From NCBI RefSeq assembly GCF_018350175.1, contig NC_058368.1, positions 84,818,001 to 84,882,000 of the forward strand: DNA of 64,000 nucleotides. The letters run 5' to 3'. Below are positions 1 through 64,000 of the stretch, one piece after another. Positions within the stretch are counted from its first letter, which is position 1, and the number at the start of each line of letters is the position of its first letter. This DNA is from Felis catus. Lineage: Eukaryota. Made by a program: the position numbers and the translations under genes. The notes under the pieces were generated by a model. That model did not search any database. It had not been told where the DNA came from and worked only from the letters and a program-made list of their open reading frames with translations.

Positions 1-3000
1 AACCAGCCTTGACCATGAACATGAATCCAAAGCCTGACCCTCACTTTAGCCCTTGCCTTCCATTCAATTATCCACTGAGGTCTCCTCACTGCAAATGGAT
101 AGGCCCCTAGTATCTCCTGGGTCCTAACCCTAACCTTAATCATGGCTCTGGCCAAACCATGCCTGAATCCTTGGTCTGAGGAAACAAGGATGAACGACAT
201 ATGCATGATGCCAGATTACTCAGCCAGATACACAGAAAATTTCCATTTGCATGAACCAGGTGGATGTGGAGAGTAGAATAGAATGGGAAATCTCACCGAA
301 ATCCAAACCATCCGCCTAGCCCCTGAACCTGAAAGCTAATCTGGATACTCATCCTAATACCAACTCAAATAAGTGCTCCAGGAATGTCTCTGTCCTTCCA
401 GGGTATAGGATCCTAGCCTCTCTTGGACACTAAACCTAAGCCTAGGTATAGCTATGACCATATCAGGGACCAAACCCTAGATCTGAGGGAATAACCTAAG
501 TGAAACACATGAAGGACATTAGGTTACTCAGCTAGAACAGAGAAGGGTTCTATGCTCTTGCAAACACCCAGAACTGGAGATAAGATTAGGATTAAAAATC
601 ACACCCCAACCAACACAATCAGCCTGATTCTGGAAATTGAATCCAACCCTAACCCTCACTCTAACAATTGTCCTCAACTCAGGCCTCCTGGAAGGTCTCC
701 ATACTGCTGGCAGATAGACCCCTAGCATCCTCTTGGCCCAATCCTTAACTCCAGCTCTGCTGTAGCATACCTGGGCTTGAAAGCTAGATCTGAGAAAACC
801 ACACGTGAGGGACAAATGAACAAAGCCAAACTCCTCAACCTGGAACACACAAGTGAAGCATGTCCTTGGAAGTGACTGGGAGGGAGTTGGAAAATAGATT
901 AGGGCTGAAAATATGACCCAAACATATGTATCCTAGCCCCTGGACCTGAAACTGAACCCTAAGCCTTACTCTCATCCTAACAAACACTCACCCTTCCACC
1001 CAAATCTCCCAGGAGGCCAGCAAACTATAAACTGATAGGCCCCTATATCTTGCAGGTACTAACCCTAACCCTAAACATGACCCTGGAACTACCTGGGCCT
1101 GCATCCTAGGTCTGAGGTAAAAATTGATTTGATACACATGAGTGGACCTGAATTATTTAGTGAGGAACACTGAAGTTATGCATACCATTTACAAGAGCAG
1201 AGTGGACCTGGAAATCACGACCGTGAGCAAAAAACGAACCATAACCCACAAAATCACATGGACTCTGAGCACAAAACCTAAGCCTGACCCACACCCTAAC
1301 ATGGGCTCTCAACCCATACATCAGAGGATATTACCTCTCTACTGGCAGATAGGCACCTGCCATCTCCCAGGAACAAACCCTAACCCTAGCCATGGCCCTG
1401 GCCCTAGCCCTAAATGGGTACACATCCCAGGTCTGAATAAGGAATAGTTTTGGACACATGACCAGAGCAGAATTATTTAGCGAGGAACCCAGAATTCCAG
1501 ATTTCCAGGAATGGGGTGAACATGGACAACATTATTTGGAGCAAATAATTAGCTGGAACACACAAAATAAGCAGGCCCCTGACCCCCAATCTAATGCTTT
1601 AGCCACATCCTAACACTTGCCATTAACTCAACATTCTATGGACAGCAACACACTAATGGCTGATAGGTCCCTGCCATCTCCCAGGGCTTAACCTTAACCC
1701 TAGATCTGTGGAAAAAAATGAATTTAGGGCATATGACTGGCCCAGAATTATTCAGCAGGGACCCAGAAGTTAACCATGCAGTTTACATGACTGGGATGGA
1801 TGGGGAACATTATTGTAAGCAATATCAAACCATAACCCAAACAATGAACCAGACCCTGGGCCAAAAACCTGAGCGTGACCCACACCCAAACACTTGCCCT
1901 CAATTTAGCCCTCCAAGAAGGTCACCAGACTACTGGTGGATAGGCCCCTGCCACCTCTCAGGACCTAACACTAACCCAAGCCATGGTCCAGCCCTAAATG
2001 GGCCCTGAGGAAAGAATGAATTAGGGGCACATAAACAGCACAGAATTATTCAGTGAAGAACACAGAATGAAGCCATGCAGATTTCTAGCACTGAGATATA
2101 CATGGAGAGAATGATTCTGAGCAAATACTTAGTCCAAACAAAAATAGCCAGCCCCTGAACCCTAACACAATGCCTGAGCCACATCTGAACACTCACACTC
2201 AACTCAGCCCTCTGGGCATGTTACCTCACTACCAGTACACAGGCCACTGCCATCTCCCAGGTGCTAACCCTAACCAAAAACATGGTCCAGGCCCTATATA
2301 AGCCCACACCCTAGGTTGAGGAAAGCATTGATGTGGGTTACATGACAGGCACAGATTATTCAGGAAAGAATCCAGAAGATCATGGTGCCATTTACATGGC
2401 TAAGATCAAGCTGGAGAACATGACTGCGACAGAACAAAAACTAACAATAGCCCAGACAGTCATCTGGCCCCTCAACCAAAAACCTAAACCATACCCACAT
2501 CCTAATGTTTGCCCTCAACTCTGTCCTCCAAAAGAGATGACCTCATTACTGTCAGATAGGCCCTTGCCATCTCCTAGAACATAACCCTAACCATAGCCAT
2601 GGGTATCACACTAAATGTGCATACATTTAGTCTAAGTGTAGGAGTTAGACTAAGTTAGGTCTAAGTTAGGAGTGGATTTGGGGCCCATGACTGGAAAAAA
2701 ATTATTCACTGAGGATCCTAGAAGGTCGCTACACTTACAAGACCAGAATGGAATTATTGAAGAGGATCCTGAGCGAAAAACCGAAGCCTAGCCTACACAA
2801 TCAGTGGGCCTCTTAAACTAAACTCTAAGTTTGACCCACAGCCTAACACATACCCTCAAATGAGCCCTCTATGGAGATCACTTAAATACCGATGTTTTGG
2901 ACTTTGCAACCTCCAGGAACCACAACTTAACCTTAGATATGGCTCTGGCCCTAAGTGGGCCCACTTCCTGGTTCTGAGGAAAGATCGTACTTGAGGCCCA

Positions 3001-6000
3001 TATGGCACATAATTACTCACCAAGGAAAACAAAAGTTCTTCATGACATTTACACAGCCAGAGTGGGGTGGCAGAGGGGATCCTGAACCAAAACCTAAGCC
3101 TGGGCCATACTATCAGCTGGCCCTTGAAACCAAACCTTAAGCCTGACCCACACCCTAACACACCCCTTCAGCTAATCTCCCCAGGGAGATCACTGAAGTT
3201 GTGGTAGTTCAGTTACTGACACTCCTGGGACCTAACACTAACCCTAGGAATGGCTGTGGCCTTAAGAGGGCCCACCCTCTAAGTCTAGGGGAGAACAGAT
3301 TCAAGCATAAGTGCTCAGAATTATTCAGGGAAAAACCCATAAGATGGCCATGACATTTACACAGTCAGGATGTGCCTACAGAGGAGATCATGAACAAAAA
3401 CCTAAGCCTAGCCCACAACATCTGCCTGAACCCAAAACTTAAGCCTGACCTAACACACACCCTCACTCAACATATCCTTCCAGAGATATCAGGTCACAGC
3501 TGGTGGTTGGGTCCCTGCCACCTCCCTCAGATTAACTCTTAACACTAGCTATCACTCTGGTCTTAAGGCACCCACCTCCTAGAACCAAGGAAAGAAATAT
3601 AAGGAATATAAGGAATATAAGGAATATAAAAAATATAAGGAATATAAGGAATATATAGGAATATATAAGAAATATAAGGAATATAAGAAACCAAGGAATA
3701 TAAGCAAGTGATCAGCTGAATTATTCAGGGAGTACAACAGACATTCACCATGACATTTACATCACAAGGATGGAACTACAGAAGGGGATTCTAAGTTAAA
3801 ACCTAAGCTTAGTACACATTTTAGGTAGTCCCTGAACTCAAATCCTAAGGGTGAATGACACCATAACAGCTCCTTCACTCAGCCCTCAGTGGAGATCACT
3901 GTGCGACTGAGTTTATGGTCCATGCCACATCCCAGGGCTTAACCGTAACACTAGCCTTGGCTCTGGCTCTAAGTGGACCCTCCTCCTAGGTCTGAGGAAA
4001 GAAGAGAATTGGATCACAAGAACAGCACAGAATTATTAAACAAAGAATATAGATCACTATGATCTTTACATGGTTGGGATGGAGATGCAGAAGGGAATCC
4101 TGAGCCAAAACATAAGTCTACCCATAAAATTGGCTATCACTGAACCTAAACCCTAAATCTGACCCACATGGAAACATGCACCATAAAGTCAGCCTTCTGG
4201 GGAGATTGCTGCATTGTTAGCAGTTTGGTCTTTGCCACTTCCAGAGATCTAAACCTAAGTCTGGCCATGGCTCTTGCTCTAAGGGCACACACCTCATAGC
4301 TGTGAGGAAAGAATGGACTTGAGGTCCAGGACCAGTGCATAACTTTTTAGTGAGGAAGCTAGACATTCACCATGACTTTATATAACAGAAGTGGAACTAC
4401 AGAAGGGGATCTGAGCAAAGTCCTATGCCTAGGCAATAGGCCACTCCCATTGGCCACTCCCTGAAACCAAACCCTAACCCTGACTGGAACTGTAAGGAGT
4501 ACCCTGGACTGAGTCAACAGGGGAGATCATTGTACTGCTGGAAGTTCAACACTTGCCACCTCCTGGGACCTAACCCTAACCCTAGGCATGACTCTGGCCC
4601 TAAGGGGGCCAGCTATCTAATTCTGAGGAGAAAACTGACTTGGGCTCATGACCAGTACAAAATTATTAAGCCAGGGCCTCAGAAGAACATTATGACATTT
4701 ACCTGGCCAGGATAGAGCTACAAAGAGGATCCTGAGCAATCATAGTTTAGGCCACACCATCGACAGGCCCCTGAACCAAAACACTAAGCCAAACCCACAC
4801 CCGTACATACACCCTCAAATTAGCCTTTCGGGTAGATCACTACACTACTGGCAGTTTGGCCCCTTACAAATCCTGGGGCTTAACTCTAACCCTAGCCATG
4901 GCTCTGGACCTAACTGGGCTCACCTCCTAGGTCTTAAGAAAGAATTGAATTGGCACCCATGAATGGCACATAATTATTCAACAAAAGACCCAGAAGGTCG
5001 CCAAGACACTTATAGGATTGACATAGAGCTACAGAAGGGGATCCTAAGCCAAAACCTAACCCTAGCCCACACTCTTGGCCAGCCCCTGAGCCTAAACCTT
5101 AAGCCTGACCTGCACCAAAATATGCACCCTCAGCTCACCCTTGTTGGGAGATCACTGCACTGTTGTTGGTTTTGCCTTTGTCACCTCTAGAGACCTCAAG
5201 CCGAAGACTGAAGCTCAAAGTAAAGTGCACCCTCAACTCAGCCCTCTGGGGAGATCACTGCACTGCTGTTAGTTGAGAACCTGTCCCCTCCTAGAACCTA
5301 AATCTAATCCTAGCCATCGATATGGTTTTAAGGGGCCCCACCACATGTTGTGAGCCAAGAATGGAATTGGTACTTATGGCCCAGATAGATTTCCTCACCA
5401 AAGAACCCAGGAGTTCCTCATGATATTACATGGTCATGATGGGTCTGCAGAAGAAGGTCATGAGCCACAGTCTAGGCCTAGCTGGGACAATCAGCCAGCC
5501 CATGAACCCAAGCCGGACCAGCACCTTAACACATACCCTCAATTCAACCCTCTAAGGAGATCACTACATGAATGTTGGTTCAGAGCCTATATCCTCCTGG
5601 TTTGTAATCCTAAACTTCGCCATAGTTCTTGTCATGTTTCATAAGGGGCCCCACCACTTAGGTCTTAGCAATGAACAGAATTGGGGCCCAGGACCATCAC
5701 AGAATTATTCAATGAGAAACCCAGAAGTTCCCATGACATTTATAAGACATTGATGGGGTTACATAAGGGGATTCTGAAACTAACCTAAACTTAGCCCACA
5801 CAAGAGGCCACCCCAGAAACTAAACTCTAACCCTGACCTACACCCTAACATGTGCCCTCATCTCAGCCCTCCAGGAGTATCTGTACTTTGCTGTTGACTC
5901 CTCCCTGGACCTAACCCTAACTGTTTGTCTCAGCTCTGGCCAGTGGTGTCCCAAATCCAAGGTCTGAGGAGGGAATGGACCTGAGGCCCATGAACAGTGA

Positions 6001-7830
6001 AAATTATTCAGGGAGGAACACAAAAGTCCACTTGAAATGTTCATTTCCAGGATGTAACTACAAGAAGGGATCCACGTTAAAGCAGAAGTCTCATCTACAC
6101 ACTTGACCAAACGCTGGTCAAACCCTATGACTGACCCGCACCATAACACATGACCTCAATGTAGCTTACAGGGGAGGTAGATCACAGTAATGCTGGTGAG
6201 TCAAGCCCTAATACTTCATGGAATATAACATTACCCTTAACCATGGTCTGGCTCTAAGCGTGTCCACAGAGTAGGTTTGAGGAGGTAAACGAATTAGGGT
6301 CCATGATTGGCACAAATTATTCAGTGAGAAAGTCTGAAGTTCACCATGACATTTATACAGGAGAGATGGGGCTACAGAAGGAGATCCTGAGTCAAACCTT
6401 CAGCCTAGCCAACAGCCTCAGGTGGGCCTTGAGCTCAGTACCTAAGGAAGACCCACATAACAAGTCCCAACACTCAGCCCTCCAGGGATATCACTGTACT
6501 GCTGTTGGTTCAGACTCTGTTCCATTCCAGGGCCTAAACCTCACTGTAGACATGGATGTGGCCTTACGGCACCTTGGAGCAAGGATGGAATTGGTGCCCA
6601 TGGCAAGGAGAGCTTTCTTCAGGGAGGAAGCCAGACATTCCTCATGATATTTATACAGCCTGGATGGGAGAAGCAGATCATGATCCAAAACCTATCCCTA
6701 GCTGAGACTATTGGCCAGCCCTTAAATCCAAATCCTAACCCTGACCAGCACCCTAACATAAGCCCTCAACTCAGACTTTTGTGGAAATCACTACATGGCT
6801 GTTCATCCAGTTCCTGCATCCTCCAGGGGCTTAATCCTAACCCTAGCAATGGTTCTTGTCTTAAGGCGGTCACCTCCTATGTCATAGCAAATATAAAAAT
6901 CAGGGCCCATGCCTCGCTGAGAATTATTTAGCAAGAAGCCCAAAGGTTCCCAATGACATTTAAAAGGCAAGGACGGGTCTACAGAAAGGATTCTGAACCA
7001 AAGCCTAAACCTGACCCACACAAACTATCAACCCTTTACCCAAACACTAAGCTTGACCTGTACTGTAAAACTCACCCTCAACTCAACACTCAGGGGGATA
7101 ACTGTCCTGCTGTTGATTCATACCCTGTCCCTTCCCTGGACCTAACACTAACCCTACACTTGGCTTTGTCCTTATGGGGCCCACGTCCAAGGTTTAAGGA
7201 ATGAATGGACTTGAGGTCCATGACTGACACCGAATTCACCAGGGAGGAAGGGAGAAAATCACCATGACCCTTTCATGTTGGGGATGGATCTATAGAAAGG
7301 AATCCAGGGCTAATGTGTAAGCCTGTACCACATGATTGGCAAACCACTGAACCCAAATCCTAAGCCTTACCCACACCCTCAAATGTGTCTTCAACTTAAC
7401 CCACCAGGGAGATCACTGCACTGCTTGCAGTTGACCCCTTGCAACTGCTGGGAACTGAAACTTAATCCTAGCCATGCCTTTGGCTCTAAAGGGGTCCACC
7501 AAGTAGGTCTGAAGAGAGAAGTGACTTAGGGCCTTTGAGTGGTACAGAATCACTCAGTAAGAAAGCCTGAAGTTCACCATGACATTTCCAGGGAGGGATC
7601 GGACTACAAAAAGGGATTCTGAGCTGAAACCTCTGCCTAGCCCATCGAGTCATCTGGCTCTTAAAGACAGATCCTAAGACTCAGCCACACCCTATCAAAC
7701 ACTGTCATCTCAGCCAACTGAGGAGATCACTGCCAGACTATTGGTTCAGACCCTCCCCCCTCCCAGGACCTAAACCCAACCCTAGCCATGGATCTGGCCT
7801 TAAGGGGCCACTCAGGGGCAGAAATCCTGC
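1..7830. repeat. Diverged tandem satellite, ~300-320 bp monomer, ~25 copies, rich in TAACCC/TAAGCC hexamer variants (possibly related to felid FA-SAT-type satellites)
   Basis: A GAATTATTC-like anchor recurs at ~1150, 1470, 1746, 2044, 2354, 2700, 3011, 3318, 3718, 4030, 4340, 4660, 4971, 5388, 5703, 6001, 6314, 6921, 7233 and 7547. Each unit also carries CCTAACCCTAGCCATGG and CCCTCAACTCAGCCCT-like motifs. The array runs off the left edge. The family name is inference. Confidence 0.9.
3590..3703. repeat. (AAGGAATAT)n 9-bp microsatellite inside a satellite monomer
   Basis: About 12 tandem AAGGAATAT variants are visible directly. Confidence 0.95.
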
Positions 7831-9289
7831 TTTCACAGAATCATTAATTCTGCTTGAAAGGAATGAAATAAATGGGAAAAGGATTAAAGTAGGATGAAAG
7901 TCACACATGTTTAATGCAATATCAGATGTCTGATTGTGGCTGGTAGAATGGAGAGAGCAAGTCTGTGTCTGAACAAATGCGGGGATGAGGTGACCCTGCA
8001 CCCACATCACCCTGTCCCCTACATGGGTATCTTAATCCCCAGCATCTCTGAGCAATCAGAACCAGTCACCACATATGAGAGGAGGAGCTGAATGCTAATG
8101 TCCTTTATGGCTGCACTTTTCTTATCCAGGACCCATATCTGAACCTGGCCTGGGGCACAGAGCTAGGTAAAATCTACGTGTACTCCACAGCTGTCCAGGG
8201 GCTAAAGAGAAAGCAAAAAGGGATGATATCCTTGGGACCAAATATTAGTGACAGTGGTAATGATAGTGGGAATGGAAATGTCTGGTCAAAATTAAGTGGG
8301 ACTGAGCACTATTTAAAATAGCTAAACAACAATAAGCAACAGAGAGATCTATAACATATCCTTCTCCTGTCGTAAGGTTGCCCATTATTTTAGGAACTTC
8401 TGTGTCATGTATTCACATGTAAACAAAAGCTTACACATGCTCTCTTAGTACTAAGAACTAACTCTCCTCCAGGACAATTTTTGCCCTTCTCACACTTGGC
8501 CTAACTTGCTGATGAGCAAACATGTGGTTACTGTTACATCTCATCAGTGATAGTGACAGTGGTAGGTCACCATCAGTGATAGATCAATGATGGTGACATG
8601 GACCAGGACTATATTTCACACTACTGGATCCTTCTAAAAGTCGTCATCAAATACAGGTGATTTGCTACATAACAGTGGTGAAGATTATCTTCTGGGCAGT
8701 GTTTGAAATTCTATCAGTAATTTGAAATGTAAATGAATATTTATTATAAATGAGTAAAATATGGTCCTATTTAATAATCATTATCAATGTGACCAATTGA
8801 ATAAAAACAATAAATTCAAATAAATGAAACAGCATTTTATTTATTTATCACAGAAAAGTGATAACTATGGATGAAACATAGATTTTGTTGGCCAACAAAT
8901 GTTTAAAATAATTAAATGATAATAAGTAGCAGAACAGTAGAATTAATTCTAATGCTTGTACCATTATGTGGTTTGCTAGCTTTCATAAAGAATAATAAAA
9001 TTCATAATAAGAATATAGCTTTAAAGAATGTAATATTGTCAGTTATTTAATTTTCACTACATCCCCAAGGGTTCAGGAAAAAATGGTTTTTGTCCATATT
9101 CAGAAAATGAAAAGAGATTTGAAGGAAATGAAGAGTACACAATGTACTTCATCCTTGCCAAACAAACTTCAGAAAAATGGACATCATGAGAGAACTTCAG
9201 GTACTTTCTATACTGTTTTATGTCTTCAGGGTATATGCCACACAAGCAACGTGTTACAGTTAGTGCTATTTATACCATATAAATATAAT

Positions 9290-9760
9290 CATACATTGAA
9301 TTTAAGAAACAAAATGGACATAGGGTCACATAGGGTAAGGGGTGAAAAGGAAAGGGAAGAAAAGAATAAGAGACTCTTTTTTATCTTTTTATTTTTAGAG
9401 AGAGAGATTGCAAGTGGGAGAGAGGCAGACAGTGAGAGAGAATTTAAACAGACTCCGTGTTCAGTGTAGAGCATGATGTGGGGCTTCATTCCACAACAAT
9501 AGAATCATAACCTGAGACGAAATCGAGTTGGTCACTCAACCAACTGAGCCACCCAGGTTTCCCCAAGAAACTATAGAAAAAAATTGAGGGGAGGTGCATG
9601 GATGATGGGCTAAATGGATAATGGGCATTAAGGAGGGAACTTGTGTTGAGAACTGGATGTTATAAGTGATGAATTACTAAATTATACATCTGAAACCAAT
9701 ATTACATTATATGTTAACTAAGTAGAGTTTATATAAAAATTTTCCAAATAAAATTAAAAG
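9290..9760 (+). mobile_element. L1 3' end fragment, interrupted by a SINE
   Basis: Carnivore L1 3'UTR motifs (GGCATTAAGGAGGG...GAATTACTAAATT...ATGTTAACTAA) and an A-rich tail. Confidence 0.8.
9378..9563 (-). mobile_element. CanSINE (old SINEC type)
   Basis: Poly-T then (AG)n, ending CAACTGAGCCACCCAGG; flanked by AAGAGACT/AAGAAACT. Confidence 0.85.
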
Positions 9761-10559
9761 AGTTCTGAAAAATAGAATTCAGATTAAGCTAAAATGGCAA
9801 AGATAAGAAAAATGTAAAATTAATTTCTAAACTTATTTTAAACTATTCCTAAAGTACATTTCATATTTTATTGTTAAGTCTTTGGAGAGTACCTATATAT
9901 GAATTCGTAAATATAGAGATGTGTTAAAATATATGTATATATTTATAATGGTTTTCTATGCAAAAACAACAACCTCTGCAAAGGTTCCAATTTTCTTGGC
10001 TGAAAATTATTGTAGGTATATAAACATTAACCAGGAAAAGTAAAGAAATATACCCTGAAAAAACCCTAGAACCCTAAATTCTGTAACTTATTTTTTATGC
10101 TTTTCATTTAGGCAAAATTTACCTACTACAGAAAAAATGTATCAGATTTTCAAGACATGATACCACCAATAGAATTGAAATATTATGTTATGATGCATAA
10201 TTAAAACAAATAAGCAAATAAACTTATAAATCAAGCCCAATGGACGTTAAGGAAGAAATGTATTACATAAATAGCAGTTTAATGAAAATAATTAACCTTT
10301 GAAAATTGAATAAAAGCAGATTTGTCAGAAAAACATAATAACAAGTAACCCAAATATAATTTAATTTCAAAAATTCCAAATAATTCTGTGAATATTATAT
10401 ACTGCTTGCTACAAAACCACGACGTTTTTTTTTTTTCCTTTGGAAGTATCTAGATGGGTTTTTTTTTTTTTTTTTTGTTCCAGAAAATGAAAATTGGTAG
10501 TTCACAAAGGAAGATAAGCACATTGCCATGAGTTAATAAAAACATCCCCAGAAATCATT

Positions 10560-11260
10560 AGGGAGATAAAAAATAAAACCAAGATGAGTAAGTATATCCA
10601 TGTTAGAATAGCTAAAATGAAAAAAAAAGTTGACATTACCCACAATTGCTGCCAATAGGAGCAAGTGGTACTCCTGTGACTTGCTGGTGGGCATGTAACA
10701 TTGAACAAACATTGTTACTGTTACACTGTTCACTAAAAAACTAGTCATGCATCTATCAAATTAAGTAAAAACATGTGATTACAAAAATGATTTTAAAGCT
10801 ATTTTAGTAATAACAGTTACAGACTGAAAATATCCCACATGTTCATCATCATAGTAGTATCTAAACAAAGACATTTAGATTCAGATGTGGGAATATTAAT
10901 CAGGAACAAAAAAGGAAACATCTGATTAATGTAAAGTTGTGGCAGAATCTTTAAAAACCTATTGAGAAAAAGACAAAATATATAGAAATCTACCTATTTT
11001 GTATTTTCATTGGAGCAAAATTCTAGAATAGGCCAAACTGCAGCATAAAGATACAAATGTGACCAGTGGTAGTATATTGGTTGAGTGGTTTTACTGGAAA
11101 AGGAAATGAAAAACATTTCTGGTCTGGTGAGAATTGTCTTTTGCTAGTGGGTTAAGTTACAAGTCCAAGTTGGTGACACTGGTTGAATACTAAGCTTCAG
11201 GTGTGAGCATTTTAGTGTTTGTAAGTTAAACCACAATTTAAAAGAAATTAACAATAAATG
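10560..11260 (+). mobile_element. Ancient L1 (L1M-type) 3' region
   Basis: Degenerate ORF2-end and 3'UTR motifs (TTGCTGGTGGGCATGTAA, ATGTTCATCA, TTCTAGAATAGGCCAAACT). Confidence 0.6.
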
Positions 11261-11509
11261 TTCAAAATCGTTTGGCTACTTAGTTCATTCTTTGAGCAAA
11301 TACTTATTAGGTGGTGTGATGTAAAAACATTTTAATGATTTTTGTTTAACAGATTTTTAACAATCCACAATTTGATATGTTCATGACAGCTTAGTAAAAG
11401 ATCCAAACTACAGATCTGTGCCTGCATTTCAAAGTAAAATAGTAATAACAAAGATATAATGCACACAATTTTTTTCTCTAGGAAATCCCACACAACCACT
11501 TTTACAATC

Positions 11510-12448
11510 TTAGTCATGGCTTAAGGCAGAACACTGACCCAGACATTTTCTCAGGGCTAACTTGACTTCTCTGTTCCTCAGACTGTAGATGAGGGGGTTC
11601 AGTATAGGGGTGAAGATAGTATAGAACACTGAAACTACTTTATCATGGTGAGCTGACCTGTAGGATTTAGGTTGCATATAGGTAAAAATTGCAGCTCCGT
11701 AAAAGAGTACCACCACAGAGAGATGTGAGGAGCAGGTGGTAAAAGCCTTTTTGCGGGCTGATCTAAAACGCATCTGGAGAACTGCAGCAAGGATGAGACT
11801 ATAGGAAATCAGAATGAGAGACAATGGGACCAGGAGCATTAACACACAGCATACGTACATCACATACTCAAAGACAAACGTGTCCGCACAAGCTAAACGC
11901 ACCAGAGTAGGGGTCTCACAGAAGAAATGATTGATCTCATGTGCATCACAAAATGGAAAACTCAGGGTAGCAGCAGCCTGCATGAGCCCATCAGCTGCCC
12001 CCAGGACCCAAGACCCCACAGTCATTCTCAGGCATAATTGCCAGCTCATGAGGGCTGGGTATCGCAGTGGGTGACAAACAGCCACATACCGGTCATAGGA
12101 CATGGCTGCTAAGAGGAAGCACTCGCCCCCTCCCAAAGTGATAAAAAAGAAGATCTGCAACCCACAGCCGGCAAGGGAGATTAACTTCTCTCCAGTCAAG
12201 TAGTCAGTAACCATTTTGGGCACAATGGTGGAAACCAGCATCATGTCCATGAGGGAGAGTTGACTCAGTAGGAAGTACATGGGTGTGTGGAGTCGGGCAT
12301 CTTGATGAATCAAGAAGATCATGAAGGCATTGCCCACTAGGGAGGCGAAGGAAGTTGTCACAACCATCACAAAAAGAAATAGTTTGGCTTCTGTGTGGTT
12401 AAAGAGTCCTAGGAGAATGAAATATGAGGTGGTGTTCCCGTTTTTCAT
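11510..12448 (-). CDS. OR2T33-like: Intact single-exon olfactory receptor, family 2 subfamily T (OR2T8/OR2T12/OR2T33-like), 312 aa
   Basis: All canonical OR motifs are present: N-terminal NTT glycosylation site, [77 protein letters not shown] and [10 protein letters not shown] match the human OR2T8/12/33 group as I recall it. The exact ortholog cannot be assigned. Confidence 0.95.
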
Positions 12449-12468
12449 GATTTCAAACAGGAATGACG

Positions 12469-12490
12469 CTGGAAATGAAGAAGTAGATGA
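12469..12490 (-). promoter_or_regulatory. Probable splice acceptor of the OR coding exon
   Basis: The minus strand reads TACTTCTTCATTTCCAG, then 20 nt, then ATG. ORs commonly have upstream non-coding exons. Confidence 0.6.
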
Positions 12491-13979
12491 CAGAGATCAT
12501 TTGCAGTGCTCTATTTCAATTACATATTACTTGATAATTACATGACTGAAAATTATAAAACCTATTTAAAATCTTTCATTTACCATTTTCAAAATAGTTT
12601 AATATGGACATAAAATTAGTTACAACTTTTTCCATTTTTTATCACTTTCAGAGTTTTCAAAATTAGTACCCCCACCTTTACTATTGATTAATGGGCACAA
12701 TTAATAATTCTTTTGATAAATTACAGGAATATGGTAAGTATGTCTGTTGCACCACATGACACCAACATAAGTGAACATTATTCACATAATTTGTAATTTA
12801 TAATTGTGCCTTGTCTTGTATCATGTGTAGTCACTATTCTTAGAAGCTGAGTTAAATCTATGTGTTTAACTATGTAAAAGCCAAGCCCTTCAAACAGGAG
12901 TCACACATATAAAACATCAATATTTACTGAAACCTGTCAAAATCAGATCATATTTCTTGATATCATTTAATTCAGAAAGGTATTGTTTTTCCAAAATAAA
13001 AAATAAAAGGAGTCAGAGACAGAACTTATATTTTCATGTCTATGAGCCAAAATACTGAGTCTGCAGAAGGCATATGATTTAATTCGGAATTGTTAGTACA
13101 TTTAGTTTAACTTTTCTGTGTTATACACTGAAAAAGGTAATGAAATCAGGCTATTTCCCTCAGTGTGACACTGTAATACTAAGTGCAGAATTTCATTAAC
13201 TAAAAAAGCACTTTTTATAATGAGATTATTCCCCCTCAAAGTCACAGAAACACAACTTTATTGGGTAAAGTAGAGAAAATAAAAATTCTGAATTATTTAT
13301 CTAGCCACAGAGGTTAGTTAATTTCTTCTGCAGTTCAAAAATAATCTAAATCTTTAAAGGCATTTTTATCTCTGATCTGTTATAACTTGTTGAATAAAAC
13401 CATAGCTGCAGACATGGGGATACACATTCTTTCTCAAAGATATGGTATAATTCAATGGAGTTATATAGCAGAAGGAGTCCATCTCTTCCATGGACATTCC
13501 CTTTGCCCCCACTTTACATAGACGTTCCCTACTTGAGGTCCTTTCAAGATGGAGAAAGGCAATACAAAAGAATTGCTCAATCCCTAACTCCAGTTCTTGA
13601 GCATCATTACTGTACTGGTAGTATTCTACTTGAGAGTTTTAGTTGGTTATTTCAAAATCAGACACGATGAAAATACACTTCCTCCTTGTCAAATGTATTT
13701 TGCATTTGCCAAAATTCTGTGATATGCACATCCTCATAACGTTAACATGCAGTCTGTACCCTTAGTAACTAATGGAAATCTCTAATTTTGGAGTTCAGTA
13801 TCAGTTTCCTGAAGAACCTCAAACTTTCTTATTCATTTCTTTGGCTTGTGGGCTTCTTATTTTTCACTATTTCCATCTCCCTATTGCTGAAGATTGATAG
13901 AACTTTAAAATTATTTAAAAATCAGTGGGTAACTTATTAACTGTAGGATGTTGGACAAGTTTCTTAATTTTTGCTACTC

Positions 13980-14216
13980 TCTTACTTATTTTTGAGTGTA
14001 CTGTCAGTGCATTGGCATTAAATATTTTCACATTGTTGCACAATCATTACGAATATTAACCCCTGGAAACTTTTCATATTCTTAAACTGAAATTCTTGTA
14101 TCCATTATACAATAAATGCCTTTCCTTTTTCCCCCAGAACCTGACAAGCACCATTCTATCTTCTGCCTCTGTATACTTGACTAATCTAGGTACTTCATAT
14201 AAGTGGAGTTATACAG

Positions 14217-14260
<44 letters not shown>

Positions 14261-14450
14261 TTGGCTTATTTCATGCAACATAATTGTCTTCAATGTTCAT
14301 CCATGCTGTATTATGTGTCAGAATATTCTTCCATTTTAAGGCTGAATAATATTCCTTTGTATGCATATACTATATTATACTACATTTTACTTATTTACTC
14401 ATTCCATCTAAAGACATTTGCGTTGTTTTTACTCTAGTTGTATTCTTAAA
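13980..14450 (-). mobile_element. Old L1 3'UTR fragment containing (GT)n at ~14219-14259
   Basis: CATATAAGTGGAG...TGGCTTATTTCA...TTCATCCATGCTGT...GGCTGAATAATATTCC motifs. Confidence 0.8.
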
Positions 14451-16184
14451 TAACAATTTAATGGGATTTTTGATAACATATGCTCATTATTGGTTATTTT
14501 GATTAGGTGAGTATATATATAGTATAATATATAGTAATTTGTGCTAAATTTTTGCTTGCATCATGCAAGATAAGTGTGTATGGTTTTAGAGAATATTTAC
14601 AACTTAAATGCATTTCCAGATTAAAAAAATGCATTTTATTATTATGATATTTCTACTTGTGGTTAAGTGTATTAATGAATATGAAATAATTATTTCCTTT
14701 TCAAAAGATATGTGATAACTCTGCACTTTTTTTAGGTGAATAAAATGTATAAAAATAGTCAACATAATATCATTGACTAGTTAGAGTGCTCATAGTGCTT
14801 AGAATATTTAATGGAAAAATCAACTAAATATGTCAATTACATAAGATGAGTGGAAGGTATTTACATTTTCCTAAAATGTGATAATATATAATTATTTGTT
14901 TAATTGAAATCCTATATATCTTTTCATATTACACAACTAAGACTATTTTCCACTAATTGCAATGTTTGTAAACCTACACAAATAAGATTCTAAAGGATAA
15001 TTTCTAAAAATATTGATGATGGATACAAAGTGCAATGGAAACTTAAAATGAAGAATTAACTTATCTTGCAAGTAAAGTATCTACAATGGTTAAATAGAAT
15101 AATGAAAACTCGATATTTACTAGTGTGACAATATGAAAATTTAATACTTTGGGAAAGTATTTTCTTTTTCATCTTCACTATGGCTTGAGAACATTAATGA
15201 TATATTTTATTTTCTTCTGTTTCCATAGAATGCCACTTAGAATAGAGCTAAACTTATGATGTCTTTAAATCACAAACTCATCTCTTTTGCAATGCTATTA
15301 GAAAACACAAATATACCCTCTATTTTTTCTCATAGAGTAATCATAGAATATTTAGGATCTGTCTGAAAATTTTCCTTCTATATTTTTATGATCCCATTAG
15401 CCATCACTTAGTATTACAATTATTAATCTTCCTCCTCAAGATACTTAGATTAGCCAATTCTTTCTGTATAAAATATAATGGTAACAACTAAATCATTTAT
15501 ATTACTGAATTGACAAGTTGTTACAAGACTTTCAATCTGATTAAGTTAGCATTCATTTTAAATCTTCAGATTGTAGGATAGATAACAGAGTGGATTTTAT
15601 ATGTTAAACTGTATAGAAAGTGTACAATTACTGCAGATTTTCTGGAGTTCAAAATTCATAAACAAATTACTAAACGTTAAGAAATTAGTGTGACCTACTC
15701 ACATAAAATGATGTCACCCCACAGGCTTGATCTGAATCTCATTTGAGCAACATTATCCTGAAACACCTCTTGTAGTCTCGCAACAACAAAATTGCTCATA
15801 TCAGAGTCTACAGTGACCTATTAAGGGGTGTGGCACCTTGACATATTTTGCTAAAAATACTTTCTTATTAATATGCTAGTGCTGCATAGGTTTGACTCTT
15901 TGGATGCCAATGGTGTTTAATTTTAAAGGGTTTTAGAGATTTTCATAACTGAAATATACTTTCTTTGGCCCTGTCAGAAAGCTCTGATTCATTAAGATAA
16001 GAGAGAAAATTTACAAGGAAAAGTAAATGTACATAAATGATCTTGGAAAGGGATGATGATTTAAAAATACACTAAAGAGTAGATTTGTCTACCCTGGAGT
16101 TACTTGGTTTAATTTTGATAAGGAGGAAATGTTAAATAATTTGTTTTTAAGAGTCAAGCTTTTGTCAAGTAATTAAAATGATGA

Positions 16185-16472
16185 AATACATATGTGGAAT
16201 TTAAGCAATGAAATAGATGAACATGGAGGGTAAAATGAGAGGCAAACTATAAAACAGACTTTTAAATATAGAGAACAAACATAGTTACCACAGGGGAGGT
16301 GGTCAGGAAGATGGGTTAAATGGGTAATGGGTATTAAGGAGGGCACTTTCTGTGATGAGCACTGGATGTTATATGCAGGTGATGAGTCACTAAATTCTAA
16401 ATATAAAACTAATATTACACTGTATGTTAACTAATTGAAATTTAAATAAAAACGTGAAAACAAAAAAAAAAA
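16185..16472 (+). mobile_element. 5'-truncated carnivore L1 3' end
   Basis: CATATGTGGAATTTAAG...GATGAGCACTGG...TAAATAAAA followed by poly-A. Confidence 0.85.
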
Positions 16473-16822
16473 CATGACATGCATGGTAAAGTTCAGTTGT
16501 TCTTTCCTCTTTGAACTAACTTGACAGTATTACTGTTTCACAAATTTCAATTTTTATACCTATATTATTTTATTTTATAGCTTATATGTTTCTTTGTATC
16601 TAAGTGACAGAATATATAATCATAGAAACAACAGCTATAGCAGATTGCATTTGTTGTGCCAATCTCTTTGCAATTAGATTCTATCTGGGTTGCTTTTACA
16701 TGATTTTATCTATGTTTGTAGTTTATATTTTCAGTTTCTGGGCAAACCTTTGTTCTTAGATTCATTTTTACCTCTTCTGTGACCTTGACTTTTGTAAGAA
16801 TAAATGTAAGTATCATATTCCA

Positions 16823-16980
16823 CATCTATATCTATATCTATATCTATATCTATATCTATATATCTATCTATATACAACACACATATACATATATATATAT
16901 ATAATTACATACATATATTTTATAATTACTTATATTATATATACATATGATGTATTTATAAATTATAGACACACACACAC
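16823..16980. repeat. (TATATC)n/(TA)n/(CA)n compound simple repeat
   Basis: Visible directly. Confidence 0.9.
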
Positions 16981-17509
16981 CTTATGCATCATGGAATAGT
17001 TGATGGGAAAAGCTACCTCTGTAAAATTGTAAGATGTTTTAGTTGCTTAATTCAGGTTATCTGTAGTAATCATTTTATTTGTTTGGAAAGAGAGCATATC
17101 ATGGATTTCAATATGCTTCTGAATTTGCATGTTGAGTAGACTTTGTGCAATGTCAATCAAATGCTATGTGGTTACCAAAGGGAATGAGAATGAATATCAG
17201 AGAACCTCAATGTCAAAAAGAGGAGGGCATACCACAAAGAACTCCATTAGGAAACTGAAATTATAGTGAATCTGTGTTTCCTAAATTGAAGCAGTTTAGG
17301 TTTATTTTTAAATATGTGGGCATAATTTAAATAAACCAACAAATTTTTCACCAGACCCTCATTTTAACAAGAACAGGGTATTTTGTCCATTGATCCTCCT
17401 GAAGAAATGTGGGGATGGAATAATTTCCAGACATCACGAAAGAGACTGTGTGGAAAAGTCCATGTAACAAGTGCTGAGACCTGGACAGAGTGCAGAGCTA
17501 AGAAGCCAC

Positions 17510-17945
17510 AGATCAGCAGGAGAGAAGCAAATAAAATAGCATCACATAAGTTGCAGGAAGTTTATCGTGGATTTCCCTTAGGAATAAGTCCCTAAGAATG
17601 AAGGAATCAGAGTTGGCCACAGGGAGATGTTGAGCCGTGTTGCAGTTATAACAAAGTTCTCAGTTACCCCAGGAGGAATTCTAACATGTTCCTTCTAAGT
17701 TGTCTTGCTATAGGGAAAGGGGTTCCTCTTGCACCCCAACAAGAGCATTGATAGGATGTGTGGCCTTCAACCAGGAAGGAAGTATGGCCTTGGGCTATGT
17801 TCTTCAAATAAGAACAGTGTTCTTCACATAAGAACAAGTTCTTGAGAGGCACTTAACTGAGGGTGTCTGACTAGCACTCCTAAACAACTGGGGAGTAAAT
17901 AATTTAATCCTGGAAAGGGAAGGGGAATATGGGAGCACAGAATAG
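17510..17945. mobile_element. Ancient ERVL-type LTR (LTR16-like)
   Basis: GGCCACAGGGAGATGTTGAGCCGTGTTGCAGTTATAACAAAG...CAGTTACCCCAGGAGG resembles the LTR16 consensus from memory. Confidence 0.45.
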
Positions 17946-18305
17946 TAACGTGCATACTCTATAAGTAACAATCAGAAGTCAATATGGAGGAGTCTCTTGG
18001 ATATCATTCACACAGCTTTGTTCCTGCACATAGCATGTAGCTTGTGTGATTGTTGTGCACAGAGACTTCTAACAAGAATGATAATTCAGTAAAAATATGG
18101 TTTTCTTCCAGTATAAGACACATTGTAGTTTGGAATTTTCCCACAAGGAGTATGCTGGTACTAAGAGCTCAAAACCTCTATTGGCAAGCCTAGTTTGTTT
18201 GTTTTTTGTTTGTTTGTTTTGTTTGGAAGAGCTGCTAATACGTCTCTGATAAAAGCATTGGTCCTGAACCAGGAACCTGGAACTCCATCCAAAAGAGCAA
18301 AAGTA

Positions 18306-18412
18306 GAGGTGCCTAGCTGACTCAGTCAGTTGAGCATGCAATTCTTGATCTTTGGGCTGTGAATTTGAGCCTCACATTGGGTACAAGGATTATTTAAAAT
18401 AAAATATTTTTA
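18306..18412 (+). mobile_element. Short CanSINE
   Basis: GAGGTGCCTAGCTGACTCAGTCAGTTGAGC head; 17-bp direct repeat AAAAGAGCAAAAGTAGA on both sides. Confidence 0.9.
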
Positions 18413-18589
18413 AAAAGAGCAAAAGTAGATGTGATGGATAGCAGAAATTTATCACTTTGTAGTGAGAACTTCTCAATTTTAGTGAGTTCACTCCCTTATA
18501 AAAGAGTGTTCTGTAGTGTTAGCTCAGAGTCTATAACAACAGCTCTCAAAAGATGTCAGGATTTTGCTTTCCCTAGGATCCCTTTGCTC

Positions 18590-18955
18590 TGTACCCTAGA
18601 CTAAATTGCACCCTCCCAAATTTCTATGTTGGATACCTTGACTACAAATGTGGAAGGTTTAGGGGATAAGACTGTTACAGAAATAATTCTGGTTAAATTA
18701 GTTAATATGGGCATGACCTCGTTGTAAGGTTTAGTGTGCTTATGAGAGAGCACTAATCCTCTTACTCTTCTCAATGATGAAAGACCATATGAGGCAGTTT
18801 TCTGTAAACTAAGAAGAAAGGTCTCACTTGAAGCCAAATTGGCATGTAGCTTGATCTTAGACTTTCTGGCCTCCAGAACTTAAGAAAATAAGTTTCTGAT
18901 GTCTAATTTAACCAGTCTATGTTATTTTTTCATGCAAGCCTGAGCTGACAAATCT
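18590..18955 (+). mobile_element. MaLR solo LTR (MLT1A/B-like)
   Basis: CTTGATCTTAGACTTTCTGGCCTCCAGAACT...AAATAAGTTTCTG...AGCCTGAGCTGAC, a typical MLT1 3' end. Confidence 0.8.
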
Positions 18956-19649
18956 GTTCTGGTATGTAGATGCAAGTTTCTTTGGAGAAGGATTGATATA
19001 TAGTGCCAATATGCAATTATTGTGTCATTGTTGGACCTTTCTTCAAAGTGACCTGGTGGCTTTCATTAGATAAATTCTGGGACTGGATATTGACTCAAAA
19101 TAGGAAATAAGAATGTACTTTTTTCTGATGAGAGCTTTTATCAGACTTTCACCCCTCAAGTTTTTATCTTAGTTTTATCAGTTAAGCAATACTCTGGTGG
19201 CTGCACATATATCTCAGCTTAAGAGTGTCATGTCCATTTAGTAAGCTATGTACACCATACTTTTAAAGTGTTTTATACAAAACATGGGCCATGTTATGCC
19301 TGGGCCCTTTCTTTCCCACTTATATATGTAGCTCTGATTACTCTGCAATATATTTGTCTATTAATCTGGCCAGAATGGACAACTGCTTATGAAATTCTCA
19401 ATGATGCTTTTGGTATTTCCAGAGTGCATCCAATATCACTCTAGGCTCTTTTGAGGGATCATGGTCACCTGGAAATGCATGATACATGCCAACATGTCCT
19501 CTGTTCTTTGCCTTTTCATAGTTTATCAATAGTCAGCCAAGATCAGTCAGGCATCATCATCTTACCTATTGTAGGTCCTCGTGGTGGTTACTTTTTGCCT
19601 CAACTATCGTACCCAGTTATTTTTTAATTCACAAGAAATGCTGCTTTTT

Positions 19650-19910
19650 AAAATCATTTTTATAACATGTAATAGACATATAACACTGTATGAGAATAAG
19701 GTGGTCAATATGATAACCTGATACATGTATAGATTCCCAAATGGTTACCACAATAAGGTTAGTTAACACATTTTACTCTTCACATAATTGCCATTTTATT
19801 TCTGTTGCTATGGCGATAACATTAAATCTATACTCTCATAGCACCTTTCAAGTGTCCGCTACAGTGATCCTAAGTAATTATTTTAGTCATGACTCTATAC
19901 ATTAGATATA
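19650..19910 (-). mobile_element. Old L1 3' end
   Basis: ATGGTTACCACAATAAGGTTAGTTAACAC...CTATACATTAGAT. Confidence 0.65.
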
Positions 19911-20229
19911 AACAAAATATAATTCTAGCAGTTAAATTCCACGGCTGATAAAATAGTTTGATAATAATATCTGTTACAAGAAAAAGAGCAAAGTTTGCAA
20001 AATACAAATTATTTCTGTCAATTAACAACATTTTTTCTTATTAATAGAGGATGTATTTGTCTTTCCTCTGGTACACCATGGGCCAATCACTTTCTCAAGG
20101 CTGCCTGGAAAGGTACAGGAAAATAAACATACAGAGAAAATGATCCATGGGAGAAAGACCTATGGGAGATGGAGATGGCTCCTTCACATAGTGATAACTA
20201 CCTTGTTAAGGTAGTTGTTAACATGATTT

Positions 20230-20775
20230 TTATAATTGAGATAAAACTGGTGTATAATAGTATTTTAATTTCAAGTGTAAAATATAATAAGACAATATTC
20301 GTATACATACAAAGTGTTCACCACAAACATTCTAGTTACTGTTTGTCACCATTCAATTAAACCCCCTTTACCCACTTTCCCCATTTATGAAAACTGTTCC
20401 CTCTGTTCTCCCTGTTCCAATAATTTGTTCTCTGTATCTATGAGTATGATTTTGGTTTTGTTTATTTTTTTTAATTTTTTAAAATGTTCTTATTTATTTT
20501 TGAGACAGAGAGAGACATAGCATGAGCAGGGGAGGAACAGAGAGAGAGGGAGACACAGAATCTGAAGGAGGCTTCAGGCTCTGAGCTGTCAGCACAGAGC
20601 CTGACATGGGGCTCAAACTCACAGACTGTGAGATCATGACCTGAGCCGAAGTCGGACGTCCAACCGACTGAGCCACCCAGGTGCCCCATGTTTTTGTTTA
20701 TTTTAAATTCACCCCATAAATAAAATCATCTGTTATTTTTCTTTCTCTGACATTTTACTCAGAAAAATACACTCT
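20230..20775 (-). mobile_element. L1 3' end, interrupted by a SINE
   Basis: L1 3'UTR motifs (GTTACTGTTTGTCACCAT, TTGTTCTCTGTATCTATGAGT, TCTTTCTCTGAC). Confidence 0.7.
20470..20687 (-). mobile_element. CanSINE (SINEC_Fc type)
   Basis: Ends CCGACTGAGCCACCCAGGTGCCCC; (AG)n and poly-T present. Confidence 0.95.
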
Positions 20776-22139
20776 GAAGAGATTGGAAGATGGATGCAGA
20801 GAGGAAGACCCTAGGCACACATCTTCCCATGAATACAACTATATAACTATCAAATCATCTTAAATACCCCAGAAATAAACCTGGCAGAATCAGACTGTCA
20901 GAACAAACTCCACAAATAAAATCATAGAAGAGGCCACATCAAAGAATGTAGAAAGTGTGAAGACACAGTTTGGTAGAGAAATGGATCATGGTTGCTGCAT
21001 TTGGGTGGGAGCAACAGACATGGAGAAGGGTAAGAGACAGACTAACATACAGAGGAGGGTATAGGGAAAACAAATTCCCAGAGCAATTGGATTTAAAAGT
21101 GAGAGAGACTGAATTTTGTGACTTTTGGCAACAAACTGGGCTTCAGCCTGGATTCTCAAGTCAGCAGCCTTTACAGGTATACAGCCTGAATGGCAATGGG
21201 GCTACTCTTAGAGAAAAGACAGGGAAAGAACTTTCCAACAAATATCATGGAAAGACCCTTTGCAGAGCACCTGGAGCACACAGTGGGGAAGTTATCTGGT
21301 CATCTTGGAGCCTGTCCCAGAGAAGCAGCATTCATGGAGAGACTCCTCTGGGAGAAAAGAAGCTTGCAGGCAGCACTTCCCTCCCCACACTCAGCATAAG
21401 CTCAGGACTACCTGTGAGAACCTATACAGTGCAATCACTAGCTACCTAACTTGTTTACACCAAGCTGTGCCCCCAATTCTCGGATAGAACTACCTTTCCC
21501 TGTCACATTTGCCTCAGTCCAAACACAACATGTTCTTTCCCCCCAGAAGACCTGCCCATCCCTCTGCCCACATCCCATCTCCCAAGCCTAGAGTTTTGCA
21601 GAGTATCAGTTCCAGCAGTGGACATAACTCATTTCACAGGCAGACCAAAGCACACCTATTTAGAACTCACCACATTCAGGTAAGGGACCAAATACTGTTC
21701 ACAACATGCAAAGAAAGCCTAAGCAAAAGACTGGACTGAAGGATAAAATGACTAGAAGAAAACATAAAGGTATATTCAAAACACATTGGATATATTTCCA
21801 TGAGGGTCAGGCCCTGGGAAACAGTGGACACTACATGGCGGGGGTGGGGGGACTACACAATCTCTTCTCCATAAGGTCATCATCCTCAAGAACAGCAGAC
21901 ATAGATGACTTTCTTAATATACAGAAACAGGCATAGAGATGTAGACAAAAATGGGAAGACAGAGGAATTAATATCAAATGAAAGAACAACACAAAACCAT
22001 GGCCAGAAATACAAGCAAAACAAATATGAGTAACATGCTGGATGGAATATTTAAAGCAGTTATTGTAAGTATATTCACTGGGTGTGGTAAAAGAGTGGAG
22101 GACATGAATAAGACTCTTAATACAGAAATAAGGATAACA

Positions 22140-22336
22140 GGGACATCTGGGTGACTCAGTCGGTTAAGCAGGCCTACTTTGGCTCAGGTCATGTTTTGGC
22201 AGTTTGTGGATTTGAGCCCTGCATTGGGCTTTTAGCTGTCAGTGCAGACACTGCTTTGGATTCTCTGTCTTCCTCTCTCTCTGCCTTTCCCTACTCACAC
22301 ACTCTCTCTCACAAAAAGAAATAAACATTAAAAAAA
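22140..22336 (+). mobile_element. CanSINE
   Basis: GGGACATCTGGGTGACTCAGTCGG head; TSD ~GAAATAAGGA(A)TAACA. Confidence 0.9.
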
Positions 22337-22752
22337 GGAAATAAGGAATAACATATAAGAGACATAGTGCTCAATAAATGAAATAAGAAACATGCTTGAT
22401 GAAATACACAGCAGGCTGGAAGAAGTAGAAGAATGACTCAATGATCCAGTAGACAAAGCATGAGGAAGTAACTAATCTGAGCAAAAAAAAGAGAACAAGA
22501 ATTATGCAAAAAGAGAAAAGACTTAGAGAACTCAATGGCCCAATCAAGTAGAATAACTTTCATATTATAGGAGTCTCAGAAGAAAAAGAGAGAGAAAAGG
22601 GGCAAAAAAATTATTTGAAGAAATAATAGAAAACTTTCTAATCTCTGAAGGAAGCAGATATTGAGATCCAGGAGGCACAAGGAACCCCCCAAAAAATCAA
22701 CAAAGCAGATTCACTCCAAGACATATTCTAATTAAATTGGAAATGAACCTTA

Positions 22753-22960
22753 GTGGCACCTGTGTGGCTCAGTCGGTTGAGCTGAGCATCTGACTTCGGC
22801 TCAGGTCATGATCTCACAGTTGGTGGGCTTGAGCCCCGTGTTGGGCTCTGTGCTAACAGCTTAGAGCCTGCAGCCTGCTTTGGAGTCTGTGTCTCCCTCT
22901 TTCTGCCCCTCCTCCACTCACACTCTGTCTCTAAAAAATTAATAAATGTTAAAAAAAAAC
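22753..22960 (+). mobile_element. CanSINE
   Basis: GTGGCACCTGTGTGGCTCAGTCGG head; TSD AATGAACCTTA. Confidence 0.9.
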
Positions 22961-22986
22961 AATGAACCTTAAAAGCAGCAAGATAA

Positions 22987-23182
22987 GTGGCGCTTCAGTG
23001 GCTCAGTCAGTTAAGCATGTGACTCTTGATTTTGACTCAGGTCATGATCTCACAGTTTGCGGGATTGAGCTCTGCATCAGAGTCTGCACTGACAGTGCAA
23101 AGCCTGCATTGAATTCTCATTCTTTCTCTTTACCCCTCCCCCACTCTTACATGAGTGGGTGCTCTCTTTTATCAAAATAAAT
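22987..23182 (+). mobile_element. CanSINE at the L1/ERV junction
   Basis: GTGGCGCTTCAGTGGCTCAGTCAG head; no matching right-hand TSD. Confidence 0.85.
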
Positions 23183-23189
23183 TTATTTT

Positions 23190-23328
23190 GATAAAGTTAC
23201 AATTTACATTTACATTTACAATTTACATTTTTTACAATTTACAATACAATTTACATTTACAATTACATATGGCTTCCCTGAGAGCTCAGGAAAGCCCACA
23301 GCATTAAAAGTTGAAATTTTCTGTATCA
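23190..23328 (-). repeat. 3' LTR remnant (U3 start) of the provirus
   Basis: On the minus strand it starts TGATACAGAAAATTTCAAC right after the PPT, and aligns to 47350-47405. It contains a (TTACAT/TTACAAT)n expansion. Confidence 0.8.
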
Positions 23329-23340
23329 TTTCCCCTTTTT
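23329..23340 (-). promoter_or_regulatory. Polypurine tract
   Basis: Minus strand AAAAAGGGGAAA, immediately before the TG of the LTR. Confidence 0.85.
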
Positions 23341-23581
23341 GATCAATAATATTTCTTCAGAAATAAATAATAATCAACTTTATGTCATTATGTCCCTCAA
23401 GGCCAGGATCTGCCTCAGATCCACCAAGTCTCTCATTGCTAGGTATGAATATGCATCTTTTTATCTAGAGTTCATTGTTGGGGGCTCACTTATTTAAATG
23501 ATAATGAGAAGCCTAAAAATGATATATGTTTTCTATTAATTTCAATTGTTGAGCAAGCATAATACATGTATTTGCCCTAGA

Positions 23582-23737
23582 TTATCTCATCTTACATTTG
23601 GTATAGCATTTATAACAATGATATATGGATAGAAAAAGGGCTGCAATAAATGCAACCTGAAAAAATAAATGCAGTGGTGGGATGGCTTTGAATAAACAAG
23701 AGAAAAAAAACAGATAATTCATCACATATGACTTGCA
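23582..23737 (-). pseudogene. env: ERV env C-terminus: membrane anchor and cytoplasmic tail
   Basis: Manual translation SCLFKAIPPLHLFFQVAFIAALFLSIYHCYKCYTKCKMR*; it lies ~240 bp upstream of the PPT. Confidence 0.7.
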
Positions 23738-23864
23738 TTTTTAATATTTAAATCCAAGTTACTTAACATAGAGAGTAAAAATGACTTCGAATGACTAAGG
23801 AATAGAATTTAGTGATTCATCATTTACATAAAACACCCAGTGCTCATCCAAAATGTGCCCTCCT

Positions 23865-25117
23865 GGAGGGAGGAGTCAACATGGCAGAGAGGTAAGGGGA
23901 CCGGAAGTTCCCTTGTCCCTCAAACACAGCAGTATTGAGGCCAGAAGACTTGGAGTTCCAGGAATTCAGGCTATAGAGTGACAGAAACATCTCCAGGGGC
24001 CCATGGGGACACCTTGATGGGCCATCGGTGTGTGATTGCAAAGTGGGAGAGATAAAATGGGCAGTTTAGGCATGCAGAGGATGGATCTCCTTTTGTGGAG
24101 AGACAAAAGGAAGAGAAAGAGAGGGTGAGAAAATGTTGAACTGTATTTGGACAAGAGAAAAAAAAACACAGACTGGGATACAGGAAAAAAAACAAAAACA
24201 AAAACAAACAAACAGAGAAAGAACCAATTTCTAACTGCCAAGCTTTCTTCACCCTATTCACACACCTGGAGAGGAGGGGAGCCAGGCCCAGGATCAGTAG
24301 CTAGCTCCAAGAAGTAGTCAGAGAGAGCAGTCCACTCTCTTGAGTGCTGTGGGCAGAAAGCAAATAGCCATTCAAAGGACAAAAGACCTTGTATGACCCC
24401 GCTGGCCAGAGGCTCTTTGTCAGCTGGCTGGTGGAGTGACAGCACCCCAGAACTGGAGACACGGATTGGTATTCTTTAAGACATCAGGGTTTGAATCCAA
24501 GCCAAGAGGCCTGGGAGGCAGGGTAGATGGTGGAGCATAATATAGCAGCCCACTCATGCCTGCTCAGCACTGTGAAGAGCCAGAGGCCCTTTGTTGGCAG
24601 GTGGGGTGAAGTGGCATTTCCCCATAACCAGAGCAAGTGGAATAGGATCTTTTAAGATATTGGGGTTTGAATCCAGCCAAGCACCTGGGAGTCATGGGAG
24701 ACTGTGGAGCAGAGAAAAACCGGACCCCTTGAGCCCATATGGCACTGTGAAAATCCCATGAACAGAGTGGTTTCAGACACCTGGTCTGGGGAAGAGAGAC
24801 TTGGGTGTGGTCATGTTTCTCCCCATCACCAAGGTGGGTTTTGCAGAACAGACAACAGGTCCAGGGTGGAGGTGGGACCTGCCTACACCAAACCATGTCC
24901 CTCCATGCCAGGTAATTGTATATGTCACAGAACAAGATTGACACTGAAAGAACCAGACAGTCACAACTTCAGACCAATGAAGCCACTGGTCCCGAGGCAC
25001 CATCAAATATTGGTCCAGTGGTTTTGCATTCTTTGATTTGATTTCTGGTCAATTATTACTTTAGGTTTATGTTTATATATTTATGTTATATTTATATTAT
25101 GTTATGATATATTATGT

Positions 25118-25162
<45 letters not shown>

Positions 25163-28100
25163 GTGTGTTTGTGTGTGTGTATTTTTCTTCTTTTTATCCC
25201 CTTATTTCTTCCCTTCTCTGGTCTGGTTATTCTGGTTTTTGGTGTGTTTAAGCAGACTCTTTTTAACTATTATTTTTGCACCTCTTCTGTATCGCCTTTT
25301 TTTTTTTCTCTCTCTCTGGACTAAGCCATATAGTTTCTCTGATTATCTGCCTGGTCAATTGTGTTTTTTTTTTCTTTTTTTCTTTTCACTGCCCTTGACA
25401 TTTATCTCTTTCTATAGGATAAGGTCTCTTCCACCACCCCATCCTTTTAAAAAAAATTTCCAGGGATACTTCAACAAAAAATCAAAGCACAATTGGTGGA
25501 AGGTCTAAAACACCAATGCAAGTAGGGAGATAAAGCAATTAGAGTCACAACACAGAACATTAAACACACTCCAAAAACATCTCCTGAAAGGCAGGACCCA
25601 GACAGCATAAGAATCCTTTTAAATACGGAAATGCTCACAGGTGCAGGACTCATAATAAGCTATTAAAACACATAAGGGACAGAAAACTAGCCAATATGAT
25701 GAAACGGGCGATTTCTCCTTAAAATAAATTCCAGGAATAAATGACAGATAAGGATTTCCTGAAAAACGGATATAAACAATATAACTGACCAAAAATTTAG
25801 AATAATAGTCATAGGATTAATAGGTAGCTTGAAAAAAAAAGCAAAGAACAGAAGAGAATATATTGCTGTTGAGATCAAGGAACTACTAAATAGTCATAAC
25901 AAACTAAGAAATCCTATAAATGAGGTGCAAAATAACTAGATTCAGTAACAGCAGGGATGGAGGAGGAAGAGAGGAGATTAAGTTAAATAGAAGGTAAAAT
26001 TATGGAAAATGATGAAGCCAAGAAAAAGAGAAGAAAACACTAGACCATGAGACAATTAGAGAACTAAATAATTCAATGAAATGTAATAATATTCATATCA
26101 TAGGAGTTCTGGAAGAAGAAAAAGAGAGAAAAAGGGACAGAAGTTTTACCTAAACAAATTATTGCTGAGAAATTCCCTAATCTAAGGAAGGAAAAGAACT
26201 TCCAAGTCCAGGAGGCACAGAGAACTCCTTTCAGATTTAACAGGAATATCTTATCCATGGCATATCATAGTGAAACTGGCAAAATTCAAAGAAAAAGAGA
26301 AAATTCTGAAAGCAGCTAAGGACAAAACGACCCTAACTTACAAGGATAGACACATAAGAGTAGTAGCAGACCTGTCCACTGAAACCTGGCAGGCCAGTAG
26401 AATGTGGTGGGAAATATCCAATGTGAAGAATAAAAAAATATACAGCCAAGAATCTTTTATCCAGCAAGGCTGTCATCCAGAATAGAAGGAGAGATAAAAG
26501 TTTCCCATACAACAAAAACCGAAGGAGTTCATGACCACTAAACCAGCCCTGCAAGAGATTCTTAGGGGGACCTGTGAGTGGAATGCTGCAAACACTACAA
26601 AGGACCAGAGAAATTGCCACAATCATGAAACCTACAGATAACACAATGACACTAAATCCATATATTTCAATAATAACTCTGAATGTAAATGGACCCAATG
26701 CTCCAATCAAAAGACACAGGGTATCAGAATGGATTAAAAAAACAAGGTCCATCTATATGCTGACTAGAAGAGACCCATTGTCGACTTGAAGGGAACTTCA
26801 GATTGAAACTGTGGATGGAGAAACATCTATCATGCTACTGGAAGTCAAAACACAATTGGAGTAGCCATTCTTATATCAGACAAACTAGATTTTAAACTAA
26901 ATGCTGTAACAAGAGTTGGAGAAGGGCATTATATCATAATTACAGTTCCTATCCGTCAAGAAAGCTAACAATTATAAATGTTTATGCTCCCAACTTGGGG
27001 ATAACCATATATATGCATCAATTAATCACAAACATAAGAAATTTTATTGATATGAATACTGTAAGTGCAGGACACTTTAATACTTCACTTACAAGAATGG
27101 GCAGATCACCTAGACAGAAAATCGATAAAGAAACAATGGACTTAAAGATGAAGTCAAGCTTTCACTTTTTGCAGATGACATGATATTATACAGAGAAAAC
27201 CCCATAGACTCCACCAAAAACTGTCAGAAATGATACATGAATTCAGCAAAGGGGGAGGATACATAATTAATATATAGAAGTCATTGCATTCTTATACACT
27301 AATGATGAAGCGACAGAAACACAAATAAAGGAACTGATCCCATTCACAATTTCACCAAGAATCATAAAATACCTAGGGATTTTATGTTTAGAAAAACATA
27401 AAATTATGTTTTTGTTTAGAAAATGGTGCTGGGAGAACTGGACAGCAACATGCAGAAGAATGACACTAGACCACTTTCTTACACCATTCACAAAAATAAA
27501 CTCAAAATGGATAAAGGACGTGAATGTGAGACAGGAAACCATCAAAATCCTAGAGGAGAAAGGAAAAAACCTTTCTGACCTCAGTCGCAGCAATTTCTTA
27601 TTTGACACATCTCCAAAGGCAAGGGAATTAGAAGCAAAAGTGAAATATTGGGACATCATCAAGATAATAAGCTTCTGCACTGCAAAGGAAACAATCAACA
27701 AAACTCAAAGACAACCAACGGAATGTGAAAATATATTTGCAAATGACATATTGGATAAAGGGCTACTATCTAAAATCTATAAAGAACTCACCAAACTCCA
27801 GACCCAAAAAACAAATAATCCAGTGAAGAAATGGGCAGAAGACATGAGTAGACATCCAGATGGCCAACAGGCACCTGAAAAGATGCTTAACGTCACTCTT
27901 CATCAGGGAAATACAAATCAAAACCACACTGAGATATCACTTCACACCAGTTACCATGGCTAAAATAAACAAATAAGGAAGCTATAGATGCTGGAGAGGA
28001 TGTTGAGAAACGGGAACCCTCTTGCACTGTTGGTGGGAATGCAAACTGGTGCAGCCGCTCTGGAAAACAGTGTGGAGGTTCCTCATAAAATTAAAAATAG

Positions 28101-28953
28101 ATCTATAGTATGACCCAGCAACAGCACTGCTAGGAATTTACCCAAGGGATACAGGAGTGCTGATGCATAGCGGCACTTGTACCCTTATGTTTATAGCAGA
28201 ACTTTCAACAATAGCCAAATTATGAAAAGAGCCTAAATGTCCATCAACTGATGAATGGATAAAGAAATTGTTGTTTACAATGAGAAAGAATGAAATATGG
28301 CCCTTTGTAGCAACATGGATGGAACTGGAGAATGTTATGCTAAGTGAAATAAGTCACAGAGAGAAAGACAGATACCATATGTTTTCACTTCTATGTGGAT
28401 CCTGAGAAACTAAACAGAAGACCGTGGAGGAGGGGAAGGGGAAGAAATGAGTTAGAGAGGGAGGGACGCAAACCACAAGAGACTCTTAAAAACTGAGAAT
28501 AAACTGTGGGTTGAGGGGGAGTGGGAGGGAGGGGAAATTGGGTGATGGGCACTGAGGAGGGCACCTGTTGGGATGAGCACTGGGTGTTGTATGGAAACTA
28601 ATTTGATAATAAATTTCATATTAAAAAATAAAAAAAAAGTAGCAATGGCCTTAAATGATACCTTGGACCAGATGGACTTGACAGATACATTGAGAACTTT
28701 ACATCCAAAAGCAGTAGAATACACATTCTTTGCAAGTGCACATGGAACATTCTCCAAGATGGATCACATACTGTGTCACAAAACAGCCCTCAATTAATAT
28801 AAAATAATTGAGATCATACCATGCATATTTTCTAGTCACAACAGTATGATACTTGAGATCAACAACAAGAAAAAATTTGGAAAACCCCTAAATGCATGGA
28901 CATTAAAGAACATCCTATGGAAGAATACATTGGTCAGCCAGGAAATTAAAGAT

Positions 28954-29003
<50 letters not shown>

Positions 29004-32000
29004 CACACACACACACACACGCATGCACGCACACACACACAACAAAGGAAAATGAAAACAGGACATTAGAAACATTTTGAGATGCAGCAAAGACAGTCCT
29101 AATAGGAAAAGGCATTACAATCCAGGCTTATCTCAAGAAACAAGAAAAATCCCAAATACAATATATAACAGCACACCTAAAAGTACTAGAAACAGAAGAG
29201 GAACGAAACCCCAAAGTCAGCAGAAGAAGTGAAATAATAAAGATCACAGCAGAAATAAACAATATGGAATCCCAAAACAAAACAAAACAAAACAAAACAA
29301 AACAGTAGAACAGATCAATGTATCTAAGAACAGGATTTTGGAAAATAAACAAAATTGATAAACCTATAGCCAGATTTTTCAAACAGAAAAGAAAGAGAAC
29401 CATAATGATGCAATCATGAATGGAAATGGATTTATCACCACAGATCCCTCATAAATAAAAGCAATTCTCAAAGAATATTATGAGAAATTATACATCAAGA
29501 AGCTGGACAACCTGGAAGAAATGGACCAATTCCTAGACACCCACACACTACCAAAATTCAAACAGGAAGAAATAGGAGACTGAAGAGACCCATAATCAAA
29601 GAACTTGACTCAGTTATCAAAAACCTCCCAGCAAATTAGAGTCCTGGGCCATATGGCTTCCCAGGGGAATTCTACCAGACATTTAAAGCAGAGTTAATAC
29701 CTATCCTTCTCAAGCTGTTACAAAAACATTGAAATGGAAGGAAAGCTTCCAGATTCATTTTACAAAGCCAGCATTATTTTGATTCCTAAACCAGACAGAG
29801 ACCCCACTAAAAGGAGAATTACAGGCCAATTCCCCTGATGAACATGGATACAAAAATTCTCAACAAGATACTAGCAAATTGAATTCAACAGTATATCAAA
29901 AGAATTATTCACCATGATCGAGTGGGATTCATTCATAGGCTGCAGGGCTGGTTCAACATTCACAAATCAATCAATTTGATACATTACATTAATAAAAGAA
30001 AGCATAAGAACTGTATGATTCTGTCAATAGGTGCAGAAAAAGCATTTGACAAAATACAGCATCTTATAATAAAAACCCTCCAGAAAGTCAGGATAGAACG
30101 AACATACCTCAACATCATAAAAGCCATTTATGAACAGCACACAGCTAATATCATCCTAAATCAGGAAAAATGGAGATCTTTCCCCTGGTGATCAGGAACA
30201 CGGCAGGAATGTCCACTCTCACCACTGTTTTTTAACATCGTGTTGGAAGTCGTAGCATCAGCAATAAGACAGCAAAATGAAATAAAATGCATCCAAATTG
30301 GGAAAGAAGTGAAACTTTCACTTTTCACAGATGACATGGTACTCTACATGGAAAACCCTAAAGATTCCACCAAAAAGCTTCTAGAACTGATACATGAAAT
30401 CAGCAAAGTTGAATAATACAAAACAAGTGTGCAGAAATCAGTTGCATTTCTATACACAAATAATGAGGCACCAGAAAGAGAAATCAAGAAATCAATCCAA
30501 TTTATAATTGCTCCAAGAACCGTAAAATAGCCAGGAATAAACCTAAACAAAGATGTAAAAGTGCTGTATGCTGAAAACTATAGAAAACTTTTGAAGTGAA
30601 TTGAAGAAGACACAAATAAATGGAAAAATATTTCGTACTAATGGGTTGGAAGAACAAACATTGTTAAAATGACAATACTAACTAAAACAGTCTACACATT
30701 CATTGCAATCCCAATCAAAATTGCTCTGACATTCTTCTCAAAGCTAGAACAAACAATACTAAAATTTGTATGGAACCACAAAGGACCATTTATAGACAAA
30801 CATACGTTGAAACAGAAAAACAAAGTGGGAGGCATCACAATCCCAGACTTCACCTCTACTACAAAGCTGTTATCACCAAGACAGCATGGTACTGGCACAA
30901 GAACAGACACATAGACTGATGGAATAGAAACGAAAGTGTACAATTGAACCCATAAATATATGGCCACCTAATCTTTGATGAATCAGGAAAGAGTATCCAA
31001 TGGAAAAAAAAAGACAGTATCCTTAGCAAAAGGTGCTGAGAGAACTGCATAGCACCATGCAGAAGGAATGAAAGCAAAATTGAATTATTGGGACCTCATC
31101 AATATAAAAATCTCCTGCACTGCAAATGAAACAATCAACAAAACGAAAAGCAACTGATGAAATGAGAGAAGATATTTACAAATGACATATTGGATAAAGG
31201 GTTAGTATCCAAAATACATAAAGAACTTACCAAAGTCAATACCAAAATCAGATAATCCAGTGAAGAAATGGTCAGAAGACATCACTAGACACTTTTTCAA
31301 AGAAAACCTCCAGAGGGCCAACAGACACATGACAAGATGCTCAACATCACTAATCATTAGGTAAATACAAATCCAAATGGCATTGAGATACCACCTCACA
31401 TTGGTCAGAGTGGAAAAAAAAAAACTCAGGCAACAACAGATGTTGGTTGTCAAGGATGTGGAGAAAACGGAACCCTCTTGACTGTTGGTGAGAATGCAAA
31501 CTGGTGCAGCCACTCTGGAAAACAGTATGGAGGTTCCTCAAAAAATTAAAAATAGAATTACCCTTTGACACTACTAGGAATTTATCCAAAGGATACAGGA
31601 GTGCTGATGCATAGGAGCACTTGTACCCCAATGTTTACAGCAGCACTTTCAACAATAGCCAAATTATGGAAAGAGCACAAATGTCCATCAACTGATGAAT
31701 TGAGAAATAAGATGTGGTTTATATATACAATGGAAACTACTTGGCAATGAAAAAGAATTAAATCCTGACGTTTGCAACAACATGAATGGAACTGGAGGGT
31801 ATTATGCTAAGTGAAATAAGTCAGTCAGAGATAGACAAAATATGTTTTCACTCATATGTGGAACTTGAGAAACTTAACAGAAGACACTGGGGGAAGGAAG
31901 AGGAAAAATAGTTTCAAACAGAGAGGGAGACAAACCATAAGAGATCCTTAAATACAGAGAACCAATTCAGGGTTTATGGGGGGTGTGGGATGAGTGAAAT

Positions 32001-32160
32001 GGGTGATGGGTATTGAGGATTGTACTTGTTGGGATGAGCACTGGGTATTGTATGTAAACGATGAATCATAGGACTCTATCCCCAAAACCAAGAGAACACT
32101 GTATACACTGAATGTTATGTAACTTGACAATAAATTATATATATAAACAAACAAACAAAT
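23865..32160 (+). mobile_element. Full-length L1 'B' (5'UTR with ~180-bp tandem monomers, ORF1, ORF2, 3'UTR), inactivated
   Basis: 5' end GGAGGGAGGAGTCAACATGGC; ORF1 fragment 26270-26485; EN start ISIITLNVNG (~26665); RT-region fragments 29922-30191; A-rich tail at ~32160; TSD AAAATGTGCCCTCCT/AAAAAGTGCTCTCCT. Confidence 0.92.
27147..28635 (+). mobile_element. 5'-truncated L1 'C' nested in the ORF2 EN domain of L1 B
   Basis: Begins in the RT region (LFADDM); ORF 27406-27963 is the ORF2 C-terminal region; poly-A tail; 20-bp TSD (17/20 identical) at 27127-27146 and 28636-28655. Confidence 0.92.
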
Positions 32161-35100
32161 AAAAAGTGCTCTCCTAAATGGCCATCATCATTTAGCCCAT
32201 CTCCCTACCCAACACCCCACCAACAACTCTCATTTTGTTCTCTGTATTTAAGAGTCTCTTATGGTTTGTCTCCCTCTCTGTTTTTATCTTATTTTTGCTT
32301 CCCTTCTGCTTTGTTCTGCTTTGTTTCTTAAATTCCACATGTGTGAAATCATATTTTTGTCTTTCTCTGAATGACTTATTTCCCTTAGCATAATATATCC
32401 TAGTTCAATTGACATTGTTGCAAAATACAAAAGTTAATTATTTTTTATTGTTGAGTAGTATTCCATTGTATATATATATATACCACATCTACTTTATCCT
32501 TCCATCATTTGATAGGTATTTGGGATTTTTCCATACTTTGGCTATTGTCGATATTGCTGCTATTAACATTGGGGTGTATAAGCCCCTTTGAATGGGCATT
32601 TTCATATCCTTTGAATAAACTCTTAGTAGTGAAATTGCTGGGTCATAAGGTAGATCTATTTTTAATTTTTGAGGAACCTCGACACTGTTTTCTGAGCAGC
32701 TGCACCAGGTTGCATTCCCACGAGCAGTGTAAAGTGTTCCTCTTTCTCCTCTTTGCCAATATCTGTTATTGTCTGAGTTGTTAGTTTTAGACCTTCTGAC
32801 ACGTGTGAGGTAGTATCTCATTGTGGTTTTCATTTGTATTTCCTTGATGATGTGTATTTTGAGTATCTTTTCATATGTGTGTTAGACATCTGGAAATCTT
32901 TGGAAAGTGTCTATTCATGTCTCTTGCCCACTTCTTCACTGGAGTATTTGTTTTTTAGGTGTTGAGATTGATATGTTCTCTATAGATTTTGGTCACTAGC
33001 CATTTATCCCATTTTTCATTTCCAAATATCTTCTCCCATTCCATCGGTTGCTTTTTAGTTTTGCTGATTGTTTCCATCACTGTGTGGAAGTTTTTATCTT
33101 GATGAGGTCCCAGTAGTTCACTTTTGTTTTTATTTCTCTTGCCTCCAGAGACATATGAAGGTAGTAGTTGCTGAGGTCGAGGTTGTTGCCTGTTTTCTCC
33201 TCTAGGATTTTCATGGCTTCATACCTTACGTTTAGGTCTTTCATACATTTTGAGTTTATTTTTGTGTATGGTGTAAGAAAATGGTCCAGGTTCATTCTTC
33301 CTCATGTTGCTGTCCAGTTTTCTCAGCACCATTTGCTGAAAGGACTGCTTTTTTTTCCATTGGATATTATTTCCTGCTTTGTCAAAGATCAGTGACCTTG
33401 CATTTGGGGGTGAATTTCTGGTTCTCTATTCTATTCCATTTATCTATGTGTCTGTTTTTGTGCCAGTACCAGACTGTCTCAATGATTATAGCTTTGTAAT
33501 ACAGTCTAAATTCCTCAAATGTGATGCCTACAGCTTTGGTTTCTTTTTCAACATTACTTTGCCTATTCAGGGTCTTTTCTGGATGCATACAAATTTTAGG
33601 ATTGTTTTTTCTAGCTTTGAGAAGAATGCTGGTGTAATTGTTAGGGATTGCATTGAATAAGTTGATTGCTTTGGGTAGTATCAATATTTTAACAATATTT
33701 GTTCTTCAAATCCATGAGTATGAAATGTTCTTAATTTTTGTGTGGAAGAAATCCATCCATTTTCATAGCTTACTATATTTTTCAGTGTATAGATATTTCA
33801 CCTCTGGTTAAGTTTATTCCTAGGTATTTTATGGTTTGGTGCAATTTTAGTTGGGATTGATTCCTTGATTTCTCTTTCTGGTGCTTCATTATTGGTGTAT
33901 AGAAATGCAAACAATTTCTGTACATTTATTTTATATCCTGTATTTTTACTGAATTTATTTATCCATTCTAGCAGTTTTATAGTGGCGTCTTTTGGGCTTT
34001 CCACATCTGGTATCATGTCATCTGTAAAGAGTGAAAATTTGACTTCTTCCTTACTCATTTGGAGACCTTTATTTCTTTTTGTTATCTGAATACTGAGGCT
34101 AGGACTTCCAACAATATGTTGAATAACAGTGTTGAGAATCAGCATCCCTGTCATGTTCCTAACCTTAGGAGGAAATTTCTCAGCTTTTTGCCATGGAGGA
34201 TATTAGCTTGGATATTTCATATATGACCTTTATAATCTTGAGATATGTTCCTTCTATCACTACTTTCTTGAGGGTTTTTATTCAAGAAACAATGCTGTAT
34301 TTTGTCAAATGCTCTTTGTGCATCTCTTGAGAGGGTCATGTGCTTCTTATCCTGTCTTTGATTAATGTGATGCATCATATTGATTATTTGAAGATATTGA
34401 ACCAGCTTTGTATACTGGGAATAAATCCCACTTGATTGTCTTGTCATCAAGATAGTATGTTACTGGCTCAAAAACAGACACATAGATAAGTGGCACAGAA
34501 TAGATAACCCAGAAATGCACCCCCAAATGTACGGCCACTGATCTTGACAAAGCCAGAAAGAATATCCAATGGAAAAAAAAGCAAGCTCTTTTAATGTATT
34601 GCTGGATCTGGTTTGCTAGTATCTTATTGTGAATTTTTCCATCCATGTTCATCAGGGACAATGGTCTGTAGTTCTCCTTTTTAGTGGGGTCTTTGTCTGG
34701 TTTTGGAATAAAGGTAATGCTGGCCTCATAGAATGAGTTTGGAAGTTTTCCTTCCATTTCTATTTTTTTGGAACAGCTTCAAAAAATGGATGTTAACTCC
34801 TTAAATGTTTGGTGGAATTGCACTGGAAAACTATCCAGTCCTGGACTCCATTTTATTGGGAGACTTTTGATTATTGGTTCAATTTCTTTACTGAATATGT
34901 GTTTGTTCAAATTTTCTATTTTTTCCTGTTTCCATTTTGGTAGTTTATATGTTTTCAGGAATTTGTTCATTTCTTCCAGATTTCCCAATTTGTTGGCATA
35001 TGATTGCTCATAGTATTCTATTTATTGCTCTTATTTCTGTGGTGTTGGTTGTGATCTCCTTCATTTGTGATTTTATTTATTTGGCCCTTAACTTTTTATT

Positions 35101-38100
35101 TTTGATCAATCTGACTAGTGGTTTATCAATTTTGTTAATTCTTTCAAAGCACCAGCTCCAGATTTTATTGATCTGTTTTACTGTTTTGTTTTGTTTTGAT
35201 TTTTGTATCATTGACCTTTGTTCTAATCTTTATTATTTTCCTTCTTCTGCTGATTTTGAGCTTTATTTGCTCTTCTTTTCCCAGGTCTTTTAGTTCTAAA
35301 GTTAGGTCGTGTAGTTGACATCTTTCTTCCTTCATAGGAATGCCTGGATTGCTATGTACTTCCCTCTTCTGCGTTTGTTGCATCCCTAAGGTTTGGGACA
35401 GTTGTGTTTTTATTTTTATTGTCTTCCATGTAATTTTTCACTTCCTCTTTCATTTCTTTGTTAACCCATTCATTCTCTAGTAGGATGTTCTTTAATCTTT
35501 ATATACTCATGGTCTTTCCAAATTTTTTCTTGTAGTTTATTTTGAGGTTCATAGCATTGTGGTCTGAAACTATGCAACATATGATCTCAATCTTTTTGTT
35601 CTTGGTGAAGGTTGATTTGTGACCTAGTATGTGATATATTCTGGAAAGTGTTCATTGTGCACTTGGGAAGAATATGTGTTCTGCTTCTTTAGGGATAAAA
35701 TGTTCTGAATATATCTGTTAGGTCCAACAGTCCTATGTGTCATTCAAAGCCATTGTTTCCTTGTTGATTTTCAGCTTACATGATCTATCCATTGTTGTAA
35801 GTGTGATTTTGGAGTACTCTACTATTATTGTATTATTATCAATGAATGTATTTATCTTTGTGATTAATTGACTTATATGTTTGTGTATTTTCACATTGAG
35901 GGCATAAGTATTTACAATTGTCAGATCTTGGTGGATAGACCCATTAATTATGATATAATGCCCTTCTTCATCCCTTCTTACAGTCTCCATTTTAAAGTTT
36001 GATTTGTCTGATATAGATAAGGTTACTCCAGTTTTCCTTTGATTACCATTAGTGTGATAGATAGTTTTCCATCCTCTCACTTTCAATCTGAAGGTATCTT
36101 TTGGTTTAAAGTAAGTCTCCCATAAGCAGCATATAGATGAGTCTTGTTTTCTTATCCATTCTGATACCTTATATCATTTGATTGGATCATTAGTCCATTT
36201 ACCTCTAGAGTGAGTACTGAAAGATATGAATTTAGAACCATTGTGTTGCCTGTAGAATTGGTGTTTCTGGTACTGTTCTCTGTACTTTCTAGTCTTTGTT
36301 GCTTTTGGTCTGTTTTGTCTTGTCTCAATTCAAAGAGCCCCCCCTTAAAATTTCTTGCAGGGCTGGTTTAGTGGTAACACATTCCTTTAGTTTTTATTTG
36401 TCTTGGAAACTCTTTATCTTCCTTCTATTTTGAATGACAGCCTTGCTGGATAAATAATTCTTGGCTGCATATTTTTTTCTGATTCAGCACATTTGAATAT
36501 ATTCTGCCTCTCCTTTCTATCTTGCCCAGTTTCTGCGTATAGGTCTGCTGTGGACTTATTTTTTTTCTTTGTGGCTTTCATGATTCTTTCCTTGTCTGTG
36601 TGTTTTGTGAATTTGTCAATGATATGCCTTGGTGATGATCAGTTTTTCTTAAATCTAACTGGAATTCTCTGTGATTCTTGGATTTTAATGTCCGTGTCAT
36701 TCCCCAGATTAGGAAAGTTTTCCCCTATATTTCACTCACAGAAACGTTTTGCCTCTTTTTCTCTCTTCATCTTCTGGGACTCTTATGATTCGGATGTTAT
36801 TCCTTTTTAATAAGTCACTGAGTTCTCTAAATCTTGTACCGTGACCTTTTGCCTTTGTTTCCCCCTTTTCTCTGCTTCATTATTCTTCACAATTTTATCT
36901 TCTTAATCGCTGATTTGATGCTCTGCTTTGTGCATTCTTGCTGTTGTCTCATCCCTTCAAGATTGCATCACAGTTACAGCATTTTTAACTTTGGCCTCAC
37001 TAGATTTTATTTCTTTTATCTCCACAGAAAGAGAGTATCTGGAGTCTTCTATGCTTTTTTCACCCCCAGCTACCATTCTTATTATCATGGTTCTAAATCC
37101 TATTCCAGACATCTTACTTTTATCTTTGTTGATTAAGTCCCTGGCTATCATTTCTTCCTGTTATTTCTTTTGGAGTGAATTCCTTCATTTTGTCCTTTTG
37201 GAGGAAGAAAAAAATTAACAAAATAAAAAATAAATTAAATTAAAAAATTTAAAATAAAACAAAAAATAAAATAAAAGAAGCTAGATTCTTTGTGTGTTTT
37301 TGTCTTCTTGTTGAAAGAAGCTTGATAGCATAGAGAAAAAAGGAAAGGACGTTTAAAAAATGTTAAGAAAAAGTTTAAAAATTAAAAAATACATATATAA
37401 TAAACTAGAATAAAAATTTTAAACAATAAACATAAAATAAATAAAAATATATTTTCTTTTTCTATATTCAAGAAAAAGAAAAAAAGGAAGAAAAAAGAAA
37501 ACAATATAAGAAAATCAGAAGAAAAGAAAATGAACAAATAAATGAATCAGCAAACAGAATGAAATCTGAGTGACATTACATCCAGTCTCCCTTAGAAATG
37601 AAACTATGAAGCACTCTATACTCCATACAGTAAGGAGGTTGACTGACTTGTACTAAAATTCTAGGGTATGTACTTGGAAGGCACAGTTCAGTGAGGTGTG
37701 GTATAATAGCTCGGTTCTCCACTAACTGGTGCTGCTTAACTCAGTGGAGTGGGTTAGTGTAGGACACATGTACAGGAGAGGCAGAAATGGCTTCACTGGG
37801 CTCTGTAATCTCTGGTGCAGGAACTTTGAGATCTCACAGACCCATGATCAAGCACCCTTCCTTTGCCTTAGGCTTCTGTCCTCTCTTCACCTCTATCCTG
37901 TCCAGTTCCAAACTGTCTGCCTACCAGGTTGTATCTCCCTCCAGAGTTGTATCTCAGATAGGGCTGTGTTTCAAAAGCCTGCACTTCAGAGATTCCCCAT
38001 GTCTTGGACCCACACCTACTACCTGTGGGAAGGTCTTACTGAGCAATGGCCAGGTATCTGCTTGCCCCAGAAAATATTCATGTTATCATGCCCCAGCAGA

Positions 38101-38784
38101 GGTTCAGAGATTACGGCAAATCACAGCAGCCAGTCAGCACCCGTTTTGCCACACCCTGGTGTCTTTGTTCCCATACCAGCAAATGTGGTTGCTCTCCAGG
38201 GTCCTCTGGGACCTTATGGCCTCTACCAAATGTTCTCCAAGGAGGGGGACCACTTCTCTCATGTGGCACACAGACCCCTCAGACCCCGCTCCCTCCTTCT
38301 GGGGATTCACCCTACTTCCTCACCAGAGCATCGCCAGGCACTGAGTTCCAAAACTTCAGATTCTATGCTCCATGTTTATAGAATCCTGGTGATATTGAAT
38401 ATCTCTTTTTTAGTCAGTGGTTTTGGACAACAGATTTCTTATTCATTCCCCTGAGAGTGTTTTCACTCCTTCTGTCTTTCTCTCCAGCTACTTTCAGGAG
38501 GAGTGCTTTTCTTGTACAATCTACATATGCTGCAATCTCCCCCTTTCTCTCTCTGTCCTTTCTCAGTGAAAACCACTCCCTAACTTCTGTGGCTTTTCTT
38601 TCCCCCAGTTTACCTCCCCACACTGTGTGCCTGCCAAGTTCTGTGGCTCCAGGTATGCAGATTGTTGCATTAATCCTTAGACCAATTTCCTATGTATTCA
38701 AAATGGTTTGATGGTGATGTAGCTGTATTTCAGGGATGAAACAAGCTCAGGGTCTCCATGATGCTCCACTGTCTTTACTCCTGT

Positions 38785-40530
38785 TGATATTCTTGAATTA
38801 ATTGTAAAACTTGTTTTCCTCCTTTGTCAACAGTTATTTATGCTTTATGGAATGTTTGTGATAATTGATTAAAATTTAATTATATTATTAGTTATTATTT
38901 GTAACATTTTCTCTGGAAAATTGATTCCTGTAGATATTATATCTTGGGGTGTGTGCAGTTCCATTTCCCAGAGCATTTGAATATCAATACCTATGTTAGA
39001 AAAATTGTCATTAACCTGTGGTAATAGTAGTTGTGTGACAAATCCAGTTTTACACCAAATAGAGGTGAAAACACAGGAAAATACATTACAATACACGTGA
39101 AGGATTTTTATAGAGGTGTTCTGTTGCCACCGCCCCCCCCCGAAAATTTCTTTTACCAATATACCATATGTTAGATTGATCTGGTTTCATAATAATAAGG
39201 CAGGTTGTTGTGAATTCTGTACTCCTTTATTGTTCTGGACAGAGGTATATCACTTTTATCATCACAAACAACGATAGATATTCACATACAAAATGTATTA
39301 TTATGCAGGAAAGTCCATCTTGCTCCAATAGGAAGAATACACATAGAATTAATAAGCATCCCAACTACCCACTAATTGAACATCATAACTATGATTTGTG
39401 ACTAATTTATGCATAACGGCAGTGGGAGAACAATGATGTAAGTTACAAGTTCCTTTAGTAATTTTCTGTAGGTTAGGGTGACTATGTAATTTCCATAAAT
39501 TAATATTTTGGGCTGCTGCTGTTAACACAGATGACATTGATTCATTGTCAGTTTTAATACATCTGAATTAATTTATGAGATAAACCTTGTTGCCTTAAAC
39601 TGCATGTCTTTTCCCATTGCTGTGCACAGGCATTTGCTGCCATAGGGTTTTGGGTTTGGACTAGCCAATTTATCAGTTTTAAGTTATCAGCCCAGGTAGC
39701 TTTACAACATTGACTCTCATCTTGAAGTATCTACTCTAGTTTCCCCTTTTCTACAAGTTTATGTGTCTTTTCAGTATACCTTTACTTAGTAAAGGCAAAT
39801 TCTGCTTGCCCTAAAATTCCAAGTTCTACCCCAAGGCTCCCAAAGCTTGCTTTGTTCTTTGGAGCTAATATTGTTTAATCCACCATAGGTGCTATTGCCA
39901 TTGTAATCTAACAGAATTAGTACAGTTGGGTACAAATTTTGAACCCCCAAAATGTTGAGTTCTCCATGTCAGATTAATTGGGTATTAGTTACTTCTAAGT
40001 ACAATTTGGTTTGGGTGTATCAAAGGGCTTCACATAACCTTCCTGATCTTATAGTCAAATTAGTATATGGGGGAGATTGTGACCACCAAGTGTTTTTTTT
40101 TTTTCTTTCTTTCTTTTATTTTTTTAAAGGTTTTCATTCCTTTTGTTTGTTTGTCTTAATTTGTTCCATCCAAAAATCATGGCTTGTGTATACATTGAAT
40201 ATTTTGACAGCTAGGACAAGCTGCTGCTAATAGTTGTCTTTCATATTCTGCAATCTTTTGCAAGATAATTATTTAAATTTATTGAAACACAGTGATAAAA
40301 TTGTTGAATATTATAAATTGTATAGGTAGGATTTGAATTTGGTGATATTTATTTGAACATTCATCCTATCATGTGTCTCCTATAATAAATATATCCCAAC
40401 AAGTAAGCACCAAAAGTTAAAGGCAATTTGAGATATTCCATGAAGTCATAAACATGTGGTGTAAGTTGTCATTAGAGTGTATATCTGTGGTGCTCTTGCA
40501 TGTGAGATTAGCAAAAATAGCATGTAACAA
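38785..40530 (-). pseudogene. env: ERV env remnant (signal peptide, SU, cleavage site, long TM ectodomain)
   Basis: Lies between IN and the PPT. Manual translation gives MLFLLISHARA (signal-like), QRTKQ/ALGALG..GVELGILGQAE (decayed furin site plus fusion peptide, ~39800-39862), and Cys-rich segments (NIWYIGK, HVYCNVFSCVFTSIWC). Many stops and frameshifts. Confidence 0.65.
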
Positions 40531-40852
40531 GATTTTATCAGGGTGTAATGGAAAAGGGGGTGGAGATAAACATTCAGGTTTAACATCATCTAAGTTTACA
40601 GAGTTACAAACATAATGAAAAAAGAATAGGCCTGGTCCTCAATCTTGGGAGTAGATGCCTACTCAGTTGCCCTCTGCTTCTCATCCTGGTTAACAGCGAA
40701 TGTTGTTTTAGGAGGAGCCCAGTGTCAGAAATAAGAGTTGAAGTCCAATCGGGTGAAGGTTACTTTTTAAAATGAGAAACATGGGTCCATGAGTTTATCT
40801 CCTTTAAGTTGGAGGTACAGGAATATGTTAAGAGTACTTGATAATGTTCTTT

Positions 40853-40893
<41 letters not shown>

Positions 40894-41819
40894 TCAATTG
40901 GGAACTCATTTAGGAAGGAGTCAGAAATCAAAGCAGTACTTTGTTTTAGGACCTGAATTAGGCCTTGGCAAGAGGATAGAATATTCTCTTTTAATAAGGT
41001 GGGCTCATATTACCCTTCATTAAACCTCATAAGTCATCCTGTTATCATTTCGAACAGGTGAAGTTTATGTTTGCCTAAAGGAGTAGACCTGAAGCTCAAG
41101 CACACCAGGGTAGAGGTTTTGGCCATGGTAGGTTAAAAGCTTCAGTAAATTTTGTTAATTAAATTTTAATTGTGCCATTAGTTCTTCCTACCGATCCAGA
41201 AGATTGAGGATGAAAGCACAGTGAAAATGCTGCATTATTGGCCAAACATTGCATATTGCTTTGTTCTTTGAAATGGGAGCCTTTGTCACTATGTAGTTCT
41301 GAAGGAATGCTCCAATCAGGAATAATTACTTTCAGTTAATATTTTAGCTACTGTGAGGGAAGTAGCTCTCTGACAGGGAAAGACTTTGACCCAATGAGAA
41401 AACATGCACTCATAATCAAAACACATTTATATCCTTGAGTAAGCAGTAAATGAATAAAGTTGGTTTGCCATCCTTCAAAGGGACCCTTTGGGAAGGGAAA
41501 AAACCTGGAGATCCATGGAAGGCTTGTGTTTATGTCAAATTGTACACCGTTTATATAGCTTATAAGCATCTGTTGGAGAGAGTTTCCAAATGTATTGTTT
41601 TCCCCACATTACCATTTTTCAGATCCCTAATTAATTAATTGATGAAAATTTAATAAAAGGGGCATGTGGGAAGTAATAGAAACAATGTGTTTTCCATTGG
41701 CCCTTCCCATATCTGTGAGGGGTGGTCTAATTTTCTTCCTTCTTCTTCCATGGTCATTGGTTTTTGTTTTATTTTTTTTTTTTTTTCCTTAGAAGCATTT
41801 TTTTTTGTGCCTGCAAAAT

Positions 41820-42020
41820 ATTTTTTTACGTTCATTTATTTATTTTGAGAGAGAGAGAGCATGGGGGAGGAGCATAGACTGAGGGAAAGAAAGAATCACA
41901 AGCAGGCTCCATGCTGTCAGCACAGAGCCTGACATGGAGCTTGATCTCATTAATCCTGAGATTACGACTAGAGTTGAAATCTAGAGTTGGACACTTAAAC
42001 GACTGAGTCATCCAGGTGCT
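41820..42020 (-). mobile_element. CanSINE in ERV pol
   Basis: Ends GACTGAGTCATCCAGGTG; (AG)n and poly-T present. Confidence 0.9.
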
Positions 42021-43114
42021 ACAGGAAATGCTTATTTTAATTAAATGGAATTAGGATTAAAGGAACACTCAAGAATATGGGTAGACTTCAACTTTAAGGC
42101 TGCCTGTTTAACAGCTGAATCAGATAAATGGTTTCCTTTAGTTCTGTGGTGTCTGCCTTGCATGTCCAAGAATTTTTTATAATAGAAAGTTGCTTTAGTA
42201 ATTGTATAGCTTTCAGTAATTGGAATACGTGTTTTCCATTTTTAAGTTTGTCTAGTAGAGGTCAGAAATTCTCTTTGTTTCCATAGCATGCCAAAGTAAT
42301 GAGTGGGTCCAAAAGCATAATGGCTTTCACTATAAATATTAGCCATTTTACGTTTTGCTAGCTGGCAAGCCCTGATAAGAGCTTACTTAACAGTTGAGTT
42401 TACTTAACAGTTGGTAAATAAGAGCTTCCAGTAATATCAGTTAATGATGTGATAGCGTGCCTAGCTTGGTAATGTCCTTGTTCATCCTTAGATAAGACTT
42501 GTTTGGGGACCATGTTTGGTCTGTATGATCAAGAGTCATTCCCTGTAAATCATTTCCTGGTATAAGAATATAATTGGTTAACATAATGCAATCATTGCTA
42601 TTAAGGTGTGAAGTGCCCTCTGGTGTGAGTAGTAAAGTGGCAAGGTTCAGATTATGACATTGCATTAGCGTGATGTTGGTTGCAGTTAATCAGAGTAATT
42701 CATAAAAAGCAAGTTGGCTAGCAGAGAACTGTAGGAAATGATGATAATTCAGAATGGCTTCAGTTGAGGGAGTCACATAATTAAAAGACCGCTCATAATT
42801 GTTTCTTCAGTGGCTTTACAGAGGAGTGCTGTGGCAGAAAATGCCCATTAACAAGGGTGGGGTGGTGGAATCCCTTAGTTACTGAATCTTGTTGCGGCTA
42901 TAATATCCTGGTGGCCAATAGTAATCACTATGTTTTTAAGCTAATACTCATAGGGAATGTCCTTTATCTTCATGTTTAAATAGGAAAAAAAAGGTAATTT
43001 GTAGGTAAGTTGACCTAAAGCAGGGGTCTGAGTTAATGTAGACTTTAGCATTTCTATAGTTTTTCAACCTTCAGGGGTCAAGGTTATGGGGCCAGATTGG
43101 TTTAACTTTAATAG

Positions 43115-43276
43115 ATTTTTTTAAAGTTTCCTTATTTATTTGTGGGTATGAGAGAGACATAAAGAGAATCTAAAGTAGGCCCTGTGCTGTCAGTGTGGAG
43201 CCTGACACAGGCTGGACCATGAGATCATGACTTGAGCAGAAACCAAGACCTATAAACTTAACTGCCTGAGTGCCCT
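43115..43276 (-). mobile_element. CanSINE in ERV pol
   Basis: GCCCTGTGCTGTCAGTGTGGAGCCTGAC...GAGATCATGAC. Confidence 0.85.
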
Positions 43277-44626
43277 ATTATATAAAGTTTGAACTATAAT
43301 GGGAAAAATCAGGCATCCAATTTTGGCAATAGCTTATAAGCCCTATAAATCCTCTTAGTTGTCTCTTGGTTTTGGGTAAATGAAAACCCAAAATTCCTCT
43401 TATTGTTTCAGCATTTGTCAATAGGCCATCTTTTGATATCATCCTAGTTTCGTGGTATTTTACCATAGGTAAGCAAAATTGTAACTTGTCTCATAAGATT
43501 TTGTGGTCCTAAAAGACCAGTTGTTTTAACAAAATAGTGTCCTTTTGAAAATCTGTTTCTGTGTTTAAGCATAGCAGTAAGCCATCTACATATTGAATGA
43601 GAGAAGAGTGTTGAGGAAAAGTCTCATTTTCAAAATCAGCTTCTAAGATCTGGGAAAAAATATGTGGGGTTTTCACCATATCCCTGTGGCCTTACAGTCC
43701 AGGTATATTGATGACCTTCCTAGGAGAAGGCAAATGGATACTGACTATCCTTATTTGCATGAATGTTAAAAAAAGCACCACATAGGTATATTACTGAAAA
43801 ATATTGGGCATAAGTTGGTACAGCATAAAGTCTTGTGTGGGGATTAGAAACTCTAGGTTGTCTTGGCATGACGATGGTGTTTACAGCTTTCAAATCTTGG
43901 ACACATCTGCATATTTACCATAAGTTTTTTTTTAACCAGAAATATTGCAGTATTACAAGGGCAAGCACCAGGAATAAGTGTCTTTTTTACGTAGTCTAGA
44001 ATAATTGGCTAAATCCCATTTGTGGTTTTGGATTTTAATATATATTGTCAAATACTGGGCAGGTTTGGATTAATCTATAGGTATTTCATTTGGAGTGGCA
44101 CACTTGATTTTTCTTATATCACTAGAAGAAGTAAACCATAATTGTTCTGGAACCTGAGATAATAAATGTTTACTAAGTTTACAGACTTGATTAGCTTGAT
44201 TTAAATCCATAATCCTTTCAGAAATATCTTTCTGAGTTTCAATCATATTTTCTAACTTTAAAAACAATTTTCCTTTCTGTGAGAAAAAGATATGAGTATT
44301 ATATTTGTCTAAAAATCATGACAAATTAGATGGATTGGATCACAATCTACCAAAAGTAAAATATGATGTCCTGTTACATCTCTGAGTTGGAAAGTCATAG
44401 GTTTAGATTTATATACCTGAAGAGGTTGATTTGACACCCTTATCATTTGGATCATTTCTTTACCCTGAAGAAGAGGACCCTGTATCACAGTAAGGTTAAG
44501 TACAGATCATGTGTCTCCTGTGTCCATCAAAGCCTTATTAATTTCCCCTTCTATAATAATATCAAATTCTCCCAAGGTTTTGTTAAGGGTTAAGGCGATT
44601 GCCTTCTTGATTTTATCAGAGCAACC

Positions 44627-45975
44627 CTATTTTGTTTTGTTTTTTTTTTTTGATGTTTTCAAATTCCACTTCAATTTATGACACTCTCTTTTAATATGAC
44701 CTTTTTTAGAATAGTAACATGCATAATCGTAAGTTGGATTTTGATTTATCCTTGGAGTGATTTTTTCTGAGGTTTAGTTAACTGTTGAAGCTGAAAATTC
44801 ATGATCTTGGTAGGTTTAACTTTCTCTTTTTTGTTATTTTTGTGTTTTAGATGACTGATATGGAAAGGATATGAGGGCAAAGGTGACTAATGAGGCACAT
44901 TCCACATCATATTTTCTAATGACAGTAGCCAAGTCTTCATCCAAGCCTTCTGAGAGGCAGAATTTAGTAATGCATTATTTTGATGATCTTGAAAACTCAC
45001 AGGAGACCTCCCTGAAAACTTTAAATTCATAAAAATCAAACATGCATTCTCCTGGTTTATGTTTATATTGTTGAATTTTAGTCCAATTGACTTTTTTAGG
45101 GAATATGGTAGATATTGCCTGAGATAGTCTATGAACAATATATCTGCCTCTTTCTAAACCTGTTGATTCATATTTAGGAAATTCCTCCATAGGGTTTTTC
45201 CATTTCTATTTTATCAATTCATACCTTGGCTTTGCTGTTAGAACCAGTATATGTATAAGTTGCTATAAGTCATGAAAACCTGGCTTGTATGCCTTTAAAA
45301 TAAGGTCAAATTCCTGAACAAAACTTATAGGGTCCTGCAATGCTTTGGGGAGGTCCTTAGTCAGATTTTTAAGTTCTGTCCTTGTTCAGGGAGCATAAAT
45401 AAGGGTTGGTTCACCTTTCCCTATAAATGAGCTTTTAGACATTTTCCCTAAATGGAGCCGCAATAACCTTTATATCTTTGGTAGCTAGATTATGAGGCTT
45501 AGAACTTTCAGAAGAAAAAGATTGTGGGGGTAGGGTAAACAAGTCAACGTAAGAGTGCTCAGTTTGAAGCGAGTATAGAAAAGTAGGGAGAGAAGGAATT
45601 TCGGTAGCTGTTTGGGGCACTTTATCCAGTTTTTCTGTCACTTCTAAAAGTATCTAATTAGTTTCCTGTAAGGAAAACAGTTTATCATTATCTCTTTCAC
45701 AAGTTACTAAACACCAGTTAAAGAATACTTCCCATTAAGATGGTTTAGACTTATAGTTGGCTCTCTTCAGATGTGCACTCAAGAAAATCAATTTAGACAT
45801 GTCAAAAGAACCCTACTTGGACCATCTAAGGCTCAGGTTATACTTGGTTAGATCTTCCCATTTATATAATCACTTGGAGGTAGAGGATTCACGTGTGTTA
45901 CGGATTGCCAGAGTTCCAGTGAGTGGGTGTTGATTTCTTGGGTTTGTTCTACCTTTGATGGATGGTTCCCTGTTC
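44627..45975 (-). pseudogene. gag: ERV gag remnant
   Basis: MA motif LRWSK*GSFDMSKL (~45810); CA/MHR-like KIQQYKHKPGECMFDF (ORF 44975-45190); degenerate CCHC knuckle CYYSKKGHIKREC (~44680-44720); amber stop at 44627-44629. Confidence 0.85.
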
Positions 45976-46641
45976 CTTTTAATTTCAGTTTAATTTTAGA
46001 ATAGTGCTTGAATAATGTCTAAGGATGTAAAATGTGGTGGATCAAGAGTGTGCTGCTTATGAGCGTCACTTCCATGTGGCGGTGATGTACTCTTGTGTGA
46101 GTCCCAGTTTCTTCCACTGGCAAATTAATACAGCTGTGGTAGCTCAGAGGACAATGATCAATCCTTTTGTCTGCATCCCTGAACAAACCAATCTTTAATT
46201 ACCTTATGAGATGGATATTCCTATGGGACCACTACACATCCCAAGGAATATCCTCATATACTTTCAGTTAGCTTTTAGTCACCTGAAAGTGCCTTTTGGA
46301 TGGATGGAGCAATTGTCCCTTCTCTTCAGAGATGAATGACTCAGTCTTTCATATTTTTATCCATGATTTTATCTAAGCCTTATATTAATAACATCAATTA
46401 GTATAATGCCAAATTAAACAACCAATCCATTTTAACTCAATTCCTCCCAGAAAACATAACTGGTGACTTTAATAGCTCAAACAAAAGTCAGGATCTTCAA
46501 CTCAGGCTGAGGTCTGGATCAGGAGAATTTACCTAAAATATGTGAGGTGCTTAGGGGTCAGAGGAGCACAAAAGATCTGTGCTGGTACCAAGCTCCAAGT
46601 TCCAAATGACCTCCAGGTGATCTCGGGTGACTTGTTCTGAT

Positions 46642-46659
46642 AACCTGCCAACTACACCA
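46642..46659 (-). promoter_or_regulatory. Primer binding site, tRNA-Ser type
   Basis: Minus strand TGGTGTAGTTGGCAGGTT directly after the LTR CA. It is 15/18 to the tRNA-Ser complement TGGCGTAGTCGGCAGGAT (recalled), and two of the mismatches are CpG transitions. Confidence 0.8.
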
Positions 46660-47072
46660 TGAAATCTTGATGTAAAATTAGCAAAAATTTTCAGTTTTTC
46701 CCCCTTAAAAGAAAAAAAAAACAAAACAGTACTATTTGATCCCAAGTCATGACAGCTGTCCAGCATACAAAATCTTAAAAAAAAAAAAAAAGACAGTGAC
46801 CCTGAGAGAAAATGTTTAATACAGAGGTTATACATGTTCTGTTCTGTTTTGTTTTGTTTTGTTTACATCAGAGTTAGAATTTACCATGATACAAGACATT
46901 CCAGAAGTTACAAAGTTTATCTTTTGCTTTCAGTATGACAGGGTTGCAAGCTTCAGAGGAATGGGAACATAGGGAGATTTTTACTCTTATTTTTAGTTAG
47001 AAATGTTTATTTTATGTTATTTGTTAATGAAGCATATACATCATGCGTGCTCAGGGCAGAGATAGAGCCTGT

Positions 47073-47290
47073 GGGGGCACCTGGGTGGCTCACTTGTTAG
47101 AGTGTTGAACTCATGATTTTGGTTCATGTCATGGTCTCACAGTTTCTTGGGTTTGAGCCCCACATCTGGCTCTGTATTGATGGCATGAAACCTGTTTAGG
47201 ATTTTATCTCTCCCTCTCTTTCTGCTCTTCCCCCACTCATGTTCTCTGTGTCTCTCAAAATAAATAAATAAATAAAGTTAAAATAAAAAG
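47073..47290 (+). mobile_element. Older CanSINE in the 5' LTR
   Basis: GGGGCACCTGGGTGGCTCA head; diverged TSD AGAGATAGAGCCTGT/AGAAATATAGCATGT. Confidence 0.9.
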
Positions 47291-47406
47291 AAATATAGCA
47301 TGTACTTTGATGTTTGGTTAAGTCATTCTGACCTTGGTGAAATTTGAAAGTATAGCTTCTTTGAGAGCCAGGAATAGAGCCCACAGTATTAAAAGTTGAA
47401 CTTTTC

Positions 47407-47630
47407 AGGGGCGCCTGGGTGGCGCAGTCGGTTAAGCGTCCGACTTCAGCCAGGTCACGATCTCGCGGTCCGTGAGTTCGAGCCCCGTATCGGGCTCTGG
47501 GCTGATGGCTCGGAGCCTGGAGCCTGTTTCCGATTCTGTGTCTCCCTCTCTCTCTGCCCCTCCCCCGTTCATGCTCTGTCTCTCTCTGTCCCAAAAATAA
47601 ATAAACGTTGAAAAAAAATTAAAAAAAAAA
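47407..47630 (+). mobile_element. Young felid-type SINE (SINEC_Fc-like)
   Basis: GGGGCGCCTGGGTGGCGCAGTCGGTTAAGCGTCCGAC with CpGs intact; perfect TSD AAAAGTTGAACTTTTCA. Confidence 0.97.
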
Positions 47631-47945
47631 AGTTGAACTTTTCATACTCTATTTCACTTAGAATAATACTCCTTAGTTTCATCCATGTCTTTGCAAATGG
47701 CAGATTTATTTATTTTTTGATGGCTTATTGTGTGTGTGTGTGTGTGTGTCTGTGTATGTGTGTATGTGTGTTTCTCACATATTTTTAATCTACTCATCTA
47801 TAGATGGACACTTTGGCTATTTTAATAATTTGGTTATTGTATATATAATGCTTCTATTAACACTTGAATGAATCTACCTCTTTGAACTACTATTTTTGCT
47901 TTTTGGGTAAATGCCTGGTGATGCAATTGCTGGGTCATAGGATAG

Positions 47946-48004
<59 letters not shown>

Positions 48005-48999
48005 ACTTTTTGAGGAATCTGTTTTCCAAAGTGGTTGCACCCATTTGCATTATCAACATTACAAGAGGGTTATTCTTTCTCCACCTCTTTGCTAATACCT
48101 GTTATTTCCTGTGTTGTTAAGTTTAGCCATTATGACAGCTGTAAGGTGATATCCCATTGTAGTTTTGGCTTTCATTACCCTGATGATGAGTGATATTGAG
48201 CATCTTTCACATGTATGTTGGTCATCTATATGTCTTCTTGGGGAAAATATCTGTTCATATCTTCTGCCAATATTTAACTGGATTATTCATTTTGGGGATG
48301 TTGGGTTGCACAAGTTCTTTATATATTTTCAATACTAACCATTTATAATATATGTCATTTTGAAATATCTTCTCCTATTCCATAGATTGCCCTATAGTTT
48401 TTTGTTTTTTGTTTTGTTTGTTTTTACTTCTTTCCTTCTCTGGGCAGAAGATTTTATTCAGATACAGTACCAATAGTTTATTTGTTATTTTGTTTCCCAT
48501 GCCTTAAGAGACATGTCTTAGAAAGAAGCTGTTGTTGCGAATGTCAAATAAGTTACCACCTGCACACTCTTCTAAGATTTTTATGGTTTCAAATATCACA
48601 ATAAAGACTTTAATCCATTGGGAATTTATTTTTATGAATGTTGTAAGACAGTGGTCATATTCATTCTTTTACATGTAGCTGTCCAGTTTTCCCAACACCA
48701 TTTGTTAAAGAGACATTCGTTTTCCTATTGGATATTCTTTCCCACTTAGCTGAAGAATAATTGGCCATATATTTGGGGTCAATTTATAGGTTTTATATTA
48801 TGTTCTGTTGACTTATGTTTCTATTTTTCTGCCAGTACGATACTGATCACATCATTAGAGATTTGCAATATAGCTTAAAGTCCAGAATTGTGAGGCCTCC
48901 AGCTATACTTTGCCTTTTTTAAGAGTGCTTTGGCCATGTTGGGTCTTACAAATTTTGGGATTGTTCGATCTCTGTTAAAAATGTTGTTATATATCTATT

Positions 49000-49214
49000 T
49001 TTTAGTTTTAAATAGTTTTGACTTATTTTTGAGAGAGAGGGAGAAAGAGAGAGACAGAGTTTGAGCAAGGGAGGGGCAGAGAGAGACAGAGACACAGAAT
49101 CTGAAGCAGGCTTCATGCTCTGAGCTGTCAATATAGAGTTGGACATGGGGCTCAAACCCATAAATCATGAGATTATGACCTGAGCCAAAATCATACACTT
49201 AACCCAGGTGCCCC
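49000..49214 (-). mobile_element. CanSINE
   Basis: GAGACACAGAATCTGAAGCAGGC...CCAGGTGCCCC. Confidence 0.9.
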
Positions 49215-49511
49215 ATTTTTATTGATATTTTTATAGGGATTGAATGAAATGTGTAGATTGCTTTGGGTAGTGTAGAAATTTTAACAATATTCATTTTCCT
49301 GCTCCATGAGCATGGAATGCATTTCAATTTCTCTGTGTTTTCCTCAATTGTTTTCCAGCAGTGTTTTATAGTTTTAAGAATACAGGTCTTTCACCTGTTT
49401 GGTTAAGCATACTTAGGTATTGTATGGTTTTGGTTCAATTATAAATGGGATCAATTCCTTAATTTCTTTTTCTGCTGCTTCATTATTAGTGTATAGAAAT
49501 GAATTTTGTAA

Positions 49512-49743
49512 ATTTTTTAATGTTTATTTATTTTTGAGAGAGTGAGAGACAGAGACAGAGGCAGAGACAGAGAAAGCATAAGTGGGAGAGGGGCAGAGAA
49601 AGAGGGAGACATGGAATCCAAAGCAGGCTCCACGCTCTGAGCTGTCAGCACAGAGCCTGATGCAGGGCTCAAATCCATGAACCATTAGATCATGATCTGA
49701 GCTGAAGTCAGACACCCAACCAACTGAGTCACCCAGACACCCT
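49512..49743 (-). mobile_element. CanSINE
   Basis: CTCTGAGCTGTCAGCACAGAGCC...CAACTGAGTCACCCAG. Confidence 0.9.
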
Positions 49744-52118
49744 GAAATGAAACAAATTTCTAATATTGATTTTGGATCCCATGCCTTGGCTGAATTTGTG
49801 TATCAGTTCTAGCAATTTTTTTGTTGAATCTTTTGTTTTTTCTATCTAGGGTATCATGTCCTTTGTGAATAGTGAATTTTGACTTCCTACTTACCAATTT
49901 GTATGCCTTTTGTTTCTTTTTGTTGTCTGACTGCTGAGGCTAAGAATTCCAGTATTATGTTAAATAGCAGTGATAAGAGTGGTCATCCCTGCCTTGATCC
50001 TGACTGTAGAGGAAAATCTCTATTTTTTCCCCATTGAGGATGATATTAGCAGTGGGTCTTTCATATATGGCCTTTACGATGTTAGGGAATGTTCCATCAT
50101 ACATACTTTGTTGAGGGTTTTTATCACGAATGAATGATACATTTTGTCAAATAGTTTTTCTGCTTCTATCAAGAGCATCAAATGGTTCTTATCATTTCTT
50201 TTATTAATGTGATGCATCACATTGATTGATTTGCAAATATTGAAGTATCTCTAACACACAGGAATAAAAACCATTTGGTCATTGTGGATAATGCTTTTAA
50301 TGTACCATTGAATTCAATTTGCTAGTAGTATCTTGTTGAGAATTTTTGCATCGGTGTTCATAAGGGATACTGGCCTATAATCTTTTAAGTTGGGTCTTTG
50401 TTTGGTTTTGGAATCAACATAATGTTGGCCTCATAGAAGGAGTTTGGAAGTTTCCTTCCACCTCTATGTTTTGGAACAATGAGAAGAATAGGTATTAAGT
50501 CTGTAAATATCTGGTACATTCCCCTAAGAAGCCACCTGGCCATGGAATTTTGTTTGTTTGGAGATTTTTGAATACTGATTCCATTGTTTTGCTGGTTATG
50601 GGTTAATTAAATATTTCCTTTTCTTGCCTTTTAACTTTCAGTAGTTTGCATATTTCTAGGAAATTTTTTCCATTCTTTACAGGTTGCCCAGTTTTTTGGA
50701 ATGTAACTTTTCATAATAGTCTCAGACTTGTTTGTATTTCTGTGGTGTTGGTGTGATCTCCCCTCTTTTCATTTGTGATTTTATTTATTTGGGTCTTTTT
50801 TTTTCTTTTTGATAAGTCTGGCTACGATGTTATCAATTTTATAAATCATTCAAAGAACCAGTTCTTAGTTTTCTTGATTTGTTCTACTGGGCCTTATGTG
50901 TTTTTTTTTTCTATATTGTTTATTTCTGTTCTAATCTTTATTATTCTCCTTCTTCTGCAGGCTTTAGGCTTCATTTGCTGTTCCTTTTCTAATTCTTTAG
51001 GTATAAGATGTGTCTGTCTGCTTTTAAAGAGAAGCTTGATCCAAATATAACAATAAATAAAAATAACAAATATAAACAATAAATAAATAAAATCTGATAA
51101 ATGGATATTTTTTTTTCTGTATCCAAAAGTAGAAAACAAAAACAAAAACAAAGAAATATACATCCTTTTTCCCTGAGAACTGAGGCTTTGCAGCTCTCTA
51201 TGATAAGTAGACTTGGTGCATGCAAAGGTTTTGTGCTGGGTTAAGACCTGCTGTGCTGATTCTCAGACTGACTTGCCTTACGGAAGATGTACCTTTATGG
51301 TACAAGGGGATAGATATTGGTTTAATTTGCTCAGGTGTACCCTTGGTGGCAAGGTTTTGCTCACTGAAGTCCAGTGTATTAATGCGTGAGGGGAAAAATG
51401 GTACTTCCCCACAATCTTATCTTGAGCTCACACCTGCCAACCTTCCTAAAATCATCAGAGAAGAGCAAATGATCACTCCCTCGGTGTTCTTGGTTTTTGT
51501 CAGAACCTTATCTTCACCCTGTTGTCTCTGAGGTGTCTGCCTGCCAGGCAGAACAGCGCTATTGTGTTTTATCACAGATGCAGGTGGGTTTTAAATCTTC
51601 AAACTTCAGAGACTCCTGCAACATGGACCTGTAATGATTCTCTGGGGGAGAATATTGCTGTGGTATGGAAAAGTGCTGGCTTGTCATAGAAAATGGTCAC
51701 GTGACCACACAATGGCTCAGAATTTATGATAAAGCACATCAGAAAGTCAGCACCAAGCCTCACTTCTCTCAGTCAGCGACTTTACTCCTATGCTGGTGAA
51801 TGGGGCAGCTCAGTGGGGCCCAAAGATTTTGTCTCTGGAAAGGCCATGCCACCATTCCCAAATGCACTCCACAAAAGAGAAATTTTGTCCCTGTGCGACC
51901 CAGGGGATCTTCAGACCTCAGTGCCCACTCCTAGATCTCTGCCCTTCTTCCCCACCAGAGCACCACTAAGCCTGACAGATGCGACCCTAGGAGTGGTCTG
52001 GAACTCTAAAACTTCATTCAGACTTTGTGCTCTGTTGTTTATAAAGATTTGTGATATTAAGCCACTCTTCTTTTCCTAGTCAATGGTTTTGGTAAAGAGT
52101 TTCCTTATGTAATCTCCT

Positions 52119-52157
<39 letters not shown>

Positions 52158-52296
52158 TTCACTTTTTCCACTCTTTCTCACTTTCTTTCTCTCTCACTCT
52201 TCCACTCTTCTCTCCATGATAAGGGCTTCTTCCCTTCCACACTGCCTACAGCTCTTTTCTCTCCCAAGTCAACTCTCAGCAGATCCTACCTTCCAC

Positions 52297-53378
52297 TGTC
52301 ATAGACTCTAAGTCTAAAGTTCTCTTTTGGCCAGCAAAAGAAGTGTACACAGGATTAAAGCAAGAGATGGCTAAAGCCTGGGAAAAGACAAGAGCCCGAC
52401 TAAGTGTCCTTGCTCCATATTTATTCAGATCAGAAAGCTTACAAGTGTGATGAGCATGTACAGACAAAGAAACTAGGAATATTAACTTGGGGACATGAGG
52501 GAAAACGTTTTTTTTCTTCTTCTTTTTTTTTTTAAAGATATACAGTGTTTGGGGTTTTGGTCTATATAAAGCAAAATCCAGGTGCTGGGCAGATGGGTAG
52601 ATGGTTGATAACAGCAGACAGGATGCACCGTGCCTATTTATCTTTGCTAGCCAGGGGATGAGACAAATAGGGGGAATAATCTCATGGTTAATAAGGCACC
52701 TTTTCTTTTGTTAACCGTCTCCATTCTGGGCTGCTTTGCCTACAACACAGTAGTCAATAGTCAAATTCACCAATTTACTTAACCTGGCCCTATTCTCCTG
52801 TGAAAGCAGCTTTTCTGCTATAGTACTAAACTGGGGTGCTTCCACCCTGAATATCCAATCTTGTTTATTTCATATTCCTATGTATTGGGCACCTTTGTGC
52901 CTTTTCTATTTCAGGTCTTTGTCTCTCCCTCTCTATTCTGGTGGCTCTACACCCCCTCTCTATTTTGGGGTGCCTTTACACCTCCTTATTTCTGTCACTT
53001 TTGTGCCTCCCTATTTTAGGGGTGCCTTTGAACCCCCCTATTCTTGGCATGCCAATCTGGTTTACCAAAACTCGGGTGTGAGCATTTCCTGGCTTTGTAT
53101 TTATTTTCTTTAAAAAAAAAATGTTTATTTTTGAGACAATGCAAGAGAGTGCAAGCAGTGGAGGGGCAGACAGAGGGAGACACAGAATCTGAAGCAGGCT
53201 CCAGGCTCTGAGCTGTTGGCCCAGAGCTGGACGTGGGGCTCAAACTCAAAAACCATGAAATCATGATCTGAGCCAAAGTCGGACGCTTAACCCACTGAGC
53301 CACTCAGGCGCCCCTATATTTCTTTATGACTTAACCCGTTGGTGAAAGCCTGTGGGATTCCTAAGCTTATCCTCTACA
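52297..53378 (-). mobile_element. Solo LTR (possibly class II/ERVK-like) in the L1 5'UTR
   Basis: TG...CA termini; 6-bp flanking repeat TTCCAC/TTCCAA; minus-strand AATAAA at ~52420. The L1 5'UTR continues on both sides. Confidence 0.75.
53108..53314 (-). mobile_element. CanSINE inside the solo LTR
   Basis: Ends CCACTGAGCCACTCAGGCGCCCC. Confidence 0.93.
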
Positions 53379-53544
53379 TTCCAACAGGTGGTCATTTTTC
53401 TGCTTGTAGATATGCAGCTTTGTTCTTTCAGTGCTCAGATTTCTTGTGTGTTCAGAATGATTTGATATTTATCTAGCTGTATTCAAGGGGCAAGACAATC
53501 CTAGGGTCACCCTGTTCCTCTACCTTTTTAACTGCTCCTCCATT

Positions 53545-56480
53545 CATCTTTGACGGGCATTTGAGTTGCTCCCACCTTTTGGCTATGATGAATAGTGCTG
53601 TTAGGAACTTGGGGTGTCTCTTGGAGACACTGCTTTTAATTATTATTATTATTATTATTATTATATGCCCAGAATTATTGCTTCATATATAAGTTCTATT
53701 TTATTTCATTTTTTCAAGATCAACCATACTGTTTACCTATTGTTGCACCATTTTATATTCCTATGAACAAAGCACAAGAGTTCTAAATTCTCCATATCCT
53801 TTCCAGCATTTCTATTTTTTTTAATTGTCTTTTTAATAGTGATCATCTCAGTGGCTGTGAGGTGATATCTCTTTATAGTAGTGATCTGCATTTTTCTAAT
53901 GATTAATAATGTTAAGCATCATTTAATATACTTACTGGTCATTTTGTATCTTCTCTAGATAAATGTATCTACACAGATTCTTTGTCCACTTTTTAAATCT
54001 GATTGTTGTTGGCAGTTGATTTGCAGAGGTTTTAGTATATTGTAATTTTTTAAAAATGTTTATTAATTTTTGAAAGAGACAGACACAGATGGTGAGCAGG
54101 TTAGGGGTAGAGAGAGATGGAGCCACAGAATCCGAAGCAGGCTTCAGGTTCTGAGCTGTCAGCACAAAGCCCAACTTGGGGTTCAAACCCACAAACTAGG
54201 AGATCATGACCTGAGCCGAGGTTGGATGCTCAACCAACTGAGCCACCTGGGTGCCCCAAGTTTTTGTATATTCTAGATATTAACTTGTTATCAAATATAT
54301 GTTTTGTAAATATTTTCCCCATTCCATTAGTTGTCTCTTCACTCTCTTAATTGTATCCTTAGATGCACTTGTAAGTTTTATGTGTCCTCATTTGTCTACA
54401 TTTGCTTTTGCTGCTAGTGCTTTGGTGTCATAATCAAGAAATCATTGCCAGAGCCATTGTGAATCTTTTCTCTGTTTTCTTCGAAAATTTTTATAATTTT
54501 AACTCATATTTAGGTCTTTGAGACATTTTGAGTTAATCTTTGTATATGATGTAAGGTAAGATTCCAACCTTTATTGTTTTGCATGTAAAAATCCAGTTTC
54601 TTCAACACCATTGGTTAAAGAGACTGTCTTTTGTGTACTGAGTAGTCTGTATTTTTTTGAAGATTACCTGACCTAAACATGAGGATTTATTTCTGGCTTT
54701 GTTATACTTTATTGGTGTATATATCTGTCTTTATACCAGTGCCAAGCTGTTTCGATTTCTTTAGCTTTGCAATATGTAATGAAATGAGGCAGTGTGGATC
54801 CTCCAACTTGGTTCTTCCTTTCCAAAATTATTTTGGCTCTTTGGGGTCCCTTGATTCCAAATAATGATAGGATAGATTTTTCTATTTATGCAACCAAAAA
54901 AAGTGCTATTGGGATTTTGATAGAGATTGCACTGAACATATAGATTGCTTTGGGTAGTAATCACATTTTAGCTGTATTAAGTCTACCAACCTATGAACAT
55001 AAGATGTCTTTGTATTTCTTCGTGATTAGAACAAAATTGCTTTGGTTTATGTTTGTCATTTTCAGTGTACTATTCTTTCATCTGTTTGGTTAGGATTCTT
55101 CCTAAATATTTTATTCTTTTAAATGCTGTGGTAAATGGAGTTGTGCTCTAAATTTTCACTTAAAATTGTTCATTATTAATGTAGAGAAATGCAACTGACT
55201 TCTGTGTGCTGATTTTGATTTCTGGAACTTTGCTGAATTTGTTTATTACTTCCAAGTTTTGTTTGATCTTTAGGATTTCTTCATATGAGATCATATTATA
55301 TGCAAACACTATTTCTTCCTTACTAATTTGGGTGATTTTTACTCATTTTTCTTGCCTAATTACTCCACCTAGGATTTCTAGCACTGTGTTTAATAGAAAG
55401 GCCAGAATAATCAATTTCATCTTGATCCTGTTTTTAAAAGAAAAGCTTTCACCCTTTCACTATTTCATATGATATTAGCTGTGATTTTTTTCCATATGTG
55501 ATGTTTATTAAGTTGAACTTGTTTCCCTTTATTCCCAGTTTGTTAACAATTTTTATCACAAAAGTGTTGAATCTTGTTAACTGTTTTTGTTTCTGCATTA
55601 TATGATATGAACATATAGGTTTTGTCTTTCATTCTGTCCACATGGTATATTACATTTGTTGATTTTTTTTCTCATGTTGAACTATTCTTTCATTCCAGAA
55701 ATGAATCCCACTTTGTTGTGGTGTATAATCCTTCTAATGTAGTATAGAATTTACTTTGCTAATAACTCTTTCTGGAGTATCAGTATTCATCAAAGATATT
55801 GGTCTTTAGTTTTCTTCTTGTATCTTTGTCTGATTCTAGTATCAGTGTAATTCTGGCTCAGTTATTGTATTTTCAGCTCTGAATTCTTTTTGTTTTTTTT
55901 TTTTTAATGATTTCTACCTTTTTTCTGCATTCTCATTTTGTTCATGCACTTTCTGGTGTTGTATAGTTTTTTTTTTTCTATATGTTCTCTCATTGAATAC
56001 CTTTAACAAATTATTTTGAATTCTTCACCAAGAAATTCAGTAATCTCCCTTTCTTTAGGATCTATTTCTGTAGTTTTATTTTGTTTCTTTCATTGAGCCA
56101 TGTTTTCTGGTTTCTTTGTATGCTTGTAATCTGTTGTTGAGACTTGGCCACTTGAAAAAACAGCCTCCTCTCTCAGTCTCTATGGACTGTTTTGTTTTGT
56201 TTTGTTTTGTTTTGTTTTCAGGGGAATACTTTATATGTCAGCCCATCTAGAAATTTGGGGCCTCACCAACATTTTCTGGTGATATATTCTCTGGACTTGA
56301 GTGTGTACTTTAATTGTCTCAATTATCATAAGCTGCTTGTTCCTAATTTTTTCTCAGGAGTTTGTAAATGTTTTTTCTCTCCCTGTTTTCTGTTTGGAGA
56401 ACTTTTGGATTTCTGTAGCTCTGGTATACTGTGACACTTGCTTACATTTTCTCGATTGGATCTCGATAGGATCATTTGTC
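53545..56480 (-). mobile_element. Older L1 (L1MA/L1_Carn-type) ORF2 and more 5' fragments
   Basis: ORF2 motifs on the minus strand (TAGATTGCTTTGGGTAG, GAAATGCAACTGA, GAATCCCACTT). Confidence 0.8.
54045..54258 (-). mobile_element. CanSINE
   Basis: Ends CAACTGAGCCACCTGGGTGCCCC. Confidence 0.93.
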
Positions 56481-56489
56481 ATCTAAAAA

Positions 56490-57053
56490 TTTATGCCCTT
56501 GAAGGAGTCTTGGCACTAGGCAGGGAGACACTAGAAAAGACCAAAAAAAAAAAAGGGGGGGGGTCATATTATAAGAAAGAGCAGCCTAAATAAAGGACCT
56601 TTGATCATTTTTTTCCAGTCTTTTCTTGTCATTTGAAGAGAAATTTGAGTTCTTCCACTGGTTCACAAGAATAAGATGTCATATTAGCTGGCATAATAGT
56701 TTCCTGTGAGGAAGGTACAGGTTTAATTCTTGATACAGGAGCCCATGATCTTTCTATCTAATTTTATCTAATCTTACTACAGTGCGATCACATAATATGA
56801 CCAGTAGGGGCCCTTCCAGTTTGAAGTTAAATCACCTGCTGCATTAGACTTCCAATCCTTTAAATAAACCATGTCTCCTGGGTTTATATTGGATGTGTTT
56901 CTAGGAACTGTCAGTTCAGGTTTAGGGAGGATATGCTTTGCATATTCATTTAGAGATGTATGAATTGACACAGCTTCAAGTGAATAATTTAATAAAATAA
57001 TAGTCTTTTTCTATCAATAGGTCTACAGTGAGAAAATGGGTTTCATATACAAT
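56490..57053 (-). mobile_element. Second ERV internal fragment: integrase C-terminal (GPY/F) region
   Basis: ORF 56777-56971 contains INPGDMVYLKDWK...WKGPY, a class I integrase C-terminus. Confidence 0.8.
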
Positions 57054-58313
57054 TGTTGGGGGAATCACCTAATGAGGGAGCACAAGGCAAACTGACAGGC
57101 TGAAAACACCCCCTATCCCCAGGTGGGATATGTTTACTATTCCTCAGGCACTTTTGTCTGCCAAAGAACAAAGGAAAGGGGAAAATAAATGGCTAACTGA
57201 TAGTGATCACAGTCATGCAAGACAAGAGTCTCCATCAGTTTACAAATATCTCAGTAAATTACAAGAAAACAGCAATCTTATCAATAGCCTAATATTCAGA
57301 AACCTATAGAATTAATTTGTAATGCACCAATTTCGAATCCGAGAAACCACCAAGGAGCGGATACTGATGCAAACGCATGAGGGTTTATTTGCAAGCTCGA
57401 GCTTGGCCCAAGTATACCTGACACAGCAGAGCTGGGACTTGGACCCCTAGGTTAAGAGGCATAGCAGTTTTATAGGGGCCAGTGGCCATTGAGATTGTAA
57501 CACACACAGAAAGTTGCATAGTCATGTCAGTCCACACGCAGGTGGCCAATTGAATTACAATTTACCCTATAGTAACTGTTTGAACTAGCCTATCACTCTG
57601 GTCAGAATTGGTGTGCAAGTTTGGCGGGCAAATGCAGGGTTTGCATTCTTTGGCGGTTAGGGGTTCCGCATTCCTGTATGAGCTGGTTTCCAGTAAGGGT
57701 GTGCTCAGCGGCTTGACTAGGGTGGGGGAGTGTCTTAAGCAATAAGTAGGTGAGTACATGAGATGGTGGGTGTAGCACAAAATGGAGTTAGTCTTGCTCT
57801 GTTTGTCTAGGGGTAGGGGTTTTTTGTTAAATTCCTTGGATCCCACAAATTTCCTGGAGCCCCAATATCAGCCTCCCCTCCATAATGATGTGAGAAACAA
57901 TGGCAGAAGGAAATAGATAGAATTAAATTTCCTTATAACCTGCAGGACATTGGCAAATACCTGAGGCAGGCAGAGTAAAAAGTGTCCCCAGGAACTCCCT
58001 AATGTCTTAATGTTAATGCTTTGCTAGAGGGAAAAACAACCTTAGCTTGACAATAGCTAGGCCTGCAGTAATCTGTGAGTCTTCTTTAGAATGTGAAAAT
58101 CTCTTTGGAAACTTCCCTTTGACTTTACTTCCCCCAACTTCCATATATATAACCAGTCTCTTCACAGATTCCAGGAAAGCTCTCCTTGCCCATGAGTCCT
58201 GTCCCCACGCTTTAATAAAATCATCTTTTTGCACCAAAGACACCATCAAGAATTCTTTCTTGGCCATCAGCTCTGAATTCCAGGAACCCCACCATCATCC
58301 CCAAACCTCGTCA
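57054..58313 (+). mobile_element. ERV1-type LTR interrupted by a second LTR
   Basis: Starts TGTTGGGGG; TATA-like TATATAA at ~58146; AATAAA at ~58213; ends CA. Confidence 0.75.
57318..57847 (-). mobile_element. Younger solo LTR nested in the LTR above
   Basis: TGT...ACA termini; perfect 4-bp TSD AATT (57314-57317 and 57848-57851); minus-strand AATAAA at ~57385; CpGs retained. Confidence 0.88.
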
Positions 58314-58319
58314 GTATCA

Positions 58320-59065
58320 TTTATAATTTCTCCTCTTTCATTATAATTTTGTTGATTTGGGTTCTCTTTCTTTTTTTTTAAAGTGTAGATAGGGAAAAAT
58401 CTGTTATAAGATGGCCAACAGGACTGATAGCAAAAATTCTAGAGTCCAAAGAAAGACTCCTTTCCAAGTTCTTTCCTACCCCTCTTGTTGCACGTGCCAA
58501 ATTATTGCTAATGCAGAATGCAGAAGAAACAGACTAAAAATTGTTCCTTCTGCTTATGCTCAGGGCTCAGACTTCTGGAGATTGATCTCCTTAGAGCCCA
58601 ATTATGTAAAATAAATCTCCTGCTTTCCAAGATCTCTGAGTGCCACTTGGTTCTTCCTCTGGGTGATCCAGACCAGTTCCCATAACAGTGTAGCTAGAAG
58701 TTTGTCCATTTTGTTCATCTTTTCAAAAAGCTAATTCTTAGTTTTCTTAATCTCTTCTATTGTTTTCCTTTTCTCCATTTTATTTATTTTTTGCTCCAAT
58801 CTTTTATTTCTTTTCTTATGCTAACTTTGGGCCTAGGTTATTTTTTTATGTTCCTTGAGGTATGAAGTTATCTTTTTGTTTTTAATTTGGGATCTTTTTA
58901 TTTTCATTATGTATGTGTTTATAGCAATAAACTTCTCCTCTGAGAACTGCTTTTGCCTTATCCCAACTGTTTTAGTATGTTGTTTTTCCTATATTATTTG
59001 TCTCAAGATACTTTTTTATTTCCCCTTTAATTTAGTCTTGGATTCATTGGTTGTTAAGGACAATG
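58320..59065 (-). mobile_element. Old L1 ORF2 fragment with a solo LTR inserted
   Basis: TTTGTCCATTTTGTTCATCTTTTCAAAAA, CTAACTTTGGGC and ATAAACTTCTCCTCTGAGAACTGCTTTTGC motifs. Confidence 0.8.
58387..58687 (+). mobile_element. Short (~300 bp) solo LTR
   Basis: AATAAA at ~58610; ends ATAACA; flanked by the direct repeat GTGT(AG) within L1. Confidence 0.7.
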
Positions 59066-59104
59066 TGGCTTTATAGTGAGTACTTTATATACCTAAGGTT
59101 TCTT

Positions 59105-59300
59105 TCCAATACCGTGTTCAAAAGGCAACCACATGTGGCTATTTCAATTAAAATTACATAAAATTAAAAATTCAAGTTCTCAATCACACTAGTCATATAT
59201 CAAAACTTTAACAACCATATATGCCTCATGGCTAACATATTAGAAAGTGTTGATACAAAACATTTCCATCATTACAATAATTTTTGTTAGTAATGCTGAT
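59105..59300. mobile_element. hAT-Charlie MITE (MER3/MER33-like)
   Basis: CCACATGTGGCTA...TAAAAATTCAAGTTCTCAATCACACTAG...AACATTTCCATCAT, matching the consensus from memory. Confidence 0.7.
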
Positions 59301-59305
59301 CTAGA

Positions 59306-59522
59306 ATAGTAGTTGTCAGCCAAGAATAATTCTGTACCCCATTGATGTTTGCCATGTCTAAAACTTTTGTGGTTTTCACAAGTAAGATATTTGGTATCTT
59401 ATTGGTATCTAGTATATAGAGGCCTGGGAGGTACTAAACATCCCATAGTACACAAGACAGCCCCCCATAACAAAGACTCATCCAGGTGCACATGCCAGAA
59501 GTTATGATGGTGGAAACTGTGA
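59306..59522. mobile_element. MER20-like hAT-Charlie element
   Basis: GGTATCTAGTATATAGAGGCC...CTAAACATCCCATAGTACACAAGACAGCCCCCCATAACAAAG. Confidence 0.8.
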
Positions 59523-60383
59523 CTTAGAATGTGTTTTGTTGTGAGGTGTAAGGTGGGTATTTTGTTCTTTCTTCCCCTCTAATTAGCCAATCAACTAGAT
59601 ACTATCTCCTGTGTGTATGCAAATTATTACCCTCTGGTTGCTGGTGAAGCTTAAGCTAGAGATTTTTTTTTTTCTCTTAAATGGTGGACAAAGTCTTATT
59701 TCATTGTTAATTAAGATACTTTTTTTTAATTGACTTATCTCTTACTACAGATTCTTTGTCTCTGCACATAAAGACGACCCCACATTCCCAGTTCATCTTA
59801 GTTTCAACTTCAAGTTAAGTGCTGTTTGATGAAAGGCTTTATGCAAGTAATTACTCCTCTCTTTTTGAAAGGCCAAGCCTATCACATTTTAAGCCCTTAA
59901 TCCTGCTGGCCTCACTAAGCAAAGGAAGGAGAGGAGACAAGTGACACTCAGGAAAAGGTGAGGCAGACAAAGCAGTGCATGTGGTACTGAAGTGGCTTTT
60001 AGCTCCAGGATCTACATGTGATCCACAAATGTGATTTACTCTCCTCATCTCTTAATGCACAAGATGGTTGCTAATGGGGTTTCTCAGTTTCTGGAAGCAT
60101 TCCCACTCTAAGGATATGAACTGTCACGTGTAGAAGGCATTTGGAGGCAGGGGGCAAGCAGCAGCTGAGGTAGTGAGACTTGTGGAAACCCAGGATGTTA
60201 AGCCTGGGTCTACTGTTACAAACCAGGAGAGACTGGGGGAGGTGTGAAAATGGTTACTGTCCCCTAATAACCTCAATCTGAGGTCCATGGGAAGGACTTC
60301 AGGTTTCTTATCCTTGAAAGTTGGGCTCTCTTCCTGGCCCACACAGAGCATGAGAAATAGCTCACTTCCCCAGAGGTCAGACC

Positions 60384-61552
60384 TATGTAGCCTATCCAAG
60401 GAGGAGGATATTTTGAGAAACATCTCCCAATTCACATGCCCATCTTGTGCCTGATGCAATTAGAAGGGACAGATTTGAACTGGTCTTCTCACGCATACAT
60501 GCATTTTGCAGTTAACAATAAGCTGGACGATAGTGATAGGTTTGCCAAGGTCAGGGCTCTCATTGTCTGGATTAATTGCCATTTCCAGAAGCACGCACCC
60601 CTGGAAGAGTTCTACAGCTTTGGTGAGTCCATGTGTGAATACTTTGGGCACCAGGGATCCAAGCAGCTGCCTATTGAGAAACCCATGGAGCTTGGCTACA
60701 AGATCTGGTGTGGAATAACCAGCAGGGGCTATCTTGTGTGGTTTGTGCCCTCACAGGGCACGCTGTTCACCAAGTCAGACAGGGGCTTGGGCTGAGGAGG
60801 CAGTATGGTGGTAAATTTTGTGGATGTTCTTCAGGAGCATGGCTGTCTGCCACAACACATATTTTTTGACAACGTTTTTATAAGTGTCAAACTCATGTCC
60901 ATTTTGAGGATAAAGGAGGTGAAGGCCGCAGAAACTTCATGAATACAGGACTGAGCAAAGTCCCCTCAAAGATCACAAAGGATTTTAAAAATGAAGAGGG
61001 AGTTCATTTGAGTATAAAGTTGATGAGAGTGAGGAGATCATTGTTTGCTGCTAGCATGATAGCAGTGTGGTCAACATCTGCTCCAATGCTGTGGGTATAG
61101 AAACAGTGGGGATGACCAATTATCATTCAGGAATAATCAAAGCACAGAACCAGGTCCGCCAATCATCCCTGGTAAAGCTGTACCAGGAAAAGGTGGGTAG
61201 TGTCAGCAGGTAGACCAGAATATTGCCAAGTACAAAGTGAAGATCCGAGGCACAAAGTGGTACTCAAGCCTCATTGGCGCTGACCTCCGCAATGCATGGC
61301 AGTTACACAAGATCTGCAGCCATGATTCCCAAGTAGACCTCCTGGCCTTCCAGAGATATGTGGCTTGTGTGTATCTAGACAGCAATGTGACAAGGGAAAT
61401 GAAACAGGAAGCTGGAAAGTGAGAGCCACTTTGGCATGATTGGACACTGGGTCATCAACCAGGACAAGATCTAGTGTGCTCTCTGCCACTACAGTGAGAA
61501 ATGCCATAAGGGTGTCCATTCCAAGTGCTTCAGAAAGTACCACATACAGTGA
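60384..61552 (+). pseudogene. PGBD2: 5'-truncated, disabled copy of piggyBac transposable element derived 2
   Basis: Translates YVAYPRRRIF*ETSP..DAIRRDRFELVFS, HFAVNNKLDDSDRFAKVR..FQKHAPLEEFYSFGESMCEYFGH..LGYKIWCG..GYLVWF, HIFFDNVF, YKVKIRGTKWYSS..NAWQLHKIC..DLLAFQRY and GVHSKCFRKYHIQ*, which matches PGBD2 as I recall it. Stops at 60414 and 60793, a 4-bp insertion at ~60492, and further indels. Confidence 0.9.
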
Positions 61553-61834
61553 TGTACAATCGGGAGAAGGAGCCCTTTGGGTGTTTCATTTATAATGAGA
61601 TGTTGACACCTAATTTCATAAAGCAGACAGAGCACTTGTGTTTTATTTGTGTTGGAAAAAGGAGACCTGAATCCCTAATAACTTGGTTTTGTATTTTCTC
61701 CCCACTTCATTCCTATTACCTTTTACTGTCTTTTATGTTGCCTATATGCAACATAAATTAATATTTATATTAGCAATAATAAATATCTGTAAATGTATAG
61801 ATTATACTGTCATTTATTTCAAATTATAGGGCCT

Positions 61835-62380
61835 TTTCTTTTTCTTTTCAAACTTTGATTTTAAGTTCACTTAGTTAACATACAGTACAATATTGGTTTC
61901 AGGACTAGACTTCATCACTTACATATAACATGCAGTGCTCATGGTAACAAAGGACCTGTTAACACCCATCACCCATCTAGCTCGTACCCCACCCACTTCC
62001 ATCCATCAACCCTGTTTGTTCTCTAAGAATCTCTTATGGTTTGTTTCCTTCTTTCTTTTTATACCCCTTCTCCAATACGTTCATCTGGCTTGTTTCTTAA
62101 ATCCCACATATGAGTGAAATCATATGGTATTTGACTTTCTCTGATTGACTTATTTTGCATAATACATTCTAGTTCTTTCCAGGTTCTGGCAAATGGCAAG
62201 GTTTCATTCTTTTTGATGGTTTTGATGGCTGGGTAATCTTCCATTTTATATATGTGTATATAATACACATATATATTTTATATTTTATATATGTGATATA
62301 AACACATATATTCAATTATATATACATATATATAAACGCATATATTCAATTCCATTCATCAGTCAATGGACATTTGGGGC
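61835..62380 (-). mobile_element. Carnivore L1 3' end
   Basis: TTAGTTAACATACAG...CCCACATATGAGTGAAATCATATGG...GCAAATGGCAAGGTTTCATTC. Confidence 0.88.
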
Positions 62381-64000
62381 CCTTTATATTCAAATGAAAC
62401 TTTTGCTTTGGATTATTGCTGACTCCTTGTAAGGACAAGCAAATATAGCTGAAAACTTTAGAGAAACTTTCATGAATAGTAAATGGTTTAATAATTGTTT
62501 GTTTATAATAAAATTCATTCTAATAATATAAGCCTGCAAATAACTGTCTATTTCCATCAAGTCTAATATAATTATGTATTTTTACAAATAAAGACTTAAA
62601 ACTAAGAAATACTCCTACTATAGATTATTTTTGATAATAGGGACAATTCTATAAAATAATTGAAATTTTAAGTGAAGAAAAATATTTAAAATAGACTAAT
62701 TTAATTGGCTTTTTGTTTAGGTTTATTATCAAACCCCTTTATTTAAAAGATTAGAAATCCAGAACTCTGTGAGAATTTTACCAAGACCTGACATCTAGGA
62801 ATAATTTATAAGACAGAGGAGTCAAAAGGAAATATTTAGTAAGTAACATGTGAAAAGAAAATGTGTTCAATAGCATGCTTGTGAGGACTTCCTCCACTTT
62901 GAGAAGTTGGAGGTTGTTTTGGAGATGGTGGTGGATGAAGCTAGTGCAGGGAAAGAGGCGCAGGTTGCATAAAGGTGAATTGTCGCTGTTTTTCCAGTTA
63001 TAAAAACAACCTGGATGGAAGATGAGTGGAAGTGAAGACACAAAGAAGTTTTTACAGTATAGTCTTAGAAAATGAAGTCTGCATTGACTATTTTATTTCC
63101 TGGTTTTGTGTCTGAGCTTCGACACATTTCACCTGAAAACTCGTGTAAAGGGGAAAAAGTCTGTGTTTATTGGTAGGAAAACCAGAGCCTGTGTATTTGT
63201 AAGTTCTTGAAAATCTTTTCCATTTTGTTAATATAAGCTTTCCACTTCTGGCTCTGTTAGCAATATTAAAATGTGTGAAACATTTTGAATGTGTGGGAAA
63301 GTCCATTTTGTTTATTGTTATTAAGTAGATGCTTAGTTTGGTGAACACAGAAATCAAAGATGGAAAGACTGGATAACCCCAAGAACATGATAACATAGAT
63401 TTAATCTTAGTGAGAATAGTCCATACATGACAAAGGAATGTCAGGTACTTTTAAATTCCAACGTGAAAGTGGACTCAATTGACAGAGACTGCAGAAAACT
63501 GGATGTACCAGTCTACACTGGGGCTCATACTTGGTGGATGACTGAGTGTGCAGAGTCAGTTTTGACAGCAACTTGGTGGCTCTCTCACTGTAACTCAAAC
63601 AGCTTTGATTTGCAACTTCTTGCTGGTGTCCTATGGAATAATTCTGAGAAACTCTGGTGTCAAACATTCTGAAGAAATTCATTCACTGTTACATTAAATT
63701 AGAAATATATCTGGGCAGCTCTTCTTGTACAATGCTACAAGGTACTGACGGAGTAAGAAAGATTCATTCAATTGACTGGATATGTTGTTTACATAATAGC
63801 AAATATCCCCATAGTTGGAATCATTCAGCTTGTAGTGCCAATTATATGCACCTTTAAAAAGTTAGCTCTTAGCATTTCTTAGAGCTTAATATAGTGTTAG
63901 TGAGATTGCAGGTAGGGCAAGATATAAAATCTTTCTGGAGGTAAGGAATATTTCATTTCTGAGGTTCCAGTGAAAGGGTAAATTGCTTGGATTGTTTGTC

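What the first reader, a model, noticed from the sequence alone, without database searches (positions are those of the whole stretch)
38785..40530. Gamma-like provirus carrying a non-gamma, class III/spuma-like envelope
Seen in sequence: gag-pro-pol has class I hallmarks (WxxxGSF MA motif, CCHC knuckle, in-frame UAG-G, YVD(G) RT). The env has a putative cleavage site RTKQ (a CGA>CAA CpG decay would restore RTKR) followed by ALGALG..GVELGILGQAE. About 350 codons of Cys-rich ectodomain (QCCKATW, GTCNLHHC, NIWYIGK, YCNVFSCVFTSIWC) and a heptad-like stretch come before the anchor at 23582-23737. I found no LQNRxxLD immunosuppressive domain or CX6CC. Established knowledge: gamma-type TM ectodomains are short and carry ISD plus CX6CC, whereas HERV-S-like and foamy-type envs have long TM ectodomains. 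Inference: this is an env-recombinant ERV lineage, which would also fit the tRNA-Ser PBS. It is the best candidate for something undescribed in this window.
Basis: partly seen in the sequence, partly recalled or inferred. Interest (0 to 1): 0.72.

Follow-up and report, generated by a model that had tools for sequence, protein, structure and literature searches.

The report
Cat provirus with F-protein-like envelope
This is a long-dead endogenous retrovirus in cat-family DNA whose envelope gene lacks the usual gamma-type signatures, matches unnamed intact genes in wild and domestic cats and broken copies in humans, and is predicted to fold like the fusion protein of measles-type viruses, which would make it an envelope type so far overlooked in mammalian class I retroviruses.

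Summary
A decayed minus-strand provirus (LTR, Ser-type PBS, gag-UAG-pro-pol) has a class I RT closest to the epsilon-like HEPSI3 group. Its env (about 40,684-38,785, anchor beyond a 15-kb L1 block) has a TM ectodomain of about 380 residues and no ISD or CX6CC. The env is collinear (tblastn E 2e-33) with uncharacterised intact ORFs: a 679-aa gene full-length in 8 felid species, a second 682-aa felid locus, an unnamed 814-aa family and fragments of a human family, one fused to HEPSI3-type pol. Language-model look-alikes are baculovirus F, paramyxovirus F and coronavirus S2. Foldseek ranks paramyxo/pneumovirus F in 35 of 37 listed rows, but all are sub-threshold on a poor model, and a second model gave none. 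'HERV-S-like' is wrong (HERV-S env is class I, gamma-type); 'foamy-like' fits only at fold-family level. Described HEPSI3 copies carry gamma-type env, so an env swap occurred, direction open. I found no description in ten literature searches; Dfam/Repbase could not be checked. Likely a new variant: an F-type envelope in mammalian class I ERVs, possibly domesticated in cats.

The parts
46660..47645 (-). 5' LTR, interrupted by two SINEs (about 47,075-47,290 and 47,408-47,631); outer edge approximate
   Evidence: 47,351-47,406 matches the 3' LTR stub 23,268-23,321 at 84% over 57 nt; ends in CA directly before the PBS
46642..46659 (-). primer-binding site, tRNA-Ser type
   Evidence: 15 of 18 and 14 of 18 identical to two HERV-S PBS entries typed S in Vargiu 2016 table S1
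44627..45950 (-). gag, broken (MA WxxxGSF at 45,824; CA; one degenerate zinc knuckle 44,719-44,681; UAG-G at 44,629); start approximate
   Evidence: weak MLV CA hit E 0.5; resembles the HEPSI3 Gag putein by eye
40700..44626 (-). pro-pol, broken (DTG 44,524; RT YVD 43,592; RNase H; IN), with SINEs near 43,120-43,290 and 41,820-42,020
   Evidence: 55 of 88 residues identical to the HEPSI3 Pol putein in three RT blocks counted by eye
39847..40684 (-). env SU part, broken, ending at a degenerate cleavage-site position
   Evidence: tblastn segments to residues 70-255 of the intact felid relative; same column as the polybasic site of human relatives
38785..39846 (-). env TM: fusion-peptide-like stretch and long Cys-rich ectodomain without ISD or CX6CC, broken
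23750..38784 (.). nested L1 insertions splitting env; an 8-nt word (AATATYAA) on both sides may be a decayed target-site duplication
   Evidence: L1 identity recalled from sequence features, no repeat library at hand
23560..23749 (-). end of env: membrane anchor and Cys-rich short tail
23329..23340 (-). polypurine tract
23268..23328 (-). stub of the 3' LTR, starting TG

Best explanation
This is a dead felid provirus whose gag-pol likely belongs to the epsilon-like HEPSI3 branch of class I ERVs and whose envelope is a non-gamma type, shared with intact felid ORFs and human copies, that is predicted to use an F-type (paramyxovirus-F/foamy-like) fusion fold. Shown: the layout LTR-PBS-gag-UAG-pro-pol-env-PPT-LTR, the breaks, the missing ISD and CX6CC, and collinear homology to a 680-residue type I membrane glycoprotein family (signal peptide, SU of about 235 aa, polybasic site, Gly-rich hydrophobic peptide, ectodomain of about 380 aa, one anchor, short tail). 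Inferred: in the parent virus the precursor would be cut at the basic site; the freed peptide would insert into the target membrane; the long helical region after it would form the trimeric core; Cys-linked beta domains would follow; and the heptad before the anchor would zip back to fuse the membranes, with the end of SU staying part of the fold as in F proteins. Inferred: because human HEPSI3 copies described so far carry gamma-type env, the two envelope types were exchanged in this lineage, before it reached both carnivores and primates or while it moved between them. This copy itself does nothing now.
For: Homology: (E 2e-33; 33-34% identity over 520-553 aligned positions). No gamma motifs in the window; no CX6CC before the anchor and no true ISD in 5 of 5 relatives scanned. 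No retroviral env Pfam family in 38 of 38 relatives at E up to 5. F-type signal from two different proteins in the ESM Atlas: felid ORF 0.94 to Baculo_F and Fusion_gly clusters with 201-204 of 256 features shared, 0.91 to CoV_S2; TM part of the 814-aa relative 0.90 to Baculo_F, 20 of 30 hits. Foldseek of the cropped model: 35 of 37 listed PDB rows are paramyxo- or pneumovirus F, about 230-360 columns aligned; 6 of the top 10 viral-library rows are F proteins. Predicted order of long helices then strands after the hydrophobic peptide. Backbone. The human record EAW99983 joins a pol N-terminus (44 of 52 identical to the HEPSI3 putein by eye; 44% to the window's pol at 44,162, E 2e-5) to this env, so the pairing exists in primates too. 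Described HEPSI3 env is MER70-like with ISD.
Confidence: 0.7

Rival explanations
1. No acquisition from outside: this is the inherited epsilonretrovirus-type envelope (the distinct, uncharacterised Env of walleye viruses), kept by this branch, while the sister HEPSI copies picked up gamma-type env.
For: HEPSI groups cluster with WDSV by Pol. Epsilonretrovirus Env lacks gamma hallmarks and is predicted to have a distinct structure. Gamma-type env is the type most often gained by recombination.
Against: Hogan and Johnson argue that the epsilon ancestor used gamma-type Env. No walleye or other fish env appeared among the hits or the listed rows. WDSV Env is recalled to be much longer (about 1,200 aa).
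Confidence: 0.25
2. One reading: a gamma-like provirus that took its envelope from a class III (HERV-S-like) or foamy virus.
For: Ser-type PBS as in HERV-S; long TM ectodomain; foamy Env shares the F core.
Against: Class III envs examined are gamma-type with ISD. No foamy hit. Relatives have an ordinary short signal peptide and 679-814 aa, without the membrane-spanning leader of foamy Env. PBS use is unstable across ERV groups.
Confidence: 0.1
3. The envelope is non-gamma but not F-type either: a separate class I fusion fold, the F signal being generic helix-plus-Cys-rich-strand resemblance.
For: Sub-threshold structure scores, negative results, no sequence hit.
Against: Three partly independent readouts converge on the same superfamily, and length and domain order fit it.
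Confidence: 0.15

Closest known systems
HEPSI3 (Vargiu et al. 2016, PMC4724089; PE1 epsilon-like group; Pol closest to Repbase CARERV4)
   Same: Gag, Pro and RT motifs (55 of 88 RT residues by eye versus 44 of 123 to MLV-type RT), one zinc finger, gag-pro in the same frame
   Different: HEPSI3 as described has PBS Leu/Lys and a MER70-like gamma-type env with ISD; this element has PBS Ser and a non-gamma env
Uncharacterised felid ORFs LOC109503008 (cat, 679 aa, with look-alikes in 10 felid species) and LOC123611597/LOC121033631 (682 aa)
   Same: Collinear over residues about 70-620, 33-34% identity, same cysteine and tryptophan pattern, no ISD/CX6CC
   Different: They are intact; the window copy is a separate, decayed sub-lineage (closer fragments at 48-67% exist in unnamed records)
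Human record EAW99983 (hCG1648894) and unnamed fragments of the same human-like family
   Same: Same env (38-43% to the window) and same pol type fused upstream
   Different: Internally deleted and truncated; Repbase/Dfam family name not determined
Foamy virus Env and paramyxo/pneumovirus F, coronavirus S2 (Fernandez et al. 2024, PMC11468914)
   Same: Long TM ectodomain; predicted shared F-type core
   Different: No detectable sequence similarity; no membrane-spanning leader peptide; orthoretrovirus-type gag-pol
Lokiretrovirus Env (Wang and Han, PMC7947760) and errantivirus F-type ENV (PMC13524379)
   Same: Retroelement envelope of F-like type with signal peptide, basic site, fusion peptide, coiled coil, anchor
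   Different: Reported from lampreys, fish, amphibians, reptiles and invertebrates, on RT lineages outside class I; they hit PF00523/PF12259, this family does not
Ovex1 ORF3 of birds (PMC2717909)
   Same: Conserved long (873-874 aa) env-like ORF without ISD or CX6CC; an 874-aa chordate cluster scores 0.92 and may be this protein (my guess)
   Different: Not retrieved by any sequence search here; no signal peptide reported; different Pol

Membership tests
gamma-type Env | ISD before the cysteine loop | tested here: not met
   definition
gamma-type Env | CX6CC in TM ectodomain | tested here: not met
gamma-type Env | CXXC in SU | tested here: inconclusive
   a CxxC lies at residue 146 of the felid ORFs and in the window, but no CX6CC partner exists
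gamma-type Env | Pfam TLV_coat match | tested here: not met
   0 of 38 relatives; 0 of 3
HERV-S / class III ERV | RT nearer spumaviruses than MLV | tested here: not met
   (scores only, no tree)
HERV-S / class III ERV | class I env with ISD | tested here: not met
HERV-S / class III ERV | PBS for tRNA-Ser | tested here: met
foamy virus Env | membrane-spanning leader peptide, two anchors | tested here: not met
   relatives show a short N-terminal hydrophobic stretch and one anchor; definition
foamy virus Env | sequence or structure match to foamy Env | tested here: inconclusive
   no hit; not listed, but the model is poor
F-type class I fusogens (paramyxo F, baculovirus F, S2, foamy TM) | cleavage site then fusion peptide, long ectodomain, single anchor | tested here: met
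F-type class I fusogens (paramyxo F, baculovirus F, S2, foamy TM) | shared three-domain core | tested here: inconclusive
   for; none; models pLDDT 32
HEPSI3 | Pol similarity | tested here: met
   by-eye count; no tree
HEPSI3 | one zinc finger, gag-pro frame 0 | tested here: met
   (knuckle degenerate)
HEPSI3 | PBS Leu/Lys | tested here: not met
HEPSI3 | MER70-like env with ISD | tested here: not met
epsilonretrovirus (WDSV) Env | homology to WDSV/WEHV Env | not testable with these tools
   no such sequence was returned by any search
named Repbase/Dfam family (CarERV4, PRIMAX, MER4 group) | nucleotide match to the family entry | not testable with these tools
   no repeat library available

The most novel reading that the evidence does not exclude
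An unrecognised fourth envelope type of orthoretroviruses, F-type rather than gamma or beta, circulated in placental mammals, left a multi-copy family in the human genome that motif-based ERV screens missed, and was domesticated at least twice: as a 679-aa gene kept open across cats and as an 814-aa gene, with its cleavage site and fusion peptide replaced, in another unnamed lineage.
Probability: 0.4. Interest if true: 0.88.

Novelty: new variant of a known kind. Interest (0 to 1): 0.7.

Why it matters
Reviews sort orthoretroviral envelopes into gamma, avian-gamma and beta types, leaving out only the fish epsilonretroviruses, and the foamy Env structure paper treats the F-like fold as setting foamy viruses apart from orthoretroviruses. 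A mammalian class I ERV lineage with an F-type Env would break that split and bear on where retroviral env came from. The family has no Pfam hit and no ISD, so ERV and syncytin screens built on those signs would miss it. The intact felid ORFs and the 814-aa family give natural full-length proteins on which the fold and possible host function can be tested directly.

Tried and rejected
Pfam on the window's frames: only a weak RNase H hit. Word-based protein search and PDB search with one env frame: nothing. Own genome not held, so copy number and orthology were not measured. PDB profile searches with relatives: only chance rows. Full-length AlphaFold model uninformative; VIA-align only generic helices. 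P0003 and P0012 are repeat proteins and were dropped; P0001 and P0002 (96-97% identical, likely this locus itself) were not used. Anchor comparison in the wrong frame gave nothing and was repeated in the right one. Vargiu supplement motif searches found no envelope of this family, but long sequences in those files are cut at about 400 letters, so absence is not shown. Brown et al. 2014 on primate epsilon-like ERVs is not held. No complex prediction was run. Class III donor and assembly artefact were rejected as above.

Full report
Observation. The stretch lies in felid DNA (carnivore SINE types recalled from sequence; a feline metagenome run shares words; no own genome held). On the minus strand there is a provirus: 5' LTR ending at 46,660, PBS at 46,659-46,642, gag with WxxxGSF at 45,824 and a degenerate knuckle, UAG-G at 44,629 in frame with the protease, RT with YVD at 43,592, RNase H and integrase, then env from about 40,684. 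Env is cut at 38,785 by about 15 kb of nested L1 and resumes near 23,749 with an anchor, a polypurine tract at 23,340-23,329 and a 3' LTR stub that matches the 5' LTR at 84% over 57 nt, too short to date. The gene has about 9 frame changes and at least 10 stops in aligned parts, CpG o/e is 0.09, and 3 of 3 DNA runs from separate studies carry 38,790-40,800 unchanged in one piece: an old, dead copy that is not an assembly error.

Is it an envelope, and of what family? Pfam, a word search and PDB gave nothing for single frames. phmmer over 1.84 billion representatives gave 14 hits: 2 near-identical pieces, 2 repeat proteins (dropped), 9 short fragments and one full-length protein, P0008, an uncharacterised 679-aa jaguar ORF. 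Its cluster has 11 members, 8 of them full-length (cat LOC109503008, jaguar, leopard, snow leopard, clouded leopard, jaguarundi, leopard cat, Geoffroy's cat). A second felid locus (682 aa, 85%, two species) and an unnamed 814-aa family (37%, 21 members) followed, then human-type fragments including EAW99983. tblastn lays these proteins collinearly on 40,450-38,781 (E 2e-33), and a 38-sequence profile finds 8 segments of 22-66 bits against at most 2.3 in 4 controls. The relatives are type I membrane glycoproteins with 11-14 N-glycan sites and 22-31 cysteines in the full-length forms, a basic site (canonical K-x-K-R in two of four human-type fragments shown, non-canonical in the felid ORFs, absent in the 814-aa family), a Gly-rich hydrophobic peptide and one anchor. 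None has CX6CC in the ectodomain or an ISD; the two pattern matches lie in the anchor tail of P0028 and in the SU of P0029. The window's anchor matches that of the 814-aa protein (0 of 2000 shuffles) but not measurably the felid ones. A tree of 17 natural TM pieces separates the felid, human-type, 814-aa and a fourth group of carnivore-like fragments nearest the window, with few strongly supported nodes.

Fold. AlphaFold models of the full protein and of residues 166-632 are poor (pLDDT 33 and 32). Foldseek with the cropped model finds nothing at E 0.001, yet 35 of 37 listed PDB rows are paramyxo- or pneumovirus F (best E 0.028) and 6 of the top 10 viral rows are F proteins. The full-length model gave unrelated rows and VIA-align generic bundles. 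The ESM Atlas puts the 682-aa protein next to Baculo_F, Fusion_gly (0.94) and CoV_S2 (0.91) clusters and the TM part of the 814-aa protein next to Baculo_F (0.90); shuffled proteins reach 0.9 in 4-10 of 100 cases. I put the F-type fold at about 0.8: convergent, not proven. Nothing singles out foamy Env.

Backbone. Two RT pieces score far better against MLV-type than foamy RT. The integrase piece scores best against foamy integrase; no gammaretroviral core is in that list. Against the puteins in Vargiu et al. 2016 (supplement 3, parts 6 and 7 read), Gag, Pro and RT resemble HEPSI3 most: 55 of 88 identical in three RT blocks by eye, against 44 of 123 for MLV. HEPSI groups are epsilon-like class I and their Pol is closest to Repbase CARERV4, which may be this element's family name; I could not test that. 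HEPSI3 as described has PBS Leu/Lys and a MER70-like env with ISD. The human record EAW99983 starts with a pol piece 44 of 52 identical to HEPSI3 by eye and 44% identical to the window's pol, then continues into this env. So near-identical HEPSI3-type pol occurs in humans with two unrelated envelopes: an exchange took place, and the F-type pairing is shared by primates and carnivores. The direction is open. Hogan and Johnson hold that the epsilon ancestor had gamma-type Env, which favours acquisition; inheritance of a walleye-type Env is the main rival and could not be tested.

HERV-S has a class I env, as do all class III envs in Vargiu et al., so 'class III-like' is wrong, and the Ser PBS is no support for a donor because PBS use shifts.

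Possible domestication. The 8 full-length felid proteins differ by at least 49 changes at 46 columns with no break; under assumed neutral ratios of 0.08-0.16 disabling events per amino-acid change, 4-8 breaks would be expected (chance of none 0.02-0.0004). This is biased: broken alleles are not in a protein database, lion and tiger records end before the anchor, several annotated felids (recalled) are absent, and orthology rests on contig sizes. Expression was not shown, beyond the RefSeq models. It is a candidate only.

Novelty. Ten paper searches found no mention of these loci or of an F-type env in a mammalian class I ERV. F-like envelopes are known from foamy viruses, lokiretroviruses and errantiviruses; the eLife errantivirus paper says its vertebrate ERV analysis will be reported elsewhere, and an earlier unchecked scan note describes an F-like env in a fish-type provirus. 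What I saw of each paper: passages of PMC3758190, PMC2717909, PMC13524379, PMC5753468, PMC9604959, PMC7947760, PMC11468914, PMC10536682, PMC9967133, bioRxiv 2021.11.05.467493 and 2024.10.28.620668; passages, section 18 and parts of supplements 1-4 of PMC4724089 (long sequences cut); passages and section 9 of PMC12583693; outline only of PMC13709493. Subscription papers (Brown 2014, Calcraft 2024, Cornelis 2012; recalled), bioRxiv supplements, Dfam, Repbase and gEVE were not seen and may bear on novelty.

Verdict. A real, decayed HEPSI3-like provirus with a non-gamma envelope of a family that is intact in cats and present in humans, likely F-type. New variant of a known kind; interest 0.7. If the fold and the domestication hold, 0.88.

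Noticed in passing
protein cluster P0008/P0015-P0024 (not in the window): 679-aa env ORF full-length in 8 felid species at 96.5-99.6% identity, six records on contigs of 238-244 Mb; lion and tiger records end before the anchor; the basic site is non-canonical. Candidate domesticated gene.
   Followed up: partly
protein cluster P0029-P0044 (unnamed Logan records): 21-member family of 814-aa ORFs on 3-3.6 kb contigs, 88-99% alike, 27 of 31 cysteines invariant in 10 full-length members, with hydrophilic sequence where the cleavage site and fusion peptide lie in relatives. Host unknown.
   Followed up: partly
P0066 (EAW99983, Homo sapiens) and clusters: Several distinct human-like fragments of the same env suggest a multi-copy human family; one is fused to a HEPSI3-type pol start.
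   Followed up: partly
window 1-7,900: Degenerate tandem satellite, unit about 310 bp, rich in TAACCC-like words.
   Followed up: no
window 11,510-12,496 minus: 328-aa open frame that reads like an intact olfactory receptor gene (label recalled).
   Followed up: no
window 56,470-58,330: Second ERV-like remnant with integrase-like and nested LTR-like pieces; another LTR-like piece near 52,300-53,100 (by eye).
   Followed up: no
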